A stretch of 64,000 nt of DNA from a phage. Numbering within the stretch: the stretch's first letter is position 1; every line of letters starts with the position of its first letter. The DNA is taken from sequence record PZ386971.1. One strand, written 5' to 3'. Positions 1 through 64,000 of this stretch are shown here, one piece after another. The notes beneath the pieces are model-generated. The model saw only the letters and a list, made by a program, of their open reading frames with translations. It ran no database searches and had not been told where the DNA came from. The position numbers and the translations under genes are program-made.

Positions 1-2211
1 ATGGCGTATCAGAAGCGTGATGTAGAATACGCCCCACTCAAGACGGGGTTTAAGACAGAAGACGTCAGACTGCGTATGGACCAAACGTTCATGCGCAAGC
101 CGTCTGTGCGCGCTCCTCGTGTGGAGTTGATGCTAACAGATGAGCAGGAATCGGAGTTCGTCGAGTGCGCGATGGACGCCCATTACTTCGCCGCCAACTA
201 CTACAAGATCACGACCATCGATAAAGGCTTCATCCTCTTTGACATGCACGATTACCAGAAGCAGTTGTTCCATGACTTCCAGGACTATCGATTCAATGCG
301 GTCGTCCAGGCTCGTCAGTCTGGGAAATGTGTAAAAGGTGACACGCTTGTCACAGTTTACGATACTCTCAGCCAAGAGCAGTTGCTCCTGACCATAGGGG
401 AGCTTCACAGCCGCTTCGAGGACGTCAACCACGCTGTGCCGCTGAATACCATTGGCAACCATGACAAGTTCGTGGACAGCCGCTTCGGCAAACGTTACTT
501 TGTGCAATCCGATAGTGGTTGGGTTCCGGTTATCGCAGCGCATAAGACGAAGAAATATGCGGAATTCGTTATTGTGACTGTTACTGGGCGGCGAATTAAC
601 GTGGCCGACGAACATATATTCTTCACTCCGGAAATGAAGGAGATATTTGCCAAAGACCTGAATTCTGGGTCATACATCATGACGTCAGAAGGTCCAGAAG
701 AAATCCGTGAGATTTGGCAGACTGGTGAGACGCATCACATGTATGACCTACAGGTGAAATCTAGTGATCAGCGCTACTACACCAACGGCTTCCTCAGCCA
801 CAACACGACAGTCGTGGCAGCGTTCCTGCTCTGGTATGCGATGTTCCACTCCGACAAAGAGATCGCAGTACTGGCGAACAAAGAGAAGCAGGCGATTGAA
901 ATCCTAGATCGTATTCGCAAAGCATATCAAGATTTGCCATTCTTCCTCCAACAGGGTTGTGAGAAGTTCGGTTCCACGCTGATCGAGTTCGAAAACGGAT
1001 CAAAGATCTACGCCTATGCGACATCTTCCGACTCCATCCGTGGTCGATCCGTATCGCTCCTGTATGTGGACGAAGTGGCGTTCATTGAAAACGACTTTGA
1101 ATTCTGGGAGTCTACATTCCCGGCGATTGCATCTGCAGAGACTTCACGTTGTATTCTGACCAGTACGCCGAAAGGTCAGCGCGGGTTGTTCTACGACATC
1201 GTCACCAAGGCGAACCCAGAACACCCACAATACAACGACTTCAAACTCACCGAGGTCCCATGGTATCGTGTTCCAACGTACACCAAAGATCCAGACTGGG
1301 AATCCAAACAAAGGGCGAAGCTGGGTGATGCACGTTTCGATCAAGAATTTGGCATTAAGTTCCGTGGTTCTGTGGGATCACTGATACCTGCCAAGTGTCT
1401 GGACAAGATGACCTCGAAGCTGTATCAGGAGCCGAACGAGTTCACCAAGATTTATCACGACTACGATCCTAAGCGCATCTATATGGGTATCGCAGATACA
1501 GGCAAGGGTGTCGAAGGGGATTATTCTGTGCTGACCATTATCGACATCACAGACTATCCTCACAAGATCGCAGCCAAGTATCGAAATAACACGATACCTC
1601 CAATGATGTACGCGTACACAATCGCCGATATGGGCGAGAAGTATGGAACGTGCCCGATGCTAGTCGAGACTAACAACGACGTGGGTGGTCAGGTGATCAC
1701 AATTCTATACCAGGAAATTGAATATCCCGAGATCATCTTCACTACAACAGATACCAAGGGCACAGGCAAGAGAATCGGTGGTCGCCGCCCTGAGCCTGGT
1801 ATCAATACCAACAAGAAGGTGCGCACAAACGGCTGTGCCAACCTGAAAGCCCTGATTGAACGTGAAATGCTGGTGATAGATGACCAGGACACGATAGATG
1901 AACTCAGTACATTCGTATGGACTGGAACAAGGTATGAAGCCGATGATGGTTGTCATGATGACTGTGTAATGCCCCTCGTGTTGTATGCATGGGCGGTGAA
2001 ACAAGAATGGTTTAGTGACCTCACCAACTCCAGTATCTCAGTCGACATGAGAGGACGGTTGTCTGCGATGGAAGAATCACAGATGCTACCATTTGGAGGT
2101 ATGATGTCGACGCCAGATCCTCACTCTGTGGAGAACATCCCAGGGTTCGGTGGAATTCAGGTTTATGACGACCGCTCTGGTATGTCTATGGAAGAATGGC
2201 TGAGACGGTGA
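1..2211 (+). CDS. 17: Terminase large subunit (T4 gp17-like), intein-containing
   Basis: 736-aa ORF; Walker A reads VVQARQSGK then TTVVAAF once residues 110-268 are removed, matching T4 gp17 LSRQLGKTTVVAIF; sits directly upstream of the sheath gene as in T4. Confidence 0.9.
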   Translation: MAYQKRDVEYAPLKTGFKTEDVRLRMDQTFMRKPSVRAPRVELMLTDEQESEFVECAMDAHYFAANYYKITTIDKGFILFDMHDYQKQLFHDFQDYRFNAVVQARQSGKCVKGDTLVTVYDTLSQEQLLLTIGELHSRFEDVNHAVPLNTIGNHDKFVDSRFGKRYFVQSDSGWVPVIAAHKTKKYAEFVIVTVTGRRINVADEHIFFTPEMKEIFAKDLNSGSYIMTSEGPEEIREIWQTGETHHMYDLQVKSSDQRYYTNGFLSHNTTVVAAFLLWYAMFHSDKEIAVLANKEKQAIEILDRIRKAYQDLPFFLQQGCEKFGSTLIEFENGSKIYAYATSSDSIRGRSVSLLYVDEVAFIENDFEFWESTFPAIASAETSRCILTSTPKGQRGLFYDIVTKANPEHPQYNDFKLTEVPWYRVPTYTKDPDWESKQRAKLGDARFDQEFGIKFRGSVGSLIPAKCLDKMTSKLYQEPNEFTKIYHDYDPKRIYMGIADTGKGVEGDYSVLTIIDITDYPHKIAAKYRNNTIPPMMYAYTIADMGEKYGTCPMLVETNNDVGGQVITILYQEIEYPEIIFTTTDTKGTGKRIGGRRPEPGINTNKKVRTNGCANLKALIEREMLVIDDQDTIDELSTFVWTGTRYEADDGCHDDCVMPLVLYAWAVKQEWFSDLTNSSISVDMRGRLSAMEESQMLPFGGMMSTPDPHSVENIPGFGGIQVYDDRSGMSMEEWLRR
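328..804 (+). mobile_element. Mini-intein (159 aa) inserted in the terminase P-loop
   Basis: Starts with Cys right after SGK (CVKGDTLV, block A-like); internal TGRRINVADEHIFFT (block B-like TxxH); ends YYTNGFLSHN followed by Thr (+1 nucleophile); too short for a homing-endonuclease domain. Confidence 0.75.
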
Positions 2212-2263
2212 TCACTAAATATCTTTCAAATTGAGCGAAACTCTACAGAGAAGGAATAAGATT

Positions 2264-4159
2264 ATGGCAACTCAAAGCTTCAGCGTTGCGCCGTCCGTAC
2301 AGTGGACTGAGCGTGATGCCACGCTTCAGACGTCCCCATCCGTTGTTGTTCAGGGTGCGGCTGTCGGCAAATTCCAATGGGGTGAGGCAGAACTCCCTGT
2401 GTTGGTCACTGGTGGTGAAACTGGTCTGGTGAAGAAATTCTTCAAGCCAAACGATGCAACTGCCACCGACTTCTTAGTGATTGCTGACTTCCTGTCTTAC
2501 AGCTCTGTTGCATGGGTGACCCGTGTGGTCGGTCCGGCGGCACGCAACGCTGTAACCAAAGGTCAGACTGCAATCCTTATCCGCAACAAATTAGACTTCG
2601 AAACTGCGTCCCCATCTGCGTCTATTACCTGGACAGGCCGCTATGCTGGCTCTCTGGGTAACGACATTGCTGTGAACATCTGTGACGCTGCGCTGTTCCC
2701 GACCTGGGAATTCCGTAACAACTTCGCATATGCTCCGCAGGATGGCGAGTACCATATCGCCATCGTTGACAAAGTAGGTCGCATCACCGACTCTTCTGGC
2801 GCTGTTAGTCAGGTTGATCGTATCTCTGTATCCGGTACTGCCACCGCTGCTGGTTCCATCTCTGTTGCTGGTGAAGCCGTGGCGTACACTGACGCTGACA
2901 CCCCGGCGACTCTGGCGACAAAGATCGGAACTGCGCTGACGTCTCTGTCTGAAGTATATTCTTCTGTTGTCGTGAAGTCCAACACCGTCACCGTCACTCA
3001 CAAAGCAATCGGTCCTCAGGCTGCGACTGCGATTGTTCCAGACGCGAATGGCCTGACTGCTACCGCTGCCGTCACCACTGTTGGTGCTTCCGGTACGATC
3101 ATCGAGAAGTATGAACTGGTTCAGACCGCTCAGGGTTCTAAGAAATCTGATGGATCCAATGCATACTTCAAAGACGTGATCAACGGCACCTCAAATTGGG
3201 TGTACACCTTCGCCACTACCCTGGCTGCTGGTGTCATTGAACTCGAAGGTGGTGTAGACGATTACACTGGGAACCGTGTTGCGGCTATCCAGGCACTGAA
3301 CAACGCCGAAGCGTATGATGCCAAGCCAGTGTTCGGTTTCTGTGAAGAACTGATTGAGCAGCAGGCACTGATCGACCTGTCCACCGAGCGTAAAGACACA
3401 GTGTCCTTCGTGTCTCCTCTTCGCGATACGGTCGTCGGAAACCGTGGCCGTGAGATGGATGATGTTGTGGCCTGGCGTGAAAGTCTTGTTCGCGACTCCT
3501 CCTACTTCTTCATGGATGACAACTGGGCGTATGTGTACGACAAGTACAACGACAAAATGCGTTGGATTCCGGCTTGTGGCGGCACCGCAGGTGTTTGGGC
3601 GCGCAGCATTGAAATCGCGGGTATCTACAAATCTCCGGCGTTCCACAACCGTGGTAAATACAACAACTATAATCGAATGGCATGGTCTGCGTCTTCTGAT
3701 GAGCGTGCTGTGCTGTATCGCAACCAGATCAACAGCATTGTCACCTTCTCCAACGAAGGCATCGTGTTGTACGGCGACAAGACTGGCCTGACCCGCCCAT
3801 CTGCGTTCGACCGCATCAACGTTCGTGGTCTGTTCATTATGGCAGAGCAGAACATCGCAGCCATCGCCAAATACTACCTTGGTGAGAACAACGATGCATT
3901 CACTCGTGGGTTGTTCAGCAACGCTGTCCGCCCATATATCCGCCAGTTGGCCAACATGGGCGCGATCTATGACGGGATGGTGAAGTGTGATGAGGACAAC
4001 AACACTGCGGAAGTTATCGCTGCCAACCAGATGGTTGCTGGTATCTGGCTGAAGCCCGAGTACAGCATAAATTGGGTGTATCTCGACTTCGCCGCCGTTC
4101 GCCCGGACATGGAATTCAGTGAGATCGAATCCGGTGGTGGTATCGTAGCCGCTTCTTAA
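2264..4159 (+). CDS. 18: Tail sheath protein (T4 gp18-like)
   Basis: 631 aa from ATG 2264 with AAGGAAT SD; N-terminal AAVGKFQWGEAELPV matches T4 gp18 ALAGKFQWGPAFQI; position after terminase; track ORF begins at an upstream in-frame TTG. Confidence 0.85.
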   Translation: MATQSFSVAPSVQWTERDATLQTSPSVVVQGAAVGKFQWGEAELPVLVTGGETGLVKKFFKPNDATATDFLVIADFLSYSSVAWVTRVVGPAARNAVTKGQTAILIRNKLDFETASPSASITWTGRYAGSLGNDIAVNICDAALFPTWEFRNNFAYAPQDGEYHIAIVDKVGRITDSSGAVSQVDRISVSGTATAAGSISVAGEAVAYTDADTPATLATKIGTALTSLSEVYSSVVVKSNTVTVTHKAIGPQAATAIVPDANGLTATAAVTTVGASGTIIEKYELVQTAQGSKKSDGSNAYFKDVINGTSNWVYTFATTLAAGVIELEGGVDDYTGNRVAAIQALNNAEAYDAKPVFGFCEELIEQQALIDLSTERKDTVSFVSPLRDTVVGNRGREMDDVVAWRESLVRDSSYFFMDDNWAYVYDKYNDKMRWIPACGGTAGVWARSIEIAGIYKSPAFHNRGKYNNYNRMAWSASSDERAVLYRNQINSIVTFSNEGIVLYGDKTGLTRPSAFDRINVRGLFIMAEQNIAAIAKYYLGENNDAFTRGLFSNAVRPYIRQLANMGAIYDGMVKCDEDNNTAEVIAANQMVAGIWLKPEYSINWVYLDFAAVRPDMEFSEIESGGGIVAAS

Positions 4160-4201
4160 TTTACTCCATGCCCTCTTCGGAGGGTACATTGAGGTATTGT
4201 T

Positions 4202-4504
4202 ATGAAAAGTTTTTCTCAATTTTTAGCAGAAGCAGGCCTAAAAGGTGACCTTCAGAAAGTTAAAGACTCCGTGATTGAATGGTTGGAAGACCAAGATGTA
4301 AGGCTCAAAAAGGGTGATATCGAAAATGGAGTATTTGGAGATTTCTTCCGCATAACCATTGATGATTTTGAATATACATATAATGGCAAAGAGATCAAAG
4401 TATTCGACCTGAAGAAAGATAAACAGGTTGTTAGCAAAGCTGCTGGAACTCGAGAAGCCCCAGGTGAACTCGGTAAATTGTTTAAGAAATACAGCAAAGT
4501 GTGA
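4202..4504 (+). CDS. Hypothetical small protein (100 aa)
   Basis: ORF with GAGGT SD, followed by a terminator hairpin; lies in the sheath-tube insertion. Confidence 0.5.
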   Translation: MKSFSQFLAEAGLKGDLQKVKDSVIEWLEDQDVRLKKGDIENGVFGDFFRITIDDFEYTYNGKEIKVFDLKKDKQVVSKAAGTREAPGELGKLFKKYSKV

Positions 4505-4508
4505 CAAG

Positions 4509-4530
4509 ACCCCGCTTCGGCGGGGTTTTA
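4509..4530 (+). terminator. Rho-independent terminator (ccccgcTTCGgcgggg + T-run)
   Basis: Perfect 6-bp GC stem with TTCG loop then TTTT; same hairpin sequence recurs at 12721. Confidence 0.6.
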
Positions 4531-4559
4531 AATTTTTCTAGATTATTTTATTGAATTAC

Positions 4560-4587
4560 TTTACTTCTTCAATAACTCACGTATAAT
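4560..4587 (+). promoter_or_regulatory. Early sigma70-type promoter (-35 TTTACT, 16 bp, -10 TATAAT), cassette A copy 1
   Basis: TTTACTtcttcaataactcacgTATAAT then conserved leader cataagcag..caacttgaaa and AGGAACTATATCATG. Confidence 0.55.
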
Positions 4588-4635
4588 TCTAAACATAAGC
4601 AGTACGACACCAACTTGAAACGAAGGAACTATATC

Positions 4636-4992
4636 ATGACCAAGACCGAAATTAACGCTATCCTGAAAGAAATCGGCCTCTGCAACCTGAAACGCCGCGT
4701 CAATCCTTACCAGCCCGCAAAGCCAGTACGCGACAGCCAGGGAAAGATGATAAAAGGGATCTACTGTGCAGATGTTGGCCCAATGACTGTGACCAGTCCA
4801 CACATTGACAGATTTAACGCTATTGTTGAGGAGTTTTGTGGTAAGGTTCTGGGTGAACTAGCTAATGATTTATGCTCCCCAGATACCAAAGTTGTAGCTT
4901 TCGGGAGCCACCTCGTCACATTCCACCTCACCAGCTTCCGTGCCCACGGTGATTATCATGTGTATTATGCTCAGGTTAGCATTCGCAAATAG
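4636..4992 (+). CDS. Hypothetical protein (118 aa)
   Basis: ATG at 4636 preceded by AGGAACTATATC; the track's MKRRNYIM N-terminus is an artefact of an in-frame TTG in the leader. Confidence 0.5.
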   Translation: MTKTEINAILKEIGLCNLKRRVNPYQPAKPVRDSQGKMIKGIYCADVGPMTVTSPHIDRFNAIVEEFCGKVLGELANDLCSPDTKVVAFGSHLVTFHLTSFRAHGDYHVYYAQVSIRK

Positions 4993-4998
4993 CAGTTT

Positions 4999-5022
4999 AC
5001 CCCGCTGAGGCGGGGTTTAGTT
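4999..5022. terminator. Bidirectional terminator hairpin between convergent genes
   Basis: accccgcTGAGgcggggt flanked by T/A runs, between the + ORF ending 4992 and the - gene ending 5017. Confidence 0.5.
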
Positions 5023-6801
5023 TTCCAGTTCATACCGGATAAGACCACACCCCCAGATACGCCCCAACCCGGCTTCCACCGACAGCATATCCTCTGTTTT
5101 GCCTTCTATATCGTATCCAAGTTTAAGGAATTTCTCTTTCCTGAAATTGAATTTGTGTATACGTAAGCTATAGTCTGGTGTCACATATTTGTAATCAGGG
5201 GGAAGGATTTCCTTTTCAACAAATCCGTTATTCAGGTAAACATTTTTCAGACGACTGACAACACAACGATCACCAAAAGAATATACTGTCTCACCCCGAT
5301 GTCGAGCGATATAATATTTCAGCAAGCGTGAGAATGCGCCATGGCAATTGTTAGAAGCAAATCTCACCAATTCAATACCATGCACTCGTTTGGTAAACAA
5401 CATCACCGCCTGGATATTCCCAGTTTTGTCTACAAGGTGTATATAATCTGTCGCCACCACACCACCTTGTATATGGAATCGGTCGAGAAAGTCCTTGGAC
5501 GTCCTATAGGAGCCTTCCAAAATGGTATGTTGGCGAGCGTATGACAATGGTTTCCCTATCCCCAATTTTGCTTTTAGGAGTGATTTAACCACTTCCTGTT
5601 TGTCACGCCACTCATCTTCCCAGATATGGATTAATTGAATACCCTGGGATTCACAGTGCATAGTCTTTTCAAGATGGTAGTCTTTGTATCGATGTTTCTC
5701 CGAATGCCAATACAACCCATTAAATTCTATTGCCAACTTATGTTCTGGGCAGTATATGTCTATCTGGCGTGTGGTCGCCCTCCCGTCGAACATTTTACCT
5801 CTGAGGACGGAGAAATTACCAGATTCATAAACGACACCCAATGAATCCAGGTATGAACATATTTCTATTTCTGGCTGTGTTTGGCTTTGGCTGCTGGGGT
5901 ATGTGAAAGAGTTCCTATATTCTTCAGAAGAGAAATAGTGAGGTACGCCGTATTTTTCTTTTGAAATGATCCTGGTATTGGCCTGGCTTCTATCCCATAT
6001 AGCCTTTACCTTCAACGGATAATCAACCCCATATTTTAAGACGCATGTTTTCTTTCTCTTTTCTATAATGGAATTGAGGAACATTGGATGATCCACACCA
6101 TAGATCTTCCTCCAAGTCTCAATCACCCTTTCCCTCACTTCTGGCATTTTCATGACGTGTGATACGCCATAGCGTTCCATGACAGAAGCAGCCACTCTGT
6201 CCTTTATAACATCAGACTTCATAGGGTGGTCGACCCCATATTTCTTAAGGGCAGTTTCCCGTGACTTTTGTTTTACTTCTTCCAGTTGGAATATGTTGGC
6301 TACGCCATATTTCTCTGTTATGGCGTTTTCTAGGTTGGCCCGTTCTGAGCCTCCCACCTTCATTGATTCTCGTTGGCATTCTTCGGAACAAAACTTTTTG
6401 TATCTGGGCGGTTGGGCTTCCATTTCTAAGCCGACGTCAGCACCGCAAGTGGCACACTGCGACTTCGGAATATCGTACAGCCAAGCAGTTATCGCTTGTG
6501 GTTCTTCTAATAGGTCGTTGTGTGACACCACGTATCCAACAACATCAACCCCAGTATGGGCCGTGAGTAGGGGATGAGAGATAAGTTTGTAGTTCAACGA
6601 ACCATCTTTCTTCCTGAGTTTACTATCAACCCAAGAGCGGCATTCGGTTTCGGTCGTCGGGATGTCATCCAACAAACCCGGATTGCGTTTCATCGTTCCC
6701 AGCATGAATGATTTGCATTCGTCACTACAATACAACGCAGCCTTCCTGGTTGGGGTGAACGGTTTGTGGCAGCATAAACAATTTTTATCGGGGAATGGCA
6801 T
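5017..6801 (-). CDS. Homing-endonuclease-like protein: N-terminal Cys cluster, six tandem KYGV..HP repeats, Vsr/DUF559-like PD-(D/E)XK nuclease domain
   Basis: 594 aa from ATG 6801 (GAGGAT SD); N-terminal CLCCH..C..C; repeats KYGVANI / KYGVDHPM / RYGVSHVM / IYGVDHPM / KYGVDYPL / KYGVPHYF; IDIYCPEHKLAIEFNGLYWHSE...IHIWEDEW resembles the Vsr/DUF559 fold; antisense insertion between conserved sheath and tube genes. Confidence 0.55.
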   Translation of the reverse strand: MPFPDKNCLCCHKPFTPTRKAALYCSDECKSFMLGTMKRNPGLLDDIPTTETECRSWVDSKLRKKDGSLNYKLISHPLLTAHTGVDVVGYVVSHNDLLEEPQAITAWLYDIPKSQCATCGADVGLEMEAQPPRYKKFCSEECQRESMKVGGSERANLENAITEKYGVANIFQLEEVKQKSRETALKKYGVDHPMKSDVIKDRVAASVMERYGVSHVMKMPEVRERVIETWRKIYGVDHPMFLNSIIEKRKKTCVLKYGVDYPLKVKAIWDRSQANTRIISKEKYGVPHYFSSEEYRNSFTYPSSQSQTQPEIEICSYLDSLGVVYESGNFSVLRGKMFDGRATTRQIDIYCPEHKLAIEFNGLYWHSEKHRYKDYHLEKTMHCESQGIQLIHIWEDEWRDKQEVVKSLLKAKLGIGKPLSYARQHTILEGSYRTSKDFLDRFHIQGGVVATDYIHLVDKTGNIQAVMLFTKRVHGIELVRFASNNCHGAFSRLLKYYIARHRGETVYSFGDRCVVSRLKNVYLNNGFVEKEILPPDYKYVTPDYSLRIHKFNFRKEKFLKLGYDIEGKTEDMLSVEAGLGRIWGCGLIRYELEN

Positions 6802-6882
6802 AATAAATATCCTCACTTTGGAGTATTTTAACCCCCATTTATTTCAAAACTAAATATTTACACTATTCAGAGGAGAACGACC

Positions 6883-7416
6883 ATGGCTACAGTTAATGAA
6901 TTCAGAGCAGCTATGTCACGCGGGGGTGGCGTTCAGCGCCAACACCGCTGGCGTGTGACTGTTAACTTCCCTTCCTTCGTGGCTGGAAGCGATACCATCC
7001 GTGATGTTTCGCTGTTGGCGGTGACCACAAATACCCCAACAGGCCAGCTCGGGGAGATACTCGTCCCATGGGGTGGTCGTGAACTTCCATTCCCAGGTGA
7101 CCGTCGTTTTGAGGCTCTGCCTGTAACGTTTATCAACGTTGTGGACAACGCCCCGTACAACGCATTCGAAGTCTGGCAGCAGTACATCAACGGCAGCAAC
7201 AACAACCGTGCGTCTGCTAACCCAGATGATTATTTCCGTGATGTAATCATGGAACTGCTGGATGCGAATGACAATGTCACCAAGACCTGGACCCTTCAGG
7301 GCGCCTGGCCTCAGAACCTCGGTCAGCTGGAACTGGACATGTCTGCAATGGACTCTTATACTCAGTTCACTGTTGACCTGCGTTACTTCCAGGCCATTTC
7401 AGACAAGTCTCTCTAA
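6883..7416 (+). CDS. 19: Tail tube protein (T4 gp19-like)
   Basis: 177 aa; C-terminal TWTLQGAWPQNLGQLELDMSAMDSYTQFTVDLRYFQ parallels T4 gp19 KGLWPTNVGELQLDWDSNNEIQTFEVTLALDYWE. Confidence 0.85.
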   Translation: MATVNEFRAAMSRGGGVQRQHRWRVTVNFPSFVAGSDTIRDVSLLAVTTNTPTGQLGEILVPWGGRELPFPGDRRFEALPVTFINVVDNAPYNAFEVWQQYINGSNNNRASANPDDYFRDVIMELLDANDNVTKTWTLQGAWPQNLGQLELDMSAMDSYTQFTVDLRYFQAISDKSL

Positions 7417-7482
7417 TGTCCTCAGTGCTGGGGGATCTATATTCCCCCTCACTAATTACAAGAAAATGTTGAGGACTTAATC

Positions 7483-9177
7483 ATGGCATTCGGTAATGGT
7501 GCATTCGGAAATGGGTTCTTCGGCTTGTTCGGCAGAGGCGGCAAAGTAGAAGCGCCGATTGATACCGACAAGATGGTCACGAACCAAGAAGAGAAGTTGC
7601 TTTCAAAAGCGACTGTTGTTGCGCTGGACGATTCTCAGGATGGTTCGATCATCCTCCAGGGCGGCGCGAACACATTCAATTTCGTTGGTGTTGAGAATGA
7701 GTTGCTCAACGTCAAACAGCTGGTCGAAGAGTACCAGTCTATGGCTCAGCAGCCTGAGATTCGTAAGGCTGTGGATATCATTGTCAACGACATCGTCACC
7801 TGTGAAGAGGACGAGACTCCTGTAACCATCAACCTGGAAAAGGTAGATGGCATCACAAACGAAGTCAAAGAGAAGATCACTGAAGCATTCAAAGAGATCA
7901 TGCATCTCCTTGACTTTGACAACACGGCGTATCAGAAGATCCGCAAATGGTATATTGAAGGCCGTCAGGCATTCCACGTTGTAGTGGACCCGAAGAACAA
8001 GAAAGCGGGTATCGCCAAACTCATCATGATGGACTCACGCTGTATCCGCCCAGTGTACATCGTTCAAAAGGCGATGCGCGACGGTATCGAAGTCATCAAT
8101 GACGTAAAACTTCAATACTACTACAACCCGAACTACAACCGCAACCAATTCACTGGCCAGTCCGGTACGTCTCAGAACTTCCAACCGTCACAGCAAGAGC
8201 TGGTGTTCGACGATGAGAGCATCGTGTATCTGGACAGTGGTGAAGAGCCTCTGGCGAATGGGGTTGTACCAAGCCTGCTGAACCCAGCTATCCGTCCCCT
8301 GAACAACCTTGTTACAACTGAAGATGCAACTGTGATCTATGCGATCACACGTGCTCCTGAGAAGCGAGCGTTCTATCTCGACGTGGGTACGCTGGGTAAG
8401 AAGTCGGCCGAAGAATACATGCAAGCCATGATGGGCAAATTCAAGAACCGTCTGGCGTATGATCGCACCACTGGTAAGGTGGCTGGTAACACTCATTTGA
8501 TGGGTATCGCTGAGGACTACTGGCTGCCACGTCGTGAAGGACAGAACGCAACCGAGATCTCCAACGTAGGCGGTGGCGATCAACTGGGTCAAATGGATCA
8601 TGTGGTATACTTCCGCGAGAAGCTCTACGAGGCTCTGATGATCCCTAAGAGCCGCCTGCAAGAGGAAGGTTCCATCAACATCGGTGGTTCCAATCTTGCT
8701 GAAATCACACAGGAAGAATTGCGCTTCAACAAGTTCTGTGCGAGCCTGCGCCGTCGTTATTCTTCTGGTATCTTCCTGGAACTTCTGCGCCGTCAGCTGA
8801 TATTGAAAGGCATTACAGATCAGGCTGACTGGAATGAGAAGATCAAGCCGTTCGTCAAGTTCGAATTCACTTCTGACAGCTTCATCCGTGAACAACAAGA
8901 GAACGAAATCTTGTCACAGCGTATGGCGGCTCTCGGTCAGATCGAACCATATATCGGCACTCTCTTCTCTATCGATTTTGCTCAACGCAATTTGCTGCGT
9001 ATGTCCGATGAAGACATCAAAGACCAGCAAGAGAAGATCGCGAAAGAGAAGAAAGAAGGCAAATACCCTGAAGTGCAGGCAGATGAGTCCGGCGGCTTCG
9101 GCAGCGGGGAAGTCAGTCCACTGAAATTCAGACCTAACGTCATCCCAGCGACTAACCCTCCTGGTGGTGAAGAATAA
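7483..9177 (+). CDS. 20: Portal protein (T4 gp20-like)
   Basis: 564 aa; located between tube and prohead protease as in T4; size close to gp20. Confidence 0.8.
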   Translation: MAFGNGAFGNGFFGLFGRGGKVEAPIDTDKMVTNQEEKLLSKATVVALDDSQDGSIILQGGANTFNFVGVENELLNVKQLVEEYQSMAQQPEIRKAVDIIVNDIVTCEEDETPVTINLEKVDGITNEVKEKITEAFKEIMHLLDFDNTAYQKIRKWYIEGRQAFHVVVDPKNKKAGIAKLIMMDSRCIRPVYIVQKAMRDGIEVINDVKLQYYYNPNYNRNQFTGQSGTSQNFQPSQQELVFDDESIVYLDSGEEPLANGVVPSLLNPAIRPLNNLVTTEDATVIYAITRAPEKRAFYLDVGTLGKKSAEEYMQAMMGKFKNRLAYDRTTGKVAGNTHLMGIAEDYWLPRREGQNATEISNVGGGDQLGQMDHVVYFREKLYEALMIPKSRLQEEGSINIGGSNLAEITQEELRFNKFCASLRRRYSSGIFLELLRRQLILKGITDQADWNEKIKPFVKFEFTSDSFIREQQENEILSQRMAALGQIEPYIGTLFSIDFAQRNLLRMSDEDIKDQQEKIAKEKKEGKYPEVQADESGGFGSGEVSPLKFRPNVIPATNPPGGEE

Positions 9178-9214
9178 TTCGACTAAGTATAGAAAACATT
9201 TAGAGGATATGAAC

Positions 9215-9385
9215 ATGGCCGCTATCGATCTGGTAAAAGCAATCATCGCTGGTGATACTGATGCCGCTGCTGCTGAATGCGAAATGGAGCTGTCCACTCG
9301 CGCCCAAGAACTGGTCCAGCAGGGTACTGAATATGTCTTGAACTCCCTGAGCCAAGACATGGGTCCTTTCGGCGACGACCAGTAA
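9215..9385 (+). CDS. Small acidic protein, possible prohead core protein (gp67-like position)
   Basis: 56 aa from ATG with GAGGA SD; lies between portal and protease where T4 encodes gp67/gp68. Confidence 0.35.
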   Translation: MAAIDLVKAIIAGDTDAAAAECEMELSTRAQELVQQGTEYVLNSLSQDMGPFGDDQ

Positions 9386-9397
9386 GAGGAATGTATC

Positions 9398-9703
9398 ATG
9401 GAAATCGAAGAAGTTGCAACGTTCGCTGATTTCCTGGCTTCCCGCATGGATGAGCAGAAAGTCATTGACAAGGTGAACGCAAAAGGCAAACGCCGTCGCC
9501 GTCTGCAGTGTGCTCCTGGTTTCAAACTGTCTGCGGATGGTTCCCGTTGTGAGGTGATGGTCGCCAGTGAGCGCCGTACTCGCAAGCTGGGCAACCGCAA
9601 GGCGATCCGAGCCAAGAAACGCATGGGTATGGGATACCAGCGCAAAATCGAGCGTCGTAAGAAAAAAGCAATGAAGTTCCGTCGTATGATGGGGCTGAGT
9701 TAA
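9398..9703 (+). CDS. Highly basic small protein, possible prohead core or internal protein (gp68-like position)
   Basis: 101 aa, Arg/Lys-rich C-terminal half (KRRRRL, RRKKKAMKFRR); synteny between portal and protease. Confidence 0.4.
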   Translation: MEIEEVATFADFLASRMDEQKVIDKVNAKGKRRRRLQCAPGFKLSADGSRCEVMVASERRTRKLGNRKAIRAKKRMGMGYQRKIERRKKKAMKFRRMMGLS

Positions 9704-9710
9704 GGAGCGA

Positions 9711-10379
9711 ATGATGAAACTGTTGCGTGAGATCACTGCGATAGGGAAAGACCTTCAGATTGGTGAAGCGGCCACGGCTACTGGCGGCAAAGCCATGTAC
9801 ATCGAAGGTCCATTCGTGATGTGTAACCAGGTGAACCGTAATGGTCGCAACTACGATCTCCAAAAGGTGGGTATCCCTGCTGTCGAAGCATACGACAAAG
9901 AGTATATCCAGGATCGTCGTGCAATCGGTGAACTCAAGCATCCGGATTATCCTTTCCCCGATATCGAACACGCTGCACTCAAAACCGAATCTTTGCGCTG
10001 GGAAGGCACCAACGCTATCGGTCGAGCGCGGATCCTGAATACACCGAAAGGTCAGATCATTCGTGCTCTGGCTGAAGCAGACTTCAACCTGGCCGTGTCT
10101 ACACGTGGCCTTGGTGAGACCAAGTCAGTGAACGGCTATGATGACGTTCAACCCGGCTTTATGCTCACTGCTGTTGATGCAGTCGACCGTCCTTCTGGAC
10201 AAGTTTGTTATGTAAAGGCTGTGAGCGAATCTGTGGAATGGCAGCTTGATGAATCTTCAGGAATCTGGGTTCCTAAGGACATTAAGGGGCATGTGGTCGA
10301 TTCATTGGTGAAAACCAATATTCAGTTAGAAGACGACTTCCTGCGCCGCCTCGATATCGCATTGAAACATCTGGGCTGA
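9711..10379 (+). CDS. 21: Prohead core protease (T4 gp21-like)
   Basis: YIEGPFVMCNQVNRNGRNYD / GELKHP / STRGLGE / TAVDAV align with T4 gp21 YIEGIFLQAEVVNRNKRLYP / GELNHP / SSRGLGS / VGVDAV. Confidence 0.9.
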   Translation: MMKLLREITAIGKDLQIGEAATATGGKAMYIEGPFVMCNQVNRNGRNYDLQKVGIPAVEAYDKEYIQDRRAIGELKHPDYPFPDIEHAALKTESLRWEGTNAIGRARILNTPKGQIIRALAEADFNLAVSTRGLGETKSVNGYDDVQPGFMLTAVDAVDRPSGQVCYVKAVSESVEWQLDESSGIWVPKDIKGHVVDSLVKTNIQLEDDFLRRLDIALKHLG

Positions 10380-10388
10380 ATTCAGCCT

Positions 10389-10398
10389 CACTAAATAC
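10389..10398 (+). promoter_or_regulatory. Late-promoter-like motif CACTAAATAC
   Basis: Variant of T4 TATAAATA placed 27 nt upstream of the scaffold ATG; same motif upstream of several other late genes. Confidence 0.35.
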
Positions 10399-10424
10399 TG
10401 AAAATCGTTCAGAAGGAAACAATC

Positions 10425-11276
10425 ATGAAACCTGAATTGCAAAAACTGTTTGAGGGCGTTAACGGCCTCAGCACCGACTTCCTGGATAAAGTGTCTGGTC
10501 TGCTGGAATCTAAAGTAGAAGCCGCTCGCCTGACCGCTATTCAAGAAACCGAAAACGCTGCCAATATTGAGCGCCTGCGTCTGGTTGAAGCTCATCAGGC
10601 TGAGATTGCTCAGCTGAAAGAGTCTCACTTGATGGAAATTGCGACCAAAGTCGATGGCTTCCTGAACGCGGTTGTAGAAGAGTGGGCTAACAAGAACGCT
10701 CCTGCCATCGACGCTCAGATCAAACGTGAAGCGGCTGAAAATCTGCTGGCTGGCCTGACTGGTGTTCTGAAAGAAGCTGGTATCAACTTTGCCACCGACG
10801 AAAACGGCCAGATCGCTGCGCTGACTGCCCGCCTGACCGAAGCAGAACGACGTGCTGCGATTGCCGAAAGCGAAAACCGTCAAATCAAAGAAGCCGCGAA
10901 TGCGACTCTGCGTGACTCTGTGATCGCCCGTATCTGTGAAGGTATGGTCGACACCAAGAAAGCAACGGTTGTCAATCTGCTGGAAGCTGTGCAGTTCACC
11001 ACCGAAAGCGAATTCGCTTCCCGCGTACACACCTTCCGCAACCTGGTAGAAGGTAAGTCCGTGAAGAAAGAAGGCGATGACGATGACGATGACTTCCAAG
11101 ACAAAGTCGGCGGAAAAGACGGCGATGACGACAACAAAGATGTTAAAGCCGAAGGCAAAAAGCCTAAGAAAGAAGGCGATGAAGATGACGATGAAGATGA
11201 AACAGACAAAGAGCTGAAAGAATCTATCAAGCGTCAGTTGGCCGACTATAATCGTCGCTTCGGCATCAACGGCTAA
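10425..11276 (+). CDS. 22: Prohead scaffold protein (T4 gp22-like)
   Basis: 283 aa, alpha-helical and charge-rich with acidic tail (KEGDDDDDDFQDK...DEDDDEDE); between protease and major capsid gene. Confidence 0.7.
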   Translation: MKPELQKLFEGVNGLSTDFLDKVSGLLESKVEAARLTAIQETENAANIERLRLVEAHQAEIAQLKESHLMEIATKVDGFLNAVVEEWANKNAPAIDAQIKREAAENLLAGLTGVLKEAGINFATDENGQIAALTARLTEAERRAAIAESENRQIKEAANATLRDSVIARICEGMVDTKKATVVNLLEAVQFTTESEFASRVHTFRNLVEGKSVKKEGDDDDDDFQDKVGGKDGDDDNKDVKAEGKKPKKEGDEDDDEDETDKELKESIKRQLADYNRRFGING

Positions 11277-11367
11277 TTTTAGCAGCCACAGCCCTCGAAA
11301 GGGGGCTTGATTTTGAACTACTAAGTAATTTCAACTTAACTGAATATCAATGTAAGGAATGACCATC

Positions 11368-12693
11368 ATGGCTAAGAAACTTGTTACCGAACAAATGCGC
11401 GAGCAGTGGCTGCCAGTTCTTCAGAAAGAATCTGAAAGCATCCAGCCGCTTTCTGCCGAAAACGTTGCCGTCCGTCTGCTGCAAAACCAGGCTGAGTGGA
11501 ACGCCAAAAACCTGGGCGAATCCGACGCTCCTGGCTCCGTGAACGCCTCTGTGGGCAAATGGCAGCCAGTCCTGATCGACATGGCCAAACGTCTGGCTCC
11601 GGTCAACATCGCGATGGACTTCTTCGGCGTTCAGCCGCTGTCTGGTCCTGACGGTCAGATCTTTGCTCTGCGTGCTCGCCAGGGCATTTCAGACGGCGGA
11701 TCCAACACCCAACATTCCCGTAAAGAACTGTTCATGCAGGAAGCTGATTCTGGCTACTCTGGTGACGACACTGCTCAGGCTGGCGACCCATCTGGCTTTA
11801 CCCAGACTGAGATCGAAGGTTCCGGCGCTGCCACCACCACCATCGGTAAAGGCATGTCAACTTCCGACGCTGAACTGCTGGGCACCACCACTAACCCATG
11901 GGCACGTGTTGGTATCACCGTTCAGAAAGCAACCGTGACTGCGAAGTCTCGCGGCCTGTACGCTGACTACAGCCATGAACTGCGCCAGGACATGATGGCG
12001 ATCCACGGCGAAGACGTTGACAGCATCCTGTCCGACGTGATGGTAACTGAAATTCAGGCAGAGATGAACCGTGAGTTTATCCGCACCATGAACTTCAGCG
12101 CAGTACGCTTCAAAAAATTCGGCACCAACGGTATCGTAGATATCTCCACTGACATCTCCGGTCGTTGGGCGCTGGAAAAATGGAAGTACATGACTTTCAT
12201 GCTGGAAGTCGAAGCGAACGGCATCGGTGTTGACACCCGTCGTGGTAAAGGCAACCGTGTTCTGTGCTCCCCGAACGTAGCATCCGCTCTGGCGATGTCC
12301 GGCATGCTGGATTATGCTCCGGCGCTGCAGGAAAACACCAAGCTGGCGATTGATCCGACTGGCCAGACCTTCGCTGGTGTGCTGTCTAATGGTATGCGTG
12401 TCTACATCGACCCGTATGCAGTAGCAGAGTACATCACCCTGGCATACAAAGGCGCAACCGCGCTGGATGCTGGTATCTTCTTCGCCCCATACGTTCCGCT
12501 GGAGATGTACCGCACCCAGGGTGAAACCACCTTCGCTCCACGCATGGCGTTCAAGACCCGCTACGGGATTTGTGCCAACCCGTTCGTTCAGATCCCAGCG
12601 AACCAGGATCCACAGGTCTATGTGACTGCGGATGGTATCGCCAAGGACACCAACGTGTATTTCCGCAAAGGGTTAATTAAGGGACTTTTCTAA
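11368..12693 (+). CDS. 23: Major capsid protein (T4 gp23-like)
   Basis: GVQPLSGPDGQIFALRA vs T4 GVQPMNSPTGQVFALRA; GVLSNGMRVYIDPYA...AYKGATALDAGIFFAPYV...FKTRYGI vs T4 GVLGGKYRVYIDQYA...GYKGPNEMDAGIYYAPYV...FKTRYGI; start at ATG 11368 with AAGGAA SD. Confidence 0.95.
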   Translation: MAKKLVTEQMREQWLPVLQKESESIQPLSAENVAVRLLQNQAEWNAKNLGESDAPGSVNASVGKWQPVLIDMAKRLAPVNIAMDFFGVQPLSGPDGQIFALRARQGISDGGSNTQHSRKELFMQEADSGYSGDDTAQAGDPSGFTQTEIEGSGAATTTIGKGMSTSDAELLGTTTNPWARVGITVQKATVTAKSRGLYADYSHELRQDMMAIHGEDVDSILSDVMVTEIQAEMNREFIRTMNFSAVRFKKFGTNGIVDISTDISGRWALEKWKYMTFMLEVEANGIGVDTRRGKGNRVLCSPNVASALAMSGMLDYAPALQENTKLAIDPTGQTFAGVLSNGMRVYIDPYAVAEYITLAYKGATALDAGIFFAPYVPLEMYRTQGETTFAPRMAFKTRYGICANPFVQIPANQDPQVYVTADGIAKDTNVYFRKGLIKGLF

Positions 12694-12720
12694 TCGAATA
12701 GTTGTCCTTAACCCTGACAA

Positions 12721-12742
12721 ACCCCGCTTCGGCGGGGTTTTT
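12721..12742 (+). terminator. Rho-independent terminator after the major capsid gene
   Basis: accccgcTTCGgcggggttttt, identical stem-loop to the one at 4509. Confidence 0.65.
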
Positions 12743-12794
12743 CATTTTGGGGATTCGTTATATGATGTGCCAAACTTAACCGGAGATAACGTGT

Positions 12795-12995
12795 ATGAGC
12801 CTGAAAGAAGATTCTGTAAACACCACAGTCGCCAACTCCACTTTCCGTGAGTGGCACGACGTATTGTGCAAAGTCGCGAAAAGCCAGGGCGGTTCAGCCG
12901 CCGACGCCGACGCCTGGCGTGATGATTACGAAGCAGGCAAGACCCCTCGCCAGTCTTGGGAAGATGAATGGGGTTGGGAAGAACAAGAAGGATAA
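12795..12995 (+). CDS. Small acidic Trp-rich protein (66 aa)
   Basis: ORF with GGAGA SD; C-terminus WEDEWGWEEQEG. Confidence 0.4.
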   Translation: MSLKEDSVNTTVANSTFREWHDVLCKVAKSQGGSAADADAWRDDYEAGKTPRQSWEDEWGWEEQEG

Positions 12996-13055
12996 CAGTT
13001 TTCAATAACGGGGCGAGAGGTATTATTGCCCCGTCTACTATCCGAGGGTTGTGCC

Positions 13056-13280
13056 ATGTACCTGAAAAAGACTGTGAAGAAGCCGAAAGGCGAAGTGATC
13101 GAAGTGTGCCTTATTGAGGCTTATGTTGACTCCTGGAACAATGAGCAGCGCTACTTCATGGTCAACACATTGGTGTATGTGCCAGCCTCTCACCTGAACC
13201 GTGATTTCATCACAACCGAGAACATCGTCCGCTGGGAGATTGCAACGCAGTCCGATATCGACAAACACATCATTCTTTGA
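13056..13280 (+). CDS. Hypothetical small protein (74 aa)
   Basis: ATG with GAGGG SD; track ORF begins at an upstream TTG. Confidence 0.4.
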   Translation: MYLKKTVKKPKGEVIEVCLIEAYVDSWNNEQRYFMVNTLVYVPASHLNRDFITTENIVRWEIATQSDIDKHIIL

Positions 13281-13297
13281 AAGGAAGGAACTATATC

Positions 13298-13741
13298 ATG
13301 TCAAAAGAGAAATACATTTTTATCAGTCCAGCCACGAAGGAGTTCTTCATCTCTGACGTGAAAGACCGTGTTGAGAAGTTCCGCTACATGCGCAGCTATG
13401 GTCTGGCGTCTGGTGAGATCGATTACCAGTCCCTGGATAATGATCGCCAGGATCTGATTGATGACGGCTGGCGTTTGGTCCCATCCCCTCAGTATATCCA
13501 TATCAAGCTGTACTACATGAAGGACAGCGGGAAGTATTATTCTGAAGGTGAACTCGTCCTCAATCGTGGAGAGGCTGAAGCTGAACCTGCTAAGTCCTGG
13601 ATGGACACTATGGATAAAATCCGCTATCTTCTCGACTCAGGCAATTTGCCCGGTTTGGTTAAAGGTGCCCGGTACGAGGTCTTCGTGACCGGAGAAGGGC
13701 ATCCAGGTGGTTATCCACAACTGTTCCGCATTAACAACTGA
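13298..13741 (+). CDS. Hypothetical protein (147 aa)
   Basis: ATG preceded by AAGGAACTATATC initiation region. Confidence 0.5.
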   Translation: MSKEKYIFISPATKEFFISDVKDRVEKFRYMRSYGLASGEIDYQSLDNDRQDLIDDGWRLVPSPQYIHIKLYYMKDSGKYYSEGELVLNRGEAEAEPAKSWMDTMDKIRYLLDSGNLPGLVKGARYEVFVTGEGHPGGYPQLFRINN

Positions 13742-13749
13742 GGTCAAAC

Positions 13750-13986
13750 ATGATTATCAAAAAGATCGGCGCAAGTCCTCTCACTGGTACTATATTCCAG
13801 GGCAGGTTGAACACCAAAACCAGCATGTGGGTTGGTGAGAAGACCGACGTGACAGATGACTGCGTGGCAGCTGTAGCTGAACACTTGCGACACATCAAGA
13901 AAGACTATTGCTTCCCAACGACGGATGGTAAGTTTCTGGTGCTGAGCGCCGAGGTTCACGACACCCTTCCCGACCGCTTCAAATAA
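13750..13986 (+). CDS. Hypothetical small protein (78 aa)
   Basis: ORF with GAGGT SD immediately after the previous gene. Confidence 0.45.
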   Translation: MIIKKIGASPLTGTIFQGRLNTKTSMWVGEKTDVTDDCVAAVAEHLRHIKKDYCFPTTDGKFLVLSAEVHDTLPDRFK

Positions 13987-14011
13987 ATTTTAAATTTATT
14001 CAATATACGGG

Positions 14012-14040
14012 GTTTAATTCTTCAATAAACCCCGTATACT
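14012..14040 (+). promoter_or_regulatory. Early promoter, cassette A copy 2 (-35 GTTTAAT, -10 TATACT), -35 lies in the loop of a tacgggg..ccccgta stem
   Basis: Followed by the same conserved leader tcattccataagcagcacaaca...gaaa and AGGAAATATATCATG as at 4588 and 48392. Confidence 0.5.
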
Positions 14041-14089
14041 TCATTCCATAAGCAGCACAACATTGACTCTGAAATGAAGGAAATATATC

Positions 14090-14419
14090 ATGACTTTTAA
14101 AGGCTTTGTAGCATTCGACGCAACCAAAACCAACGTGCTGAGCAACCCGCAGCTGGAAACCATCTCTGAAATGCGCCAGTGGGTGATGGGGATCACTGGC
14201 CATCAAACCCGAAAGGATCTTGAAGCGGAGTTCTATATCGAACCTGCTGAAGTCTTCTTCAATCGCCCTGAAGATGAACCGTTCATCCGTCAAGACTTGG
14301 ATGACAATGATATCACTCTCGCGATCTTCTCTGAAGCAAAAGCGGCTATGATCGTGGACGGCCTGTGTGATGAGTCCTTCACATACGATGAATACTGCGA
14401 TCAGTGTCAGGATCTGTGA
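14090..14419 (+). CDS. Hypothetical protein (109 aa)
   Basis: ORF downstream of cassette A copy 2. Confidence 0.5.
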   Translation: MTFKGFVAFDATKTNVLSNPQLETISEMRQWVMGITGHQTRKDLEAEFYIEPAEVFFNRPEDEPFIRQDLDDNDITLAIFSEAKAAMIVDGLCDESFTYDEYCDQCQDL

Positions 14420-14488
14420 TTTGTTCTAAACCTTTGAACAGGGTATGTTAACCGCATACCCTATCCCCTACAAATAGAGGACTTTACC

Positions 14489-14833
14489 ATGGCAGCAGAC
14501 ACCAAACTGAACAAATCCGTGGAGATCCCCCACATCGTCAAATTCGAAAAGCCGAGCGAGCGTAAGCCACGCAAATCGCGTCGCCTGGTCACCAAACTGG
14601 ATATTCTGAAACAGAAGTTCGGCGACCACAGCGTGTTCACGCGCATTCGAAATGCATTAAAGGAAGGGCGAACTGAGCTGGAACTATATCGACCGAACGG
14701 TTCGACACGCGCGTATCAGACCACTGACGGCTTACTGGAACTGATCCGCCTGAGCGGGATGACGATCGAACCTCGTTCGTCAGGCACTCCTCTGTGCTCC
14801 CTGTACGTAATCGGCAATCTTGGGGCGCTGTGA
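14489..14833 (+). CDS. Hypothetical protein with basic N-terminal region (114 aa)
   Basis: ORF with GAGGA SD; KPSERKPRKSRR segment. Confidence 0.5.
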   Translation: MAADTKLNKSVEIPHIVKFEKPSERKPRKSRRLVTKLDILKQKFGDHSVFTRIRNALKEGRTELELYRPNGSTRAYQTTDGLLELIRLSGMTIEPRSSGTPLCSLYVIGNLGAL

Positions 14834-14838
14834 GTTCT

Positions 14839-15261
14839 ATGAAGAAGTATATCGTTCTCATTACGGGTTCCCGCTCAATCACCGAGCGGGATAAGGTATT
14901 CGCCAAGCTGGACGAACTCCTCGATCCTCATGAAGTCTATACGTTGATCGAGGGTGAGGCCACGGGTGTCGACACGATTTGCCGTGATTGGGCTGAAATC
15001 AATTATGTTCATATCACCCCCATGCCGATCCCTCCGAGCTATTATGAAAAGTATGGGAACGGGATGGGTAACAAACGCAATCAGGACATGTTAGACAAGG
15101 CATTGGATCTCGTCAGGCAGACCAAGCTGGAAGTGTATCCGATTGCGATGTGGGATGGTTCGTCCACTGGCACCCTGGACATGATCAACCGTTGCAAGAA
15201 AGCTGGCCTCCCTGTGGATATCACTCTAATGGGTAAGCCGAAGACCAAGCGCCTTTTGTAA
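14839..15261 (+). CDS. SLOG-superfamily (DUF2493/YspA-like) nucleotide-binding protein
   Basis: 140 aa; VLITGSRSITERD ... EGEATGVDTICRDWAE pattern typical of DprA/LOG-like Rossmann domains found in phages. Confidence 0.5.
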   Translation: MKKYIVLITGSRSITERDKVFAKLDELLDPHEVYTLIEGEATGVDTICRDWAEINYVHITPMPIPPSYYEKYGNGMGNKRNQDMLDKALDLVRQTKLEVYPIAMWDGSSTGTLDMINRCKKAGLPVDITLMGKPKTKRLL

Positions 15262-15302
15262 CATATCATAAATAATTTGAGTACACACAGCGGAGATACA
15301 TC

Positions 15303-15473
15303 ATGTTTGTCGTCATCAATCTGTTCTGCTATATCTTCACGGCGTACTTCTTGGGCGCGGTATGGATCGAGACCTACAATGACCTGAAGGATGGGGAATA
15401 CGCCAACCGAATGGTTTATGTCAAGAAGTTTGTTCGTAAGTTCTGGTCCAACTTCGTTTACAAACTACCATGA
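15303..15473 (+). CDS. Small predicted membrane protein (56 aa)
   Basis: Not in the ORF track (under 60 aa); GGAGA SD; hydrophobic helix MFVVINLFCYIFTAYFLGAVW. Confidence 0.35.
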   Translation: MFVVINLFCYIFTAYFLGAVWIETYNDLKDGEYANRMVYVKKFVRKFWSNFVYKLP

Positions 15474-15511
15474 TCCCTAAATACCCCCATCATCCATGGG
15501 GGTATTTTCTT

Positions 15512-16240
15512 ATGAACGCACAGATCTATGACGCCCTATCGCAGGGCAACGCCTTTACCAATCCTCTCCCGTCCCTCAGCAGCGCCTCACAGGGGTTAAT
15601 CACCAGTGGTAAGGCGACTACAGCGTCACTGGCTAACACCGGAAATACGCAGATTCAGGAAGCGCTGACGGCAGGTGGGTTGACTACAGCCAAACTCAAC
15701 GAATCTACGGCGATGTTCAACTCAGCAAACACCAGCATCACCACGCTGATCAACTATGGCGACCAGTCAGTGAACGAGGCATATTCCCGCATCGGTACAT
15801 CTGTGTCGTATAAGTCCGCCCTGAAGTCTATAGGTCGAGAACCGAACAACTGTGATCTGATCAATAATGCATTTGGGGTTATTCAGAACCTCGGCAAACA
15901 GTGGATCAATACCATGCAAAGTGTTCTCACAACTATCACAAACAAGATGAATGAGTTGGCTGAATTGGTAGCTCAGGGTGTCAGTGCTGGTCTTGATGCT
16001 ATTCGGGCACTGGCTGCTGAAGTTACTCAGGCCATCGACACTGCTGTCGCATCAGTAGCCTCTATTGCTCAGGACATCACGAACGGTATTGCAGCAGAGT
16101 TAGCCCATATCCAAGACATGGTTGGTAAGTGTCTTAACTTCTCTTTTGCCAACGTGATCTCAGAGTGGGCGAAAGATATCTGCGCCGGAGGTGTCATCAA
16201 CAGCATTGGTTCCGATAATCTGAAGAACGCACTGAAGTAA
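15512..16240 (+). CDS. Hypothetical alpha-helical protein (243 aa), possibly late or virion-associated
   Basis: ATG 15512 preceded by late-like motif CCTAAATAC inside a hairpin; Ala/Thr/Ser-rich helical sequence. Confidence 0.5.
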   Translation: MNAQIYDALSQGNAFTNPLPSLSSASQGLITSGKATTASLANTGNTQIQEALTAGGLTTAKLNESTAMFNSANTSITTLINYGDQSVNEAYSRIGTSVSYKSALKSIGREPNNCDLINNAFGVIQNLGKQWINTMQSVLTTITNKMNELAELVAQGVSAGLDAIRALAAEVTQAIDTAVASVASIAQDITNGIAAELAHIQDMVGKCLNFSFANVISEWAKDICAGGVINSIGSDNLKNALK

Positions 16241-16648
16241 TCAGTGCTCCCGCGCCGGAAGAACTCCCACTGGTTCGATGCCATCCAACAGCAGGGAGTT
16301 CACACCCACATTACTCAGTCTGATCAAGATCGTTCCCCCTGGGTTAACTTCAAAGATACTCATCCCATTTCCAACCGCGTCGTTGTTAACGAACACACCC
16401 TGAGTTGCGATTCGTACTGGTTTATCTGAGTCATTCATGATCTTGAACGTCACGATTATATCCGATGTTGTACCCAGTCGTCCAACCATGCGTTGCTTCA
16501 GCTTGGCATAGAATGATGGATTAAAAGTGATAATGATGCTGTTGTTCTGAGAGTAATAAATACTGGCTGAAAGGTATGGAATCTTCCCTTCATCGCCACG
16601 CCGCAGGAGAGGAATTGTGGTCTTCCAGTATGGCTTGAGGGTGCTCAT
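16241..16648 (-). CDS. Hypothetical protein (136 aa), convergent with the upstream + gene
   Basis: C-terminal 136 aa of the minus ORF read as a well-behaved beta-rich protein (MSTLKPYWKTT...); the upstream part of that ORF is W/C/R-rich antisense-like junk. Confidence 0.4.
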   Translation of the reverse strand: MSTLKPYWKTTIPLLRRGDEGKIPYLSASIYYSQNNSIIITFNPSFYAKLKQRMVGRLGTTSDIIVTFKIMNDSDKPVRIATQGVFVNNDAVGNGMSIFEVNPGGTILIRLSNVGVNSLLLDGIEPVGVLPAREH

Positions 16649-16917
16649 GTTCTCATCAAAGCAACCTAAAGGTACGAGCTTCTGGAAGGGCTGGAACTCT
16701 TGCACGATGATGTCCAGCATACCCTTGTTACAAGTGGGAACGCTGGCCGACAACATCACAGGTACGGTGCGCACTTCCGGGGTCCAGAGTTCGGAAACAG
16801 AAATTATTGGCGTGACAAAGATACGACAGCTCGTAAACAAGAGCATCGAGCATGCCAACAACAATCTACTGATCCCGCGCATCAGGGTCACAAAATATCT
16901 CCACAGCAAAGGTGCTA

Positions 16918-17420
16918 TTATGTCCAACGTACAATTCAAGAACGAAAACCCTAATTTCGCGGCGTCCGATAAGTGGCGTCTGACTATCGGAGACCTTGTA
17001 CTCCTAACCCGTAACATCCACGACTTCAGTATACCAGGGGTGTACTCCGAAGGCATCGATGGTCCGTCGCCAGGAGACGTACTGGTTTCTATTCCTTCAG
17101 AACGTTTAACCTATGATCCCGTCGTATTTACTTTCGTTATAGACGAGGACTGGAAATCATGGTTACAGATCCACCAATGGATTACCAGCAACGTCGGCAA
17201 GGATTTGCCTGTCAGCAAGGACATTACCATTGAATTGCTGGATAACCTCAACCGACCGATTGGCCTCACTCTAGTGCTGGAGGAAGCCCGCCCGACTGCT
17301 TTGGACAACGTACTGGTGGACGTAGACGCGGCTGTACCTCAGCTGGTGACGACAGTGACCTTCAAGTTCCAACAGCTGGTTCCACTATCTGGTGGGAAGG
17401 CGATTGATTCTAATCAGTGA
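16918..17420 (+). CDS. Hypothetical protein (167 aa; N-terminus may extend to about 16707)
   Basis: ATG 16918 with AAAGGTG SD; protein-like sequence to the stop at 17420. Confidence 0.5.
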
Positions 17421-17464
17421 AATGCGGTATAATTCTCTATGACATTGACAAGCTGGGATATTTT

Positions 17465-17917
17465 ATGAAAGAACAACTACAGACAATGGCTACCGAGGAC
17501 ATCATGAACGAACTGGAGCCACTGATCACAGTGGACCCAGAAGACATGAACCTTGACCAGATCTCGCTGAAAATCGGGCGCTCTTGGATGGCTGTACAGC
17601 GGCATTATCTGCGCGAGGGGCGTTATCTTGAATTCCTCAATGGGCGCTTCCGTCAGATAGATCTCTATTTGCGCCGCTACTATGCAGGGGAGTTACCCCC
17701 GAACATCTACGCAGAGCGCCCCCTGAAGGTTCGCCCCCTGAAGTCTGACCTGGATACATGGGTCAAAGCAGACGATGACTATGTGGAGTTGTCTGTTCTG
17801 TTACAAGAACAAAAAGCAAAAGTCAAGTTCATAGAGACTTGTTTGGATCGCCTGAACAAACTGGGATACGAAGTGAAAAATGCTATTGAATGGAGAAAGT
17901 ATCTCGATGGTGTATAA
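17465..17917 (+). CDS. uvsY: UvsY-like recombination mediator
   Basis: 151 aa; YYAGELP...DLDTWVKADDDYVELSVLL...LGYEVKNAIEWRKY parallels T4 UvsY YYSGRGD...VLSADKDVLKVDTSLQY...RGFAIKHIQDMR; adjacent to uvsW as in T4. Confidence 0.55.
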   Translation: MKEQLQTMATEDIMNELEPLITVDPEDMNLDQISLKIGRSWMAVQRHYLREGRYLEFLNGRFRQIDLYLRRYYAGELPPNIYAERPLKVRPLKSDLDTWVKADDDYVELSVLLQEQKAKVKFIETCLDRLNKLGYEVKNAIEWRKYLDGV

Positions 17918-17932
17918 CAAGGATCACACATA

Positions 17933-18679
17933 ATGGCATCTCTCCAGGATCTACGCAAGCTGAATGACTTCGAAAACCGCCATTACACATTCCAGCAGTA
18001 CGAACTTCCTTACAAGGAACTGGAGTGTGTGACGACGGAAAACGGTCGTCATTATGTATCGCCGACTGGCGTCAAGCTGACATCCGTCACGACTATGCTG
18101 GGGCGTACTGGTGATCATGAATGGCTTGAGGCTTGGAGGAAGAAGCTAGGTGCAGAGGCCGCCGACCTTGAGACCATGCGTTGCGCTGACCGAGGGGAGA
18201 AGCTGCACCTTGCATGCGAACTGTATTTGAAGAACCGCCCAATGAAAGAAGTGTTGGAAGCGGCTGGCGAATACATGTTCATGTTCAAGCAGCTGTTCCC
18301 CTATCTGAACAAGATGACAAAGATCTATGCTCAGGAGATCCCATTATACAGCGAGGTGCTTGGTCTTGCAGGTCGAGTGGACCTTATTGGGATTTATGAG
18401 GGTAAACCTGCTATCATCGACTTCAAGACATCGAACATCATGAAGACGCGGGGAATGATCGAGGACTACAGTATCCAGCTGTGCTTATATTCGGTCATGT
18501 TCCAGCAGATGTTCGGTGTCAAGATCACCCGCCTCATCAATGTGATCGCCAACGAGTCTTCCCCTCTACCAACCGTCATTGAGTTCAACCGTGATGACAT
18601 CCTGACAAAGATGTTTGAGCGTGTTCGTCTGTACCATCGCATGGATAAAGAACAGAACGGAGTCTGGCCAGATCACTAA
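17933..18679 (+). CDS. PD-(D/E)XK nuclease, Cas4/RecB-like
   Basis: 248 aa; GRVDLIGIYEGKPAIIDFKTS (D...D/ExK) followed by QLCLY (QxxxY motif). Confidence 0.6.
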   Translation: MASLQDLRKLNDFENRHYTFQQYELPYKELECVTTENGRHYVSPTGVKLTSVTTMLGRTGDHEWLEAWRKKLGAEAADLETMRCADRGEKLHLACELYLKNRPMKEVLEAAGEYMFMFKQLFPYLNKMTKIYAQEIPLYSEVLGLAGRVDLIGIYEGKPAIIDFKTSNIMKTRGMIEDYSIQLCLYSVMFQQMFGVKITRLINVIANESSPLPTVIEFNRDDILTKMFERVRLYHRMDKEQNGVWPDH

Positions 18680-18683
18680 ATAC
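18674..18683 (+). promoter_or_regulatory. Late-promoter-like motif CACTAAATAC upstream of uvsW
   Basis: Same motif as upstream of the scaffold gene, about 25 nt before ATG 18708. Confidence 0.3.
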
Positions 18684-18707
18684 CCCATAATTCTTGGGAG
18701 ATTTTGT

Positions 18708-20216
18708 ATGGCAGACATCCAGATTGTTAAGGTTAATGAAGTCCGCATGCGTTGCATCGCAGATCTTTCTATCAGGGAAGAACTGAATGACTACTTCAAA
18801 TTCGAAGACCCGAACTTCGTTCCCAACCCCTTCTCTAAATGGGACGGGGTTGTTCGCTTGTTCACCAAGTCATCCGGCCTGATTGATATCGGCCTACTGT
18901 TTGAGGTGTTCAAGTTCTGCAAGAACAACAACTACACCATTGAACTGGATCCGGCTCTGAAGTACATTCAGGACATCCCAGACCAAGAAATCCATGACTT
19001 CATCAACAGTCTGCATCCAAAGATCCGCACCGAAAATCACGAATATATCGATGCCGAGACTCGTGACTACCAGTACGACACCATCGCCAAGGCTATGCGT
19101 CAAACCAGATGCGTCTGTGAACTGGCTACGAGTGCCGGTAAGTCCTTTATTCTGTATGTCATGGCGCGGTACTACAGGCAGCGCAGAGAAGCTCTCGAAA
19201 GTCCTCTGAAGACGCTTATCGTGGTTCCGTCAATTCACCTGGTCACTCAGCTGTACGACAACTTTGAAGAGTACGCACACGGCAGTGATTGGAAGCCCGT
19301 TGTCAACACTCAATTGATCTTTGAGGGCGCGACAAAGGAAATCAGCAAACCAATCGTCATCAGTACATGGCAGGGTATTCAAGACCAGCCGAAGGAATGG
19401 TTCCACCAGTTCGGTGATATCGTGGTGGATGAAGTGCACACCTCCAAGTCTGAGAAACTGTCTTACATCCTAAACAACTGCATCTATGCCGACCAGCGCC
19501 TGGGGGTTACAGGTACGCTGGCGAATACCAAAGTTGCCGGGCTTCAGGTGGTGGCTCACTTCGGGGCGTACCATAAGATCATCACGGCTCGCGATCTTAT
19601 CAATCTCGGGTACGCCACTGACATCAAAGTGAAGATGATTCAGCTGAAGCACACTCCGGCGGATGCTGTTGGTCTAGACGGGGATTATTCCAAGGAAATA
19701 GAATACCTTATCACACACCAGTCCCGCAACGAACTGATCGCCAAGATGGCACTGAATCTGAAAGGAAACGTGGCCATCATGTTCGAACGTATTGATGGTC
19801 ACATGATGGTCGTGTATGATATGCTGAGCGCAGTCAAGCCCAACGTGTTTGTCATCAACGGGGAAGTGAAGATCGAAGACCGCCGCCGCATACAGAAAGC
19901 GATGGAGGATGGAGAGGACATCACCCTGTTGGCATCATACGGGACAATGCAGCAGGGAGTGTCGATCAAGAAGCTACACCACCTTGTACTGGCACACCCG
20001 AGCAAGTCATATATCCGCGTCATACAGACATTGGGTCGTCTGATGCGTCAGCACTCCTCTAAGGACGTCGCGTGGATATGGGACTTAGTGGATGATGCAT
20101 CGTACAACGCCAGCACGAACCACGCTCTTAGGCACTCTCACGAGCGTTACAAGTTTTACCTGGCAGAGCGCCACCCTGTGGAATTCATGAAGGTGGCGCT
20201 GGGTAATCACGATTAA
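18708..20216 (+). CDS. uvsW: UvsW SF2 helicase
   Basis: ELATSAGKS Walker A, DEVH box, QPKEWFHQFG and KKLHHLVLAH match T4 UvsW QPKEWFSQFG and KNLHHVVLAH. Confidence 0.9.
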   Translation: MADIQIVKVNEVRMRCIADLSIREELNDYFKFEDPNFVPNPFSKWDGVVRLFTKSSGLIDIGLLFEVFKFCKNNNYTIELDPALKYIQDIPDQEIHDFINSLHPKIRTENHEYIDAETRDYQYDTIAKAMRQTRCVCELATSAGKSFILYVMARYYRQRREALESPLKTLIVVPSIHLVTQLYDNFEEYAHGSDWKPVVNTQLIFEGATKEISKPIVISTWQGIQDQPKEWFHQFGDIVVDEVHTSKSEKLSYILNNCIYADQRLGVTGTLANTKVAGLQVVAHFGAYHKIITARDLINLGYATDIKVKMIQLKHTPADAVGLDGDYSKEIEYLITHQSRNELIAKMALNLKGNVAIMFERIDGHMMVVYDMLSAVKPNVFVINGEVKIEDRRRIQKAMEDGEDITLLASYGTMQQGVSIKKLHHLVLAHPSKSYIRVIQTLGRLMRQHSSKDVAWIWDLVDDASYNASTNHALRHSHERYKFYLAERHPVEFMKVALGNHD

Positions 20217-20584
20217 TCTTGATTCACATAGGCGGGGGTGGCCTCGCCTTCATCAGATACTACGCCGAACAATTTGTCCAGAGAAGCCAGACATTGTGAG
20301 TTCAGGTGTTCACTGATCGTATCCTTCAGCATTTGTTCGCTGCCCATTTTGAATGGTAGAACCTTCGCTTCGATGCCGTTTTCAAACGTCACAACACCGA
20401 CATACAGACCAACTTTCAGGCCTGTCATCAAGCCAAGAGGGACAAATCGCGGCTCCGATGGTAAGTTCTTGTCTGACGCCAGCTGTGCCAGATAAACTGG
20501 GGTGCCTGTGACAAATTGCCCTGCGGTGAGGATGGCGTCTGGCTTACTGCATCCGACCGCATATAATCCTACGAACTGTTTCAT
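20213..20584 (-). CDS. Hypothetical protein (123 aa)
   Basis: Clean minus-strand ORF convergent with uvsW; AT-rich promoter region upstream. Confidence 0.5.
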   Translation of the reverse strand: MKQFVGLYAVGCSKPDAILTAGQFVTGTPVYLAQLASDKNLPSEPRFVPLGLMTGLKVGLYVGVVTFENGIEAKVLPFKMGSEQMLKDTISEHLNSQCLASLDKLFGVVSDEGEATPAYVNQD

Positions 20585-20768
20585 ATATTACTCTCGTGTG
20601 TTGGTTAACCTGACATACATATTATTTCGCATGCATGTTTAGACCAAATTAAATTAATTTTGCTGTTGAATAAAAAATTGCTTTCCTGTTGAACAATGGC
20701 GTGGTATTATACGAGTTGTGAGTGTTAACGAACAACGAGTATTTGTTTTATGAGCGAAGCGAATAGGA

Positions 20769-20817
20769 TTAATAAAGATTATTATCTTTAATAAAGGTTA
20801 TTATCTTTAATAAAGTC
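20769..20817. repeat. Tandem near-palindromic repeats, 2.5 copies of AATAAAG(A/G)TTATTATCTTT
   Basis: Each unit holds the inverted repeat AAAGAT-TATT-ATCTTT; lies in a 364-bp AT-rich divergent intergenic region. Confidence 0.6.
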
Positions 20818-20838
20818 CATAAATGCCGAAGGCATTTA
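20818..20838. promoter_or_regulatory. Perfect palindrome ATAAATGCC-GAA-GGCATTTAT (hairpin or operator)
   Basis: 9-bp inverted repeat with 3-nt spacer, directly after the tandem repeats. Confidence 0.45.
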
Positions 20839-20948
20839 TTAATAACGCGTAGCGCAATTTGCCACTTGTTCTATAAACAAAACACAGCGATACTAGATTG
20901 CGTCAAACATGACTTGAACCCCCCACTATATTTTGAGGATACATACAA

Positions 20949-21617
20949 ATGCAAGAGATCACTCTCTCCGAACGTACACTTCAGTTGCTGGCCAACTTTG
21001 AGACCATCAACCCATCTATCGTCCTGACACCGGGTAAGATGCTGCGCAGCATTAACGATTCGTCTACTGTTATCGCCGTGGCACAGATCGAAGAAGACTT
21101 CCCGTTTGAGTTCCCTATCCTGGACCTGACCAAACTTCTGGCCATCCAGCGCCTGCCTTCCTTCAAAGGTGGTAAAGCCGAATTCCATCAGGACTACATC
21201 CTGTTGAAAGGCGAAAACTCTCAGCTGCAATTCTGGCGTTCTGCTAAAGAACTCACTGTTGTTCCGGCTGACACCATTGAACTGCCGTCTGTCGACTTTG
21301 AAGCGATCATCACTCCAGAGAAGATGAAAGAACTGACCCGCGCCTGTTCTACCCTCGGACACAAGACTGTGCGCCTGGTTGCTCAGGGTGGCAAAACTCG
21401 CCTGGTTGCAACCACCACTACCCTGGACAACTCCAACAACTACACTGTTGAGCTGGGCGAAACCGCGCTGCCGGACTTCGTAATGCCGCTGGATGTTGCC
21501 AACCTGAAAATGATCGAAGGCAACTACACTCTGCGTGCCTGTGCTGATCTACAGATGGTGAACTTCCAATCATCCGACGCGACGATCAATTACTTCGTCG
21601 GCGCACAGATTGAGTAA
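20949..21617 (+). CDS. 45: Sliding clamp (T4 gp45-like)
   Basis: 222 aa; LLANFETINPSIVL and NLKMIEGNYTL resemble T4 gp45 LLKNFATINSGIML and NMKMQPGNYKL. Confidence 0.85.
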   Translation: MQEITLSERTLQLLANFETINPSIVLTPGKMLRSINDSSTVIAVAQIEEDFPFEFPILDLTKLLAIQRLPSFKGGKAEFHQDYILLKGENSQLQFWRSAKELTVVPADTIELPSVDFEAIITPEKMKELTRACSTLGHKTVRLVAQGGKTRLVATTTTLDNSNNYTVELGETALPDFVMPLDVANLKMIEGNYTLRACADLQMVNFQSSDATINYFVGAQIE

Positions 21618-21646
21618 TCAATCTCCAGCCTGATGCTATAATGTGT

Positions 21647-21670
21647 GGGCGGGGCGTTCCCCGCCTATTT
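21647..21670 (+). terminator. Attenuator or terminator hairpin between gp45 and gp44 genes
   Basis: GGCGGGGcgttCCCCGCC then TATTT; T4 has an analogous hairpin between genes 45 and 44. Confidence 0.5.
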
Positions 21671-21697
21671 GAAATGATTCTTCTACACGAGGCTGAA

Positions 21698-22687
21698 ATG
21701 TCTAATATCACTATCGTTTCCGACCAGTACGCATGGGAAAACAAGTACCGCCCTGACAACCTGGACGAGATTATCATCCCTCAAGACGTCCGCGCTAAAA
21801 TCCATGGCTACATCACCAGCGGCAACGGCAACATCCCGTCTATGCTGTTCTACTCCCCTCAGCCTGGTACTGGCAAGACTACCTCCGCCCTGGCCGTGTG
21901 TAATGAAATCGGTTGTAAGCAACCACTGATGATCAACGCATCCCTGGACAACAGCATCGACGTTATCCGTGACCGCGTGATTCAGTACTCTACTGGTGTG
22001 AGCGTATTCGGTGGTCGCAAAGTCGTTATCCTCGACGAAGTAGAGCGTCTGTCTATGGCGGCACAGGAGTCGCTGAAGGGTATTGTGGAGAAGGTCTCCA
22101 AGAACTGTTCATTCATCCTGACCACCAACGCCAAGCAACGTGTGAACGAACCTCTGCGCTCTCGTTGCCGTGAAATCGACTTTATCTGGAATGAGGCTGA
22201 GGCTGATGAGGTAAAACTTCAGTTCATGCGCCGCTGTGCTGAAATCCTTCGCTGCGAAGGTGTTGAGTATGACCCTCCTGTGTTGGCTGCTATTGTCAAG
22301 CGCCATTTCCCTGATAACCGCCGCATCATGGGTGTTCTACAGGATAACGTCACCACTTACGGCAAGATCGACGAACGTGCACTGGCTGTGTTAAAATCGG
22401 CCGATATGGGCATGTTGGTGAATATGTTGAAGGATAATGACTGGGCTGGGATGAAGCAGTGGGTGACCGACAACCAGAACTATATCACTGAAGACTTCTA
22501 TTCCCGCTTCTTCCAGTTCTGTGTACCACAGGATAAAGAGAAGCAAATGTTGGTTCAGAATGAGTCTATCCCTGATCTGGTATGCGTGTGTGGTCAGTCT
22601 CAGATTGAACACCGTCAGGTCGGCGATGTCTGGCTGCATGCTGTGTATTTCCTGACCAACGTCATGCTCAACATCAAGTGGAAGTGA
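21698..22687 (+). CDS. 44: Clamp loader large subunit (T4 gp44-like AAA+)
   Basis: SPQPGTGKTT Walker A (T4 SPSPGTGKTT), LRSRCREIDF (T4 LQSRCRVITF), C-terminal NIKWK (T4 EMQWK). Confidence 0.9.
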   Translation: MSNITIVSDQYAWENKYRPDNLDEIIIPQDVRAKIHGYITSGNGNIPSMLFYSPQPGTGKTTSALAVCNEIGCKQPLMINASLDNSIDVIRDRVIQYSTGVSVFGGRKVVILDEVERLSMAAQESLKGIVEKVSKNCSFILTTNAKQRVNEPLRSRCREIDFIWNEAEADEVKLQFMRRCAEILRCEGVEYDPPVLAAIVKRHFPDNRRIMGVLQDNVTTYGKIDERALAVLKSADMGMLVNMLKDNDWAGMKQWVTDNQNYITEDFYSRFFQFCVPQDKEKQMLVQNESIPDLVCVCGQSQIEHRQVGDVWLHAVYFLTNVMLNIKWK

Positions 22688-22691
22688 TACT

Positions 22692-23114
22692 ATGGCCGCC
22701 CTTGGATTGTTCGATTACCTGTCTGCTCTGAACAGCAGCAAAGAAAACCTTCTGCGGACTGATGACCCAGAAGTGTTGAAAGGATTCGACCCGTTTATGA
22801 CGCGGCGTGGTTTAGCTCAGAGCAAAGACACTCTAGTGACCGCTCAGCAGATGAACAAACTGCATGCTGTTACTCCATGGATGCAATGGTCATATGCCTT
22901 TCACACCATTCCGGCGCGGAAACGCTACGACAAATGGTCTAAGAAAGGTCCGATTGATCCTGACGTGAAGTTACTCTCCGAGTACTTCTACATCAGCATG
23001 GAGAAGGCATCCGAGTACGTCCGTTTCTTGCCGAAGGAAGTCCTGGCCGAAATACGCGAGAAGATGAGACGCACTGAGCTGAACGCCAAAGCGAAACCGC
23101 GCAAGGCTAAGTAG
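22692..23114 (+). CDS. 62: Clamp loader small subunit (T4 gp62-like)
   Basis: 140 aa; ARKRYDKWSK resembles T4 gp62 RGKRYGKWAK; follows gp44 gene. Confidence 0.7.
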   Translation: MAALGLFDYLSALNSSKENLLRTDDPEVLKGFDPFMTRRGLAQSKDTLVTAQQMNKLHAVTPWMQWSYAFHTIPARKRYDKWSKKGPIDPDVKLLSEYFYISMEKASEYVRFLPKEVLAEIREKMRRTELNAKAKPRKAK

Positions 23115-23143
23115 TTCAAACTATTGTGAAAGGAGAATGAGTC

Positions 23144-23608
23144 ATGGCGCGCAATACGCTAGACATATTGAACATTTCAGCCGTCAACGATGAGGCCAGC
23201 ATCGTTGATTGTATGGTTGAAGTTCAATTGAACCAAGATCGGCCAGGAATATTCCTGGGGATCAAGGAAACACTGAGCCGGATTGGGGTAAACACGCGCC
23301 AAGAGCCGAATACTCTGTATCAGACTTGCCATATTCTTCATAAGTGTGGTAAGTATTATATCGTCCACTTTAAGCATCTATTCATGCTGGACGGGCATTA
23401 CAACGGATTTAACCGCGAAGATGTCCTGAGGATGAACCGCATCATCAAGCTGCTGGAGCAGTGGAACATGGTGAAGGTCATTCATCCCGAGCAGGTCACC
23501 GAAGCCGCCGATATGTCACGCATTAAAGTGGTTAAACACGATCAGGTTCCTGAATGGAAGCTGGTCCCAAAATACATTATCCGGCCTACGAAGGCCAAGA
23601 GCGAATAA
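23144..23608 (+). CDS. regA: RegA translational repressor
   Basis: LYQTCHILHKCGKYYIVHFKHLFMLDG and EWKLVPKYIIRP match T4 RegA LYQSCHILQKKGLYYIVHFKEMLRMDG and EWKLVPKYTIG. Confidence 0.85.
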   Translation: MARNTLDILNISAVNDEASIVDCMVEVQLNQDRPGIFLGIKETLSRIGVNTRQEPNTLYQTCHILHKCGKYYIVHFKHLFMLDGHYNGFNREDVLRMNRIIKLLEQWNMVKVIHPEQVTEAADMSRIKVVKHDQVPEWKLVPKYIIRPTKAKSE

Positions 23609-23624
23609 CTGGAGTCGCTAAATC

Positions 23625-24497
23625 ATGACAACTACATTTTCTAAGAACGTGAATCTGAATCTGGCTTTCGGTAATGCAAAGGGCGACGTCACATCGCCTG
23701 ACTTTGGTAAGATCCGCAATCAGGCGAAACTGGTGCTGGAAGAGACCCGCGAACTGCTGGAAGCGGTGTTCTTTGACCATGATGTGAAGGTGGAATTCAC
23801 TGCAACTCCACGAGTCCTGAAAGAACCTGCCGTTGTGGACATCAAAGGCATCATGCGCCAGATCATGGATGCCCAGGGCGACATCACAACAGTCAACGAC
23901 GGTTTGGCTCATATTGCTGGTTTCGACGGCGACGAATGCCTACAGCGCGTGTATGCGTCTAACATGAGCAAGTTCATTCGCAATGAAGGTGAAGTTGTGC
24001 CTGCACTGGATTACTACTACAACAAAGGCTTCCCACGCGAAAGTCTGCGCATCGAAGGGGAATTCCCTCAGGCGTGCATCAAAGTGGTAGACACCATCAC
24101 CGTCGACGGCAAAGAATACCCGGCTGGCAAGTTCCTGAAGAACATGGCAACCTTCAAAGAGCCTGACTTCTCTGATATGCTGACTGCCGAGCCTAAGCGC
24201 CAGATCACTGAAATCATTCTGACGGGTACGGCCATTCCAGGCCAGCTCGGCTCTAACGAACACGCTGGTGTTGCCTTCGCTCCGTTCGATTTTATTGACG
24301 AGATCATGGGATACACCAAGATGGGCTTCCAGGCGTTCTCTGGCGAAACAGTCGAGAGCTACATTCCCGTGTTTGTTTTCAATGAAGACAACTTCCCAAC
24401 TCTACCGTTGATCTGGGGTGAATGGAAAGCCAACGTCCGTATCTATGTGGCCAGCCCAGTGCAATCATCTATCACCCAACTGACCCGTATCGATTAA
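23625..24497 (+). CDS. Hypothetical protein (290 aa) with weak MazG/HisE-like all-alpha NTP-pyrophosphatase signature at N-terminus
   Basis: EETRELLEAV (EExxE) segment; the full EExxE...EExxD motif is not convincingly present. Confidence 0.45.
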   Translation: MTTTFSKNVNLNLAFGNAKGDVTSPDFGKIRNQAKLVLEETRELLEAVFFDHDVKVEFTATPRVLKEPAVVDIKGIMRQIMDAQGDITTVNDGLAHIAGFDGDECLQRVYASNMSKFIRNEGEVVPALDYYYNKGFPRESLRIEGEFPQACIKVVDTITVDGKEYPAGKFLKNMATFKEPDFSDMLTAEPKRQITEIILTGTAIPGQLGSNEHAGVAFAPFDFIDEIMGYTKMGFQAFSGETVESYIPVFVFNEDNFPTLPLIWGEWKANVRIYVASPVQSSITQLTRID

Positions 24498-24565
24498 GAT
24501 ATACGGTTATTCACTAAACAACAGAGGCTATAATGGCCTCTGTTTTCGTATTCTAAGAGGATACC

Positions 24566-25789
24566 ATGAAAGATAAACCATATGACATCCCATATTGCGG
24601 TGTCCGTGAAACCAAAATCAAATCAGCCCATCCTATGTTAAGTTCATTCCACCGTCAGCTGGCATATGAATGGATGAGGGATCGTTATGCGATACATGTC
24701 AAGAAGGACGTGCAATGCCTTCCAGCGCCATGGACGGATAATCCGGTATTACGCCAAGTCAAGTTTTGTAACGTGCGGAGAGAGCACGATAGACAGTCTC
24801 GAAATTTGATCAATAATATCATCCTCAATCAGGATCTCACGCTATCTGACAAAATGTTCAACTGTGTATTGTTCCGCATGTACAACATGTGGGAACCTAT
24901 ACAGGCTTTGGGTGGTCCATGGACGATCGAAGAATTCGGAAACATAAATCTTGAATGGTGTCGAAGTGTTCTTCAGGAATTCGAATCTAAAGGTGGCAAA
25001 GTTTTCACCAATGCGTTTAATACAGGCGGTCTGAAACAATGCCTGGCTTTCCCCGAACTAGTTGTCAACCACAAGGAGCAGCGCTTCGGTGGGATGATGG
25101 TGAATCTGATCTGTAAAGACGGTTCAACCCAGAACATGGATTACAAGGAAGCCAAGGCCATCGCTGAAGCAGAGCCGGACTTCTACACCATCGAAGGTTG
25201 GGAACCGTACATGCCAATGCGTGTCATCCGCTCCCTGAAGGCATTCGTCAACAAACACCCTCATTACTTTGATCGCCTCAGGGAATTTAGCCGTCCCGAC
25301 TCTGTTTACCAGGCGATGTATGACGACATTGAGGGGCTTGGACCATTCTTGGCATACCAGATTTGGGTTGATTTTACATACATCGATGAATATCCATTCA
25401 GTGAAAACCACTTCACTATCGCTGGTCCAGGTTGCCGTGCTGGTATCGATCTGTTATTTTTGGACAAGGACGGCATGACGCATGAAGAATGCATATTCTG
25501 GGTTCGTGATCATCAAGATCAATTGTTCGCTCAGTATGGGTATAAACGTAATGAATTTTGGTCGGCAGAAGAACCGGAAGATCGTTGCATGAATGTTATG
25601 CAGCTGGAGAACATGTTCTGTGAACTTCAGAAATATACCCGCTGTGTTGAGGCAGTGATGCGCGGGGAGAAACCTCGAGGAAAGGTGGGGTATGACGGGA
25701 ATGGTAGTGCGTATAAGCAACGTTGTGATGAAGTCGTGCTCAAACGTGGTTCCGTCAATTTGCTGGACCGTTTGAAGAAACCTGAATAA
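24566..25789 (+). CDS. Hypothetical protein (407 aa), orphan enzyme-like
   Basis: Long clean ORF with RBS; no recognisable P-loop, methyltransferase or ligase motif. Confidence 0.55.
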   Translation: MKDKPYDIPYCGVRETKIKSAHPMLSSFHRQLAYEWMRDRYAIHVKKDVQCLPAPWTDNPVLRQVKFCNVRREHDRQSRNLINNIILNQDLTLSDKMFNCVLFRMYNMWEPIQALGGPWTIEEFGNINLEWCRSVLQEFESKGGKVFTNAFNTGGLKQCLAFPELVVNHKEQRFGGMMVNLICKDGSTQNMDYKEAKAIAEAEPDFYTIEGWEPYMPMRVIRSLKAFVNKHPHYFDRLREFSRPDSVYQAMYDDIEGLGPFLAYQIWVDFTYIDEYPFSENHFTIAGPGCRAGIDLLFLDKDGMTHEECIFWVRDHQDQLFAQYGYKRNEFWSAEEPEDRCMNVMQLENMFCELQKYTRCVEAVMRGEKPRGKVGYDGNGSAYKQRCDEVVLKRGSVNLLDRLKKPE

Positions 25790-25903
25790 AGATTCCCTTT
25801 ACTTCGTTCTTCAATAACTCAATCCAGCGTATATTAACCTCACTTAAACGAAGCGCCCTGGCAAACGGGGCGCACATTTGAACTGAAACAGGAAGATTAC
25901 ATC

Positions 25904-27922
25904 ATGTCAGATTTTAAGCCCTTCGCAGTAGCTGTCAACAATAACGTGCTGGCCATGTCAGCAACTGGTCTGTTCATGACCAACATCGATAAAGATGCTC
26001 TGTGGGATCTGTATCTGTCTTCTTTCCCTGCTGGCACTAACCCGCTTTATCGTGAGCGTACCGAGCACGACTGCACCTGCTGTAAACAATTCATCCGTAA
26101 TATCGGCGGTGTGGTCACCATCGACTCCGACCTGAACGTGATCTCTATCTGGGATAACATTCAGCTGGGTAACGAATACGACGTTGTCGCTGCGGCGCTG
26201 TCAGCATATGTTAAGCAGCACGCAATCGTCGACGTGTACTTCAACGACACCAAGAAAGTTGGTGTTGAGTCGAATCACGAAATGAAAGACGGTATTGCCC
26301 GCACCTACAACCACTTCCACACCGACCTGCTGGGTAGCTATGTTCTGCGGGCAGATACCATCGCTTCTAAGAAGGGCGAAATCCGCCAGGCGATTGAAGT
26401 GTTTGAGCGCGGTCTGCGCGAACTGTCTCTGGAATCGGCTGAAATCGTTCTGGAATTGATTGACCAGAATTCTCTGTATCGCGGTGAAGAGCACAAAGCG
26501 GCAGTGCAGGCGTTCGTGGTGAACAAGACCCTGTACGAACAAACTGCAGAAGAGAAACGCGCTCTGTGGGCTTGGCGCACTGGCTACCGTGCAAACGGTC
26601 ATACCCCTCACGGCATTCGTAATACCGTGATTGGCTCTCTGCTGGTAGACCTCAATGAAGGCCGGGATTTGGAAACCGCCGTGAAGTCCTTTGAAGCCAA
26701 AGTCGCCCCGACGAACTACAAGCGCCCAACCGCGCTGGTCACGAAGTCGATGATTGAAAACGCGCAGAAAGAAGTCGAAGCGCTGGGTCTGACTGATTCA
26801 CTGGGTCGCCGTTATGCCGTGTATGACGATCTGACCATCAACAACGTTCTGTTCGCCGATCTGGCAGCTCAGAAGAAGATGGACCCGTTTGCTCAGCTGG
26901 CGTCTGAAGTGAAGACTCCGACCAAGTCCCTGGACAAGGTTGAAGAGATCACGATCGACGACTTCCTGGCCAACGTGTTGCCAAAGGCGCATTCCCTGGA
27001 AGTGCTGGTCGAAAACTCTCACATTGGCAACCTGATGTCCCTGATCGCTCCGGCTACCGCAGGCGCTCCTAACCTGTTCAAATGGAACAACGGTTTCAGC
27101 TGGTCATACAACGGTGAAGTGGCCGACTCCATCAAAGAGCGCGTGAAGACAGCAGGCGGCAACGTTGACAGCTTCCTCCGGGTGTCACTGGCTTGGCATA
27201 ACAACGACGACCTGGATCTGAGCATGAACGATCCTCTTCACAACCACGTATATTTTCGCAACCGTCGTTCGACAACTGGCGCAACTCTGGACATCGACAT
27301 GAACGGTATGGACGGCATTGACCCAAATCGCCGTCCGGTGGAGAACATCTTCTTCAGCGATGAACGCAAGCTACGTGACGGGAATTATGAGTTCTATGTC
27401 ACCAACTTCAACAAGCGTGAAACCTGTGACGTTGGTTTCGAAATCGAAGTCGAATACAAAGGCCAGACCAAGCGCTTCTCACACCCTGGCCTGGGTAACA
27501 AAGATCGCACGTTGGCTGTTGTGGTTCAGGTTCGCGCTGGTCAGGTGGTTGACATCAGTTCTACCCTGAAAGACGACGCTCGCTCTCAGGAAATCTGGGG
27601 CATCAAGACCTCCGTCTTCCAGAAGGTACAGCTGGTTCTGAACTCACCAAACCATTGGGACGGCGAGCAGACGGGCAACAAGCACGTGTTCTTCATCCTG
27701 GAAGGTTGTGCTAACCCTGTCGGCACCCGTGGTTTCTATAACGAATATCTGAAGCCGGAACTTGATAAACACCGCAAGGTTTTTGAAATGTTAGGTGGTA
27801 AGATTAAAGTACAGCCAAGCAATGAGCAGCTGTCCGGTCTGGGCTTCTCTACCACCCAACGCAACCACGTGTTCGTGAAGGTGAGCGGTTCGTTCAACCG
27901 CACTGTGAAAGTTGTGTTCTAA
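25904..27922 (+). CDS. Hypothetical large protein (672 aa)
   Basis: Clean ORF preceded by AGGAAGATTACATCATG; Cys cluster HDCTCCKQF near N-terminus; no recognisable catalytic motif. Confidence 0.6.
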   Translation: MSDFKPFAVAVNNNVLAMSATGLFMTNIDKDALWDLYLSSFPAGTNPLYRERTEHDCTCCKQFIRNIGGVVTIDSDLNVISIWDNIQLGNEYDVVAAALSAYVKQHAIVDVYFNDTKKVGVESNHEMKDGIARTYNHFHTDLLGSYVLRADTIASKKGEIRQAIEVFERGLRELSLESAEIVLELIDQNSLYRGEEHKAAVQAFVVNKTLYEQTAEEKRALWAWRTGYRANGHTPHGIRNTVIGSLLVDLNEGRDLETAVKSFEAKVAPTNYKRPTALVTKSMIENAQKEVEALGLTDSLGRRYAVYDDLTINNVLFADLAAQKKMDPFAQLASEVKTPTKSLDKVEEITIDDFLANVLPKAHSLEVLVENSHIGNLMSLIAPATAGAPNLFKWNNGFSWSYNGEVADSIKERVKTAGGNVDSFLRVSLAWHNNDDLDLSMNDPLHNHVYFRNRRSTTGATLDIDMNGMDGIDPNRRPVENIFFSDERKLRDGNYEFYVTNFNKRETCDVGFEIEVEYKGQTKRFSHPGLGNKDRTLAVVVQVRAGQVVDISSTLKDDARSQEIWGIKTSVFQKVQLVLNSPNHWDGEQTGNKHVFFILEGCANPVGTRGFYNEYLKPELDKHRKVFEMLGGKIKVQPSNEQLSGLGFSTTQRNHVFVKVSGSFNRTVKVVF

Positions 27923-27966
27923 ACCTGATTTGAAATTGTAACCCATTCATCATTGAGGATAGTAAA

Positions 27967-28338
27967 ATGTTTGATAAAGCAACCCGTATGAAACTGCGCT
28001 TCGAGTCTAACAAAGGCCTGTTGTCTGTTGAGCAGGTCTGGGACCTGAGCCTGACTGCCCTGAACGAAATGGCGAAAGGTCTGAGCCGTCAGGTGAAAGC
28101 AGCAGAAACCGATGAAGAAGATTTCATTGGTACCAAAAGCAACGTTGACTCCGAACTGCAGCTGCGCTTCGACGTTGTCAAGCACATCATCGGCGTTAAG
28201 CTGAAAGAACGTGACGACAGCAGAGACGCGGCAGAGCGTAAGGCGAACAACCAGATTATCCTGGAGCTGATCCAGCGTAAGAAACAGCAAGAGCTGGAAA
28301 GCAAATCTGTTGAAGAACTGGAAGCACTCCTGAAATAA
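27967..28338 (+). CDS. Hypothetical charged helical protein (123 aa)
   Basis: ORF with GAGGAT SD; followed by a terminator hairpin. Confidence 0.5.
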   Translation: MFDKATRMKLRFESNKGLLSVEQVWDLSLTALNEMAKGLSRQVKAAETDEEDFIGTKSNVDSELQLRFDVVKHIIGVKLKERDDSRDAAERKANNQIILELIQRKKQQELESKSVEELEALLK

Positions 28339-28361
28339 TCTGTCTGACCTCAGCCTGAGCA

Positions 28362-28388
28362 ACCCCGCCATGTGCGGGGTTTCTTTTG
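28362..28388 (+). terminator. Rho-independent terminator
   Basis: ccccgcCATGTgcgggg then TTTCTTTT. Confidence 0.55.
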
Positions 28389-28398
28389 GACAAAGAAT

Positions 28399-28773
28399 AT
28401 GAAACCTGTTATATGCGATTACTGTGGCCTCCCAGCCGAATTCGTCGGTGGTGATGTTCTCTACCCTCATCACCCTGACCTCCGCAATCTGAAGTTCTGG
28501 GTGTGCACTCCATGTGATGCCCGTGTCGGTTGCCATGCCCATGGCGACGGCAGACAACCTTTGGGAAGGATGGCGAATGCCGCTCTCCGTGCTGCTAAGC
28601 AAAAAGCCCATAGATCGTTTGACCCATTATGGAAAAGCGGAGAGAGGAGCAGGAGCGACGCTTACAGTTGGCTGGCGCATAAGCTGGGGATTAAGAAGCG
28701 CGATTGCCATATCGGCTTGTTCGATATCGACATGTGCCGTAAAGTAGTGGAGGTCTGTAAACAAATATCATAG
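28399..28773 (+). CDS. Zinc-ribbon protein (125 aa)
   Basis: CDYC...(n)...CTPCDARVGCHAH Cys/His cluster. Confidence 0.5.
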   Translation: MKPVICDYCGLPAEFVGGDVLYPHHPDLRNLKFWVCTPCDARVGCHAHGDGRQPLGRMANAALRAAKQKAHRSFDPLWKSGERSRSDAYSWLAHKLGIKKRDCHIGLFDIDMCRKVVEVCKQIS

Positions 28774-28781
28774 GAGAACAC

Positions 28782-29654
28782 ATGACAACTCGCACTGGCA
28801 TCAAACTCACTCCTGAAGTCCTGAAGTCACATATCGCTGAGGTGATTTACGAAGACCGCGAAGTCGGCGGTCACCGGGCTATCACTTGTCATTTCAAGAT
28901 GGATAACGGCTTCGTCGTTCACGGCACCAAGCCCAGCACATCCATAGACCCGGCCAACTTCGATGAAGCCCTGGGCAAAGAGATTTCCTACAATAACACC
29001 TTCGACCAGCTGTGGCAGCTGGAGGCGTACCGGGCGCTTGTTGAACAAGATCTGTTGGCCAAAGCCACGGAAACGGCAGAGATCCGGATCGATCAATACG
29101 CTGTTGAACGTAGCGCCCTCTGTCCGGCCTATCACCTCGGCTTCAATGTGATGATTCAGGAAGTGATGTTCAGAGCGGAAAATGGCGAGCGCTTCTTGGC
29201 GTCTTTCATTTGTGGGCCGGATGACATGGAACTTGTTGTTGAATCTCACAACGCCAAATCTCGTAAGGCTGTTAGTGATTTCCTGCGCGCCAACTCCAAA
29301 CTCGATCTCACTTGTTCGCCATTGGTTCTGCGCATCGCCAAGATTTGTCATGAAGCCAACCGCGCATACTGCAAGTCTATTGGTGACGACTCTCAACTGC
29401 CTTGGGAACAATCTCCGGCCTGGCAGCGTGAGAGCGCTTGCAAAGGTGTTATCTTCCATCTCACTGGTGATCGTAAGCCCAGCGAATCGCATGAGAGATG
29501 GATGGCGGAGAAGGAGTCTGAGGGATGGGTATATGGCCCAGTCAAAGACCCTCAGACCAAGCAACACCCTTGCATAGTTCCGTATGGAGAACTCCCGGTA
29601 CAACAACGCTCCAAAGATTATATTTTCAAATCCATTGTAGACTCCTTTAAATAA
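28782..29654 (+). CDS. Gp49-like N-terminal domain fused to a C-terminal RyR-domain
   Basis: N-terminus HRAITCHFKMDNGFVVHGT...DPANFDEALGKEISYNNTFDQLWQLEAYRAL; C-terminus HERWMAEKESEGWVYGPVKDPQTKQHPCIVPYGELP resembles the RyR repeat. Confidence 0.5.
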   Translation: MTTRTGIKLTPEVLKSHIAEVIYEDREVGGHRAITCHFKMDNGFVVHGTKPSTSIDPANFDEALGKEISYNNTFDQLWQLEAYRALVEQDLLAKATETAEIRIDQYAVERSALCPAYHLGFNVMIQEVMFRAENGERFLASFICGPDDMELVVESHNAKSRKAVSDFLRANSKLDLTCSPLVLRIAKICHEANRAYCKSIGDDSQLPWEQSPAWQRESACKGVIFHLTGDRKPSESHERWMAEKESEGWVYGPVKDPQTKQHPCIVPYGELPVQQRSKDYIFKSIVDSFK

Positions 29655-29690
29655 GCTCTGAATAATATTTCAACCTGTCAATAATATAAT

Positions 29691-29719
29691 GCCCGGTTAT
29701 ATTCAATCGGGCATTTTTA
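29691..29719 (+). terminator. Terminator-like hairpin after the RyR-domain gene
   Basis: gcccg-(12 nt loop)-cgggc followed by ATTTTTA. Confidence 0.4.
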
Positions 29720-29728
29720 TTATATTAA

Positions 29729-29759
29729 TTGGCATCAATACCGCCTGTCGTAATATAAT
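29729..29759 (+). promoter_or_regulatory. Sigma70-like promoter (TTGGCA ... TATAAT) upstream of the vWA gene
   Basis: TTGGCA at 29729 and TAATATAAT at about 29751-29759 (16-19 bp spacer depending on hexamer choice). Confidence 0.4.
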
Positions 29760-29804
29760 AGTCCCATGTTAAAATAGTTAGGAAATATAACTCACGAGAG
29801 CCTG

Positions 29805-29981
29805 ATGACCGACAACAAATTAAAACGTGTCGGACTTGATTGTCTTGACAATTCATTCCGCCCCAGTGATGTTCTGGTCGCCCAAATGGAAAACAACCGG
29901 GATTTCATTGAAACTATGCTGGAGAACGCCGACGCGAACTCCAAACACTCCAAAGCCCAAAAAGGTCAAAACGATGATTGA
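29805..29981 (+). CDS. Possible small ORF (58 aa) overlapping the vWA start
   Basis: Not in the track (under 60 aa); ATG with GAGAG upstream; reads MTDNKLKRVGLDCLDNSFRP...; hand-indexed coordinates. Confidence 0.25.
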   Translation: MTDNKLKRVGLDCLDNSFRPSDVLVAQMENNRDFIETMLENADANSKHSKAQKGQNDD

Positions 29982-32175
29982 ATCATTAACATTTAAGAAT
30001 GCGGTTGCGACCGTTGCGCCGTCTAACCATGTAATCGTTGTGGATATCTCCGGTTCCATGTATCGTTCACTTCCAGAAGTCCGTAAGCATCTGAAGGAGA
30101 ACCTGCCTTCCCTGGTGAAACCCGAAGATACTGTGAGCATCCTTTACTTTTCATCTCGCGGTGATTTCGGAACGGTATTTGCCGGACGCCAGATCGGTGT
30201 CGCATCTGACCTGAGCGAGCTGAATAAGCTGATCGATCGCTTCCTGCAACCGTCCGGATGTACTGGCTTTGTTGAGCCGTTGAAACTGGCGATGGACACT
30301 GCTCGTAGCCTGAAGAAGCCTGGCTATGTCAACAACCTGGCGTTCATGACTGACGGGTATGACAACTGCTGGCGTACCAACGAAATCTTACTGGTTGCTG
30401 AGACCCTGCCATTTGCTTTCGATAACATTACTTTCATCGAATACGGCTGGCACTGTAACCGCGAACTGCTGGCGCAGATGGCCGAACGCTCCGGTGCGAC
30501 CCACGTGTTTGCCGAAGGTCAGACCGAATACCAGACCGAACTAGAAAACGTGCTGAAGTCATCAGTGCCGAAGGTGAAAGTTGATGTCCCAGTCATCTAC
30601 ACCCATGCCATCTACGTCGAAAACGGTGTGGCAACAGTACTGGCGGTGCAGGACGATGACTCTCACCCGGTCGGCTATGTGAGCATCCCTGAGAGCGTCA
30701 CCAAGCTGTGGGTTGTAAACCCTAACATGATCGACCAGCTTGATGCGCTGGCGGACATCCAGGCGGCATACGTGCTGGCGTTCTACGGCGTACACATCAT
30801 GGACGCAGACCTGGTATGGGCTGCGCTGAAGAAGACGGGCGACGTTCGCTTCATCAAACAGTACAGCAACTGCTTTACCAAGCAGGACTACTCCAACATC
30901 AAGAACGATCTGGTACAGGCGATTGTTGACGACCAGCTGCGCGGCGTTGACGGTATTGACTATGACCTGGTTCCGGCTGAAGATGCGACGACCGTCGTTG
31001 ACGTGCTGACGTATCTGGCTGAAGCTGGCGTGTCTGTTGCCACCAAACATCCTATGTTCTCCTACAAGAGCATTGGTCGCGGTACTGTGCAGAAAGCGGA
31101 CGATACCGAAGACAAACTGGCAGAACAGATCGCGAATGCTCAGTCCAAAGAAGAGCGTAAAGCCCTGGCTCTCAAGCTGGCTGAGCACGAAGAATGGACG
31201 CCGTCGTTTGAACCTGCCAACGATCTGGGCGTTATCTCAATCAGCGATCTGGTCTACAACTCTGAGCGCCCGAACATCAGTGTGCGCACTATTCAGCATG
31301 GTACTGTGACTGTCCCTGAGTTCGCACAGAAGAAGTTTGGTCTGCCTGAAGAACTGGATACTTTCCAGTGGCGCAACTACACCATCGTCAAAGATGGTAT
31401 CATCAACGTGAAGACCCTGCCGTTCAAGGCTGATATCGAAGTTGTACAGAAGCTGATCGAAATGGGCGTCCACGTGTTTGGTGGACCGGAAGTGTTTGTC
31501 CTGAACCTGGAAAGCGTACCGCTGGTCAACCGCGCCATGGTCAAGAACATCAGTGCTGCTCAGTTCTTTGCGGATAATGTCCGTTTGGAAGCCCTGAAAG
31601 GCAAGCAGAAGGTGCTGAAGTTCTATCGAGACGCCCTGGTTGGTAAAGGTAACGCCAAAGGCCTGGCAGTACAGTACGGCGCTGAGGCGGCCGAGTTCCT
31701 GTCCTCCTACGGCATCCGCGATTACGGCTTCTCACCGAAGACTGAGACCAAAGAGTCTACCGACTTCTACATGAGCCGGGAGCTGAACGTGAAGATCGCT
31801 GGCGCTTCATCTCTACCGTCTATCGCAGCGGTACAGAAGAAGATTGCCGAGAACAAGAAACTCAATGCTGGTGACTTGTTCATCGCCAATGCTCTGAAAG
31901 AGTACGAAGCATTCGTGAAGTCTCCTATGATCACTGCCGTGCCTGAAGCCTTACAGAAACAGCTGATCGAAAACTGGATCGACGCTGCTGCCAAGGCGAC
32001 CATCACCGAAGTCCGTGCCCTGAACAAGACACTGTCTAAAGTGGTGTATGGTATCGTTGCTGGCCACGGCTGGTTCACCGACCTCGACCTGGAAGAGTCC
32101 ACCATGGAAGTTGAAGTGGATGGCGTGAAGTACAAGGTCACTGCCGAACTGACAGAGAAAGAAATCAAAATCTAA
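29974..32175 (+). CDS. von Willebrand factor A (vWA) domain protein, 733 aa
   Basis: VIVVDISGSM (MIDAS DxSxS), later FMTDGYDN; N-terminal 49 aa of the track ORF are low-complexity and likely untranslated, start ATG 29974 with AAAGG SD. Confidence 0.7.
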   Translation: MIESLTFKNAVATVAPSNHVIVVDISGSMYRSLPEVRKHLKENLPSLVKPEDTVSILYFSSRGDFGTVFAGRQIGVASDLSELNKLIDRFLQPSGCTGFVEPLKLAMDTARSLKKPGYVNNLAFMTDGYDNCWRTNEILLVAETLPFAFDNITFIEYGWHCNRELLAQMAERSGATHVFAEGQTEYQTELENVLKSSVPKVKVDVPVIYTHAIYVENGVATVLAVQDDDSHPVGYVSIPESVTKLWVVNPNMIDQLDALADIQAAYVLAFYGVHIMDADLVWAALKKTGDVRFIKQYSNCFTKQDYSNIKNDLVQAIVDDQLRGVDGIDYDLVPAEDATTVVDVLTYLAEAGVSVATKHPMFSYKSIGRGTVQKADDTEDKLAEQIANAQSKEERKALALKLAEHEEWTPSFEPANDLGVISISDLVYNSERPNISVRTIQHGTVTVPEFAQKKFGLPEELDTFQWRNYTIVKDGIINVKTLPFKADIEVVQKLIEMGVHVFGGPEVFVLNLESVPLVNRAMVKNISAAQFFADNVRLEALKGKQKVLKFYRDALVGKGNAKGLAVQYGAEAAEFLSSYGIRDYGFSPKTETKESTDFYMSRELNVKIAGASSLPSIAAVQKKIAENKKLNAGDLFIANALKEYEAFVKSPMITAVPEALQKQLIENWIDAAAKATITEVRALNKTLSKVVYGIVAGHGWFTDLDLEESTMEVEVDGVKYKVTAELTEKEIKI

Positions 32176-32181
32176 TCCAAC

Positions 32182-32205
32182 GGGCGGGGCAACCCGCCTT
32201 TCTTT
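32182..32205 (+). terminator. Rho-independent terminator with GNRA loop
   Basis: ggcgggGCAAcccgcc then TTTCTTT. Confidence 0.55.
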
Positions 32206-32217
32206 GGGAGAAGTAGC

Positions 32218-32541
32218 ATGAGCAGTAAACCAACATATGTTGAAGTCATGCGTCATCTGGCTCAGTACGCCACTGACAATCTGAACTTGGATCTGTGGCG
32301 TGACGATGACAAGCGCAAATTGCTGGACGACGTGGCATCTCAGAACGAGGACGCCCTAGACAAGCTGGCTGGCCTCCGCACCAAGAAAGACCTCGGCGGT
32401 GATGAACTGGACGCTATCGAAATTGTAATGGACCTCGAAGAAGAGTTTCAGGTCGAAATCGACGATGGTTGGCTGGGCAGTAAAGGTGATGACCCGACCA
32501 TGGGTGAACTCGCTGAACTCGTGGTTGCCCTGCGCAAATAA
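32218..32541 (+). CDS. Acyl carrier protein homolog with Ser-to-Glu at the phosphopantetheine site
   Basis: DLGGDELDAIEIVMDLEEEFQVEIDD aligns with E. coli ACP [26 protein letters not shown]; the conserved DSL Ser is Glu (DEL). Confidence 0.7.
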   Translation: MSSKPTYVEVMRHLAQYATDNLNLDLWRDDDKRKLLDDVASQNEDALDKLAGLRTKKDLGGDELDAIEIVMDLEEEFQVEIDDGWLGSKGDDPTMGELAELVVALRK

Positions 32542-32547
32542 CAGAAG

Positions 32548-32572
32548 TCCCCAACAAACGTTGGGGATTTTT
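32548..32572 (+). terminator. Terminator hairpin tccccaacAAAgttgggga + T-run (copy 1)
   Basis: Identical 26-bp element recurs at 32904. Confidence 0.55.
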
Positions 32573-32583
32573 ACTTTTAGGGG

Positions 32584-32612
32584 TTTACTTCTATAATGTA
32601 AATGCGTATTAT
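32584..32612 (+). promoter_or_regulatory. Early promoter (-35 TTTACT, 17 bp, -10 TATTAT)
   Basis: gggGTTTACTtctataatgtaaatgcgTATTAT; same -35 family as cassette A. Confidence 0.45.
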
Positions 32613-32661
32613 TGAATTCATAGAGCGGGGCGTTCCTGTTCATTGAAAGAAGGTATACATT

Positions 32662-32886
32662 ATGTCTGCTATATCATGTGTTGTTGATCTCACCCCATTT
32701 TGCCTGAACAATATTGCTAACCCTAAATTGGTCTTGTTTAAGGATCCCTCTAATTTCTGCTGGCTGGCAAGTTGTGATACCAACAACGGGCGTCGTGCTG
32801 TTTGGGAGTTTCCCGCAACTGATGAAGGCAGAATTTCTGCTATAAGAAAATTAGAACTAGAAAATTCAAGCCGAGAAATTAAATAG
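32662..32886 (+). CDS. Hypothetical small protein (74 aa)
   Basis: ORF flanked on both sides by duplicated terminator-promoter cassettes. Confidence 0.4.
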   Translation: MSAISCVVDLTPFCLNNIANPKLVLFKDPSNFCWLASCDTNNGRRAVWEFPATDEGRISAIRKLELENSSREIK

Positions 32887-32903
32887 GCATAACTTTTATT
32901 AAA

Positions 32904-32928
32904 TCCCCAACAAACGTTGGGGATTTTT
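32904..32928 (+). terminator. Terminator hairpin tccccaacAAAgttgggga + T-run (copy 2)
   Basis: Exact repeat of the element at 32548. Confidence 0.55.
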
Positions 32929-32940
32929 AACTTTTAGGGG

Positions 32941-32969
32941 TTTACTTCCTTTAAGGAATGTCCTATTAT
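32941..32969 (+). promoter_or_regulatory. Early promoter (-35 TTTACT, 17 bp, -10 TATTAT)
   Basis: GTTTACTtcctttaaggaatgtccTATTAT. Confidence 0.45.
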
Positions 32970-33020
32970 TCAATAACTGGCGAACGATGGGTTCACCGGG
33001 TTGAAAGGTAAGATTATATC

Positions 33021-33260
33021 ATGAAGAACAAAATGGTCGAAACTTCAGTAGAGATTGATCGCAATTGGGGATTGCTCCGCGCTAAAGGGTTCCGTCGTGT
33101 GTATGCGACCAAAGAAGTCTACGCACAGCGCCGTGACGTTATCATCAGCAAGAAAGGCAAAGAGTGGGTTGCTGAAGAAGTTGATGTCGAGACAGGCATC
33201 GTAGGAAAGGTAAAGGCCAAGGCCGTGATCCTCTTCGCTCTTCTGAAGCACATCAGTTAA
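33021..33260 (+). CDS. Hypothetical small protein (79 aa)
   Basis: ATG preceded by AGGTAAGATTATATC. Confidence 0.4.
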   Translation: MKNKMVETSVEIDRNWGLLRAKGFRRVYATKEVYAQRRDVIISKKGKEWVAEEVDVETGIVGKVKAKAVILFALLKHIS

Positions 33261-33273
33261 TTCTATAACTTTG

Positions 33274-33300
33274 GGCGGGGTATGATTACCCCGTCTATTT
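33274..33300 (+). terminator. GC hairpin GGCGGGGTATGATTACCCCGTC + TATTTG (type B, copy 1)
   Basis: 31-bp element identical to the one at 33833. Confidence 0.5.
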
Positions 33301-33319
33301 GAAATGCAGGAACTATACC

Positions 33320-33826
33320 ATGACCGATCAACAAATTCAAGATTTATTTTACCTCGTCCATGATAAGTCCCACATCATGCGCCCCGGTACTGTTTCCCCT
33401 GCCGTCCGTGATCTGGTGCAAGAATTGCGCGAACCACAGACGACCACACTTTATCGCGGGTTGCCTAAAGAGGACGTTGCGCGTTTAGAGATGATGTTTG
33501 AACGAGGCGACATGTTCCAGACATGGGATTCTTGCCTTAGCTTCAGTGAACTGAAGCATGTGGCCAAAAAATTTTCTAAATCGTACGGAACCCAAGCTGT
33601 TGCCCGCATTTGTTACAAACATCGAAACAGACTCCCGGAGGGGCTTAATGTCTATGGTTCTCTAGAAAAATTTGTGAACAAAGGCGATGAATCAGAAATG
33701 GATATGCTGGACTTGGCGTCCATGGAGAAAGAATGGATATTCTGCCAGCCTCGCGTCATACCAGTTTCAAGAAAAATGGCAACAGACGGCACGATGGTTT
33801 TTACCGTATCACTTGTTACCCTATAA
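33320..33826 (+). CDS. Hypothetical protein (168 aa)
   Basis: ATG preceded by CAGGAACTATACC. Confidence 0.5.
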   Translation: MTDQQIQDLFYLVHDKSHIMRPGTVSPAVRDLVQELREPQTTTLYRGLPKEDVARLEMMFERGDMFQTWDSCLSFSELKHVAKKFSKSYGTQAVARICYKHRNRLPEGLNVYGSLEKFVNKGDESEMDMLDLASMEKEWIFCQPRVIPVSRKMATDGTMVFTVSLVTL

Positions 33827-33832
33827 ACCCAC

Positions 33833-33859
33833 GGCGGGGTATGATTACCCCGTCTATTT
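33833..33859 (+). terminator. GC hairpin GGCGGGGTATGATTACCCCGTC + TATTTG (type B, copy 2)
   Basis: Exact repeat of 33274 element. Confidence 0.5.
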
Positions 33860-33878
33860 GAAACCAAGAGACTATATC

Positions 33879-34256
33879 ATGAAAAAGTTAATCCTCGCTG
33901 TTGCCCTGCTGGGCGCTTCCTTTGCTGCTGTTTCCGCCCCTCCTGTCATCACCGGAGTGTCTACCAACGGTGTTTATGCTTTCAAGGCGTATGGCCAAGA
34001 CCTCGTTCTGTATAAGAACGGGAAGATGATTGAGCGCTGCGTATCAGACGACGTGAATCGTGGGATCGACAATCAGGGTAGCCCATACGTCCTGGACATC
34101 TATTCCTGCTCCAACGGGACGAAGTCCTTTGGCGTCAAGACCTTTGGCAACGTCGCCGACGGTGGCTGGGGCTTCATGTTCGAAACCCGCAACCACCACC
34201 CGGTCAAGACCATGCAAGAAGAGTTCTTGATCTCTGTCGGGGGTGGAACATTATGA
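33879..34256 (+). CDS. Secreted small protein with signal peptide (125 aa)
   Basis: MKKLILAVALLGASFAAVSA signal-peptide-like N-terminus; two Cys. Confidence 0.5.
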   Translation: MKKLILAVALLGASFAAVSAPPVITGVSTNGVYAFKAYGQDLVLYKNGKMIERCVSDDVNRGIDNQGSPYVLDIYSCSNGTKSFGVKTFGNVADGGWGFMFETRNHHPVKTMQEEFLISVGGGTL

Positions 34257-34540
34257 CGCCTGAACAACGCCGTTCCGTGAAAGTCATGGTGAAAGGTAAG
34301 ACTCAGCTGAGTTATGTCCAGTCTGCCAATGTTGTCCGCCTGATGGAAGTCAAGAACGACATCGACAACTCCCGATTCCAATCGGCACTCTACGGGCTTC
34401 TCGAGTTCGTTCTTCGCCAGGCTGATCTTGGTCCTGTCTATACTCTTGATGATCTGACCAAGCTGTTGAACACGGGCGGGGAAGGTTTCGACACTGCTCG
34501 TATCCTGATTGACGGTGGACCTAAAGAAGACGAGGTATAA
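34253..34540 (+). CDS. Hypothetical protein (95 aa)
   Basis: ORF overlapping the upstream stop (ATGA). Confidence 0.45.
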   Translation: MTPEQRRSVKVMVKGKTQLSYVQSANVVRLMEVKNDIDNSRFQSALYGLLEFVLRQADLGPVYTLDDLTKLLNTGGEGFDTARILIDGGPKEDEV

Positions 34541-34732
34541 TTTGGATAAAGAATTGGTTTGGGAAATTGTGAAGGGTGTCCTAGTAATAATCGCGGTGGT
34601 TTTCATCTTGGGTGGAAACTTCTTCTATTGGTTATTCCGATCCGACCAGAAACGTCGCGAACGCAAGGAGAAAGAGAGAAAGGATCGATGGATGCGCTAA
34701 CTAAGGGATAACCCTATATCCCGAGGTGTGTC

Positions 34733-35182
34733 ATGTTCCTTACATCCTTTATTGACTGGTTGAACATCATTAACGGCCTGAGGATCCCTGTTGGGAACCT
34801 CGGGCTTTCTCGTTCTTCTATGCCGCAAATCGATGCCGACAAACAAGAAGATTTTCACAAATATCTTGAAGACAACGGCGTGTCCATAGATGCTGTGCAA
34901 GTGCCCATCAAAATGCTTCGTCTCACCCAGAACGAAATCAACAAGATGAAGGTCTGGAAGATCATGAAGCAGATCAGAAATAAGAAACCTATGGGTCGAG
35001 TTTGGGTGTCTTCTGACAATTACGTTGTTGACGGTTCTCACCGATTTGTCGCTGCGTTGAACATGGACGGCAAACAGCGCATGAAGGTCTACAAAGTTGA
35101 TTTGCCAGCGATGGAATTTGTTAAACTCGCTAAACAGTTTCAGGGTGTGCGATACAGAACGGTCAGCGATACCCGTTTCTGA
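34733..35182 (+). CDS. ParB/Srx-like nuclease-domain protein
   Basis: 149 aa; LRLTQNEI ... VVDGSHRFVAA resembles the ParB N-terminal domain (LxxTQ ... DGxHR). Confidence 0.5.
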   Translation: MFLTSFIDWLNIINGLRIPVGNLGLSRSSMPQIDADKQEDFHKYLEDNGVSIDAVQVPIKMLRLTQNEINKMKVWKIMKQIRNKKPMGRVWVSSDNYVVDGSHRFVAALNMDGKQRMKVYKVDLPAMEFVKLAKQFQGVRYRTVSDTRF

Positions 35183-35261
35183 ATACGATAGTTTATTGAA
35201 ACCCTTTACTCATCATGGTGAGCCGCCTATCATTTCATCCAATGAAATAAGGAGAATCACC

Positions 35262-35948
35262 ATGAAACGTTTAATCCTCGGGGTCGTGCTGTCTGGTCTG
35301 GCATTACCCGCCGCTGCTAAGCTGAACTCCACAGGTGATAAACTGTGGTCCGACCTTTCCTATTGTGCTGGGTTCTCCCAGGCGGTTGCCATCGACAAGT
35401 CTGGTTCCATAGAGAACTTCGCTGAACTCTGGAACACAGGCAACGTCTCCACTGCTGTCGTCAATGCCGGAATTGAGTTCAACCGTTACAAACAGGGAGC
35501 CTATAACCTCAAGGGCTACCTCAATGACGACGAATTTAACCGTGGAGGCATGGAGGCTGGCGATTTGATCATGACTGGGCGTATGGGCACCCAAGGCCGA
35601 ATGACCGTAAGACAGTGCCGTTCGCTCCCTTCTCCGGCATTACAGAAGGGTGTGCAGGTTGGTCGCCGCCACCTGAACCTCATCAACGATGGCAACCAGT
35701 GCGTCAAAGTATTCGAATACAGCGCTACGCAGACCTCTGATCGCGTCCTGAAGAAGGAATGGCGCACCCGCGCTCTTGGTCTCAGAGCCTGGCTGGTTGA
35801 GAACGATTATTACTTTGAAGACAGGGTTCAGAACGGTCTGAAAGACCTGGCCACGAATCTGAGCGTGAACCTTGATGATCCTCGCATGTCGCGCGAACTC
35901 CAGCAGACTCGTGTTGACTGCGACAATATGATGAAGGAGAACGAGTGA
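35262..35948 (+). CDS. Secreted or periplasmic protein with signal peptide (228 aa)
   Basis: MKRLILGVVLSGLALPAAA signal-peptide-like N-terminus; several Cys. Confidence 0.5.
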   Translation: MKRLILGVVLSGLALPAAAKLNSTGDKLWSDLSYCAGFSQAVAIDKSGSIENFAELWNTGNVSTAVVNAGIEFNRYKQGAYNLKGYLNDDEFNRGGMEAGDLIMTGRMGTQGRMTVRQCRSLPSPALQKGVQVGRRHLNLINDGNQCVKVFEYSATQTSDRVLKKEWRTRALGLRAWLVENDYYFEDRVQNGLKDLATNLSVNLDDPRMSRELQQTRVDCDNMMKENE

Positions 35949-36274
35949 TGAAATGTAAAATCTTGCTCTTGTTGGTACTGATAGCCGGATGTGTAAACGC
36001 CGCGCCACCGTCCAAACTGAACACATGTGTGGCATGGATGGAGACGTATCAGCAGTTCCACCCAGATGACAAAGACACATCTATCCTCCTGTCTGACTTT
36101 GAGGGAGAGCTGAAGCGCCTTGATCTGTTCAGTGTTGATCAGATAGAGAATGCGCTGGATCTTCCCATGATGCTGACTGCGGCTGATAACAGTCCACAAA
36201 CGAAAAAAGACCTGATGTATTGTCGGGGGATTGCCCAGGACTTTGTCGGATTTCAAAATAAAGTTTCGGGTTAA
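35945..36274 (+). CDS. Putative lipoprotein (109 aa)
   Basis: MMKCKILLLLVLIAGC: signal peptide with lipobox-like LIAGC. Confidence 0.5.
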   Translation: MMKCKILLLLVLIAGCVNAAPPSKLNTCVAWMETYQQFHPDDKDTSILLSDFEGELKRLDLFSVDQIENALDLPMMLTAADNSPQTKKDLMYCRGIAQDFVGFQNKVSG

Positions 36275-36313
36275 AATTTAGCCCTACATTGTGAACTGAA
36301 GGAATACACTGTG

Positions 36314-37180
36314 ATGCTCCTGACCAAAACAATCGCTGCGGCGATTATCGAAAAGAATAAGGCTTTTGCCCCCAACGCAGCCAAAGTTATGTTGGTACAC
36401 GAAGACGCTCGCGTGATCTTCGCCGAGAAGTTCGAGATGGGCGCGAAGTTCTGGTATGCCGACAACTTACGTGAGAGCAAACTTCAGGGTATCATCCACA
36501 AACTGACTCTGGTCGCCAAGCGTAATGACCAGGGTGACTGGGTCGGCGTTTCTGACTTCAGTACGAAGATCACCCCAAAGGCTCCGCTTTCTCGTCAAGA
36601 GCGCATTCTGGAAGCCCAGGAAAAGCTGCGTGCGGCTCGGAGTACCACAAAGGCGAAGCCAGATGCAAGCCCTGTCATCAAGCCAGCGGTTGTTCCTAAG
36701 TCCAAATACCTCCCGCCCGTGAGTCAAAAGTCTGTGGAGCAATTGGTTGAGAAGCGCAAGGGTGACGTTGTGATGAAGTCTGACTCTTCAGTGGAGTCGT
36801 TCAAGCCGGATCCAGCAGAAGTACAGGCGCTGGCAGAAAAGGTAAAGAATTCACAATTCATTTCCCTGCGCGAACTTGAACCGCCTACTCGCCGTCGTAT
36901 CGCCAACGAGCTGTTTGTGTCGTTCAGGTCGGATGGCAAGATCGTCCTGTGCAAAGCCCTGCGCGATGCAATCCCTTGGACAACTCTGAACATGATGGTC
37001 ACTCGCGACTTCAAGCGTTTTGGTATCATGCAAGGCAAGGACTACAACGTCAACCAGAGCGGGACTTATGTTAATCGCGCCATGTGTGACAAACTGACCT
37101 TCCCAGAAGACACCGGAACGATCCGTGTCGTTCTGAATTGGGATGACAAGCTGAACATGTATGTTGGCGATTTCCAATAA
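36314..37180 (+). CDS. Hypothetical protein (288 aa)
   Basis: ATG 36314 with AAGGAA SD; track start is the GTG 3 nt upstream. Confidence 0.5.
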   Translation: MLLTKTIAAAIIEKNKAFAPNAAKVMLVHEDARVIFAEKFEMGAKFWYADNLRESKLQGIIHKLTLVAKRNDQGDWVGVSDFSTKITPKAPLSRQERILEAQEKLRAARSTTKAKPDASPVIKPAVVPKSKYLPPVSQKSVEQLVEKRKGDVVMKSDSSVESFKPDPAEVQALAEKVKNSQFISLRELEPPTRRRIANELFVSFRSDGKIVLCKALRDAIPWTTLNMMVTRDFKRFGIMQGKDYNVNQSGTYVNRAMCDKLTFPEDTGTIRVVLNWDDKLNMYVGDFQ

Positions 37181-37236
37181 TCAATAACCTCGGGCGGCTT
37201 ATCATAAAGCTGCCCTTTCATTTGAGAGACTATATC

Positions 37237-37899
37237 ATGGAAAAACTTTATTCTATTATCGTCGGTCCTGATCCTGACGGATTATTCTTCGCCTCGTTGT
37301 CTTATATTGCCCACGCCCGTATCGGTAGCTATTACGCATATTGCACACGTGGCCACGACGGTTCCAATATCCTCCATTATAGCCGCCTGAACGATTTCCT
37401 GGCACTTCAACCAGAAGATGTTGTGCTGGCGCGTCGCGTGTTCATCGACTTCAACGCGATGCACAACAACGAAATCGACGCTCGCTACCATGCCATGCGT
37501 TCTATGGACGGGGGAGATTGCATTTATCGTATCGACCATTTTAGTGAGTTTACCGAATGTATTGATTGGTTTATCTCTGATAAAGTGATGGGTGAAAGAA
37601 TCGTCACAACTCCGTGGGCACATGCGGAACAACTTCGTGTGTCTACCGATGCGTACAAAGAAGTCGACAATCTGTGCAACAAGTTCCGCATCTCGGTGAC
37701 CTGTAATCAAGACCTGGGCGAAGAGATACAATGGACAGCTGAGTCTCCTCATTTCAGTGGCCTGGTGATGACGGCCGAAACCCGTTCCCGTGCTGTTGTC
37801 CAGTTAGTACTCTGGGCGTTCTACCAGCGCACCCCGTTCTCGTACATGGGGCAGAAAGAGATTGATGAACTCCTGAAGTCTCACGCGGTGGAGGTGTAA
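37237..37899 (+). CDS. Hypothetical protein (220 aa)
   Basis: ATG preceded by GAGAGACTATATC. Confidence 0.5.
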   Translation: MEKLYSIIVGPDPDGLFFASLSYIAHARIGSYYAYCTRGHDGSNILHYSRLNDFLALQPEDVVLARRVFIDFNAMHNNEIDARYHAMRSMDGGDCIYRIDHFSEFTECIDWFISDKVMGERIVTTPWAHAEQLRVSTDAYKEVDNLCNKFRISVTCNQDLGEEIQWTAESPHFSGLVMTAETRSRAVVQLVLWAFYQRTPFSYMGQKEIDELLKSHAVEV

Positions 37900-37900
37900 T

Positions 37901-38179
37901 ATGGCTGGCGTATGGTGTGATGTCTTGCTGGTTCGTTACAGCGTAAATGGGTGTGTCCAAGTGCGTTCCGCCTTCTATCCAGTACCGTTCTCTTCCGGTG
38001 GCCTGACGGTTCAGCGAGTTCTCGATATTGAGGCAGAACTGAACAAAAAGTCTTTTGGTGTACAAGTCCTGGGGTACGATCTTCTGAATGAAATGATGGT
38101 TGAAGAAGACAAAGTTGAGACTGTCATTGGTCGTCAGGAGATGGAATCGTTAATCTCCAAATCGGAGGTCAAATCATGA
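37901..38179 (+). CDS. Hypothetical small protein (92 aa)
   Basis: ORF with GGAGGTG SD. Confidence 0.4.
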   Translation: MAGVWCDVLLVRYSVNGCVQVRSAFYPVPFSSGGLTVQRVLDIEAELNKKSFGVQVLGYDLLNEMMVEEDKVETVIGRQEMESLISKSEVKS

Positions 38180-38427
38180 GTCCCAACATGGCAATAATCT
38201 GGGTTGGTGAATCGTCAATGCGTTGTCCTCACAAGACGATCACCTTCTTGGACGATGAGCGCCTGGCCGAACAACGGGTTGAAGTCCGCGAAATGCAGGT
38301 TTCTTCAAAGGTGGTGAACGTTCCTGTGACTAATATTCAGACTTTTAAGCCTTGCGTCAGAGTGATTTGTGAACGCTGTGGATGTTATGGCACGATGACG
38401 ACTGAAGACGTGGCGAAAGGCTATTAA
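38176..38427 (+). CDS. Hypothetical small Cys-containing protein (83 aa)
   Basis: ORF overlapping the upstream stop; C..C pairs. Confidence 0.4.
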   Translation: MSPNMAIIWVGESSMRCPHKTITFLDDERLAEQRVEVREMQVSSKVVNVPVTNIQTFKPCVRVICERCGCYGTMTTEDVAKGY

Positions 38428-38517
38428 TTCCGCTTTATTCAATAAAATTTGTTAGTTAAACTGTAGTCCTCTTGTAGTGAACATGAAAGTAAACATTAAC
38501 CCAACGGAGAAATCCAG

Positions 38518-38796
38518 ATGAATCGTACTGAATTTGTTGCCCACATTGCTTCGACCCAGAACATCACCAAAGGCGAAGCGGAGAAAGTAGTGGCATCCTT
38601 TATCAACGGTGTTAAGACTGCAGTTGCTGCAGGCGCATCTGTACAGCTGGTCGGCTTCGGTGCGTTCGAAGTGAAACACCAAGAAGCGCGTGAAGGCCGC
38701 AACCCTCTGGACGGCCAGACCATTCAGATCGCGGCGAAAAACGTTGTGAAATTCAAAGTGGGCGAAGGTCTGAAGAACGCTGCCAACGGCAAGTAA
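38518..38796 (+). CDS. HU/IHF-family histone-like DNA-binding protein
   Basis: 92 aa; GFGAFEVKHQEAREGRNPLDGQTIQIAAKNVVKFKVGEGLK matches the HU signature arm. Confidence 0.85.
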   Translation: MNRTEFVAHIASTQNITKGEAEKVVASFINGVKTAVAAGASVQLVGFGAFEVKHQEAREGRNPLDGQTIQIAAKNVVKFKVGEGLKNAANGK

Positions 38797-38848
38797 TTCT
38801 ATCTGACGCGCGGCCAGGCTCTGCAATACAGGGCATGGCAAAGAGAAA

Positions 38849-38875
38849 GCCGGAGCATTGTACTCCGGCTTTTTC
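38849..38875 (+). terminator. Rho-independent terminator after the HU gene
   Basis: gccggagCATTGTActccggc then TTTTT. Confidence 0.6.
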
Positions 38876-38924
38876 GTTCTTGGGGATCGGGTAAACTATA
38901 GGCGAATCCCATAGGAGGAAGAAA

Positions 38925-40643
38925 GTGACAGCATTCAACCAATATACCAAGGCGCTTGACGGCGTCGGACCAGTCAGCATAGACCGCATCAAGTCTCTTG
39001 CCACTGAGTTCTTCCCGTATGACACCGCCAACCCCGGCCAGATGGAATGCATCGTTGAAGCCATTGATGCCCTTGTGAATAAGAAATTCAAACACGTGAT
39101 CATCGAGGCTCCGACTGGTGTAGGTAAATCCCTCATCGGCACTACCATCCATAATGTGCTTCGCCATTTGGTTCTTGAGCACAACCCGTATGGTCAGTTC
39201 CGCACGTCTATCACGACGCCGACCAAAGGTTTACAGGATCAGTATGCAGCAGAGAAAGCCGTGGCGATAGACATCCTGAAGGGCAAGAAGAACTACCGTT
39301 GCCACATCAGTCCCGACCTATACTACAACGCCATTCAGTGCCGTATGGCATGCCGTGATGGCCACTGTAGTAAGAATCGTTGCCCATATGTTCAGGCGCG
39401 TCGACAGTGGACCGACGTCTCCTCCCTGCGCTGCACCAACGCCGCCATGATGGTGGAGATGTGTACGACGATTTGTATGAAGCCGGAAAACCGTGCCGAT
39501 ATGCTGATCCTTGACGAGTGTCATAAGATGCCCTCTACGCTCCTAGAGCATACTATCATGGAATACAACATAAAGGCTGTGGAAGGGTTGCTTACGATCC
39601 CCGAGGGAGTGCCTATCGTGGAGACCATCAAGGATATCATCATCCGCACAGAGAACTATGAATTGGGCAAGCTGTATTCCCTGTCTGGTGAGATGCATGC
39701 GATATTTGATGAACTACACGGCAAGGTTGAAGCCCTGTTGGAAACTCTTGAAGAACTGGTAGAGGATGAGCGCCTGACTGAAGCCCAGGTGATGAAGCTG
39801 TCTGATATTATTGATAATCTTCACAACCTCAGTGACTACTGCGGTATCATGGGGCAGACCAACGCCAGCACTTTCATCGTACAGGAGAAGGACAAGGGTA
39901 TGATTCAGTTCAAGCCTGTCATCGCCTCTGATGTATCCCAGTTCGGTCTGTTCCGCAAGGGTGACTACCACGTTCACATGTCGGCGACCATCTGCGGGAT
40001 TGACTCGTACGCCCGGTCACTGGGTATCCGCGAGGGTGAGTACCACAAGATACAGATCGGCAACCCTATCCCGATTGAGAACCGGAAAGTCAACTACATG
40101 CCCATCATGAAGATGACAGCGAACATGGGTGACTACGAGATGAAGAAGCTGGCTGAATACGTGGATGAAATTATCGCGTTCCACCCTGGGCAGTCTGGCA
40201 TCATTCACACAGTCAGTTATGACCGCGCCCTGGCTCTACAAAAGTTCAGTAAGTACCGGAATATGATTCACGTTCCTCGTACTCGTAAGGCTCTGATGGA
40301 CATCATGGAAAACGCGTTCAGGACGAAGACGCCTTGTGTCATCGCCAGTCCGGCCATGGAAGAGGGGTATGACTTCAAAGGCGATTATAGTCGATTTCAG
40401 ATCTTGATCAAAGTGCCATACGATTACCTTGGTGATCCTCTGGTGGCCCACGTCAACAGTGTGGACCCATCGGCGTACTTCAGGATGGCGGTACTGCGTA
40501 TCGTTCAGATGTGTGGGCGTTCGGTCAGGGGCGTGAATGACTGGGCTGCGACGTACATCCTTGATTCTTCTTTTGAATCACTGATGATGCGCAACCCAGA
40601 GTTCTTCCCCGCTTGGTTCACTGATGCCGTGTTTGAGGTTTAG
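38925..40643 (+). CDS. DinG/XPD-like Fe-S SF2 helicase
   Basis: 572 aa; APTGVGKS Walker A; four-Cys cluster CHISPDLYYNAIQCRMACRDGHCSKNRC; DECH box. Confidence 0.75.
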   Translation: MTAFNQYTKALDGVGPVSIDRIKSLATEFFPYDTANPGQMECIVEAIDALVNKKFKHVIIEAPTGVGKSLIGTTIHNVLRHLVLEHNPYGQFRTSITTPTKGLQDQYAAEKAVAIDILKGKKNYRCHISPDLYYNAIQCRMACRDGHCSKNRCPYVQARRQWTDVSSLRCTNAAMMVEMCTTICMKPENRADMLILDECHKMPSTLLEHTIMEYNIKAVEGLLTIPEGVPIVETIKDIIIRTENYELGKLYSLSGEMHAIFDELHGKVEALLETLEELVEDERLTEAQVMKLSDIIDNLHNLSDYCGIMGQTNASTFIVQEKDKGMIQFKPVIASDVSQFGLFRKGDYHVHMSATICGIDSYARSLGIREGEYHKIQIGNPIPIENRKVNYMPIMKMTANMGDYEMKKLAEYVDEIIAFHPGQSGIIHTVSYDRALALQKFSKYRNMIHVPRTRKALMDIMENAFRTKTPCVIASPAMEEGYDFKGDYSRFQILIKVPYDYLGDPLVAHVNSVDPSAYFRMAVLRIVQMCGRSVRGVNDWAATYILDSSFESLMMRNPEFFPAWFTDAVFEV

Positions 40644-41407
40644 TAACCCGCAACGAAGGACAGATGGCACTTGACATTCGGTTCCAACGACGTCACAGAA
40701 ACCGTCATATTGTCCGTATCTTGGCTGAAGTCAATGGTGGCGAGAGGTTTGGTCTGAATATGGTTGTAAACACTGTAGATCAGATCCTCGCCACGATACC
40801 CTACCTTCCCGTCGGTGTCTTGCCAATGACCCAGTGTTTCATCGTAGACATGCACTCTGAACTCGATCATATGGAAGAGTGCCTTGGGGATGTCCTTGAG
40901 TACGCTGGTGCCAACCACGGGAATCTCTATGCTGGAATCATTGGAGTTCCCTTCATAGACCGAAGCCCATGCAAAGGTAGGATCACCCCCAGCAACAGGG
41001 GTTCGCTTCCAGTATTGGAATTCTGGGTTGCCTGAAGCGTTCTTCTGAAGTAGAATGACCTCACCACCTTTGAAGTTCGAGGTATCGATGTCGCCTCGCT
41101 GAAGTTCATCTGCTGGAGATCCAATAAATTTCCAACCTTCGCGATCCAGTAAAGACTTATAATAGTCGGTGAACACGTTGCTGTCTTCTGCATCGTTGAT
41201 GGCATCTTTGAGACCTTGGCCTGTCACCATCTCGTTGAGCTTCAACCACATGTTCTTGACAGCAGACGCTGCTGCGACTTGTCCAGCAGTCCCACCTGCA
41301 GCATAATCATAGATGATATCTTCTGACTTGATAGCATCATAGATAGAGAGGAGCAATTGCTCAATCTGCGGGGCGGTGAGACTGAAACGATATGCGCGGG
41401 GTGCCAT
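40640..41407 (-). CDS. Hypothetical protein (255 aa)
   Basis: Minus-strand ORF from ATG with GAGGAA SD; the track's upstream extension (52 aa) looks like junk. Confidence 0.5.
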   Translation of the reverse strand: MAPRAYRFSLTAPQIEQLLLSIYDAIKSEDIIYDYAAGGTAGQVAAASAVKNMWLKLNEMVTGQGLKDAINDAEDSNVFTDYYKSLLDREGWKFIGSPADELQRGDIDTSNFKGGEVILLQKNASGNPEFQYWKRTPVAGGDPTFAWASVYEGNSNDSSIEIPVVGTSVLKDIPKALFHMIEFRVHVYDETLGHWQDTDGKVGYRGEDLIYSVYNHIQTKPLATIDFSQDTDNMTVSVTSLEPNVKCHLSFVAGY

Positions 41408-41452
41408 AGTTTCATTCCTCTTTCTATAAAACCAGTTTGGGATATTTATATC

Positions 41453-41980
41453 ATGATAGAAATTTATTCTGACGGGGGTTCTAACCCGAAGACCAACCAG
41501 GCCGCAGGCTGGGCATTTGTCATCAGGCCAATAACGGGTATGCAATGGAAGGTGTTCTTCGGTCATCTACCTCCCCCGTCCACTAACAATATCGCCGAGT
41601 TGTTGGGTGTGACCAACGCATTGAAGCTACTGTGGGCATTCTCAGGAAAGGGTGAGCGCAGAATACCAAAGGCAACAATTTGGTCTGACAGCCAATATGC
41701 CATCAAGAGTGTCACCGAATGGCGAGCGAAGTGGGAGTATCAGGGTTTCCCAGAAAAGAACGTTGAACTCATCAAAGATCTGTTCAGAATCTATGATCTC
41801 GTTTGTTCAATTTGTGATGTTGAACTAAAATGGGTTAAGGGTCATGCGGGGCACGAAGGCAACGAACTTGCCGATGACTGGGCCACAGCAGCCAAAAACG
41901 ACAGCAACTTCCTGATTGAGAATGACAAGATCTCAGTGAAGAAGGTTGTTGGATCTTTTGATGAATTTATCGGTATCTGA
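41453..41980 (+). CDS. rnhA: Ribonuclease HI
   Basis: YSDGGS...GWAFVI, TNNIAELLGV, WSDSQYAI, VKGHAGHEGNELADDWA match the RNase H type 1 catalytic motifs. Confidence 0.85.
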   Translation: MIEIYSDGGSNPKTNQAAGWAFVIRPITGMQWKVFFGHLPPPSTNNIAELLGVTNALKLLWAFSGKGERRIPKATIWSDSQYAIKSVTEWRAKWEYQGFPEKNVELIKDLFRIYDLVCSICDVELKWVKGHAGHEGNELADDWATAAKNDSNFLIENDKISVKKVVGSFDEFIGI

Positions 41981-41991
41981 GGGCTTTCATA

Positions 41992-42783
41992 ATGGGAATG
42001 AACTTCGTGGACAGAGGGGAGAATGTCGTCAAATATTTCACGGACGAAGACAACGAGCGTGTCATTAGTATCCTTCGTGATTGGATCCCCGCCCGCAAGA
42101 AAGCACTTGCTGAGGGCACCAGGCTTCCAAAGATCCCCAACTATGTTGCTCTGCAGGTCCAGCGCATCATCACCAAGATGAGTACCCGCTACAACTATCG
42201 CGACTATCCCTTCCGTGAAGACATGGTCTCTGAAGCAATAGTCAACATCCTGCGCTACCTCCACACCTTTGACGTCGAACACATTGGAAAGAAAGGGAAG
42301 ATCAACTTCTTCTCTTGGGTGACCATGTGCGCTGATCGATCATTCGCTCGTAAACTGAATATCGAAGAAGAACACACGTACATCAAATTGCGCTCATTTG
42401 AAGAGGCGGGTGGGTTCGCAGGCCTGGCAGACGATCCCGACTTCCAACAAGAGATCTTTGTTGACGCGACAGGGATTGGTATGGACTTCCGTGAGCGTAT
42501 CGGTAACTTTGAGAACAAAAAGGACGCTCAAAGGCAGAAGGAGCGAGAGAAGGTGGAGGCGGCTCGTCTCGCAGAATCGAATAAAAAGATTGCGAAAGGC
42601 ATACTTCAATACATGGCGCAGGCTAAGAATACGGTAACAGCGCAGGCCGAAGACAATTCAGATCAGGACTTTGGCAAAACCCAATTCAATCTGGAAGATG
42701 ATATCTGTGCGATGGAACCAGATTGGGAAGCCCTCAAACAAAGATTAGAAGAACGGGAGAAAAAGAATAATGGCGATTGCTAA
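41992..42783 (+). CDS. 55: Late sigma factor (T4 gp55-like)
   Basis: NFFSWVTMCADRSFARKLNIEEEH resembles T4 gp55 [24 protein letters not shown]; lies upstream of gp47/gp46 as in T4. Confidence 0.6.
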   Translation: MGMNFVDRGENVVKYFTDEDNERVISILRDWIPARKKALAEGTRLPKIPNYVALQVQRIITKMSTRYNYRDYPFREDMVSEAIVNILRYLHTFDVEHIGKKGKINFFSWVTMCADRSFARKLNIEEEHTYIKLRSFEEAGGFAGLADDPDFQQEIFVDATGIGMDFRERIGNFENKKDAQRQKEREKVEAARLAESNKKIAKGILQYMAQAKNTVTAQAEDNSDQDFGKTQFNLEDDICAMEPDWEALKQRLEEREKKNNGDC

Positions 42784-43885
42784 AATCGGCGATCTGCATA
42801 TCGGGAGCCGTAATGGTTCCCGATACGTTCGCGACTTCATCAAGAACTACCTCATCAATTATTTCATCCCTGAACTTGTCGCCTCCGACATCCATGAGGT
42901 CTGGCAGTTTGGTGACACATTTGACGTCCGCAAATTCATGTACGGGCGTGACAAGGACTGGTTGAAAGATGAGCTGACTCCGGCGCTGAAAGCTGCTGGG
43001 ATCAAGTGGAATGGTATTGTTGGCAACCACGACATCACCCTGGAAGAGTCTAACCGCATCAACTGGCCATCCTACCTGAACGAACTCGACCCAGATGTAT
43101 ACTGCTATTATAGCGAACCGACCGAAGTGATGATCGAGGGTGTCAAGACTCTGCTCCTACCGTGGATCAACAAGGAGAACTATGATGCGTCTATTAAGGC
43201 GTTACAAGATACAGACGCCGAGTACTGTTTTGCGCATCTGGAGTTGGCAGGGTTCAAAATGTACCAGTCCTCTACTTGTGATCACGGTCAGATCGACGTT
43301 GCGTTGCTTTCCAAGTTTACCAGGGTCGACACGGGGCATTTCCATACCCGTTCGATGGAAGGTAACATTCAGTATCTTGGGACTCCGTATCACCTGAACT
43401 GGGAAGACTACAAAGATGGCACCAACCGTGGCTTCTATGTGGACGACATGCGCGGCGGTGAGGTATTCATTCCCAACAGCGAGCACCAGACGTTGTTCCG
43501 CTATGTGGAATATGATTACACCAAGTTGTCCTCAGACGATGAGGGTAACTGGATCGACCCGGAATGGTTGAACACAGGCTTGGGTATTGAAGGGCAAATC
43601 GTTAAGGTTATTGTACAGAATCGCGACAATGCTAAGCATTATGAAAAGTTCTGTGATGCAATGAAGCGATGCAAGTGTATTGACTACAACTTCATCGACC
43701 GGACTATTACCGTAGCGGCTGAGAAGGTTGAGGTCACCGAAGAGATGGTGGCAACCGACGCAGTGGAAGTCCTAAAGAAGGATATCCGCGCCGGGAACAA
43801 CATCCAGCGCCCTGAAAACGTCTGCAAGCTAGCAGAGCACTTCTACAACGCTGCCCAACAACGCCTGAATACACTGGATGCATAA
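42770..43885 (+). CDS. 47: Recombination nuclease subunit (T4 gp47, Mre11-like)
   Basis: Calcineurin-like phosphoesterase motifs GDLHIG, GNHD, GHFH; followed by the gp46 gene. Confidence 0.85.
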   Translation: MAIAKIGDLHIGSRNGSRYVRDFIKNYLINYFIPELVASDIHEVWQFGDTFDVRKFMYGRDKDWLKDELTPALKAAGIKWNGIVGNHDITLEESNRINWPSYLNELDPDVYCYYSEPTEVMIEGVKTLLLPWINKENYDASIKALQDTDAEYCFAHLELAGFKMYQSSTCDHGQIDVALLSKFTRVDTGHFHTRSMEGNIQYLGTPYHLNWEDYKDGTNRGFYVDDMRGGEVFIPNSEHQTLFRYVEYDYTKLSSDDEGNWIDPEWLNTGLGIEGQIVKVIVQNRDNAKHYEKFCDAMKRCKCIDYNFIDRTITVAAEKVEVTEEMVATDAVEVLKKDIRAGNNIQRPENVCKLAEHFYNAAQQRLNTLDA

Positions 43886-43886
43886 C

Positions 43887-46223
43887 ATGACTCAAAGTAC
43901 AGATATCCTGGCCAAATTTGGCAATCTTTTGAAGGAAGCTGACACCCCGGTAGAGGTGGAAGTCCCATTTGAAGTGCGTGATAACGTTACGCACAAACTG
44001 ACTTTCCGCAAAGGTCGCGCCAAGAACTTCCGCTCCATCGGCAATCAGTTCATGGAGATTGATTATCAGCGCAACCCAGCCACCCTTGTCACGTCTGATG
44101 ACAACGGCGCGGGTAAATCCACGATGTTGGTATGGCTGCTGTTCTTCGTACTGTACAACACCACGTACAGTAAGAAGGAGAAGAAGGCAGGCCTGGTTAA
44201 CTCACAAAGCCGCAAGGAATGTGTGGGTGAGGTAGAGTTTGCCTGTCGTGGTAGTGAATGGAAAGTTCGCCGGGGTATCAAGCCCGACTTTGTTGAAGTC
44301 TACCAGATGGTGGACGGTAAGTGGTTGCAGATCGATAACGAAGCAGCCAAGGCCGACATGAACAAGTACATCGTGAACCTCATCGGTGTAGACCAGAAGA
44401 TGTTTGAGAACTCTCTGGTGCTGGGTAAAGAGAAGTTCATTCCGTTTACGGAGATGTACACTGCCGACCGTCGCGCCATGGTGGAGACAATTTGGGACTT
44501 GGGCTTCTTCAGCCTGATGAACGAAGATGTCAAGGCCGCCATCAAAAAGGCAAATACAACTCTGGACTCCATATCTAACGAATGCGCACTGAAGGTTATT
44601 GACCACACCAACAAGAAGACGCAGCTTCAGCAGATCGAGCAATCCAACGCCCTGATCCAACAGCAGTCGGCCGATATCCTTGTACAGCAACAGGAAGCCC
44701 TGAATTCCCTGGATGCTGACATCGCTTCCCAGAACGAAGAGCGCAGCCGCCTCACTGCGGTTGAGTTCGAAGCCACCCAGGAAATGAAGACGGTAGAAAA
44801 CCGCCTGAATGATGAATCCATGGTGGAGATCGAGGCTATCAAGAAAGACTTTGATGCCAAGATCCAGGCGGTGAAGGATGCCGCTCAGGAAAAGGCCGAT
44901 GATTATGAGCGCATCGAAGTGTCTACTGCGGAGCATGAACTTCAGGTCTTGCGTGACCGTGCCTTTACAGTGGCCGAAAGCAAGAACACCCTGCTCACCG
45001 AGCGCAACACAAACCTGGACGCCCTGAACGCTGCTATTCAGCGCCGCCAGCAGGGTGAGAACTTCCGCATCAAGTTCCAGACCGAAATGGACGGACATCA
45101 GTCGGCCATCAAGCGCTTCCACGACATGGGGACTTGCCCTACCTGTACCCAACTGGTGTCTGATGACACCAAGGCGCGGATTGAGAGTGAGTACAATCCT
45201 CAGATCCAGGAACTGCAGTCGAAGTTAGATCAACTAGACAAAGTTACCGCCGATATCAATGTCCTGATCGATGATCACAAGGCTCAGGACGATAAGTTGG
45301 TTGCTGACATTGCTGTGTTGGACACTGAACTGGATGCAATGCGCAAGCAGGCTGACGAAATCGTTGACAACATCAAGCAGCTGCGCCGTGATATTCAAGG
45401 TTTTCATGATGCTGCCACGATTGAGTGTAATTCACTGAACCGTGAATGTCAACAGAAGATCCTTGACATCCGTAAGGCACTGAACGTTCGTTTTGAAGAC
45501 ATCACTGCGTCACTACAACAAACTCGAGAGAATGCCGTCAGCGGGATTAAAGCCGTCGATGATAAGATCGCCGAGCTGAAAGCCCGTCGTGCTCCTCTCG
45601 TGGCGTCTATTGCCGATCTGGAGCGTAAACTGGCTGTACAACCAACGCCTACCGCCGAACTAGAGAACTCTATCGCTGTGTTGGAAGGTGAACTGGAGGA
45701 TCTATACCAGCGCCGCGAGGATGCCGATCAGGAACTCCAGGACTTACAGCACCTCCTGTTCTTCCTGAAGGATGACCAGACCAAGGCGCGTATCATCGCC
45801 CTGTATCTGCCATTCCTCAATAGCAAGATCAACGAGTATCTTGAAGCCCTCAACATGTTCTTGGACATCGTTGTTGACGATACCTTTGAGATCACCATGA
45901 GTGCAGCAGGCCGCAAGGGGCAGAGTATCTTCTCCCTGTCTACTGGCCAGCGGAGCCGCCTGAACCTGGCGGTGACATTAGCTCTGCGTGACGTGGCTAA
46001 CCTCAAGGCATCAGTGCAATGTAACCTGTTTGTCCTGGATGAAATCCTTGAGAACATGAGCGAGCGCGGGGTGCAGGAATCGGTTGAGATGCTGAAGCAT
46101 AAGTTCGGCGGGAACAACCTGTTTGTCATCAGCCAGCGTGAGCAGGAGTTCCAGGAATACTTCCAACACAACATTCGCTACGGCCTACGAAACGGCCTGA
46201 CCGAAGTTATCAAGAAGGATTGA
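43887..46223 (+). CDS. 46: Recombination ATPase subunit (T4 gp46, Rad50-like)
   Basis: N-terminal P-loop DDNGAGKST, long coiled-coil, CPTC zinc hook; start could be ATG 43878 instead. Confidence 0.85.
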   Translation: MTQSTDILAKFGNLLKEADTPVEVEVPFEVRDNVTHKLTFRKGRAKNFRSIGNQFMEIDYQRNPATLVTSDDNGAGKSTMLVWLLFFVLYNTTYSKKEKKAGLVNSQSRKECVGEVEFACRGSEWKVRRGIKPDFVEVYQMVDGKWLQIDNEAAKADMNKYIVNLIGVDQKMFENSLVLGKEKFIPFTEMYTADRRAMVETIWDLGFFSLMNEDVKAAIKKANTTLDSISNECALKVIDHTNKKTQLQQIEQSNALIQQQSADILVQQQEALNSLDADIASQNEERSRLTAVEFEATQEMKTVENRLNDESMVEIEAIKKDFDAKIQAVKDAAQEKADDYERIEVSTAEHELQVLRDRAFTVAESKNTLLTERNTNLDALNAAIQRRQQGENFRIKFQTEMDGHQSAIKRFHDMGTCPTCTQLVSDDTKARIESEYNPQIQELQSKLDQLDKVTADINVLIDDHKAQDDKLVADIAVLDTELDAMRKQADEIVDNIKQLRRDIQGFHDAATIECNSLNRECQQKILDIRKALNVRFEDITASLQQTRENAVSGIKAVDDKIAELKARRAPLVASIADLERKLAVQPTPTAELENSIAVLEGELEDLYQRREDADQELQDLQHLLFFLKDDQTKARIIALYLPFLNSKINEYLEALNMFLDIVVDDTFEITMSAAGRKGQSIFSLSTGQRSRLNLAVTLALRDVANLKASVQCNLFVLDEILENMSERGVQESVEMLKHKFGGNNLFVISQREQEFQEYFQHNIRYGLRNGLTEVIKKD

Positions 46224-46225
46224 TC

Positions 46226-46390
46226 ATGAACTACGAACAAATTAAACTCGCAATCCTGGTCTTTGCATGCATCATTGATATCGTTGCGTTTTCTCGTGAA
46301 GTCGAAAGGAAAAACTACCTGAAAGCACTGGGGTATCTCGGGTTCTCTGTCTGGTTCTGTTATCTACTTGCAGGTCAAATCCTGAAATGA
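46226..46390 (+). CDS. Small predicted membrane protein (54 aa)
   Basis: Not in the track (under 60 aa); hydrophobic segments ILVFACIIDIVAF and LGFSVWFCYLLAG; stop overlaps next ATG. Confidence 0.3.
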   Translation: MNYEQIKLAILVFACIIDIVAFSREVERKNYLKALGYLGFSVWFCYLLAGQILK

Positions 46391-46716
46391 AAGTCGTCCA
46401 CTTCAAGAAGGAGCCATATGATGTCTACATTGGTCGGCCTGGTAAATGGGGGAACCCGTTTGAGGTCAAAGACCATGGACGAGGCGTCTGTATCGAACTG
46501 TTTGAGGACGACCTGTATGTGCGCCTGATTGAAGGGGATATCACTGAGGATGAACTCCTTGATCTTGACGGGAAGGTATTGGGGTGCTGGTGTAAGCCGC
46601 GCCCCTGCCACGGAGATGTTTACGTCAAAGTCGTCGGGCGTATTAAACTATTCCGCAAGCTGGGCAAATCCTTTACTGAACATCTGAGACAAACGTATGT
46701 CAGAAAACAAAGATGA
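46387..46716 (+). CDS. DUF4326-like protein
   Basis: YDVYIGRPGKWGNPF and LGCWCKPRPCHGDV recalled as hallmarks of DUF4326. Confidence 0.45.
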   Translation: MKVVHFKKEPYDVYIGRPGKWGNPFEVKDHGRGVCIELFEDDLYVRLIEGDITEDELLDLDGKVLGCWCKPRPCHGDVYVKVVGRIKLFRKLGKSFTEHLRQTYVRKQR

Positions 46717-46981
46717 AATTCAGGAATCCTGTGACATTGCTGTGGAGATATGGAATCGCAGGAATCCTCATTACCAAGTGACCGTCACTCCGAATCGTTA
46801 TCTTGAGCAGGGCGGCCTGATTGTGGTTGATGCTGTACTCGCTTTCAACAAGTACCAAGATATGCAGATCCTGGACGGCAACTTTACCGTCGCGACCAAT
46901 ACGGCATGGGATGACCCTCTACAGTTCGTCTATGGCTGGCTGGAGTGTATCGAGGAATCCTACCACCTCATCTACGAATGA
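46697..46981 (+). CDS. Hypothetical protein (94 aa)
   Basis: ORF overlapping the upstream gene end. Confidence 0.45.
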   Translation: MSENKDEIQESCDIAVEIWNRRNPHYQVTVTPNRYLEQGGLIVVDAVLAFNKYQDMQILDGNFTVATNTAWDDPLQFVYGWLECIEESYHLIYE

Positions 46982-46991
46982 GGCTGAAGGG

Positions 46992-47001
46992 CACTAAATA
47001 C
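46992..47001 (+). promoter_or_regulatory. Late-promoter-like motif CACTAAATAC in a hairpin loop
   Basis: gggcac-TAAATACCAC-gtgccc; same motif class as at 10389 and 18674. Confidence 0.3.
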
Positions 47002-47080
47002 CACGTGCCCTTTATCTTTTAACCCCTGTCAGGAGGCTCAAGCGAGCTGCAAGTCGACAAACCACATAAGGAACGCCATC

Positions 47081-47695
47081 ATGACGATGACAACGTTGAA
47101 GGCCATGGCCTTGTCCGTGACCTTTACCATTGCCAGCGGGAATGTGCACGCTTCCCAAAATACAAGTCAATGTGTTTATGATTTCTCTGAGCAACAACTT
47201 AATACGATGGCAACCGCCTATCACGTAGGCAAGACACAAGATCTTGGCTACACTCTGGCCGCCATATCTTGGCGAGAGAGCCGCGCTGGTGAAGATGTAG
47301 TGTCAATGCGATACGGCCTCAAGGCGGCCAACATGGGAGCCTTCCAGAACAAGGTGAAGACAGTTGGTGATCGCGAAGGTTGTAAGAATCGCAAGTGCTA
47401 TGCCAATGTCGCCATAAAGTTGCTGACCGACCAAGAATATGCCGCGCAAGCCGCCCTCGATGAGATACAGTTCTGGCTGACCTATCACAATCAGAATATC
47501 CGCAAATCCCTCTCCTCTTACAATGCTGGCTTCGCCCGTAATCCCGCATCGAACGCTTATGCTGCTGACGTCGTGAAGAAAGCTAAATATCTTCAGAAAT
47601 GTGTGTCTTTCGAAGGCCGGACCATCTCCGAGGTAGATCCTCAGGTGATCGCCATGAACAAGCACACAATAGAGAAACTGAAGAGGACAAGATAA
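47081..47695 (+). CDS. Secreted protein with lytic-transglycosylase-like motif
   Basis: Signal-peptide-like N-terminus MTMTTLKAMALSVTFTIASGNVHA; ISWRESRAG...GAFQ weakly resembles the SLT ES/GLMQ motifs. Confidence 0.4.
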   Translation: MTMTTLKAMALSVTFTIASGNVHASQNTSQCVYDFSEQQLNTMATAYHVGKTQDLGYTLAAISWRESRAGEDVVSMRYGLKAANMGAFQNKVKTVGDREGCKNRKCYANVAIKLLTDQEYAAQAALDEIQFWLTYHNQNIRKSLSSYNAGFARNPASNAYAADVVKKAKYLQKCVSFEGRTISEVDPQVIAMNKHTIEKLKRTR

Positions 47696-48333
47696 TGAAC
47701 ATCACTCCATCTCAGGCCGGATATGAACATATCTTGGTCTTCATTGCTCTACAGGGTGCGAAGGAAGGCATCATCGTATCCGAGTACTCAGGCACGGTTC
47801 GCCTTGCCGATTATGTCGCACCAGAGGCATTTATCAAGAAGTGTATTGACGCATGGTGCCTCTATGCCCTCGGCACGTATCCTGCTCCTCCTGATGGCGA
47901 GCTGTTGTTTACTGTGCCGACTCCGGCTGCTGGCGATACGGACGCGATCTTTGCCGATATGCTGGCCAAGGGGTATCTGGTGTATGACATCACCCACGAT
48001 GTCTACTCCTTTACTTCGCTGAACACCGTGTTTGGATTCACCATCACATCTGAAGCCAACATCCCTGACTGGGGTATCTTGGCATGGGGTGTTGACGGCC
48101 TGGGTGCAACCTACGCATCGTCTGACGTCGGTGCAGTTCTGATTGATGAGGGTGTCACCATGGAGCAGTACCTTGCCCAGTTCCCTCAGCACAATATCAC
48201 AGGCAGCGACATCATTTTGGTCCAGCCTGGCGCTATCGCTCTCCCCCGTTTGGTGGATGGATGGAATCCTCGGCTGAAGGACATCATCGCAGGTATTCGA
48301 TCCCACATTCCGATTGTGAATCCGACGCCGTAA
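47695..48333 (+). CDS. Hypothetical protein (212 aa)
   Basis: ATG overlapping the upstream stop (TAATG); the track's N-terminal extension is low-complexity. Confidence 0.5.
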   Translation: MNITPSQAGYEHILVFIALQGAKEGIIVSEYSGTVRLADYVAPEAFIKKCIDAWCLYALGTYPAPPDGELLFTVPTPAAGDTDAIFADMLAKGYLVYDITHDVYSFTSLNTVFGFTITSEANIPDWGILAWGVDGLGATYASSDVGAVLIDEGVTMEQYLAQFPQHNITGSDIILVQPGAIALPRLVDGWNPRLKDIIAGIRSHIPIVNPTP

Positions 48334-48362
48334 AATAATTCAATAAAAGGGGCTTTTGCCCC

Positions 48363-48391
48363 TTTACTTCTTCAATATCCTTCCCTATACT
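48363..48391 (+). promoter_or_regulatory. Early promoter, cassette A copy 3 (-35 TTTACT, 17 bp, -10 TATACT)
   Basis: Preceded by hairpin aggggcTTTTgcccct and followed by leader tcattccataagcaacacaacaccaacttgaaa and AGGAACTACACCATG. Confidence 0.5.
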
Positions 48392-48439
48392 TCATTCCAT
48401 AAGCAACACAACACCAACTTGAAAAGCAGGAACTACACC

Positions 48440-48715
48440 ATGAAAATTATCCTCGACGCATATATCCGCCACGGTCAGAAATACCTGATGGCCAAGGTTT
48501 ACGACGGCGAAGAATTGATCCACGCCCAGACCGCCCCAGCTGCCCAGCTGCGAGAAATCATGTCACGCGACTTCCCTGGTGTTGAAATGGTAGAGCCTAC
48601 CAACCAGGCCGAAGTAGACAAAGAGTGGGAGCGCGAATGGAGTCCAGCGGCTATCGCTCGGGCTGAAAAGAATTGGTCTAACCGCGAAAACGCAAACCGC
48701 CCTTTCCGCCGTTAA
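48440..48715 (+). CDS. Hypothetical small protein (91 aa)
   Basis: ORF downstream of cassette A copy 3. Confidence 0.45.
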   Translation: MKIILDAYIRHGQKYLMAKVYDGEELIHAQTAPAAQLREIMSRDFPGVEMVEPTNQAEVDKEWEREWSPAAIARAEKNWSNRENANRPFRR

Positions 48716-48737
48716 TTTGAACCGAAGGAACTATATC

Positions 48738-49073
48738 ATGACACAACTCAAGAACTTCACCGCCGATGACATGTTTGCCTTCCAGGGTGCTGAGCACTTT
48801 GCTGACGGCTCCGTACCTCGCATCTACTACTTCTCCGACGAAGAAATGGAAGATTTCTTCGCCCTGATGGAAAAGGACTACGAACCAGACGACTTCGTTT
48901 ATATCATCCATCACGCCGAAGGACTGACATTGGGCTGGACGGCCAACAATGAACCAGAAGAAGTAAACTTCCCTGAAGGTATCATGTCAGAGCGCGTCGA
49001 ATATCTACTGGAAGCCCTGGACCCCCACACCCTCCCGCTCTGGGCGATGTCTGTAGCCCAAGTTCAAAAATAA
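48738..49073 (+). CDS. Small strongly acidic protein (111 aa)
   Basis: ATG preceded by AAGGAACTATATC; Asp/Glu-rich. Confidence 0.45.
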   Translation: MTQLKNFTADDMFAFQGAEHFADGSVPRIYYFSDEEMEDFFALMEKDYEPDDFVYIIHHAEGLTLGWTANNEPEEVNFPEGIMSERVEYLLEALDPHTLPLWAMSVAQVQK

Positions 49074-49148
49074 GATAAGGGGGCTGACGCTCCCTTTTGG
49101 TTTCGCTAATTAGAAGAAACCGCCGTTAATTCAATCAGGAGATATAAA

Positions 49149-52133
49149 ATGTCAAAGCCAAGTTTCCTCCAGTTCATGCAGGAAAGAGATCAGTTGGACG
49201 AAGCGTTCAACTCCGCTCCGTATGAGCTGACCATGGGTAAGAAGAACGCAGGCGATGTGTTCTTCACCTTCGTCGACGAAGATGATAAGGAATACCGCAT
49301 TCAGTTCTATACTCCTCAGGGACTGGGCAAGAGCGTTCGTCAGGTTTTCATCGGCCAGAAGCGCGGCTCCGTCTATCCTGACGCCATCGCTCGCTTCAAG
49401 AACCCAATGCGCGTTATTGCTTCCATGATCGAAGCGACCAAACAATTCATGGCGACTCCTCTGGGCAAAACTATCGATGGCTATGCTGTCAACTTCTCGA
49501 AGAAAGCGCTGGATCGCGGTATGACCCTGATTCCTAAGATCATCCGCCAGTCCGGTCTGAAGCAGAAACTGAATGTCATGGACCTGACCTACGCGCCTGT
49601 CCCTGACCGTGGTTATGTGTGGCTAGTTCGTAAGGGCAAAGATCCGGCTCAGGTATTCGACGGTCCGAAGATGCAGGGTATCACCTGGGATGATCCAGAC
49701 AAGGTCGGTGACGTTCCGGTTCAGAACAATACTCCGGATGTGGGTGTGTCATCTTCTGTTGATAATTCCAACGGATGGAAATTAACTTCAAACGGGGATC
49801 AGCCCATGTTGATATGGGCTGGTAAGGAGAGAGGCCGCACGAATACGGCAAATATCGCTCCCCACTACAATGAGCCGGGCGTGTATGTTGGCGCATACAT
49901 GAATGAGAAACCTGTGCGTGGGCAAAGTGCTGATTTCATTGCTCGTCAGTTGAAATTACCACAAGTCCCTATCAGTATCCTGAATGATTTCACCACGGCG
50001 TCCACAAAATTTTGGAAAGGTTCTCAACAGAAATCTGCGCCTGTTGTGCCGGCAGGTTCGGACAGAAATAACCCAGCCAACATTATCGGTTCTGGAACTG
50101 CTGTTATTGATGCCAAACGGCTTGGTGCTCAGGAAGTAAACGTGGAACGATTCAAAAACGGCGTTCGCATGCGTTCTCGAAACGGTGACGTCGACATCAG
50201 TATTTCTGACCCAGACTTTTCAAATGCAGCAAGTGCGGCTGATGCTGCCACAGCCTCTGTTGTGGTCAAGAACGGGCGTTACGAAGGTGCCATCAATTCA
50301 AAGCGCAAGATTGCCCGCACCTCGAACGAGCAGGGTACTGAATGGGATATTATCGGCGTCAACGGGGAAATCCTTGTCTCTATCAAGTTGAACAAAGTGT
50401 CTAAATCCACATCAGATTCGACCGAGGGTGCAACCAGTGTTGATCAATTACGTGACAGCGGTTTCATCGCTCGTGTTCTGGGTATCATTGATACCAACGT
50501 TGGGCTGGACACTTCTATTCTTCCTGGTGAAAACATCCGTCGCGTGGGCGCTGGTCGTTACACGACGACAGGCGGGTTGGTTATCGTTGTCAACTTCACA
50601 AACGTCCTCGCTGGTTTCGTTCAATACTCAGTTTTCAGCGAAATTGCTGAAGAGGAGAACGTGGCCAAAGGTAGCGCCCGTGACGTCGCCAAGGCGGTAA
50701 TTGCGTCCATCTTTGAGGTTGCTAAGACCCAGTACACTGGCAAATGGGAAATTAGCGCAGTGCCAACAAGCGCTCCATATCCTATCAAAGCCATTCGCCG
50801 TTCTCGGGGCTGGGGTTATGTGGAAACCGCAAACTGGACTCTGACAGTGTCCGACGCTGTCCTGAATCGTGTGAAGCCAGGGAACACTGCTCTGCTGGAA
50901 CTCATCAAAGAGCCTCCGCGTGGCAAGCACCTGCTGGAAATCATCCCAGAGAAGGGCGACAAGACCCTGATGCTGAAAGATCGTATTACCGGGGCCATCT
51001 ATGGTTCTATCGACCTGAATGCCCAAGGCGCTGATCTGGTCAACTCTGGAACCCTGAAGATACCAAGCAACGCCATGGTGTTTGGTGAGACTGTCAACGG
51101 TATGTCCATTCGGTGGGATGTCAATTTCCCCGAAACGGGAAAATACGCCGGTACTTCTATGATAACCAACGTGACCTATTACTACGACAAAGGTAAAGTT
51201 GCATTCACCCCAATTGTCTCTCAGAAAGGGCGTACCCTGAACAATCCGAAGACATATGAACTTCCTTTAAACAAAGATATGGTCCAGAGTGTGATTGATG
51301 AGATTTCATCAAAAATGGTATATCTTTCCAGAAACCTCCAACAGTTGAAAAGTCAGTCATACAACCCAAACCAGGTGTTCTTGAACGATATAACCATCAC
51401 GGATAAAGGTGAAGTGATTTGGAATGATTACAACTTGTCTGACGGCAAAGTTACACAAATTATGCTGTCCATGATAAGCGCAGAAAATAAACGCCTGGAG
51501 AAAGTAGCAAACACGCCGGATATCAATATCACATTGCCCAAGAAACAAGCTGAAGTGGTAGAATTTATAAACCGGATGATCGACATCGATCTCACCCCTT
51601 ATGTGAGAACCCCCAAAAAACGTGATGTGGTATTATTTGACTCTTCTGAATTGTCGATAAACCAACTCAACAACATAGAACGCCTGGGAAGAGAAACAGG
51701 AAAATGGTCTCTTCAGCCAAACGGTGGTATGGGTCATGCACTACTTCTGAAAAGCACGTCGCACAATCCGAAGGACGACCTTGCGGCATACGCCGACTCC
51801 ATTCGCGACAACGCACCAAAAGGTCGCGACCTGGATTGGCAGATCTATGCAAGCCGTGATGGTCAGACTCTGAACGTGGACTGGGATATCACCTTCCGCC
51901 GCAACACAACTGAAGGGGCATATCGCGAGTTCAAAGCTCAGATTGACCGCGCCAACCAGTACCTGCAGACACTGTACCGGGATGCGAAGTCCAAGGGTTA
52001 CAACCCGACTGAACCAAACCTGATGACTCTGGCTCGCGCCCAGCAGTCTGACCAGTGGTCACAAGACAACGGGGAAAGCGCATACAGCGAGTACGAGCAG
52101 TCCCTGGGTGGCAACATGCAGATTAAGATCTGA
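49149..52133 (+). CDS. Large hypothetical protein (994 aa)
   Basis: Long uninterrupted ORF with GGAGA SD; Asn/Gly/Ser/Thr-rich; no polymerase or ATPase motifs found. Confidence 0.6.
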   Translation: MSKPSFLQFMQERDQLDEAFNSAPYELTMGKKNAGDVFFTFVDEDDKEYRIQFYTPQGLGKSVRQVFIGQKRGSVYPDAIARFKNPMRVIASMIEATKQFMATPLGKTIDGYAVNFSKKALDRGMTLIPKIIRQSGLKQKLNVMDLTYAPVPDRGYVWLVRKGKDPAQVFDGPKMQGITWDDPDKVGDVPVQNNTPDVGVSSSVDNSNGWKLTSNGDQPMLIWAGKERGRTNTANIAPHYNEPGVYVGAYMNEKPVRGQSADFIARQLKLPQVPISILNDFTTASTKFWKGSQQKSAPVVPAGSDRNNPANIIGSGTAVIDAKRLGAQEVNVERFKNGVRMRSRNGDVDISISDPDFSNAASAADAATASVVVKNGRYEGAINSKRKIARTSNEQGTEWDIIGVNGEILVSIKLNKVSKSTSDSTEGATSVDQLRDSGFIARVLGIIDTNVGLDTSILPGENIRRVGAGRYTTTGGLVIVVNFTNVLAGFVQYSVFSEIAEEENVAKGSARDVAKAVIASIFEVAKTQYTGKWEISAVPTSAPYPIKAIRRSRGWGYVETANWTLTVSDAVLNRVKPGNTALLELIKEPPRGKHLLEIIPEKGDKTLMLKDRITGAIYGSIDLNAQGADLVNSGTLKIPSNAMVFGETVNGMSIRWDVNFPETGKYAGTSMITNVTYYYDKGKVAFTPIVSQKGRTLNNPKTYELPLNKDMVQSVIDEISSKMVYLSRNLQQLKSQSYNPNQVFLNDITITDKGEVIWNDYNLSDGKVTQIMLSMISAENKRLEKVANTPDINITLPKKQAEVVEFINRMIDIDLTPYVRTPKKRDVVLFDSSELSINQLNNIERLGRETGKWSLQPNGGMGHALLLKSTSHNPKDDLAAYADSIRDNAPKGRDLDWQIYASRDGQTLNVDWDITFRRNTTEGAYREFKAQIDRANQYLQTLYRDAKSKGYNPTEPNLMTLARAQQSDQWSQDNGESAYSEYEQSLGGNMQIKI

Positions 52134-52189
52134 TCATTGAAAGCCCCTTCGGGGGCTTATAAATAACTGAAATCCCCGAGGAGATTAAG

Positions 52190-52759
52190 ATGAAACCGTT
52201 TATCGAATATTTTAAAGAACAAGCCGCTAAACCTCAGACCCATGCTGGTGTCCAGGGTAAGACCGTATCCATCACCAAGCAAGCTGACGGCACCCAGTGG
52301 TGTTCCGGCGCTACCGTGACCCAGATCACCCCTGACAATCAGGCGGATGTCTACAACCTGGAGTTAACCAACGGCAACACTATCAAGGTGAAGCTGACTC
52401 CGGATCAGACCCATGGCATTACCCAAGGCCAGGAAGTTGTTGCTGTCCATGACGGTTTCGAATTCTTCTTTGGCAAGTCTGCCGACAAAGGCCAGGTGAC
52501 CGAATCCTATGCTCAGGAACTGGCGAACATGGACAAGATGATCGGTAAAGCACTGGGTGCTGGCAAGTCTCGCAAGAGTGGTCGTACTGAGTTTGAATAC
52601 TCTGGCATCCCTGGCATCGGCAAGGCGATCACCGTGAACTTCGGTGGTGAAGATGACCCGTATGTGATCGTCACCTGCAACGGCAAGGAGCATGATATCA
52701 GCAAGGGTAAAAACCTGGCTGCTGACATTGCCAAGTTCCTCGGTGTTAAGCCTGTCTAG
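52190..52759 (+). CDS. Hypothetical protein (189 aa)
   Basis: ORF with GAGGAG SD. Confidence 0.5.
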   Translation: MKPFIEYFKEQAAKPQTHAGVQGKTVSITKQADGTQWCSGATVTQITPDNQADVYNLELTNGNTIKVKLTPDQTHGITQGQEVVAVHDGFEFFFGKSADKGQVTESYAQELANMDKMIGKALGAGKSRKSGRTEFEYSGIPGIGKAITVNFGGEDDPYVIVTCNGKEHDISKGKNLAADIAKFLGVKPV

Positions 52760-52852
52760 AAGGTTGCACTAGACGACGCCACGGCGAAAGAACTTGGTCT
52801 GTAACTGGATCCCCCTAAATACAGGGGGATTTCTTTTTCTGAGGACAACATC

Positions 52853-53206
52853 ATGGTCAACGCTAGTATTTTCATCAACCGTGGATTGCTTGCTATAGCC
52901 CACTCTCATGCCTTACACTTCGTTACAACGTCCTATGCCAAGCACAAGGCACTCGGGGAGTTCTACGGGGAACTGGAGGACTTACTAGACACGTTTACCG
53001 AAGCATACATCGGCGCGGGTGGTCAGTATGTTCCATCATTCGAGAATATCAAATTGTACAATCCTGATCCGATATCGTATATCAACAGCGTAATCATCGA
53101 CGTCAATGGGATCTACAATCAATGTGACAGCCATTTACAAAACACGCTTGACGAAATCAAAACTCTGTGCTATCAAACGATTTACAAACTGAAGCAACTG
53201 GCGTAG
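52853..53206 (+). CDS. Hypothetical protein (117 aa)
   Basis: Preceded by ccccc-TAAATACA-ggggg hairpin carrying the late-like motif. Confidence 0.45.
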   Translation: MVNASIFINRGLLAIAHSHALHFVTTSYAKHKALGEFYGELEDLLDTFTEAYIGAGGQYVPSFENIKLYNPDPISYINSVIIDVNGIYNQCDSHLQNTLDEIKTLCYQTIYKLKQLA

Positions 53207-53267
53207 TCTATAGATCTATCTGATAATATAATTGCCCATTATTTGTCAATCATAGATAAGGATAAAG

Positions 53268-53876
53268 ATGGGCAAGATCTTCGTTCCAACACATTTAGAA
53301 GGCTGTCAAATTGCAGCCAAATATCTTCACAAGCAGATGAATTGCGGTGCCGTATTTATCGAACCGAATCCTCACACCAATTCTGAATCCCCTGATGCAA
53401 TCGGGTTTCGCCCCGATGGGTGCAGTATTTTGATCGAGGTCAAAATCAGCCGGGATGATTTCCGAGCAGATGCTAAGAAACCTCATCGCATCAATCCTGA
53501 GCAGGGGATGGGCAGCTATCGTTTTTATGCATGTCCTGAGGGAGTCATCCGCATTGAAGATCTACCACCAAAGTGGGGGTTGTTCTACTTCACGCCTCGA
53601 AAATCATTGAAGGCGATCCATGTCCCCGACATGAAGATATCTTCCCTGTATTCCCCTCAGCACTATCTGAATATGATAGCCTGCCGAGGCCAGAATGGCA
53701 AGATGCCTCCTTATCTCCTCCATTACCAAAAGATGGTGGAAGACTTCGGCCATGTCGTAAAGAACACCGTCGCTGAACACAATGTCCTCTATGGGGCTTG
53801 GCGTCAGCTCTGTATTGCTCAAACCCGTGGTGTGGCATATACTGTCAATGAGGTATTCCAGAGGCCCGCGATTTAA
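53268..53876 (+). CDS. Putative PD-(D/E)XK-fold nuclease (202 aa)
   Basis: ESPDAIGFRPDGCSILIEVKISRDD contains a PD...(E)xK arrangement. Confidence 0.4.
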   Translation: MGKIFVPTHLEGCQIAAKYLHKQMNCGAVFIEPNPHTNSESPDAIGFRPDGCSILIEVKISRDDFRADAKKPHRINPEQGMGSYRFYACPEGVIRIEDLPPKWGLFYFTPRKSLKAIHVPDMKISSLYSPQHYLNMIACRGQNGKMPPYLLHYQKMVEDFGHVVKNTVAEHNVLYGAWRQLCIAQTRGVAYTVNEVFQRPAI

Positions 53877-53886
53877 GAGGTGTACT

Positions 53887-54171
53887 ATGTCATTAGCAGC
53901 ATACAACAAAGAATTTTCAGAAATAAATTATGACTTCTTGTTTGCGAGTGAGCGCCGATTTGTACAGGCGAATGAATATTTGGAAAACCACGGTATGGAA
54001 TCCAGATATGAAAATATATTGAACATGCAAGCGGCCATGGCGACGACTGAACTTGGGGCTGACAGTTATGAAGCCAAAGCATATTCTCGTCTTACCCATT
54101 ATGATCAGACCATGGTAGAAAAATATAAATCTATCCTTTCTCAGAACGGGTGGGTAAATGAAATTTCTTGA
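53887..54171 (+). CDS. Hypothetical small protein (94 aa)
   Basis: ATG 53887 with AGAGGTG SD; track ORF begins upstream. Confidence 0.4.
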   Translation: MSLAAYNKEFSEINYDFLFASERRFVQANEYLENHGMESRYENILNMQAAMATTELGADSYEAKAYSRLTHYDQTMVEKYKSILSQNGWVNEIS

Positions 54172-55219
54172 CGAACAATTCATAAATTACGTTGCTCCCA
54201 GACTCGATAAATTCAAGTGGGAACGTGTTGGGTCTGTCGCAAATTTTAGATGCCCACTTTGTGGAGATTCTCTCAAAAGTGCTAACAAGCGACGCGGTTA
54301 TTTTTTCTTCGATCGAGATAATGATTGCTTTCGGTTTAAATGTCATAATTGCCATAACATGAGTGGCTGGGCGTTTGAGTTCTGGTTGAAGAAGTTTGAT
54401 GAACGCTTGTCCACCGAGTACAACATGGAGAAGTTCCGTCTGCTGGGTGATTCATCTTCCAAGCCGCTCCCGGCGCTGAAGCCTTTGCCAAAGCTGACAC
54501 AGTCAGCCCGTATCGGTTCAATGGAGGCTAAACGCGACGAGAGCCTCCTCGGCAATATGCTCCGACTTGATCTGCTACCGCCCAACCATAAGGCTCGGCA
54601 GTACGTACAGGGCAGGGGAATGCCGGAGAGCACGTTGCCCCTCCTGTATTACACCCAACACTTCCGCCAGGATCTACTCCAGTTCGAAACGAACCCCGAG
54701 AAGCAGCTGAAAATCCCCGATGACGAACGGCTGGTGATTCCATTCTGGACGCAAGACGGGCGTATGAAGATCGTCCAGGGGCGTGCATTTGAAGTGCGTG
54801 ATGGGATACTGCGGTACTCTACTGTCAAGCCGCGCGATGAAGACACTAAGGTCTATGGTGAAGACCGGGTGAACATTCACAAGACCAAGCTGGTTGTGGA
54901 AGGTCCGATTGACAGCCTATTCCTACCCAACTGTCTTGCATCGGCCGACGCTGATCTACTGAGTGTGAAGGGCGACATCTATATCCCCGACAACCAGTAC
55001 CGGAACCCGCAGGTGTGTGACGGTATCCAGAAGATGATAGATAAAGGTGTCAAGGTTGTACTGTTCCCACCAGACGTTCCTTGGAAGGATATCAACGACA
55101 TGGTCATGCCATCAAAGGGCAACATGTCCATACAAGACCTCCTGAAGCTGATCGCCAAGAACGTTTACCAGGGTATGGCCGCATCATTACAATTCGCAGA
55201 ACTGAGGAAAGTACGATGA
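54158..55219 (+). CDS. 61: DNA primase (T4 gp61-like, zinc ribbon + TOPRIM)
   Basis: FRCPLCGDS...FKCHNCH zinc-binding region; VVEGPIDSLF TOPRIM acidic motif. Confidence 0.7.
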   Translation: MKFLDEQFINYVAPRLDKFKWERVGSVANFRCPLCGDSLKSANKRRGYFFFDRDNDCFRFKCHNCHNMSGWAFEFWLKKFDERLSTEYNMEKFRLLGDSSSKPLPALKPLPKLTQSARIGSMEAKRDESLLGNMLRLDLLPPNHKARQYVQGRGMPESTLPLLYYTQHFRQDLLQFETNPEKQLKIPDDERLVIPFWTQDGRMKIVQGRAFEVRDGILRYSTVKPRDEDTKVYGEDRVNIHKTKLVVEGPIDSLFLPNCLASADADLLSVKGDIYIPDNQYRNPQVCDGIQKMIDKGVKVVLFPPDVPWKDINDMVMPSKGNMSIQDLLKLIAKNVYQGMAASLQFAELRKVR

Positions 55220-55422
55220 CGTTAGAAGAACTGAACAAACTGGACGACGGAGAGATCTTGCGGGGGTACTTGAAATCTCGTGAGGGATATGTCCTATCTG
55301 GGGAAGAGTCTCCGAGTTTCATCCACGGCTGGAAGAATGGTCAGGCGGACTTCCATGGGGTTCCCATCAGTGATGAGCAGGCCGAATTGGCTCGCGAGTT
55401 TGTAAGATTTCGCCCGAACTAA
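55216..55422 (+). CDS. Hypothetical small protein (68 aa)
   Basis: ATG overlapping the primase stop. Confidence 0.4.
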   Translation: MTLEELNKLDDGEILRGYLKSREGYVLSGEESPSFIHGWKNGQADFHGVPISDEQAELAREFVRFRPN

Positions 55423-55450
55423 AACTTTTTAATTCACATTACTTCCCTCC

Positions 55451-55476
55451 AGGCCTCATTCGACGAGGCCTTTTAA
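55451..55476 (+). terminator. Rho-independent terminator
   Basis: aggcctcATTCGACgaggcct then TTTT. Confidence 0.6.
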
Positions 55477-55516
55477 AATACTTCAAAAATAATTTTAAAA
55501 AATTATTGAAAAAGAC

Positions 55517-55548
55517 TTTACTCTTCAATAATAGCGCACTATTATAAT
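55517..55548 (+). promoter_or_regulatory. Strong early promoter with AT-rich upstream element (-35 TTTACT, 17 bp, -10 TATTATAAT)
   Basis: aaaataattttaaaaaattattgaaaaagaCTTTACTcttcaataatagcgcacTATTATAAT. Confidence 0.5.
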
Positions 55549-55617
55549 CACATAGGGCGGCAACACACCGCCGAATGAAAAGTGAAACGAACCAACTACA
55601 TTATGAGGAATTACATC

Positions 55618-56106
55618 ATGGCTACTACCAAAACTCTGATCACCAACGGCACCATCTCTTTCGAACTGAACACCGAAGTTGCTAAAGTTGAAATGTTCCG
55701 CATCGCTCAAGCAGCTGGCTTCACTGGTGGCAAAACTTCCTTCATGAACCTGCTGAACGGTAAAGTGAAAGCGACTAACGGCTTCACCCTGGTAGAGCAG
55801 GTTGTGGTTGATAAAGCTGTGGTTGCTAAGACTGCCGACAAAGTTGGTATGCTGAAAAACCTGGGCCACGACATTCACATTGTCGAAGCGAAGACCGAAA
55901 CTTACGGCACCATCGTAGTCGGTAAAGGTCGCATCCAGCTGAACCCACTGAACAACGGTTCCTTCTCTGTGATGGTCTTCCCTAAGAAGGGATACGACAA
56001 CACCGACATCGTGAAAGCTGCTGGCGGCGAAGCAAAAGCTCAGTACGTCAAAATGGGTAAACTGAGCGCCGACGCAGTTGAAGATCTGGTGAGCAAACTG
56101 GCCTAA
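55618..56106 (+). CDS. Hypothetical protein (162 aa), probably abundant
   Basis: Strong promoter and UP element upstream; codon choice looks biased toward abundant codons; Gly/Lys/Thr-rich. Confidence 0.55.
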   Translation: MATTKTLITNGTISFELNTEVAKVEMFRIAQAAGFTGGKTSFMNLLNGKVKATNGFTLVEQVVVDKAVVAKTADKVGMLKNLGHDIHIVEAKTETYGTIVVGKGRIQLNPLNNGSFSVMVFPKKGYDNTDIVKAAGGEAKAQYVKMGKLSADAVEDLVSKLA

Positions 56107-56252
56107 TCCAGACGTGTAACATAGGGGAGGCAACTCCCCCTATCAGGTCTTGGGAGGAGATCACAGTCATTCAATCCTCTTTGGTGCTCTCTGGGTTGCT
56201 GACACATCCAGAACAAAGTCTCCCCCAGCTCCTCGAGTAGTTCACTTTCACT

Positions 56253-56262
56253 TTAAATACCT
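56253..56262 (+). promoter_or_regulatory. Late-promoter-like motif CTTTAAATAC upstream of endolysin
   Basis: About 27 nt upstream of ATG 56289; the SD GGAGGT lies in a possible hairpin acctcTGCATTCATTGTGgaggt. Confidence 0.3.
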
Positions 56263-56288
56263 CTGCATTCATTGTGGAGGTATTTCTT

Positions 56289-57083
56289 ATGGCCATTCTA
56301 AAACTTGGCAACCGTGGCACTGAAGTGAAGGCACTTCAGGATAGCCTCAACAAAATCGGCTTCACCCTCGTCGCTGATGGTATCTTTGGCAAGGCAACAG
56401 AGAACGCCGTCAAGACTGTTCAGGCGGGTGCGGGGCTTGTCATCGATGGTATCGTGGGTCCAAAGACCTCCTATGCTATTCGCAACGCCGGAGACGCCCA
56501 TCAGGATCATCTAACTGAGTCAGACCTGATTGATGCTGCTAACGATCTGGGTGTTGACCTCGCCTCTGTCAAGGCGGTGAATCAGGTTGAGTCGCGCGGC
56601 ACGGGCTTCACCAAGTCAGGTAAGATCAAGACATTATTTGAGCGCCACATCATGTATAAGAAGCTGATGGCGAAGTTCGGACAGGCTCGGGCGAATGCCA
56701 TGGGACATATGTACCCGACGTTGGTCAGTCCTTCCGCAGGCGGGTACACGGGAGGCGACGCGGAGTTGGATCGACTTCATGCGGCCATCAACATCGATGA
56801 GGATTGTGCGTACGAGAGCGCCTCTTACGGTCTCTTCCAGATCATGGGATTCAACTGCCAGGTCTGTGGATACGCCAACGCCAAGGAGATGTTCAACGAC
56901 TTCCTGACAGGAGAACGTGCTCATTTGATGGCATTCGTGAAGTTCATCAAGGCTGACGCCAAGCTCTGGCAGGCTCTGAAGGACAAGAACTGGTCTGAAT
57001 TTGCACGGCGCTATAATGGTCCGGCGTATGCCAAGAACCAGTACGACAAGAAGCTCGCAGCAGCATACAAGAGTTTCAGTTAA
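56289..57083 (+). CDS. Endolysin: peptidoglycan-binding domain + DUF3380-type muramidase domain
   Basis: N-terminus LKLGNRGTEVKALQDSLNKIGF...DGIFGKATENAVKTVQ (PG_binding_1-like); C-terminus ESRGTGF...SYGLFQIMGFN...WSEFARRYNGP. Confidence 0.8.
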   Translation: MAILKLGNRGTEVKALQDSLNKIGFTLVADGIFGKATENAVKTVQAGAGLVIDGIVGPKTSYAIRNAGDAHQDHLTESDLIDAANDLGVDLASVKAVNQVESRGTGFTKSGKIKTLFERHIMYKKLMAKFGQARANAMGHMYPTLVSPSAGGYTGGDAELDRLHAAINIDEDCAYESASYGLFQIMGFNCQVCGYANAKEMFNDFLTGERAHLMAFVKFIKADAKLWQALKDKNWSEFARRYNGPAYAKNQYDKKLAAAYKSFS

Positions 57084-57088
57084 CTCAA

Positions 57089-57111
57089 AGGCCGGAAACG
57101 GCCTTTTCTTT
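57089..57111 (+). terminator. Rho-independent terminator after endolysin
   Basis: aggccgGAAAcggcct then TTTCTTT. Confidence 0.6.
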
Positions 57112-57185
57112 ATCCAATCCTCAGGTATGCTGGGGTTGTCACCTTAATTAGAGGTGATGACACCCTGAGATATAGGAAGGTTCCC

Positions 57186-58028
57186 ATGCAATCTGCCACC
57201 AAAGTTGTAAGTAAGAAGCCAGCGGGTAAGACCAAGTCAGCACGTAAGAAAGAGACAATTCAGAAAGAAGATGACTGGATGAAGTTCTCTAAAGGTGACT
57301 TCAGAATCGCTCCATTCAATGGCCTCTCAGAAAATCAGAACCTCGCGTATCAATCTGCTCTTGAAGAAAACCTCACCATCGCAATCGGTCCGGCAGGCAC
57401 AGGTAAATCGTATTGTGGTGCCTCAGCCGCCGCCAAGCTCCTGATCGATAAAGTGGTCAGCAAGATCGTCATCACGCGCTCTCCGCTGCCAACAGGCCAG
57501 ACTGCAGGCTTCCGCCCTGGCGACACATACGAAAAACTGATGCCATATCTGATGCCCCTGATTCAGACGCTGAAGAAGGTGCTGAAGACTGACACAGGTA
57601 GCGACGGTTTCTTCAACTATCTGTGGGAGAAGCGGATCATTGAGATCCAGGATCTGGAGACCATCAAGGGGATGACCTTCGACGACACCTTCCTGATCAT
57701 TGAAGAAGCGCAGGAATGTGATATGGAGCAGCTGAAGAACCTACTGACCCGCGCATCCGACTCGACTTATATCTTTGTCAACGGTGACATCAAACAGTCC
57801 AACAAGCGCCTGCGCGACAGCGCCCTTGAAAAGTACGTCAGTTCCTTCCGCGACTTCAACGCCAAGCTGGAGGCCGGAACCCTGAAGATCGATGGTATTG
57901 ACGTCGGTGATGAGTACCCTGAATGGGTTCAGCCGTTCAGTATCATCGAGTTCGACAAGTCTGACCGCAACGGGCGCGGCGACTTCACCCGCCTGATGCT
58001 GGAAGTCAACGATCTGTACGACATTTAA
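57186..58028 (+). CDS. phoH: PhoH-like ATPase
   Basis: GPAGTGKS Walker A and IIEEAQE Walker B-like segment in a 280-aa protein, as in PhoH family. Confidence 0.8.
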   Translation: MQSATKVVSKKPAGKTKSARKKETIQKEDDWMKFSKGDFRIAPFNGLSENQNLAYQSALEENLTIAIGPAGTGKSYCGASAAAKLLIDKVVSKIVITRSPLPTGQTAGFRPGDTYEKLMPYLMPLIQTLKKVLKTDTGSDGFFNYLWEKRIIEIQDLETIKGMTFDDTFLIIEEAQECDMEQLKNLLTRASDSTYIFVNGDIKQSNKRLRDSALEKYVSSFRDFNAKLEAGTLKIDGIDVGDEYPEWVQPFSIIEFDKSDRNGRGDFTRLMLEVNDLYDI

Positions 58029-58111
58029 GTAACTCGCCAACCCTCCCCGCCGCCTTCAATCTACGAGGGCGGCGTATAATAAAACCTGCGTAAACAAACC
58101 CGAGGAACACC

Positions 58112-60394
58112 ATGATTAACGTTATAAAACGTGACGGATCTTCTGTCCCATTTGATATTGAGAAACTACACGCAGTCGTAGACCGCGCATGTGATGGCCT
58201 GTCTGGTGTGTCAATGTCAGAGGTGATCGCTGCATCGAAGATTCAGTTCACCGACAACATGAGAACAGATCGCATTCAGGATATCCTCATCCAGGCTGCG
58301 GCTTCACTGATCTCTGTAGAGAAACCCAACTACCAGTATGTGGCCGCTCGCCTGAAGTCATATGATCTGCGCAAGGCTGTCTATGGCCAGTACAAGCCGC
58401 CTCACCTGCTGGACATCTTCGTCAAGAACATCAAACAGCGCGTGTATGATCGTGAGTTCCTTGATCTCTACACGACCGAAGAGTTCAACGAGCTGAACGA
58501 TGTTATTAACCACAAACGTGACAAGAACTTCACGTGGGCGGCCATGGGCCAGCTGACAGAGAAGTATCTGCTGCGCGACCGTTCCAAGAAAGACAGCAAG
58601 ATCTTCTATGAAACTCCACAGGTCATGTACATGGGCATCGCCATGGCGTTGTTCTCCAACTGGGACAAAGCCAGCCGCCTGGAGATGGTGAAAAAGTTCT
58701 ATGAATATGCCAGCACAGGCAAGTTCAGTCTTCCCACCCCGATTATGGCAGGTGTTCGTACTCCTACCCGTCAGTTCAGTTCCTGTGTGTTAATCAAGAC
58801 GGATGACACCCTGAACTCTATCAACGCAACAGCCAAGACCATCGTTGACTATGTGTCCAAACGTGCGGGTATCGGCTTCGATGTCGGGGCAATCCGTGGG
58901 ATTGGTAGTCCTATTCGCGGCGGAGAGATGGTTCACACAGGCCTGATCCCGTTCATCAAGTATCTCACTGGGGCACTCAAATCGTGCTCTCAGGGCGGCA
59001 TTCGTGGTGGTGCAGCAACAGCGTACATCCCTCTGTGGCATTACCAGTTCGATGACGTCGTTGTTCTGAAGAACAACCGTGGTACTGAAGAAAACCGCGA
59101 ACGCCGTATCGACTATGGCATTCAGATCAACCGCGTGATGTTTGAGCGCCTGGTTGCCAAGCAGCCTCTGTATCTGTTCGACCCGAAAGACAACCGCGAA
59201 ATGTATGAAGCATACTTCGCTGACGTTGACAAGTTCCGTACTCTGTATGAGAACATGATCAAGGCCGCTGATGCTGGTTTGGTTCGTGCTAAAAAGTTGC
59301 AGGCAGAAGAGGTGTTCCAGATGCTGTTAGACCAGCGTTCAGACACAGGCCGCATCTACATCGCATTTGTCGATCACATGAATGAATACAGTCCATTCAA
59401 CCTAGACACGATTTATTCTTCAAATCTTTGTTTAGAAATCGCCCTGCCGACCCGTGAGTTTGAGCAGTACAACGATGAAAACGGGCGCGTGGCTCTGTGC
59501 ACCCTGGCTTCCTTCAACCTGACAGCGTTCGAAGATCCTACGGAAATGGAAGACGTGGCGTTCGTGTTGGTGTCTGCGCTGGACATGCTGTTGGAATATC
59601 AGGACTATCCAGCGATTCAGGCTCGCAAGGCTGTTGAAGACTATCGTCCTCTGGGTGTTGGTATCGTGAACGTGGCTCACTTCCTGGCCAAGAACTTCAC
59701 GGGCTATGGCTCACCAGCTGGTCTTGAAATGCTGGATGCGTGGATGGCACACCTGCACTTCTATCTGGTCAAGGCGTCCAACCGTCTGGCCATGAAGTTC
59801 GGGGCGTGTAAACGCAGAACCATCCACAATAATGGGCAGGTCACCGCCGACCTTCAGCCGCTTCCACTTGATATCCTACCAAATGGCAAGAAGCCAGAAG
59901 GGATGGCATACGGGCTGGATTGGGATGAGTTGAAGGATAATCTGAAGACCTATGGTATCCGCAACGCCACTCTGCTGGCAGTAGCCCCTACCGAAAGCTC
60001 CTCACAGGTCCTCAACGCAACGAACGGCATTGAGCCACCGAAGGGCTTGGTGAGCATCAAGGGTAGCAAGGACGGCACTTATAAGCAGGTCGTCCCGGAC
60101 GTTGAGACCCTTGGACCGATGTATGACCTCAAGTGGGACCTGGACTGTATTGAGTACCTGAAGACCGCTGCTGTCATCCAGCGCTGGGTTGACCAGTCCA
60201 TCAGTACCAACACGTGGTATGACCCAGAGAAGTACCCTGACAGCAAGATCCCTCGCGCCAAGATGATGCAGGATATCCTGTCGTTCTATATGTGGGGTGG
60301 CAAGACTCTGTATTACAACACAAACAAGGACGCCAAGGAAGACGAAGAGCTGAAGCAGGCTGAGGAAACTCAGTGCGATAGCTGTGTTGTATAA
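58112..60394 (+). CDS. nrdA: Ribonucleotide reductase class Ia alpha subunit
   Basis: 760 aa; N-terminal ATP-cone (VIKRDGSSVPFDIEKL); C-terminal redox Cys pair CDSCVV; size equals T4 NrdA. Confidence 0.95.
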   Translation: MINVIKRDGSSVPFDIEKLHAVVDRACDGLSGVSMSEVIAASKIQFTDNMRTDRIQDILIQAAASLISVEKPNYQYVAARLKSYDLRKAVYGQYKPPHLLDIFVKNIKQRVYDREFLDLYTTEEFNELNDVINHKRDKNFTWAAMGQLTEKYLLRDRSKKDSKIFYETPQVMYMGIAMALFSNWDKASRLEMVKKFYEYASTGKFSLPTPIMAGVRTPTRQFSSCVLIKTDDTLNSINATAKTIVDYVSKRAGIGFDVGAIRGIGSPIRGGEMVHTGLIPFIKYLTGALKSCSQGGIRGGAATAYIPLWHYQFDDVVVLKNNRGTEENRERRIDYGIQINRVMFERLVAKQPLYLFDPKDNREMYEAYFADVDKFRTLYENMIKAADAGLVRAKKLQAEEVFQMLLDQRSDTGRIYIAFVDHMNEYSPFNLDTIYSSNLCLEIALPTREFEQYNDENGRVALCTLASFNLTAFEDPTEMEDVAFVLVSALDMLLEYQDYPAIQARKAVEDYRPLGVGIVNVAHFLAKNFTGYGSPAGLEMLDAWMAHLHFYLVKASNRLAMKFGACKRRTIHNNGQVTADLQPLPLDILPNGKKPEGMAYGLDWDELKDNLKTYGIRNATLLAVAPTESSSQVLNATNGIEPPKGLVSIKGSKDGTYKQVVPDVETLGPMYDLKWDLDCIEYLKTAAVIQRWVDQSISTNTWYDPEKYPDSKIPRAKMMQDILSFYMWGGKTLYYNTNKDAKEDEELKQAEETQCDSCVV

Positions 60395-60463
60395 ATTGGT
60401 CTAAACCTACTACCGTTATATCATCAGGGGTGAGAGATCACCCCTATTCATCAGGAGTTCTAT

Positions 60464-60757
60464 ATGTTCCAAACGTTATTGTTAGTCCCTGGCCAACCAG
60501 GTATCTTGCTCGAACACAACAGCAAAATGGAAGCGGAGAATGTTCTGCGCAACGTGAAGGTGGCCACTGCTTGGCACAACGGCGGCGAAGTCACGGCTAT
60601 CCCGTTGAACTACACGGATCCAATGGATACTGTGAACCGTACTCACATCCTTCTAGACCTCAGCAAATTACCTGCAGACAAACGCCGGGATTTTGTTGTT
60701 AACATCAAGAATTACATTACCACCGAACAGATCAAACTCCACGAAGGCAAGGCATAA
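60464..60757 (+). CDS. Hypothetical small protein (97 aa) between nrdA and nrdB
   Basis: ORF with AGGAG SD. Confidence 0.4.
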   Translation: MFQTLLLVPGQPGILLEHNSKMEAENVLRNVKVATAWHNGGEVTAIPLNYTDPMDTVNRTHILLDLSKLPADKRRDFVVNIKNYITTEQIKLHEGKA

Positions 60758-60758
60758 C

Positions 60759-61862
60759 ATGAGCGAACAGAAACAATTCTCCGTATTCGACCCAAGCTCC
60801 GATAACACTGGTCTGCCGTTCTTCGGTGACCCAGTGAGCATTCAGCGTTACGATGTCGTGGCCTGGCCATTCGTACAGAAGTGGTATGAGAAAGGTCTCA
60901 GTCAATTCTGGCGTCCTGAAGAGGTGGACATCACCAAGGACAAGGCAGACTTCGCTACTCTGAACGAAGCAGAGAAACATGTCTACTTCAGCAACCTGAA
61001 GCGCCAGACCATGCTGGACTCTATCCAGGGTGCGGCTCCGTTCGAGGCGTTTGGTCCATGGGCGTCTACCCCTGAAATGCAGTTTGCTGTCCTTGAATGG
61101 ACGCGCCAGGAAGCCATTCACTCTTTATCTTACACCCACATTTTGCGCAATACTGTGAACGATCCAGGTATTGTGTTTGACCACGTACTGGATGTTGTGG
61201 AGATCGTGGACTGTGCTCACCAGATCAGTGTGTACTACGATGACATGGTACAGTACAGTGGCATGCGTATGGCCGGACGCATCTTCACCCGAGAAGATCT
61301 GATGAATGCCAAACGCGCATTCTGGCGTGCTCTGTTTGCTGCCAACACACTGGAAGGCATCCGCTTCTACGTGTCCTTTGCATGCTCTTGGGCATTCACA
61401 CAGTTCCAGAAGAAGATGGAAGGCAATGCCAAAATCATTCGACAGATCGCCCGTGATGAGCAGGATCACCTGATCCTGACCCAGACGCTGCTAAACCGCC
61501 TGCCTGGTATGGACCCTGACTTTGCAATCATCCGTGAGGAACTGCGTGGTGAGATGACCCAGATGTTCCTGGACGTGGTTCATCAAGAGAAGGAGTGGGC
61601 GAACTACCTATTCAAAGACGGTTCCATCCTGGGGCTGAACGCCAAGATCCTTCATCAGATGGTAGACTGGCTGGCAACCCACCGAATGGGCGCTATCGGG
61701 CATCCATATCCCGGTGAACCTCGCAAGGAGAACCCAGTCCCATGGATTAATGACTGGCTAGATAATAAGGCAATGCAGTACGCGTTGCAGGAAGCGGAAG
61801 CTCCTGATTATCTGATGGGTGTACTGACTGGTTCGGTATCCGATGGCCTCAAATTCGCTTAA
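60759..61862 (+). CDS. nrdB: Ribonucleotide reductase beta subunit
   Basis: 367 aa; di-iron ligand region EAIHSLSYTH and EGIRFYVSFA; no intron interruption. Confidence 0.9.
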   Translation: MSEQKQFSVFDPSSDNTGLPFFGDPVSIQRYDVVAWPFVQKWYEKGLSQFWRPEEVDITKDKADFATLNEAEKHVYFSNLKRQTMLDSIQGAAPFEAFGPWASTPEMQFAVLEWTRQEAIHSLSYTHILRNTVNDPGIVFDHVLDVVEIVDCAHQISVYYDDMVQYSGMRMAGRIFTREDLMNAKRAFWRALFAANTLEGIRFYVSFACSWAFTQFQKKMEGNAKIIRQIARDEQDHLILTQTLLNRLPGMDPDFAIIREELRGEMTQMFLDVVHQEKEWANYLFKDGSILGLNAKILHQMVDWLATHRMGAIGHPYPGEPRKENPVPWINDWLDNKAMQYALQEAEAPDYLMGVLTGSVSDGLKFA

Positions 61863-61871
61863 AGGTGAGAA

Positions 61872-62096
61872 ATGATTACTATCTATTCCAAACAAGGTTG
61901 CGCTCAGTGTGTAACAGCCGAAAATCTGTGCAAAATGAAAGGGCTGGAACACAAGATCCTCAAGCTGGACAAAGATTACCGGCTGGAAGAACTTCAGCAG
62001 TTGACGGGTAAGCCGCGCGTGTCGATGCCTGTAATCGTCCTCGCTGACCAGACCGTGACCGACGTTAATGGACTCGCCGCCAGCCTTAAACGCTGA
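61872..62096 (+). CDS. Glutaredoxin/NrdH-like small redoxin
   Basis: 74 aa; MITIYSKQGCAQCV CxxC active site; directly downstream of nrdB. Confidence 0.7.
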   Translation: MITIYSKQGCAQCVTAENLCKMKGLEHKILKLDKDYRLEELQQLTGKPRVSMPVIVLADQTVTDVNGLAASLKR

Positions 62097-62122
62097 CAAG
62101 CCAAAGCCCCTCATTGAGGGGC

Positions 62123-62151
62123 TTTACTTCTATAATCCCTGCGCTTATACT
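62123..62151 (+). promoter_or_regulatory. Early promoter (-35 TTTACT, 17 bp, -10 TATACT)
   Basis: Hairpin agcccctCATTGaggggct then TTTACTtctataatccctgcgctTATACT; AGGAACTATATCATG at the ORF start. Confidence 0.45.
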
Positions 62152-62202
62152 TCCCAGTAATTCATTGGCATTCGCCACAAATTGAACAGCAGGAACTATA
62201 TC

Positions 62203-62442
62203 ATGACCGACTCTGAAGTCTACGACACCTCAATGAAATACCACGCCATGACAGCCAAACGCGGCTGTGCTGCTAACAAGGCATATTGGATAGGTGAACT
62301 CAGAACCCTCCGCGCCGTGGTCAACCACGAAATCATTATGAATCACGACAACAACGGTCAAGGTAAAGACCGAGAAGAATTGAAGGTTGCTCGTGAACGT
62401 CTTCGCTTTGGTCTGACCAAAGCCCTTGAATATGTGAAATAA
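62203..62442 (+). CDS. Hypothetical small protein (79 aa)
   Basis: ATG preceded by CAGGAACTATATC. Confidence 0.45.
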   Translation: MTDSEVYDTSMKYHAMTAKRGCAANKAYWIGELRTLRAVVNHEIIMNHDNNGQGKDREELKVARERLRFGLTKALEYVK

Positions 62443-62453
62443 GGAACTATATC

Positions 62454-62915
62454 ATGACAAACAAAGTACTCACCAACCCACTGCACAACTTCGGTTACAT
62501 TCAACTCCCTCTGGTGATCGACACCCTGTACGCCGACGACAAAGAAGAGATCTGCTGGTCACCCACCGCACTGATTGAACGCGAAATCTTCAAGTCTGTT
62601 GTTGATGTCATGTTCCGTATCGGTCGCAATGGACCTCTGGTCTACCTCGGCAAGGTGACTGAGTTGAAGACAAGCCACAACGAACGCTTCCTTCGTATCG
62701 ATACAACGGGGTGCTCTCATCAGGACTTCAACACATTGCGCAATTATGTTCTGGTCAACCGCCCGGTCAGTCAACACCGCCCGTATCTGACGTCAATGCA
62801 CATCGACAATTTCATCACCGACGTACACCTCCGCGCCGAAACCCTCCATGAAGAGGAAACAGGCCGAGCTATCGACACAGTCTTAAATATGGTTGTGATC
62901 ACCCTGGCGGAGTAG
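62454..62915 (+). CDS. Hypothetical protein (153 aa)
   Basis: ATG preceded by AAGGAACTATATC. Confidence 0.5.
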   Translation: MTNKVLTNPLHNFGYIQLPLVIDTLYADDKEEICWSPTALIEREIFKSVVDVMFRIGRNGPLVYLGKVTELKTSHNERFLRIDTTGCSHQDFNTLRNYVLVNRPVSQHRPYLTSMHIDNFITDVHLRAETLHEEETGRAIDTVLNMVVITLAE

Positions 62916-62920
62916 TCCTC

Positions 62921-63271
62921 ATGCAAGATTACAAAGAGTTGAGAATGCAGCTGGCAGTCCCCATACCAGACAAAGGTTTATACCAGAACCTGCATCATCT
63001 GATGTCTGAAGGGCATATGCTGCCCTTGCGGTCTGAGGATGGATCTCAGATCGGTTATGCCACCAGTTGCGTGGTCTACGACAAACCAGGAGACGAAGAG
63101 CGCGGAAAGGTCAGTGTGGGTTCCAGATTTGTGTTGAACAAGAAGCTGGAGGGATCAGTGGTTGACGTCAGGCCGATGATTATCCTCTACCAATTCAACG
63201 GCAAAGAAATGTTCAGGTTATTGAGCCACTTCATGTTAGTCGTGGCTCCGGCATTCAGGACGAAATTCTAA
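62921..63271 (+). CDS. Hypothetical protein (116 aa)
   Basis: ORF immediately after the previous gene. Confidence 0.45.
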   Translation: MQDYKELRMQLAVPIPDKGLYQNLHHLMSEGHMLPLRSEDGSQIGYATSCVVYDKPGDEERGKVSVGSRFVLNKKLEGSVVDVRPMIILYQFNGKEMFRLLSHFMLVVAPAFRTKF

Positions 63272-63648
63272 TTCGTCCTTTTCAACCACACGGTGTCTGT
63301 TATTGGATCTGGATTGTTGACCACATAGAATGTGATGGTCACGCCCAGAGAGTGGTAATCCTCTGACAGACTCACCGTGACTTCTTCTACCTCTGCTCTG
63401 GGTTCATACAGGGCGATGGCGTCCTCTACTTTGTTCTTCACATCTACCTGGATAGTCGGTGTCGTGTTTTCACCCAGCAGCCCATAAAGTCCCGCGCCGA
63501 TCCCAGGATAAGTGGGCCAGTCCCCGACTGAAGACATGACGATATTCCGCACGGATTGTAAGACAGCATACACACCTGATTTCATGGTGACATCTTTGGT
63601 CACCGGATGCATGCCGAACTTCAGATCGACATCTTTATACTCTTTCAT
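63268..63648 (-). CDS. 25: Baseplate wedge protein (T4 gp25-like)
   Basis: ALYEPRAEVEEVTVSLSEDYHSLGVTITFYVVNNPD aligns with T4 gp25 RNYEPRIDKLAVNVIPVYDDYTLIVEIRFSVIDNPD. Confidence 0.8.
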   Translation of the reverse strand: MKEYKDVDLKFGMHPVTKDVTMKSGVYAVLQSVRNIVMSSVGDWPTYPGIGAGLYGLLGENTTPTIQVDVKNKVEDAIALYEPRAEVEEVTVSLSEDYHSLGVTITFYVVNNPDPITDTVWLKRTN

Positions 63649-63721
63649 TTCGCGATCCTCTCAGGATGCCTATAAGGAGCAGAGAGACGTGCTGTCCCTC
63701 TGCCACTAAACTTATACCAAC

Positions 63722-64000
63722 TTACTCTTTGGTGCCGAAATTACCACCATTGTCTTTTAATTCTGCCTTGATGTCAATCTCACCCGGACCCGTAGGGGAT
63801 GCAGGGGTTGCACCTGACAGAGAAGAAGCGCGACCAGCACCTTCGGCATATATGATGTTACCATTGATCGTCTGAGCGACAGTCAGTTTGTCAGCGATTA
63901 TCTCAGTCGTTAGAATCTTAGGAACCTTCAATGTCCCACCGACCTCCAGAGTCTCGCAGATAATGCGCAGAATATTCTGCGCTTGCATTTCCGCTAGGTC
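63722..64000 (-). CDS. Partial gene upstream of gp25 (3-prime part only), possibly baseplate-associated
   Basis: Minus-strand reading frame runs to the window edge; Gly/Thr/Ala-rich C-terminus. Confidence 0.3.
   Translation of the reverse strand, partial: DLAEMQAQNILRIICETLEVGGTLKVPKILTTEIIADKLTVAQTINGNIIYAEGAGRASSLSGATPASPTGPGEIDIKAELKDNGGNFGTKE

Follow-up and report, generated by a model that had tools for sequence, protein, structure and literature searches.

Why would a phage encode an acyl carrier protein (ACP) in which the phosphopantetheine-acceptor serine is replaced by glutamate? This question is raised by a small gene in the window, i.e., the whole stretch of 64,000 nucleotides of record PZ386971.1 that was analysed. 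The window is judged to derive from an Ackermannviridae (ViI-like) myovirus. The 2 kb around the ACP-like gene are 97.9% identical to Escherichia phage vB_EcoM-ZQ1 (Ackermannviridae), 221 phage records match this 2-kb stretch, and two annotated relatives are classed as Kuttervirus and Agtrevirus. The first-pass annotation had described a phage-encoded open reading frame for 107 residues at 32218-32541, with gat gaa ctg gac at 32401-32412, and the phage origin, the coordinates and the codons all proved correct. The full translation of 107 residues is MSSKPTYVEVMRHLAQYATDNLNLDLWRDDDKRKLLDDVASQNEDALDKLAGLRTKKDLGGDELDAIEIVMDLEEEFQVEIDDGWLGSKGDDPTMGELAELVVALRK, which contains the stretch KKDLGGDELDAIEIVMDLEEEFQVEIDDG. 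The features of the locus are listed in Table 1.

Table 1. Positions of the ACP-like gene, its neighbours and their sequence elements within the window.
Feature	Position	Strand	Remarks
Three sigma-70-like promoter matches and a terminator-like hairpin	29638..29756	+	upstream of the small ORF-vWA-ACP-like unit
Small ORF, 58 aa	29805..29981	+	precedes and overlaps the vWA start; counterparts of 54-70 aa in relatives
vWA protein, 733 aa	29974..32175	+	upstream neighbour; N-terminal vWA, then ~500 residues without confident structural match
Hairpin and T-rich tail	32182..32209	+	GC-rich; 3' of the vWA stop codon and 5' of the ribosome-binding site of the ACP-like gene; terminator-like match
ACP-like CDS	32218..32541	+	ATG start, 107 aa, pI 4.2, 27 Asp+Glu, no Cys
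Extra N-terminal helix, residues 7-21	32236..32280	+	family-specific; neither canonical ACPs nor the short phage forms have it
End of loop I, helix II ('recognition helix') and beginning of helix III, residues 58-83, DLGGDELDAIEIVMDLEEEFQVEIDD	32389..32466	+	within the part aligned with AcpP 31-57
Glu63 codon GAA	32404..32406	+	matches the position of the phosphopantetheine-acceptor Ser36 of AcpP in the alignments
Loop W85-x-G87...D91-D92-P93-T94, helix III to helix IV	32470..32499	+	family-specific conserved columns
Downstream hairpin tccccaacaaacgttgggga, then tttttactttt	32548..32578	+	terminator-like (hairpin and T-run); closes the transcription unit

The gene family itself is already known and named. 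PHROG 4154, which matches the protein over its full length (E 6.8e-57), and many Ackermannviridae RefSeq/GenBank records (Vi01, PhiSH19, Ag3, 0507-KN2-1, Sajous1 gp186) call it 'acyl carrier protein', and genome tables list it under this name without comment (PMC3220722; PMC10892097). A literature search on Ser-less phage ACPs, ACP mimics and the timing of expression in Ackermannviridae returned annotation tables only, in which neither the missing serine nor a function is mentioned. What is new here is the recognition of the product as a conserved non-carrier, together with the hypotheses resulting from it.

The resemblance to ACPs is, at the level of sequence, more than chance. BLASTP against E. 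coli AcpP aligned residues 57-83 with residues 31-57, with 17 of the 27 positions identical (63%) and a pairwise E of 5e-9, and in this alignment Glu63 faces Ser36. A phmmer search of the PDB chain sequences gave 99 ACP matches (best E 1.6e-5), which share one register throughout and set the DELD of the phage protein opposite the DSLD of the ACPs. The Pfam PP-binding profile (PF00550) scored 24.8 bits against a gathering cut-off of 20.8, over profile positions 26-66 only, and PP-binding_2 scored 27.4 bits with a cut-off of 32. The scores of TIGR00517, the NCBIfam ACP equivalog (33.7 bits), and of NF002149 (32.9 bits) lie below their cut-offs of 70.45 and 106; the NCBIfam ACP models cover residues 54-83 only, with helix II matched. 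In the phmmer search, B. subtilis and organellar ACPs scored slightly above E. coli AcpP. Recent capture of a host acpP gene was considered and rejected, given these scores and an old family with members at ~30% identity.

An AlphaFold model of the ACP-like protein, built on 25 family sequences, has a mean pLDDT of 78 and a pTM of 0.70. Helices are modelled at residues 7-21, 30-40, 44-51, 55-59, 66-77, 83-88 and 95-106. The top Foldseek matches of the model are ACPs, with a target-normalised TM of 0.66-0.70, and model and matches together show the four-helix carrier-protein fold. The N-terminal extension of ~27-30 residues is additional to the canonical four-helix bundle. The ACP homology proposed in the first pass is thus upheld both by profile search and by structure comparison, and so are the near residue-for-residue likeness of helix II, with its 17 identities, and the extended N-terminal region, which includes the predicted helix 7-21.

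Conservation within the family is concentrated on the same helix. In a weighted alignment of 47 members, helix II (residues 63-77) is the most conserved segment, with a mean column entropy of 0.93 bits versus 2.41 bits for the linker 22-53, and residues D62, L64, I67, E68, E74 and P93 are invariant. The AcpP residues D35, D38, E41, E47, E48, E49, I54 and D56 all have counterparts in the phage protein. The helix III region has diverged, reading DGWLG versus DEEAE in AcpP. The loop from W85 to T94 represents a 3-residue insertion relative to AcpP, and is common to the short phage forms P0051 and P0055, not to phiMAM1. Judging from these alignments, purifying selection is acting on the ACP recognition helix and on a carboxylate at the prosthetic-group site.

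This carboxylate is found throughout the family. Among the 38 close homologues (57-99% identity), the serine position is taken by Glu in all but two, which carry Asp. A profile search of 1.84 billion representatives added distant full-length relatives (P0040-P0047, 33-49% identity), which read DEL or DDL. MAM_092 of Serratia phage phiMAM1 (90 aa) has FDELD at the acceptor site, and an ORF of Erwinia phage Bue1 that lies directly 3' of the vWA gene and has no gene call in the collection's gene table has MDELD. Across the 47-member alignment, position 63 is Glu at a weight of 0.71 and Asp at 0.29, and never Ser; Glu or Asp occupies the acceptor site in every relative found, down to ~30% identity. 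Since all 38 close homologues carry Glu or Asp, Glu63 is not a sequencing error, and a misread Ser codon, which would have undone the first-pass claim of a Ser-to-Glu exchange, is ruled out. In the phage protein itself the acceptor site reads GGDELD, with no Ser, Thr or Cys at or adjoining it, and there is no Cys and no other conserved Ser. T94 was considered as an alternative attachment site and rejected, since its counterpart in AcpP is the usual Thr that caps the N-terminus of helix IV. The annotation of the 91%-identical phage PQ306799 (152 kb, 199 annotated features, many hypothetical) lists no PPTase, FAS/PKS or acyltransferase. The acpP gene of 'Acinetobacter phage MD-2021a' was also considered as a phage ACP, and was rejected because it lies in a bacterial fabD-fabG-acpP operon and has a normal DSL motif.

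Because the replacement of the serine is conserved and Cys is absent, acyl carriage in the canonical way is impossible, as had been stated in the first pass. The defining serine of functional ACPs was looked for and is missing, and the protein therefore falls outside their family. The gene product is therefore best regarded as a predicted pantetheine-free ACP-fold protein and not as an acyl carrier. Its database name is a mis-transfer, the PHROG and RefSeq labels being name transfers from the PP-binding domain.

The neighbourhood of the gene consists of short units with sigma-70-like promoters and terminators, and an Alt-like ADP-ribosyltransferase fragment is located nearby. The ACP-like gene is probably the last one of a small ORF-vWA-ACP-like unit, of which the small ORF has syntenic counterparts in loci L001, L002, L004, L005 and L007. 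The promoter matches upstream of this unit are the only promoter-like sites 5' of the ACP-like gene on its strand. Between 29756 and 32570 no promoter-like site was found on the + strand, and a TTTACT-N16-TATAAT sequence at 32570-32597 lies 3' of the downstream hairpin.

Terminators had been noted on both sides of the gene, and terminator-like hairpins are indeed present at 32182-32199 and, followed by a T-run, at 32548-32567. In 8 loci the upstream stem-loop (MFE -19.1 kcal/mol) is preserved by compensatory exchanges in its stem, the stems among the loci being GGCGGGG/CCCGCC, GGCCGGGG/CCCGGCC, GGGGGC/GCCCCC and GCCGGGG/CCCGGC. It would act as a partial terminator or as an RNA-stability/translation element, and the ACP-like gene would then be transcribed by read-through of this partial terminator or stabiliser hairpin. 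The downstream hairpin is kept in relatives, carries a repeat_region annotation in NC_049507, and its cassette recurs after the next gene (32901-32926). A read-through fusion of the vWA and ACP-like proteins was also considered. In the window both genes share one frame (32218 - 29827 = 2391 = 3 x 797), but this relation is lost elsewhere, and the fusion was rejected because the frame is not kept in L004 (6001 - 3717 = 2284) and L007 (6001 - 3744 = 2257).

The upstream neighbour had been called a vWA-protein gene, and this assignment is confirmed by the Pfam VWA profile (29.2 bits versus 23.8); the protein also belongs to PHROG 2426. Its homology begins at the ATG at 29974 and not at the GTG at 29827, which opens the longest ORF. 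The MIDAS residues D24-x-S26-x-S28, T97 and D127 are intact and conserved in 52 homologues. The AlphaFold model (pLDDT 86.6) matches 4fx5 in Foldseek at an E of 3e-10, as well as ArnB and Sec23-24-type vWA proteins. For the C-terminal half, Foldseek gave no convincing coverage, its matches being to the vWA domain with or without the adjacent beta-sandwich.

The role of a protein with these properties is best explained, by analogy, by docking on a host ACP client without delivery of a prosthetic arm. This explanation is put forward tentatively, as something that may well turn out otherwise. A recognition surface that is kept and an activity residue that is lost, as in a mimic or decoy, are both found here, in the acidic residues of helix II and in the missing serine. 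The acidic helix II would occupy the basic ACP-binding patch of the partner by pure protein-protein docking. The fixed carboxylate (Glu, sometimes Asp) would stand in for the singly charged phosphoserine ester, and no acyl-pantetheine arm would be delivered. By established stereochemistry, the distance from C-beta to the carboxylate carbon of Glu is close to that from C-beta to the phosphorus in a serine phosphoester, and the Ser36 phosphodiester of holo-ACP bears one negative charge, as a carboxylate does. Because of this similar distance and single negative charge, Glu or Asp could mimic the arm at its base. The negatively charged oxygens of the Ppant phosphate are contacted by an Arg in complexes of ACP with Isd11 (PMC8547962), and a contact of this type is one that a carboxylate could mimic.

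The partner would most likely be a host ACP client, and the candidates that tolerate apo-ACP would include the acyltransferase PlsB, the holo-ACP synthase AcpS and MukB. According to the part of PMC3896788 that cites Keating 1995, over-produced ACP halts the growth of E. coli because the glycerol-3-phosphate acyltransferase is inhibited, and apo-ACP is the stronger inhibitor compared to holo-ACP. MukB is bound by apo-AcpP, which stimulates its ATPase equally to holo-AcpP (PMC8602292). AcpS would be a candidate because apo-ACP is its substrate. Other clients need the holo or Ser36 form, which is a difficulty for a decoy: apo-ACP is not bound by SpoT, nor is the S36T variant of ACP by IscS. The outcome would be a competitive blocking or a modulation of the client during infection. 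Phosphate mimicry, docking on a host client and an inhibitory outcome are all steps that we infer, and the decoy role against host lipid synthesis or other ACP clients suggested in the first pass is plausible by analogy.

In its boldest form, the idea would be that a 'holo-ACP mimic' is encoded by Ackermannviridae and by two or more further phage lineages. Its carboxylate would imitate the prosthetic-arm phosphodiester, and the mimic would jam a host ACP client that is essential (e.g., MukB, AcpS, PlsB or a lipid A acyltransferase) for host takeover or anti-defence. This form is somewhat unlikely. If true, such mimics would be a class of phage effectors not described so far, and a natural lead against ACP-dependent pathways.

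Several observations speak against a decoy. Host AcpP is present at ~100 uM in the cell, and a stoichiometric decoy would therefore need very high expression or a much higher affinity. No sigma-70-like promoter belongs to the ACP-like gene alone, which lies behind a conserved terminator-like hairpin, by which its expression may be attenuated. Since ACPs of B. subtilis and of organelles score slightly above E. coli AcpP, nothing apart from the universal helix II suggests that the host protein is mimicked specifically. Many AcpP clients use the helix III region, which is diverged here. The N-terminal helix, W85, G87 and the DDP of the long forms appear to point to a dedicated interface. In addition, Glu or Asp might be preferred merely because they cap the N-terminus of a helix or replace Ser best in structural terms. 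Finally, the strict synteny with the vWA gene in Ackermannviridae favours a partner within the phage.

Such a phage-internal partner is the basis of the strongest rival explanation, which we consider unlikely, though deserving of a full hearing. The ACP-like protein would belong to a phage complex, as a subunit or adaptor dedicated to it; the most plausible partner would be the adjacent vWA product, and the ACP fold would serve as a structural module. In integrin I-domains, a Glu or Asp of the ligand completes the metal coordination of the MIDAS. By the same principle, the carboxylate that is invariant at the helix II tip could complete the metal coordination of the vWA MIDAS, whose five residues D24, S26, S28, T97 and D127 are conserved. 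The order small ORF-vWA-ACP-like is kept in every Ackermannviridae-type locus examined, including Bue1, even where the ACP-like proteins share 33-49% identity; in phiMAM1 the ACP-like gene lies 0.9 kb downstream of the vWA gene. The record counts are nearly equal, with 272 phage records containing the ACP-like gene and ~270 containing the vWA gene at >=60% identity. No promoter-like site separates the two genes, and the hairpin between them is conserved through compensatory changes. It is terminator-like, however, which argues against a tight pairing. Further points in favour of this explanation are the conserved family-specific residues outside helix II, the ACP-fold structural subunits present in many solved complexes and in Plasmodium (PMC8547962), and the detection of both proteins (one retrieval each) by mass spectrometry of Sajous1 (PMC10892097).

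The distribution of the two genes outside the Ackermannviridae points the other way. Homologues of the vWA protein at 45-50% identity, with identical MIDAS residues, are found in ~230 other records, of T4-like and other phages. Most of the listed examples are ~175-kb phages of Klebsiella, Enterobacter and Cronobacter (e.g., KP15), and others are Yersinia phage JC221, with T4-type baseplate genes at the locus, Shewanella phage Thanatos-1 and a 452-kb metagenomic contig. No ACP-like gene was found within 4 kb of these homologues, and tblastn gave no match in their genomes. Genes 3' of the vWA gene in T4-like and jumbo phages were examined as ACP-like candidates and rejected by Pfam and by the family HMM. 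Conversely, short Ser-less relatives with a G-x3-DDPT loop (P0051 and P0055) are encoded on phage-like contigs without a vWA gene, and Vibrio phage 277E43-1 has an ACP-like domain that reads DNLD. Because Ser-less forms exist without a vWA neighbour and vWA homologues exist without an ACP-like gene, the ACP-like protein seems to be autonomous from the vWA protein.

According to a second rival explanation, the protein would descend from an ACP by drift and now be generically acidic and helical, with some other activity, for example that of a nucleic-acid or polyanion mimic or of a chaperone; Glu or Asp would persist only for its quality as a helix N-cap, Ser being no longer needed. This is improbable. 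The pI of 4.2 and the acidic character of 27 of the 107 residues fit such a role, and phage acidic mimics are a known class, one example being the T7 DNA mimic gp5.9, described as an inhibitor of RecBCD and MukBEF (PMC7617805). The strongest conservation is nevertheless located on the ACP recognition helix and is not spread over an acidic surface, and the model predicts a compact four-helix ACP bundle and not an elongated DNA mimic. Glu and Asp are also the commonest replacements in unrelated Ser-less ACP-like domains, including exported bacterial ones, in a count that is biased by the Glu of the query profile. A third possibility, that of a genuine carrier loaded unconventionally on another residue or with another prosthetic group, has the ACP fold and the database name in its favour and is hardly credible, given GGDELD without Ser, Thr or Cys, the lack of any Cys or other conserved Ser in the protein, the ordinary N-cap role of T94, the lack of an annotated PPTase or acyl-transfer enzyme in the relative's genome and the failed ACP equivalog cut-offs.

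Docking on a host ACP client remains the preferred explanation, and several consequences follow. A propagated annotation is corrected, as sequence records, PHROG 4154 and at least two genome papers assign a function that a Ser-less protein cannot perform. A testable hypothesis is provided for a gene present in every Ackermannviridae genome examined, in a family widely studied for biocontrol and therapy. If a host ACP client is the target, the protein would reveal the node of the ACP interaction hub at which an attack pays off for a phage, and would offer a natural inhibitor scaffold for essential ACP-dependent enzymes. If its partner is the vWA/MIDAS protein, the pantetheine-free ACP subunits known from the mitochondria of Apicomplexa would have a parallel in a virus of bacteria. 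As a separate observation, ACP-like domains with a Ser-to-Glu/Asp exchange are frequent, also in exported bacterial proteins, in a count biased by a query profile that carries Glu at this position; their frequency suggests under-appreciated non-carrier uses of the ACP fold.

Among the known systems, E. coli AcpP in its apo form is similar in its four-helix fold, its small size, its acidity and its helix II, and it is also armless. In contrast to AcpP, the phage protein has Glu in the place of Ser36 and can never be converted to a holo form. It also differs in its extra N-terminal helix, the DGWLG of its helix III region and the 3-residue W-x-G...DDP insertion, and it comes from a lytic phage, without fab context and below the NCBIfam ACP cut-offs. 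T7 Ocr and gp5.9 (PMC7617805) are likewise small, very acidic phage proteins of an early type that imitate an abundant host ligand, a property that is putative for the ACP-like protein. They imitate DNA and not a protein cofactor carrier, and the inhibition that has been demonstrated for them would be an expectation for the ACP-like protein.

The mitochondrial ACP (mACP) of Plasmodium falciparum has Phe in the place of Ser, and this Phe is needed for binding of Isd11 (Falekun et al. 2021, eLife; PMC8547962). As in the phage protein, a Ppant-free ACP fold is combined with a conserved replacement of the acceptor serine. The same study found no Ser-less ACPs outside Apicomplexa and Vitrella (PMC8547962). 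The apicomplexan proteins are organellar and carry a hydrophobic Phe in Plasmodium, and Cys or Gly in Toxoplasma, whereas the phage protein is viral and its replacement is always acidic. A hydrophobic residue that packs against an LYR-motif partner, as in the case of Isd11, is not found in the phage family, in which Glu or Asp is never replaced by a hydrophobic residue. Other ACP-like proteins serve as structural subunits of large complexes, such as mt-SAF32, NDUFAB1/SDAP, Tetrahymena ATPTT11, the ACP-like subunit of complex IV and mL50. By analogy, the closest functional counterpart of the phage protein would be inhibitory apo-AcpP or the Ppant-free mACP of Plasmodium.

In two other Ackermannviridae-type phages, Erwinia phage vB_EamM-Bue1 and Serratia phage phiMAM1, ACP-like genes are also found downstream of the gene for the vWA protein. 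The collection's gene table lists no gene for the Bue1 ORF, and the 440-bp "gap" after the Bue1 vWA gene is a missed gene. It is preceded by a GC hairpin like the one in the window. In phiMAM1, three small ORFs lie between the vWA gene and MAM_092, which is a short form of the ACP-like family, made without the N-terminal helix and without the W-x-G...DDP loop.

Features of the ACP-like locus and of related loci (window, positions in PZ386971.1; L-numbers, other loci examined)
Feature	Location	Remark
DUF3268 zinc-finger protein	window 28372-28773	E 7e-38
N4 gp49 / Sf6 gp66 domain and RyR domain in one protein	window 28782-29654	next after the DUF3268 gene
Terminator-plus-promoter cassette, two copies	window 32548-32597; 32901-32969	one after each of two consecutive small genes
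175-aa ORF	window 33299-33826	PHROG 832 match, "RNA polymerase ADP-ribosylase" (Alt-like)
ACP-like ORF, MDELD	L022 5253-5612, Erwinia phage vB_EamM-Bue1 (MG973030.1)	directly 3' of the vWA gene
MAM_092 "acyl carrier protein", 90 aa, FDELD	L023 5573-5845, Serratia phage phiMAM1	
P0098, 177 aa, DNLD	L018 2980-3513, Vibrio phage 277E43-1	C-terminal extension
ACP-like proteins, 95-98 aa, DELD	L016 5001-5297; L006 936-1223	

Phage records with a member of the vWA/MIDAS family (~730 aa; window 29974-32175) number 504. Among them are KP15 and other ~175-kb phages of Klebsiella, Enterobacter and Cronobacter, and more distant members come from Bacillus and Rhizobium phages. The longest ORF of the vWA gene opens at GTG 29827, its 5' part overlapping a conserved 58-aa ORF (29805-29981) in a different frame; homology, to PHROG 2426 and to all homologues, runs from ATG 29974. 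The C-terminal ~500 residues gave a confident model (pLDDT 86.6), for which no convincing structural match was found. Some records label the protein "tail protein" or "minor tail protein", an annotation name for which no evidence was seen.

Upstream, the Kuttervirus relatives carry two NAD-salvage genes, one PRPP synthetase-like and one for a nicotinamide phosphoribosyltransferase, inserted between the DUF3268/N4 gp49-RyR block and the vWA gene; this pair is absent from the window. Downstream, the match of the 175-aa ORF to PHROG 832 covers only the C-terminal end of the profile (positions 1265-1425 of 1480), and the ADP-ribosylase name also appears in the annotation of some relatives. The repeated cassette consists of tccccaacaaacgttgggga, a T-run and then TTTACT-N16/17-TATAAT/TATTAT. 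It is kept in relatives and is annotated as a repeat_region in NC_049507.

In the phage collection, the "Acinetobacter phage MD-2021a" contigs (CAKLQH020000007.1 and CAKLQF020000011.1) carry a bacterial yceD-rpmF-fabD-fabG-acpP region and therefore look bacterial. The host label of "Enterococcus phage Efm 3-10" (OR844942.1, 111 kb) is doubtful, because this record contains an Ackermannviridae vWA gene (83% identity) together with the ACP-like gene (59%).

Among the family-profile matches (219 domains), the acceptor position is occupied by Ser in 135, by Glu in 58 and by Asp in 17, a count biased by the profile. Replacement of DSLD by D[ED]LD is common among metagenome ACP-like domains (proteins P0095, P0163, P0125, P0183, P0118, P0072, P0074 and P0079; loci L014 and L015). 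Several of them follow a signal-peptide or lipobox-like N-terminus (e.g., ...LTSVGC, ...LLVGC and ...SLTGC) or are arranged in tandem (223-425 aa). These look like exported ACP-fold proteins in which pantetheinylation is impossible. Other phage lineages (L018, L016 and L006) also encode ACP-like proteins that lack the Ser and have no vWA gene next to them, and the DELD proteins at L016 and L006 share the DDP(T/Q) loop. In the siphovirus ctuI7215, by contrast, DSF is kept.

Follow-up and report, generated by a model that had tools for sequence, protein, structure and literature searches.

The window, that is the whole stretch of 64,000 nucleotides (64 kb) analysed here, belongs to a ViI-like phage of the Ackermannviridae. 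A 31-mer (GGCGGGGTATGATTACCCCGTCTATTTGAAA) occurs in it in exactly two copies on the + strand, at 33274-33304 (copy 1, E1) and at 33833-33863 (copy 2, E2). We found no further match in the window at up to 3 mismatches, and 100 shuffles gave 0 matches (0 expected versus 2 seen), which bears out the exact duplication described in an earlier note on this DNA. The repeat reaches 50 nt at 88% identity if the next ATG is included (family D3).

E1 starts 13 nt past the stop codon of a 79-aa ORF (ORF79, phrog_804; 33021..33260, + strand), a frame conserved family-wide that served as the anchor to fetch orthologous loci. E1 ends 15 nt before the ATG at 33320. E1 and E2 bracket a gene of 168 aa (33320..33826, + strand) that is a candidate Alt/Mod-like RNA polymerase ADP-ribosyltransferase (ART). 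The two lines of support for this identity are a match to phrog_832 (E=5.8e-15) and a RefSeq label; comparison with Pfam, NCBIfam and PDB sequences gave no match. E2 starts 6 nt past the stop codon of this gene (33824-33826) and ends 15 nt before the ATG at 33879, which opens a 125-aa gene (phrog_5474; 33879..34256, + strand). Each copy thus follows a stop codon, as had been noted earlier, but the distance to the next ATG is 15 nt and not about 20 nt.

At E1 a conserved box (TTAATTCTATAAC, 33257..33269, + strand) overlaps the ORF79 stop codon and contains TATAAC; its TTAATT could serve as a -35. The E1 hairpin (33274..33295, + strand) consists of the arms GGCGGGGTA and TACCCCGTC around TGAT and forms 9 pairs, one of them G·U. 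It runs into a leader and ribosome-binding module (TATTTGAAATGCAGGAACTATACCATG, 33296..33322, + strand). For E2 we observed a CTATAAA box (33821..33827, + strand) whose TAA ends the cassette gene, a hairpin that is the same as that of E1 in the window (33833..33854, + strand) and again a leader and ribosome-binding module (TATTTGAAACCAAGAGACTATATCATG, 33855..33881, + strand).

Related copies and conservation of the hairpin

A covariance model built solely from orthologues of the two copies recovered a copy between the sliding-clamp and clamp-loader genes at 21634-21675 (31.2 bits, E=1.4e-4), and the kinship of that hairpin, which the earlier note had placed at 21647, is thereby confirmed. It reads GGGCGGGG CGTT CCCCGCC, followed by TATTTGAAAT (21645..21668, + strand), and a perfect extended -10 (TGCTATAAT, 21634..21642, + strand) lies upstream of it. 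A degenerate copy had also been suggested at about 32620-32650. A 12-nt run (GCGGGGCGTTCC) is indeed common to this copy and the 21647 hairpin, yet the stem of the former is broken, and at E<=10 the model missed it. This decayed hairpin (32623..32650, + strand) lies in the orf74 leader, 10 nt past the -10 TATTAT of a promoter of the promoter-early stem-loop (PeSL) type. There are two more peripheral members on the + strand: TCAATAAC-ctc-GGGCGGCTT..AAGCTGCCC, then TTTCATTTGAGAGACTATATCATG, at 37192..37215, and a hairpin GCGCCC..GGGGCGC, then ACATTTGAAC and a ribosome site, at 25853..25873, downstream of a -10-like TATATT. By the covariance model there are 3 significant E-type copies in the 64 kb, and one whole genome holds ~5 loosely similar cassettes. 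A weak match at 4568 (E=0.86, not significant) aligned the TTCAATAAC of a PeSL-type promoter spacer with the E1 box. The leader TTGAA(A/C)-N-AGGAACTATATCATG is found 13 times versus 1.36 expected. The motif CTATTTGAAA is thus not confined to the hairpins and is part of a ribosome-site leader common to ~11 genes.

Outside the window we searched for a 20-nt core of the element. IMG/VR returned 15 stretches, all of them in Ackermannviridae contigs of ~150-160 kb, and 596 Gb of bacterial genomes returned 1 match, which is probably due to chance. On this count we rejected a host-derived or REP-like repeat. A scan of viral contigs with CTATAA-N12-13-TATGATTA gave at least 120 mostly unrelated stretches and was too unspecific, so that the 20-nt core was used instead. 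Rfam (positions 20500-38000, E<=1) gave no family match at the hairpins.

These comparisons show the E element to be genuine, conserved and under constraint on one strand. The hairpin together with TATTTGAAA is 90-100% conserved in at least five lineages (three named genera, kuttervirus-like contigs and one Serratia phage), with adjacent third codon positions ~55-64% identical. Compared with Kuttervirus, 28-31 of the 31 positions of the repeat and 8/8 of TTCTATAA are retained; the third positions of ORF79 are 54-64% identical. Across 14 orthologous loci TTCTATAA is identical at all 8 positions and the 5 nt between it and the 31-mer are freely variable. The E1 loop UGAU and the flanking TATTTGAAAT are sequence-invariant in the five or more lineages, and the loop hexamer TATGAT is invariant across genera. 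This sequence conservation of E1 could stem from homogenisation by recombination and not from function. Formal pair counting covered the alignable E1/E2 orthologues, for which the shuffle control was uninformative: 99.3% of the 153 stem cells (17 sequences) are paired. Five of the nine stem pairs are variable, almost all changes giving a G·U or U·G pair in the + strand, where the opposite strand would have A·C, and Taipeivirus has one further U·G stem pair. Six of the one-sided changes keep the pairing and one breaks it, a count of modest statistical weight, and no double compensatory changes occur within the E1/E2 orthologues.

Across genera, MAFFT and RNAalifold placed the non-homologous stems out of register, so the cross-genus support rests on per-sequence folds. 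The clamp junction carries a perfect hairpin of differing sequence at the same place in Aglimvirinae, Kuttervirus with Taipeivirus, Kuttervirus phage 38, Serratia 2050H1 and Erwinia phiEa2809, in each case followed by (T)TTTGA. A run of T3-4 right after the stem is kept in all enterobacterial genera. A -10-like hexamer lies ~5 nt upstream of the hairpin in all but Erwinia phiEa2809, where TATAAT is found inside the loop.

The optional-gene slot and its likeness to PeSL cassettes

The slot behind E1 is occupied by ART in the window, MK-13, L025, L028, L031 and L033, by denV in LIMEstone1, SFP10, L027 and L034-36, and by a 92-aa gene in L030 and L032; in L023 and L024 it is empty. Neither the window nor the complete MK-13 genome has a denV gene. 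At the empty slot we observed one hybrid element, whose left flank is that of E1 and whose right flank is that of E2. Recombination between the two copies would leave just such a hybrid. In relatives without the cassette the 125-aa gene stands directly behind this single element. The alignment breakpoints between relatives coincide with the element, and E2 was found solely alongside ART. The E2 of the window has the E1-type GTCTATTTG; MK-13 and ZQ1 have GCCCATTTG. In three phages the whole E2 hairpin is inverted. The E2 loop is flipped in ZQ1, L025 and L031 and replaced in L033, and the element is kept. The ART of the kuttervirus-like L033 is 94.9% identical to that of the window, the adjacent ORF79 80.4%, which is evidence for horizontal transfer.

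The exact copies at 33274 and 33833 exist because an ART gene with its own 3' copy (E2) sits behind the resident E1, and gene conversion in the window lineage then made E2 identical to E1. Judged by these alignments, the exact copies mark a recombination hotspot around an optional gene, a feature that the earlier note had missed. A similar arrangement surrounds the optional orf74 (32662-32886), which is absent from three relatives. It is flanked by terminator-plus-promoter direct repeats of the PeSL type on the + strand (family D2), with the left copy at 32563..32617 (terminator tail, then TTTACT-17-TATTAT) and the right copy at 32920..32974.

PeSL cassettes have been described in the T4-like phages RB49/phi1, PST/T4 and nt-1/KVP40 (Arbiol et al. 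2010, PMC2839356; Comeau et al. 2014, PMC4122927). They consist of an upstream stop codon, an AT-rich region, a promoter, a polyG/polyC stem-loop with G-T pairs, a Shine-Dalgarno sequence and an ATG, and they flank optional ORFs; the stem-loop can take five positions, among them one across the -10 and one directly after it (PMC2839356, PMC4122927). They control neighbouring genes and serve as recombination handles for gene swaps (PMC2839356, PMC4122927). Their promoter is sigma-70-like with -35 and -10 at 17 +/- 1 nt (PMC2839356). Promoter activity, terminator activity and the formation of mini-circles have been demonstrated for RB49/phi1 (PMC2839356), whereas our evidence for the window is sequence comparison.

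The stop-to-ATG layout is the same in the E1 cassette (stop 33258-60 to ATG 33320) and the E2 cassette (stop 33824-26 to ATG 33879), and the clamp junction (stop 21615-17 to the clamp-loader ATG) is laid out in a PeSL-like manner. Further points of likeness are the G-run/C-run stem with G-T pairs (GGCGGGG..CCCCGTC in E), a stem-loop that would overlap the candidate -10 or lie just downstream, the direct repeats around optional ORFs (E1/E2 at ART, D2 at orf74), the single chimeric element in a relative without the ORF and the swapping of cassette genes among close relatives. In addition, seven canonical cassettes of the PeSL type with TTTACT-17-TAYWAT, the T4/PST consensus, lie in the window. 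However, the window phage belongs to the Ackermannviridae and not to the T4-like phages proper. The E-type copies are without a convincing -35 and number two to three close copies per genome compared to dozens in RB49, and E1 keeps one orthologous place in at least five lineages in contrast to dispersed copies. Like a lambdoid moron, as discussed in PMC2839356, the cassette is a single optional gene with its own regulatory signals, but at the ART slot the flanking element is shared homology. We conclude that the E cassette closely resembles PeSL and would represent a new element of an already known kind in the Ackermannviridae.

Promoter and terminator candidates

TATAAC (33264), TATAAA (33822) and TATAAT (21637) are found 4-5 nt upstream of GGCGGGG or GGGCGGGG. 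The earlier note had reported TATAA(T/C/A) 5-6 nt upstream of each hairpin; a box of this type is present at three of them, but it is not conserved outside the lineage and is replaced by TCAATAAC in Taipeivirus and Serratia phage IME250. Its position 6 is C, A or T across the E1/E2 orthologues, and the bases expected of a sigma-70 -10 (A at 2, T at 6) occur in the TATAA box of the clamp junction only and not at E1 or E2. As the final T is absent and other genera have TCAATAAC, the box is a doubtful -10 at E1 and E2. The clamp junction is without a -35 element; its extended -10 appears as TGCTTTAAT, TATTAT or TATAAT in other genera.

The E1 loop itself contains a -10-like hexamer (TATGAT, 33281-33286) with TTAATT or TTAAAA 17-18 nt upstream. 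At E1 the combination TTAATT-18-TATGAT agrees with the consensus in 8/12 positions, of which TTAATT contributes 3/6 when compared to TTGACA. The loop hexamer is no worse a -10 candidate than the TATAA box, and may be the real -10. Neither E1 nor E2 registered above threshold in a sigma-70 scan of the window. The late genes of the window phage carry CTAAATA, the apparent equivalent of the T4 late promoter TATAAATA; we rejected a late-promoter reading of the hairpin boxes, which are CTATAAC, CTATAAA and CTATAAT and not CTAAATA. ViI-like phages are without MotA and AsiA. Papers on these phages describe the late promoter and the early and middle control signals as not yet identified.

The hairpins are stable (-17 to -21 kcal/mol; -15 to -21 kcal/mol for stems of the GGCGGGG..CCCCGTC type). 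The T tract that follows is short and interrupted (TATTTGAA): our terminator scan asked for at least 5 T in the 8-nt tail and the tails at 33274, 33833 and 21647 have 4 T of 8, so that they narrowly failed this canonical test. The scan lists their neighbours at 32182 and 32901 and none of the three. Terminator prediction with free-energy scoring, which had been proposed as a check, returned stable stems but tails below the cut-off. Annotators of related genomes have placed terminators here. Klebsiella phage Magnus has a terminator feature on the clamp-junction hairpin and its TTTT, and in KWBSE43-6 and LIMEstone1 such features lie at or beside the E1 match; the LIMEstone1 feature (L002 1546-1572) sits 3' of the hairpin (1520-1541) and not on it.

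A literature search for Ackermannviridae transcription start sites, transcriptomes, transcript ends and stem-loops gave nothing usable. Because it turned up no RNA 5' or 3' ends from the family, we infer promoter and terminator activity. The literature searched also gave no support for the T4 attenuator between genes 45 and 44 to which the clamp-junction hairpin had been likened. The proposal that each hairpin is both a partial terminator for the upstream gene and the 5' end of the downstream transcript is partly supported: it agrees with the stability of the stems, their conservation and constraint on the + strand, the terminator annotated in Magnus and the logic of PeSL, but it is weakened by the failed terminator test and the doubtful TATAA box.

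Explanations of the element

The E element is probably a PeSL-like attenuator/promoter cassette and at the same time a handle for recombination, its regulatory mechanism being the conjectural part. The cassette would open with a short AT-rich box at the stop codon of the upstream gene, continue with a G-run/C-run hairpin formed by the + strand RNA and end with a shared leader and ribosome-binding site running into the next ATG. In transcripts from an upstream early promoter the hairpin would act as a leaky terminator or attenuator and shield the 3' end. A weak sigma-70-type promoter inside the cassette would then re-initiate transcription of the downstream gene; candidates are TG-n-TATAAT just 5' of the hairpin at the clamp-loader gene and TTAATT-18-TATGAT, with the -10 in the loop, at E1. 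Comparison among relatives shows that the cassette sequence provides the homology for inserting, replacing and deleting the gene behind it.

Hairpins of the ompA type, found in 5' UTRs, are 5'-terminal stabilising stem-loops. If the TATAAN box were the -10, the mRNA would begin at the base of the hairpin or within a few nt of it, as with the ompA type; the stem would then shield the message from RNase E and RppH and keep the ribosome site free with no termination involved. The spacing suits this rather unlikely alternative: a -10 that ends 4-5 nt before GGCGGGG would place the start ~7 nt on, in the first bases of the stem, for the boxes at 21637, 33264 and 33822 and in much the same way for 55543, and the leader past the hairpin is predicted to be unstructured, as is the ribosome site after a hairpin of the ompA type. 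The extended -10 of the clamp-loader junction (TGCTATAAT/TGCTTTAAT) is kept in Serratia 2050H1 as well as across subfamilies. The tails do not pass the terminator test. Both the 25853 hairpin and the decayed copy at 32623 sit downstream of -10 boxes that look like promoters, so that neither can terminate efficiently. However, the -10 is poor at E1 and E2, where the hexamer is without its critical last T, and the box is TCAATAAC in Taipeivirus and IME250. A stabiliser does not need the T3-4 run that all enterobacterial genera keep after the stem, though this run is also part of the shared TTTGAA leader. The opposite extreme, an efficient ordinary rho-independent terminator, has the stable GC-rich stem right after a stop codon, the short T run and the predictions in Magnus, KWBSE43-6 and LIMEstone1 in its favour. 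We consider it very improbable, as the tail is interrupted and has 4 T of 8, the LIMEstone1 feature is not on the hairpin, and the next gene with its ribosome site follows within 25 nt of the stem with no canonical promoter between, so that efficient termination would silence it.

A RegA-type translational repressor or another phage RNA-binding regulator could bind the hairpin through the invariant loop and UAUUUGAAAU and control the clamp loader together with the slot genes; a RegA homologue is encoded just downstream of the clamp-loader genes and gene 44 is a classic RegA target in T4 and RB69 (PMC3014915). The loop and TATTTGAAAT fit such an operator in at least five lineages, but the loop of E2 is flipped in ZQ1, L025 and L031 or replaced in L033 with the element retained. 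The clamp-loader loops and stems are unrelated between genera, which argues for recognition of structure over sequence, and the RegA sites of T4 and RB69 are unstructured, A+U-rich and near the AUG, not GC hairpins (PMC3014915). We give this reading little credence. It is highly improbable that the palindrome is recognised as DNA by a recombinase or homing enzyme dedicated to moving the cassette. Several independent cassette exchanges do break at the element, the E2 hairpin is inverted as a whole in three phages, and homing endonucleases are plentiful in ViI-like genomes (PMC3296691), with a likely example at 5017-6801. The cassette, however, consists of ART and E2 only and no recombinase or endonuclease gene travels along; the G·U-only substitution pattern is strand-asymmetric and fits RNA over duplex DNA recognition, and in T4-like phages ordinary homologous recombination over 31-50 bp suffices, as was argued for PeSLs (PMC2839356). 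More speculatively, and with the odds clearly against it, the E hairpin with its TATGAT loop and TTC(T/A)ATAAC box might represent an undefined non-early promoter class of ViI-like phages, or an RNA operator for joint control of the clamp loader and the host-takeover slot; either way the element would mobilise the ADP-ribosyltransferase and denV cassettes between subfamilies.

The regulatory signals of the Ackermannviridae are largely undefined, and ViI-like phages are under development against Salmonella, E. coli O157, Shigella, Klebsiella and Dickeya. If cassettes of the PeSL type operate here as we propose, this mechanism of modular gene shuffling would reach beyond the T4-like phages. It would explain how one slot alternates between a host-takeover enzyme, the candidate RNA polymerase ADP-ribosyltransferase, and the DNA-repair enzyme denV, and it would provide short and concrete sequences to try as insulators, promoters and safe insertion points in phage engineering.

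The duplicated element and the gene slot behind it

The window comes from an Ackermannviridae (ViI-like) phage most closely related to Escherichia phage ZQ1, AV101 and Shigella phage MK-13. The 31-mer GGCGGGGTATGATTACCCCGTCTATTTGAAA occurs exactly twice, both times on the + strand. Copy E1 (33274-33304) lies between the stop of a 79-aa ORF (ORF79, 33021-33260) and the ATG of a 168-aa ORF (33320-33826), and copy E2 (33833-33863) between the stop of the 168-aa ORF and the ATG of a 125-aa ORF (33879-34256). Allowing ≤3 mismatches, we found no further copy in the window, and 100 shuffles gave no match, which confirms the exact duplication between ORF stop and next ATG described in the earlier note. 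The likeness of E1 and E2 runs on to the next start codon (88% over 50 nt), and the hairpins have 9-10 pairs with a stability of -17 to -21 kcal/mol. A covariance model built from E1/E2 orthologues only and searched against the 64 kb recovered, beyond the E1/E2 type, nothing significant except 21634-21675 between the clamp and clamp-loader genes (31.2 bits, E=1.4e-4), a copy already taken to be related. The 'degenerate copy' at 32623-32650 held up only in part: 12 nt are common with the clamp-junction hairpin, but the stem is broken and the model misses it. No Rfam family matched the hairpins.

The 168-aa gene between the copies (ART, a candidate Alt/Mod-like RNA polymerase ADP-ribosyltransferase) matched PHROG 832 ('RNA polymerase ADP-ribosylase', E=5.8e-15) and carries the same label in RefSeq MK-13; searches of Pfam, NCBIfam and PDB gave no support. 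Across the family the slot behind E1 is polymorphic, with four states. It holds ART followed by E2 in the window, MK-13, ZQ1 and the relatives' loci L025, L031 and L033, and a divergent ART allele with the E2 hairpin absent in L028. We observed denV with the second hairpin absent in LIMEstone1, SFP10, L027 and L034-36, a 92-aa gene in L030 and L032, and nothing in L023 and L024. Neither the window nor the complete MK-13 genome has denV, so denV and ART are alternatives; each of the two states is found in both subfamilies. The ART of the kuttervirus-like L033 (1800-2306; an IMG/VR contig of 161,502 bp) shows 94.9% nt identity to window 33320-33826, compared to 80.4% for the ORF79 beside it and 79% and 63% for other kuttervirus-like ART alleles. 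These identities indicate a recent transfer of the ART cassette between subfamilies.

In the empty slots (L023, L024) the element is single and joins the left flank of E1 to the right flank of E2 (...CTATAACTTTG-GGCGGGG...TATTTGAAA-CCAAGAGACTATATCATGAAAAAG). Judged by its sequence, this hybrid is the exact product expected of E1 x E2 recombination. The alignment breakpoints coincide with the element, whose role in recombination is shown by sequence comparison. In relatives E2 is unlike E1: it reads CCCCGCCCATTTG in MK-13 and has a replaced loop in L033. In three phages, ZQ1, L025 and L031 (loci L001 ~4330-4360, L025 2313-2334, L031 ~2312-2335 and L172 3114-3133), the whole E2 hairpin is inverted, with the central octamer TATGATTA turned into TAATCATA and the arms unchanged. 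Here a near-perfect palindrome has flip-flopped, which shows that E2 does not depend on the orientation of its loop. The window E2 has the E1-type GTCTATTTG, and given the differing E2 of the relatives, gene conversion is the best explanation for the 'exact' 31-bp identity. Next to this slot, orf74 (32662-32886) lies between the two copies of a 55-nt terminator-plus-promoter direct repeat (32563-32617 and 32920-32974, 76% identity) of the type found in PeSLs, the promoter-early stem-loop cassettes of T4-like phages; L023, L024 (phage Marshall) and LIMEstone1 lack orf74.

Conservation and structural constraint

The 71 nt around E1 had matches in 245 Ackermannviridae records. We compared 14 orthologous loci fetched through ORF79 together with LIMEstone1, MK-13 and SFP10. 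The hairpin plus TATTTGAAA was identical to the window at 28-31 of 31 positions and TTCTATAA at 8 of 8, and the 5 nt separating TTCTATAA from the hairpin were freely variable. Third codon positions of ORF79 showed only 54-64% identity to Kuttervirus. The 20-nt core of E1 was found in IMG/VR only in ~150-160-kb Ackermannviridae contigs, and a single time in 596 Gb of bacterial genomes.

Counting pairs in 17 E1/E2 sequences, we found 99.3% of the cells paired and one broken. Five of the 9 pairs vary, every change giving a + strand G·U or U·G pair, and double changes do not occur; Taipeivirus has one more U·G. These strand-asymmetric changes favour a structure in the RNA (or + strand), the number of events being small. 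The structural evidence is stronger at the clamp/clamp-loader junction, where a perfect hairpin of differing sequence, followed by (T)TTTGA, occupies the same place in five groups (subfamily Aglimvirinae; Kuttervirus with Taipeivirus; Kuttervirus phage 38; Serratia 2050H1; Erwinia phiEa2809). A -10-like hexamer (TGCTATAAT, TGCTTTAAT, TATTAT, TATAAT) lies ~5 nt upstream in all groups except the Erwinia phage (L019), which has TATAAT inside the loop instead. The hairpin is kept in two Vibrio phages with the flanking motifs absent. The TATAAT-in-loop design also occurs in the window upstream of the gene at 24566, in the hairpin AACAGAGGC-TATAATG-GCCTCTGTT (24520-24544) with its perfect TATAAT, followed by TTTCGTATTC.

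Proposed termination and promotion, and rival readings

The earlier note had suggested that the hairpin could be both a partial terminator and the 5' end of the downstream transcript, with the TATAA box as promoter. The dual idea finds partial support, in spirit, whereas no support emerged for the analogy with a T4 attenuator between genes 45 and 44. The promoter detail is doubtful: at E1/E2 the essential last T is missing (C, A and T all occur at that position), and Taipeivirus and IME250 have TCAATAAC as the box. The clamp loader, by contrast, has a perfect extended -10, TGCTATAAT, that is conserved across genera. All E1 orthologues share an unchanged loop hexamer TATGAT, with TTAATT or TTAAAA 17-18 nt upstream, and this register would equal the PeSL subclass in which the stem-loop overlaps the -10. 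Neither register at E1/E2 passed the sigma-70 scan.

We propose that the hairpin would attenuate and 3'-stabilise transcripts arriving from an upstream early promoter, and that a weak promoter embedded in the cassette would re-initiate transcription. By canonical criteria the case for a terminator is weak: the hairpin tails have T at 4 of 8 positions, and the terminator scan did not list the E1, E2 and clamp-junction hairpins, though it listed neighbouring ones. The gene layout requires a leaky site because the next ribosome site lies within 25 nt, and an efficient terminator, at odds with tail and layout alike, does not fit. A serious alternative, compatible with attenuation and re-initiation, is a pure 5'-terminal stabiliser: the geometry fits, and hairpins lie downstream of promoter-like -10 boxes (25853, decayed 32623). 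An operator at which a RegA-like repressor binds the RNA is unlikely, as the RegA sites that are known lack structure and are A+U-rich, and the loop of E2 is flipped or altered in relatives. Nor is a dedicated DNA recombination site needed, and the strand-asymmetric substitutions do not fit one. The window phage encodes a RegA homologue at 23144-23608.

Modular intergenic cassettes

A listing of all intergenic regions showed a window assembled from modular cassettes. Seven PeSL-type units (4505-4635, 13987-14089, 25790-25903, 32542-32661, 32887-33020, 48334-48439, 62097-62202) run from a terminator hairpin through TTTACT-17-TATACT/TATAAT/TATTAT and CATAAGCA... to a leader TTGAAA-N-AGGAACTATATCATG with ribosome site, and their promoter consensus is that reported for T4/PST PeSLs. 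The leader tail TTGAA(A/C)-N-AGGAACTATATCATG had 13 matches at ≤3 mismatches, all on the + strand, compared to 1.36 expected. A near-identical translation-initiation region AGGAACTATATCATG serves ~11 genes (4624, 13286, 14078, 33308, 33867, 37225, 48428, 48726, 55606, 62191, 62442). As this leader is common to many genes, the CTATTTGAAA of the earlier note is the leader 5' end and lies outside the hairpin. The conserved SD-AUG spacer in AGGAACTATATCATG may be an operator, or cassette recombination may simply have homogenised it. A few other GC hairpins adjoin the same leader (37192, 25853, 32182). Before gp003 of MK-13 (genome 1744-1804, L157) a stop codon is followed by TTCTATAAC, with the hairpin CCCGTTC...GAACGGG and then a ribosome site behind it; thus the TTC(T/A)ATAAC box recurs with unrelated hairpins.

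Two further regions stood out. Upstream of the sliding-clamp gene, the divergent intergenic region of 364 nt contains a 19-nt tandem repeat TTAATAAAGATTATTATCT (20769-20815; 2.5 copies, 96% identity), possibly an array that binds a regulator or is origin-like. Compared to MK-13, the window has a ~2.7-kb insertion (4202-6882) separating the tail sheath from the tail tube gene, with two small ORFs, the PeSL-type cassette at 4505 and a minus-strand 594-aa ORF (5017-6801) matching DUF7487 and, weakly, a DUF559/Vsr-like endonuclease. It is probably a mobile insertion of the homing-endonuclease type.

The window has 8 copies of the motif (A)CTAAATA(C/T) on the + strand (2215, 6850, 10391, 15477, 18676, 46994, 47583, 52815) and none on the - strand; for the whole MK-13 genome the numbers are 14 and 4, respectively. 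Most window copies precede a start codon by 20-60 nt, and the genes for tail sheath, tail tube and uvsW are among those so marked. In MK-13 most copies likewise precede start codons, several of which belong to late genes (some on the minus strand), and a few fall within coding sequence. CTAAATA, with a TAAATA core, looks like the late promoter of Ackermannviridae, which papers on ViI-like phages describe as not identified; it differs from the T4 late promoter TATAAATA in the first two bases. The TATAA boxes were rejected as a late promoter on account of this apparent one.

Published PeSLs are composite cassettes of an upstream stop codon, an AT-rich region, a sigma-70-like promoter, a stem-loop, a Shine-Dalgarno site and an ATG; the stem-loop is polyG/polyC with G-T pairs and lies between the boxes, overlaps the -35 or -10 or sits just 3' of the -10 (PMC2839356, PMC4122927). 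In RB49/phi1 termination by the stem-loop and promotion by the cassette were demonstrated, and recombination of flanking copies excises ORFs as mini-circles, with one chimeric element remaining (PMC2839356, PMC4122927). We found no description of such cassettes in Ackermannviridae: going by title, no paper that a PeSL full-text search listed deals with a phage of this family, and its genome papers mention no element of the kind. The anatomy of the E element agrees with that of the PeSLs of T4-like phages and, by this analogy, it is best read as a PeSL-like cassette in Ackermannviridae. What the earlier note missed is the main point: at a hypervariable slot, this conserved element serves as a handle for recombination.

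What the first reader, a model, noticed from the sequence alone, without database searches (positions are those of the whole stretch)
33879..36274. Cluster of secreted and lipoprotein genes with a ParB-like nuclease gene in the early region
Three genes encode signal-peptide proteins (33879-34256, 35262-35948, and a lipobox protein at 35945-36274) and bracket a ParB/Srx-like nuclease-domain gene (34733-35182; LRLTQ ... DGSHR) and a possible small membrane ORF (about 34543-34700, non-ATG start). Envelope-targeted small proteins in T4-type early regions typically mediate superinfection exclusion or lysis inhibition; a ParB-like nuclease nearby could degrade incoming or host DNA.
Basis: inference. 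Interest (0 to 1): 0.5.

Follow-up and report, generated by a model that had tools for sequence, protein, structure and literature searches.

The report
Secreted protein pair mislabelled as spanins
In this ViI-like (Ackermannviridae) phage, two adjacent genes widely annotated as the "spanin" lysis pair look instead like a conserved pair of soluble proteins secreted into the host periplasm, next to a gene for a virion-carried ParB/sulfiredoxin-fold protein; their function is unknown, and they are candidates for this phage family's unexplained lysis-inhibition or superinfection behaviour.

Summary
Genes A (33879-34256), E (35262-35948) and F (35948-36274) have Sec-type signals, F has a lipobox (LIAG|C), C (TTG 34542-34700) is a one-TMD protein, and D (34733-35182) has a ParB/Srx fold (AlphaFold pLDDT 94.5; top 46 PDB hits all ParB/Srx).

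The genome is Ackermannviridae (about 97% identical to fGh-Ecl02, ZQ1 and AV101), not T4.

E and F are annotated i-/o-spanin in many relatives, but that label fails its defining tests:
- E has a conserved cleavable AXA signal, not a membrane anchor, and folds as compact helical bundles, not coiled coils.
- F's lipobox occurs only in this lineage. The other roughly 40 sequence clusters have plain signal-peptidase-I sites.
- The pair has its own sigma70-type promoter and lies 20 kb from the endolysin.

E and F are translationally coupled, co-inherited in about 280 genomes, rich in paired cysteines, and orphan in fold and sequence.

D matches a virion protein of phage LIMEstone1. Its domain also occurs inside giant phage proteins. 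Nuclease activity is unproven.

My best guess (about 0.35) is that E/F form an early periplasmic complex that protects the infected cell envelope (Spackle-like exclusion or lysis inhibition). CBA120 shows lysis inhibition with no known antiholin. This is inference only.

The parts
32941..32969 (+). Sigma70-type promoter (TTTACT-N17-TATTAT) just after terminator hairpin 32901-32926; probable start of the transcription unit that contains the cluster
   Evidence: The motif class occurs 6 times in the window against 0.03 expected, all on the + strand.
33320..33826 (+). Context gene: small Alt-like ADP-ribosyltransferase-related protein (168 aa)
   Evidence: PHROG phrog_832 'RNA polymerase ADP-ribosylase', E = 5.8e-15. 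Annotated the same way in PQ306799.
33879..34256 (+). Gene A: secreted 125-aa protein with 2 Cys; an accessory gene
   Evidence: N-terminal signal conserved in Magnus (..FAAHA|D). phrog_5474, unknown function. Present in only 105 phage records and absent from most Kuttervirus. Start overlaps nothing; its stop overlaps the start of B (ATGA).
34253..34540 (+). Gene B: 95-aa acidic cytoplasmic protein of unknown function, translationally coupled to A
   Evidence: ATGA overlap with A. phrog_4458, unknown function. No hydrophobic segment.
34542..34700 (+). Gene C: 52-aa single-pass membrane protein with a TTG start and a highly charged basic C-terminal tail
   Evidence: RBS GAGG 6 nt upstream. KD19 2.66. 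phrog_14464 'membrane protein'. Same architecture in Magnus. Weak Pfam Phage_holin_2_4 hit, E = 0.061, below threshold.
34733..35182 (+). Gene D: 149-aa (17.3 kDa, pI 9.9) stand-alone ParB/sulfiredoxin-fold protein with motifs LRLTQNE and DGSHR; its homologue matches a virion protein of LIMEstone1
   Evidence: AlphaFold pLDDT 94.5, pTM 0.87. Foldseek PDB: top 46 hits are all ParB/Srx fold. Family of 2,581 representatives, found solo and inside proteins of up to 2,359 aa. Matches LIMEstone1 ORF102 by size and by the phiMAM1 annotation note: 17.31 kDa, 5 peptides (PMC3296691). The JA15 homologue is annotated 'unknown structural protein'.
35192..35233 (+). Sigma70-type promoter of E-F(-G): TTTATTGAA (35192-35200), TTTACT (35205-35210), N17, TATCAT (35228-35233)
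   Evidence: Conserved in Marshall and Magnus and recognisable in phiMAM1 and Bue1.
35262..35948 (+). Gene E: 228-aa secreted periplasmic protein. Cleavable signal 1-19 (AAA|K); conserved 5-helix N-domain (about 23-120; Cys35, Cys119); lineage-specific 4-helix C-domain (140-227; Cys147, Cys220). Annotated 'i-spanin' in some relatives.
35948..36274 (+). Gene F: 108-aa exported acidic protein (mature pI 4.4) with invariant Cys27 and Cys92. In this lineage only it has a lipobox LIAG|C15, followed by the ancestral SPase I site VNA|A. Annotated 'o-spanin / Rz-like spanin' in relatives. Its start overlaps E's stop by 1 nt.
36311..37180 (+). Gene G: 289-aa protein of unknown function (phrog_3828), probably co-transcribed with E-F; no export signal
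37192..37215 (+). Intrinsic-terminator-like hairpin (9-bp stem, 6 GC pairs) followed by a T-rich tail; probable end of the unit

Best explanation
The cluster is not one machine. It is an early, host-RNAP-transcribed accessory block of a ViI-like phage with two separable parts.

(1) E and F are a translationally coupled, always co-inherited pair of soluble proteins exported by the Sec pathway and released into the periplasm by signal peptidase I. In this lineage F has secondarily acquired a lipobox, so it may be tethered to the outer membrane. Both fold around paired cysteines, and E is a two-bundle all-helical protein with no conserved catalytic-type residues. They are not canonical spanins. 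I think they most likely form a stoichiometric periplasmic complex made from early in infection. This complex would protect or monitor the infected cell's envelope against further adsorbing phage. One version is a functional analogue of T4 Spackle, with acidic F binding the basic CHAP peptidoglycan-hydrolase domain of the tail hub. The other is a periplasmic component of the lysis inhibition seen in CBA120.

(2) D is a stand-alone ParB/Srx-fold nucleotide-binding protein that is probably packaged in the virion. It most likely acts on NTPs or DNA immediately after injection. It is not obligatorily linked to E/F.

Shown: gene structures, export signals and their conservation, the folds of D and E, distribution, the promoter motif, and (from the literature) a LIMEstone1 virion protein that D matches by size and annotation. 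Inferred: signal cleavage, complex formation, early timing, and all functions.
For: Export and solubility.
- E's -3/-1 AXA site is conserved through sequence change (AAA, ATA, ASA, APA, AHA, ANA, VHA), with Pro at -5. Its uncharged run is only 15-16 aa and KD19 is 1.59-1.77. Lambda Rz has a 20-aa run and KD19 2.63.
- Of 48 F sequence clusters, only the window's near-identical lineage has LIAGC. A 93%-identical sibling has LMAGS. All other lineages except one chance lipobox-like match (P0067) end in SPase I sites that align with the window's VNA|A.

Fold and conservation.
- E's invariant residues are Gly, Ala, Ser, Cys and Met. F keeps invariant C27 and C92 plus polar residues.

Coupling and co-inheritance.
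- The E stop and F start overlap in all four lineages examined.
- E is in 278 phage records and F in 282.
- Marshall has D at 83% identity but E and F at 99%, so E-F moves as a module.

Timing and context.
- E has its own sigma70-type promoter, of a class that occurs 6 times against 0.03 expected.
- The block lies among replication genes, 20 kb from a cytoplasmic-type endolysin.
- E and F are not in the LIMEstone1 virion proteome.

Functional context.
- CBA120 shows lysis inhibition with no holin or antiholin identified (PMC3184105).
- LIMEstone causes lysis from without (PMC3296691).
- Spackle is an early, cleaved, small helical periplasmic protein with one disulfide that binds a basic patch (PMC7677548).
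- Mature F has pI 4.4 (net -6), and the tail-hub CHAP region has pI 9.9 (net +8).

D: and PMC5512222.
Against: - No sequence or structural similarity links E or F to Spackle, RI, Imm or any defence family. The functional assignment rests on analogy.
- F diverges much faster (66-72% identity to Kuttervirus and Taipeivirus) than the proposed CHAP target (about 91%). There is no tight co-variation.
- The model gives E no specific role.
- Signal cleavage was judged by rules and conservation, not by SignalP or experiment.
- 'Early' timing is inferred from promoter type only. No transcriptome was found.
- The lipobox in this lineage shows that membrane tethering is tolerated, which leaves some room for a membrane-bridging role.
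- D = LIMEstone1 ORF102 rests on molecular mass and annotation notes. I did not align the LIMEstone1 sequence itself.
Confidence: 0.4

Rival explanations
1. E and F are the phage's two-component spanin, as currently annotated. [quoted passage not shown] Together they bridge the periplasm and fuse the membranes at lysis.
For: - The genes are adjacent and overlapping, with an N-terminally hydrophobic protein followed by a lipobox protein in this lineage.
- They are annotated i-/o-spanin in Marshall, ChubbyThor and others, and as PHROG phrog_3843 'Rz-like spanin'.
- The Marshall pair is listed in SpaninDB (PMC6139136).
- No other canonical spanin pair was found in an all-frame scan of the whole genome.
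- Both are core genes of enterobacterial ViI-like phages (PMC10892097).
Against: - E has a conserved SPase I site and a 15-16-aa h-region, not a TMD.
- E's model shows compact bundles, not long coiled coils.
- F lacks the lipobox Cys in about 40 of 48 sequence clusters, including most Kuttervirus, Taipeivirus, Miltonvirus and Nezavisimistyvirus.
- F is 1-5% Pro with a mature part of about 90 aa. Lambda Rz1 is 18% Pro with a 40-aa mature part.
- The pair has a sigma70-type promoter and sits in a replication-gene context, 20 kb from the endolysin.
- The same survey that lists Marshall files ten other ViI-like phages (CBA120, PhaxI, ECML-4, Vi01, SFP10, SJ2, SJ3, Maynard, AG3, RC-2014) as spanin-less. 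It treats Marshall's pair as singleton families and the longest spanin in the set.
Confidence: 0.07
2. E/F are periplasmic lysis-timing regulators, that is, an antiholin or superinfection sensor. They act like T4 RI by binding the periplasmic part of a still unidentified holin and imposing lysis inhibition when more phage adsorb.
For: - CBA120 shows T4-like lysis inhibition at high MOI, and no holin or antiholin has been identified in CBA120, ViI or AG3 (PMC3184105).
- The endolysin is a cytoplasmic type that needs a holin.
- E/F are secreted, promoter-equipped, and conserved across the enterobacterial members.
Against: - There is no similarity to RI or to the holin T family.
- RI uses a SAR domain and is unstable. 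E and F have classical cleavable signals and paired cysteines, which suggest stable folded proteins.
- No holin partner is known, so the model cannot be anchored.
- Lysis inhibition has been reported only for CBA120.
Confidence: 0.2
3. E/F are a non-canonical outer-membrane disruption system with no membrane anchors. They would substitute functionally for spanins in a 'spanin-less' phage family.
For: - ViI-like phages lack canonical spanins (PMC6139136) yet lyse efficiently.
- Kongari et al. note explicitly that other topologies could serve as spanins.
- E has a Gly-rich helix (GGMxxGxxxMxG), and in one lineage F has become a lipoprotein.
Against: - Soluble proteins cannot bridge and fuse the two membranes.
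- Neither protein is cationic or amphipathic in the way known outer-membrane-disrupting peptides are. Mature E is about neutral and F is acidic.
- The promoter is an early type.
- Secreting an outer-membrane disruptor from early in infection would be hazardous.
Confidence: 0.08
4. D is a DNase that degrades host or superinfecting DNA, working together with the envelope proteins as one exclusion module.
For: - The ParB/Srx fold and the DGxHR motif are confirmed.
- Some ParB-like domains are non-specific nicking DNases or NTPases, for example Osa and GmrS (reviewed in PMC5512222).
- Distant homologues weakly hit Pfam ParBc_2 'putative ParB-like nuclease'.
Against: - D is decoupled from E/F in a Vibrio relative.
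- D is far more widespread (432 phage records; 2,581 representatives) than E/F.
- D's homologue matches a virion protein. That points to a role at injection rather than in defending an already infected cell.
- Its nearest structural neighbours are CTP/ATP-binding ParB, Noc, Srx, SerK and SbnI.
- The first His of DGHHR is Ser here.
- No similarity to P1 DdrB or DarB was found.
Confidence: 0.15

Closest known systems
Two-component spanins (lambda Rz/Rz1; SpaninDB 'separated/overlapped' class)
   Same: Two adjacent, slightly overlapping genes. The first product has a hydrophobic N-terminus. The second has a lipobox in this lineage. Both have periplasmic cysteines. The pair is annotated this way in many relatives.
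   Different: E has a cleavable signal, not a type II anchor, and compact helical bundles, not coiled coils. F's lipobox is absent from most of the family, F is not Pro-rich, and its mature part is more than twice as long as Rz1's. The pair is not in a lysis cassette and has a sigma70-type promoter. The spanin survey itself classes nearly all ViI-like phages as spanin-less.
T4 Spackle (gp61.3), periplasmic inhibitor of the gp5 tail lysozyme
   Same: F resembles Spackle in outline. It has an early-type promoter, a cleaved Sec signal, and a small acidic mature protein (90 aa against 75 aa). One Cys lies near the N-terminus and one near the C-terminus. The putative target domain on the tail hub is basic. 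The phage family shows lysis from without and lysis inhibition.
   Different: No sequence homology was found. F's fold was not determined here. The tail hub carries a CHAP amidase/peptidase domain, not a lysozyme. F has an obligate partner gene (E) with no counterpart in T4. F evolves faster than the proposed target.
T4 RI antiholin / T holin lysis-inhibition system
   Same: Secreted periplasmic phage proteins, in a phage family reported to show lysis inhibition.
   Different: RI uses a signal-anchor-release domain and is labile. E and F have classical cleavable signals and paired cysteines. There is no homology, and no T-like holin has been identified.
ParB/sulfiredoxin superfamily domains of phage polyvalent proteins (Iyer et al. 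2017), e.g. the DdrB-like ParB of P1
   Same: D has the ParB/Srx fold with the conserved DGxHR arginine. It occurs solo in phages and as a domain of giant phage proteins next to virion genes. Its homologue matches a virion protein of LIMEstone1.
   Different: No detectable similarity to P1 DdrB or DarB by hhalign. D belongs to a distinct family with an invariant N-terminal GNLGxxRxxMPQI motif and no Pfam model. It has no GERRxR CTPase box. It is encoded in the replication/early block rather than among late genes.
T6SS amidase immunity proteins (e.g. Tai4)
   Different: The hit is rank 24 among generic helical bundles and is not significant. There is no sequence similarity. This is only a lead.

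Membership tests
i-spanin (two-component spanin, inner-membrane subunit) | N-terminal transmembrane domain giving a type II (N-in, C-out) uncleaved anchor | tested here: not met
   E has a 15-16-aa uncharged run with Pro, KD19 1.59-1.77, and a strictly conserved -3/-1 AXA site across lineages. The lambda Rz control has a 20-aa run and KD19 2.63. This is a rule-based test; no SignalP or experiment.
i-spanin (two-component spanin, inner-membrane subunit) | Periplasmic domain dominated by long coiled-coil helices | tested here: not met
i-spanin (two-component spanin, inner-membrane subunit) | Gene adjacent to, overlapping or embedding an o-spanin gene | tested here: met
   E's stop overlaps F's start by 1-4 nt in four lineages. 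There is no embedded lipobox ORF inside E.
o-spanin (outer-membrane lipoprotein subunit) | Lipoprotein signal with a lipobox Cys, as a family-wide feature | tested here: not met
   The window protein has LIAG|C. Only 6 near-identical clusters of 48 share it. About 40 have SPase I sites and no Cys at that position.
o-spanin (outer-membrane lipoprotein subunit) | Complements the lambda Rz/Rz1 lysis defect, or is required for outer-membrane disruption | not testable with these tools
   Needs genetics. No experimental report was found for any ViI-like phage.
ParB/sulfiredoxin (ParB/Srx) fold superfamily | Alpha+beta ParB/Srx fold | tested here: met
   D model has pLDDT 94.5 and pTM 0.87. The top 46 Foldseek PDB hits are all ParB-N, Noc, Srx, SerK, SbnI, PadC or Atu1540, most with probability 1.00; best E = 3.3e-4.
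ParB/sulfiredoxin (ParB/Srx) fold superfamily | Conserved active-site motif DGxHR with invariant Arg | tested here: met
   The family consensus is DGHHR and the window protein has DGSHR. D100, G101 and H103 are invariant and R104 is at least 90% conserved in 59 diverse members.
ParB/sulfiredoxin (ParB/Srx) fold superfamily | Nuclease (or NTPase) activity | not testable with these tools
   There are only weak sub-threshold hits of distant homologues to Pfam ParBc_2 'putative ParB-like nuclease'. A biochemical assay is needed.
Chromosomal/plasmid ParB CTPase clamps | GERRxR CTP-binding box, HTH DNA-binding domain and a ParA partner | tested here: not met
   D is 149 aa with no HTH domain. Its sequence has no GERRxR. 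It has no Pfam ParBc hit. No parA-like neighbour is present.
DdrB-like ParB domains of polyvalent proteins (Iyer 2017) | Detectable homology to the P1 DdrB N-terminal domain | tested here: inconclusive
   hhalign of the D-family profile against P1 DdrB gave probability 0.1%, and against DarB 0.4%. The template was a single sequence, so sensitivity is low. The context (solo or inside giant phage proteins, virion-associated) is similar.
T4 Spackle family | Sequence homology to gp61.3 | tested here: not met
   F has no Pfam, PHROG, NCBIfam or PADLOC hit other than its own PHROG. tblastn finds only Ackermannviridae.
T4 Spackle family | Binds and inhibits the tail-hub peptidoglycan hydrolase in the periplasm | not testable with these tools
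   There is only charge complementarity: F pI 4.4, CHAP region pI 9.9. There is no tight co-variation.

The most novel reading that the evidence does not exclude
E and F form a new kind of soluble periplasmic two-protein device specific to enterobacterial ViI-like phages. It would sense or neutralise the peptidoglycan-cleaving CHAP tail hub of superinfecting phage and couple this to lysis timing. That would make it a non-homologous solution to both Spackle-type exclusion and RI-type lysis inhibition, in a family that has no identified holin, antiholin or spanin.
Probability: 0.15. Interest if true: 0.8.

Novelty: new variant of a known kind. Interest (0 to 1): 0.45.

Why it matters
1. The label 'i-spanin / Rz-like spanin' has spread through PHROGs and RefSeq to a large share of the roughly 280 Ackermannviridae genomes that carry this pair, including many therapeutic candidates. 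The evidence here says the label is unsupported. How these phages breach the outer membrane is therefore still open, as the spanin survey itself implied.

2. ViI-like phages show lysis inhibition and lysis from without, yet no holin, antiholin or exclusion protein is known for them. A conserved, promoter-equipped, secreted protein pair is a concrete, testable candidate.

3. F shows a soluble periplasmic protein becoming a lipoprotein within one lineage (LIAGC against LMAGS in a 93%-identical sibling). That is a neat case of how lipoprotein signals arise, and a warning that a lipobox in one genome does not define a family.

4. D adds a well-modelled solo member, probably virion-carried, to the ParB/Srx domains used by phages at the start of infection.

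Tried and rejected
- **Family libraries.** Pfam, NCBIfam and PADLOC scans of all cluster proteins gave nothing above threshold. PHROGs gave only self-families, plus weak ParB hits for D.
- **PDB by sequence.** The narrow D profile gave no hit. The broad profile gave only non-significant SerK/PF0380 hits on the DGHHR motif. The question was settled by structure instead.
- **E/F paralogy.** E's C-domain is not detectably a paralogue of F: hhalign probability below 3%.
- **D versus P1 DdrB and DarB.** No similarity, so I do not file D as DdrB-like.
- **Superinfection-exclusion genes of relatives** (Magnus gp121, MAM_101, Bue1 gp090). There is no homologue in the window, and these proteins look cytoplasmic.
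- **CHAP and F co-variation.** Not informative. CHAP is about 91% conserved where F is 66-72%.
- **T4 late-promoter motif TATAAATA.** Not enriched: 2 found against 0.7 expected.
- **Alternative spanin candidates.** An all-frame scan of the whole genome found none. The second lipobox ORF has no C-terminal TMD and a cytoplasmic neighbour.
- **Literature on expression.** No transcriptome or genetics was found for these genes. PMC9902359 was irrelevant.
- **Technical limits.** A hydrophobic-moment scan of F was not decisive.


Full report
**Identity of the window**

The region is about 50% GC. It is 96-97% identical to Enterobacter phage fGh-Ecl02 and Escherichia phages ZQ1 and AV101, and 275 Ackermannviridae (ViI-like) genomes match it. 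It is therefore a ViI-like myovirus, related to T4 only distantly through core replication and structural genes.

The cluster lies in a long co-directional block of replication and nucleotide-metabolism genes: vWA protein, acyl carrier protein, then the cluster, then an HU-like protein, helicase, RNase H, late sigma factor, SbcCD, primase, endolysin and RNR.

**Check of the observation**

All the genes exist with good translation signals.

| Gene | Coordinates | Product |
|---|---|---|
| A | 33879-34256 | 125 aa, secreted |
| B | 34253-34540 | 95 aa, coupled to A by an ATGA overlap |
| C | TTG 34542-34700 | 52 aa, one TMD, very charged tail |
| D | 34733-35182 | 149 aa, ParB/Srx fold |
| E | 35262-35948 | 228 aa, RBS AAGGAG, secreted |
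| F | ATG 35948-36274 | 108 aa, overlaps E's TGA by one base |

The motifs LRLTQ (residues 62-66) and DGSHR (100-104) are present in D.

A rule-based screen of about 211 gene-like ORFs of the whole genome flagged E, F, one distant lipoprotein candidate and two membrane anchors. For this I used the window plus the rest of fGh-Ecl02. A was missed only because my start picker chose a longer ORF. Three of about four exported proteins within six consecutive genes has P of about 0.006.

**The spanin question**

Several relatives annotate E/F as i-spanin/o-spanin: Marshall, ChubbyThor, the Danish Kuttervirus set, and RefSeq via PHROG phrog_3843. A comparative paper lists both as core genes of Vi01-like phages (PMC10892097).

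The reference spanin survey (Kongari et al. 2018, PMC6139136) is inconsistent on this. It lists Marshall's pair as singleton families and as the longest two-component spanin, with 300 periplasmic residues. It also places CBA120, PhaxI, ECML-4, Vi01, SFP10, SJ2, SJ3, Maynard, AG3 and Dickeya RC-2014 in its table of spanin-less phages. Maynard's E is 98.7% identical to the window's. The spanin label is annotation only, so I tested its defining features.

**E is not an inner-membrane anchor protein**

- Across about 30 sequence clusters and the divergent Serratia (phiMAM1) and Erwinia (Bue1) versions, the N-terminus keeps a positively charged n-region, a 10-12-residue h-region and a Pro at about -5.
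- It also keeps a strict -3/-1 small-residue site: AAA|K, ATA|K, ASA|K, APA|K, AHA|G, ANA|G, VHA|R.
- The uncharged run is 15-16 residues with KD19 of 1.59-1.77. Lambda Rz, run through the same script, has a 20-residue run and KD19 of 2.63.
- AlphaFold (30-sequence alignment, pLDDT 75) predicts nine helices of 10-25 residues. They form a confident N-terminal five-helix domain (23-120, pLDDT 80-93) and a four-helix C-terminal domain (140-227).
- The C-terminal domain is missing in phiMAM1 (126 aa) and Bue1 (165 aa). The conserved unit is the roughly 100-residue N-domain, with two Cys and invariant Gly, Ala, Ser and Met but no conserved catalytic-type residue.

**F is not, as a family, a lipoprotein**

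- Of 48 clusters at 90% identity, only the window's near-identical lineage carries LIAG|C. A 93%-identical sibling has LMAGS.
- The other lineages (bar P0067, with a chance lipobox-like ISSC) have ordinary signal peptides ending in AYA|A, VHA|A, ALA|V, AQA|A, SSA|A, ASA|Q and similar. These align with VNA|A, three residues after the Cys in the window protein.
- The lipobox is therefore a recent, lineage-specific acquisition on top of an ancestral SPase I site.
- Mature F is about 90 residues and acidic (pI 4.4), with 1-5% Pro and invariant C27 and C92. Rz1 is 18% Pro with a 40-residue mature part.
- An all-frame scan found no lipobox ORF embedded in E and no other canonical spanin pair or u-spanin in the genome.

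**Context of E-F**

The stop/start overlap of E and F is conserved in four genera. E occurs in 278 phage records and F in 282. Marshall has D at 83% identity but E and F at 99%, so E-F moves as a module.

A promoter of the form TTTATTGAA-N4-TTTACT-N17-TATCAT lies at 35192-35233. The core motif occurs 6 times in the window against 0.03 expected, always on the coding strand and often just after terminator hairpins. About a dozen occur per genome. The E copy is conserved in Marshall and Magnus. Because it has both -35 and -10 elements, it is a sigma70-type, host-RNAP promoter. I infer early expression, but I found no transcriptome.

The endolysin (56289-57083) has PG_binding_1 and Muramidase domains and no signal. 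It lies 20 kb away. E and F are not among the 39 LIMEstone1 virion proteins.

**What E/F might do**

The evidence supports a translationally coupled pair of soluble periplasmic proteins, with F possibly outer-membrane-tethered in this lineage. They are probably a complex, made from a host-type promoter, and orphan in sequence and fold. Function is inference.

Two published phenotypes of the family lack genes. CBA120 shows T4-like lysis inhibition at high MOI with no holin or antiholin identified (PMC3184105). LIMEstone causes lysis from without (PMC3296691).

T4 Spackle is an early, signal-cleaved, 75-residue helical periplasmic protein. It has one disulfide (C29-C81) and binds a basic patch of the gp5 tail lysozyme. 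Its loss causes collapse of lysis inhibition (PMC7677548).

F has the same outline. The tail hub of these phages carries a CHAP domain whose region is strongly basic (pI 9.9, net +8), against F at net -6.

Against this reading: there is no homology, F diverges faster than the CHAP domain, and E has no assigned role.

I rate a protective or monitoring periplasmic role (Spackle-like or LIN-type) at about 0.35-0.4, a specifically RI-like antiholin role at about 0.2, a canonical spanin at about 0.07, and a non-canonical outer-membrane disruptor at about 0.08.

**D**

- The Ackermannviridae-only profile hit nothing in the PDB.
- An exhaustive phmmer search found 2,581 representative proteins. They are solo proteins of about 150 aa, or domains in proteins of up to 2,359 aa, associated with Zeta-toxin/AAA_33 kinase, GNAT and DUF1015 domains. 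Sub-threshold ParBc_2 hits fall in the homologous region.
- The family consensus is ..GNLGI.R..MPQI...LK.TQ.E.N..KV...IVS.D.YVLDGHHR.
- AlphaFold gives pLDDT 94.5 and pTM 0.87. The top 46 Foldseek PDB hits are all ParB/Srx-fold proteins: pNOB8 ParB-N, Srx, Noc, CTP-bound ParB, SbnI, SerK and PadC. The fold call is confirmed.
- D has no GERRxR box, no HTH and no ParA neighbour. It shows no similarity to P1 DdrB or DarB.
- D is 17.33 kDa. This matches LIMEstone1 ORF102, an 'unknown structural protein' of 17.31 kDa with 35.6% coverage and 5 peptides. The phiMAM1 annotation note links MAM_095 to that LIMEstone protein. The JA15 homologue is annotated a structural protein, and Vi01's a 'phage associated protein'.
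- D-like domains occur in Vibrio, Aeromonas, Ralstonia and Stenotrophomonas phages. One sits inside a giant 'DarB-like' protein (gene about 13.5 kb) next to virion genes in Ralstonia phage Eline.
- This fits the class of ParB/Srx domains delivered with the DNA, which are predicted to be NTP-regulated DNases or NTP sensors (PMC5512222).
- In Vibrio phage K452, D is followed directly by the helicase gene. E-F and its neighbours are therefore an insertion in the enterobacterial lineage, and D is not functionally tied to them.

**A, B and C**

A is an accessory secreted protein with two conserved Cys. It is in 105 records and absent from most Kuttervirus. B is cytoplasmic and of unknown function. 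C is a conserved small single-pass membrane protein with a very charged tail. A Pfam holin hit at E = 0.06 is below threshold.

**Verdict**

The main result is negative but useful. The widespread spanin annotation of E/F fails the defining tests. What remains is a conserved secreted pair of unknown function, in a family whose lysis control and outer-membrane disruption are unexplained.

I rate novelty as a new variant of a known kind (phage periplasmic early proteins), and interest as moderate.

Noticed in passing
window 4560, 32570/32584, 32941, 35205, 48363, 55517, 62123 (+ strand); also L009 15979 and L010 10611, 18581: A well-defined promoter class, TTTATTGAA-N4/5-TTTACT-N16/17-TATnAT, often immediately 3' of terminator hairpins. 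It occurs 6 times against 0.03 expected in the window. Kutter et al. 2011 reported being unable to identify early promoters of ViI-like phages by informatics, so this motif may be that missing class.
   Followed up: partly
L009 (ON212266.1) 11650-11991, - strand: A second strong lipobox ORF in the genome (113 aa, MKLNKILLVCALAFSTTAC.., 5 further Cys, good RBS). It lies between the DNA polymerase and a 5'(3')-deoxyribonucleotidase gene. It has no C-terminal TMD, so it is not a u-spanin. Its function is unknown.
   Followed up: partly
L009 (ON212266.1) 43710-44280, + strand: A 112-aa protein with a real N-terminal TMD (KD19 about 1.9) and a charged, helical-looking C-terminal part. It is preceded by an 82-aa ORF, in the late neck-gene region. 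By topology it is a better holin or i-spanin-like candidate than E.
   Followed up: no
L010 (ON212266.1) 928-2538, - strand (the gene runs off the window's 3' end, after 63648): The gp5-like tail hub carries a CHAP (cysteine amidase/peptidase) domain at residues 187-262 rather than a lysozyme, although many records call it 'tail lysozyme'. The region is strongly basic (pI 9.9).
   Followed up: partly
window 33320-33826 and 29827-32175: There is a small (168 aa) Alt-like ADP-ribosyltransferase-related gene just upstream of A. A 782-aa vWA-domain protein lies further upstream, and its LIMEstone1 homologue (ORF108) is virion-associated. This block therefore mixes probable virion-delivered effectors with secreted proteins.
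   Followed up: no
L003 (ChubbyThor) 4131-4961; compare window 35183-35261: A NUMOD3 homing-endonuclease gene is inserted between D and E in ChubbyThor, and E's annotated start is extended there. A homing endonuclease is also annotated next to D in Klebsiella phage Croc_ER14. The D-E junction seems to be a site for mobile-element insertion.
   Followed up: no
window 34542-34700: Gene C is a 52-aa protein with one TMD and a tail of alternating Lys/Arg/Glu (RSDQKRRERKEKERKDRWMR). The same architecture is conserved in Magnus. It has a sub-threshold Pfam holin hit (E = 0.061). It could be a small holin- or antiholin-like protein.
   Followed up: no
L001 (Marshall) versus window, genes D/E/F: Mosaicism. 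Marshall (a Kuttervirus) has D at 83% identity to the window but E and F at 99%. Typical Kuttervirus have D at 98.7%, E at 89% and F at about 72%. The E-F module has been exchanged between lineages.
   Followed up: partly
window 55582-56106 and 56289-57083: The endolysin (PG_binding_1 + Muramidase PF11860, no signal or SAR) is preceded by a 174-aa gene of unknown function and a TTTACT-class promoter at 55517. The endolysin may therefore also be transcribed by host RNAP rather than only late.
   Followed up: no
L006 (Magnus) 5596-6233; L004 4493-4957; L005 6174-6647: Genes annotated 'superinfection exclusion' in relatives encode proteins with no signal or TMD, and they have no homologue in this window. 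A 104-aa Magnus gene annotated 'endolysin' looks like a LysM-type fragment. These annotations look doubtful.
   Followed up: partly
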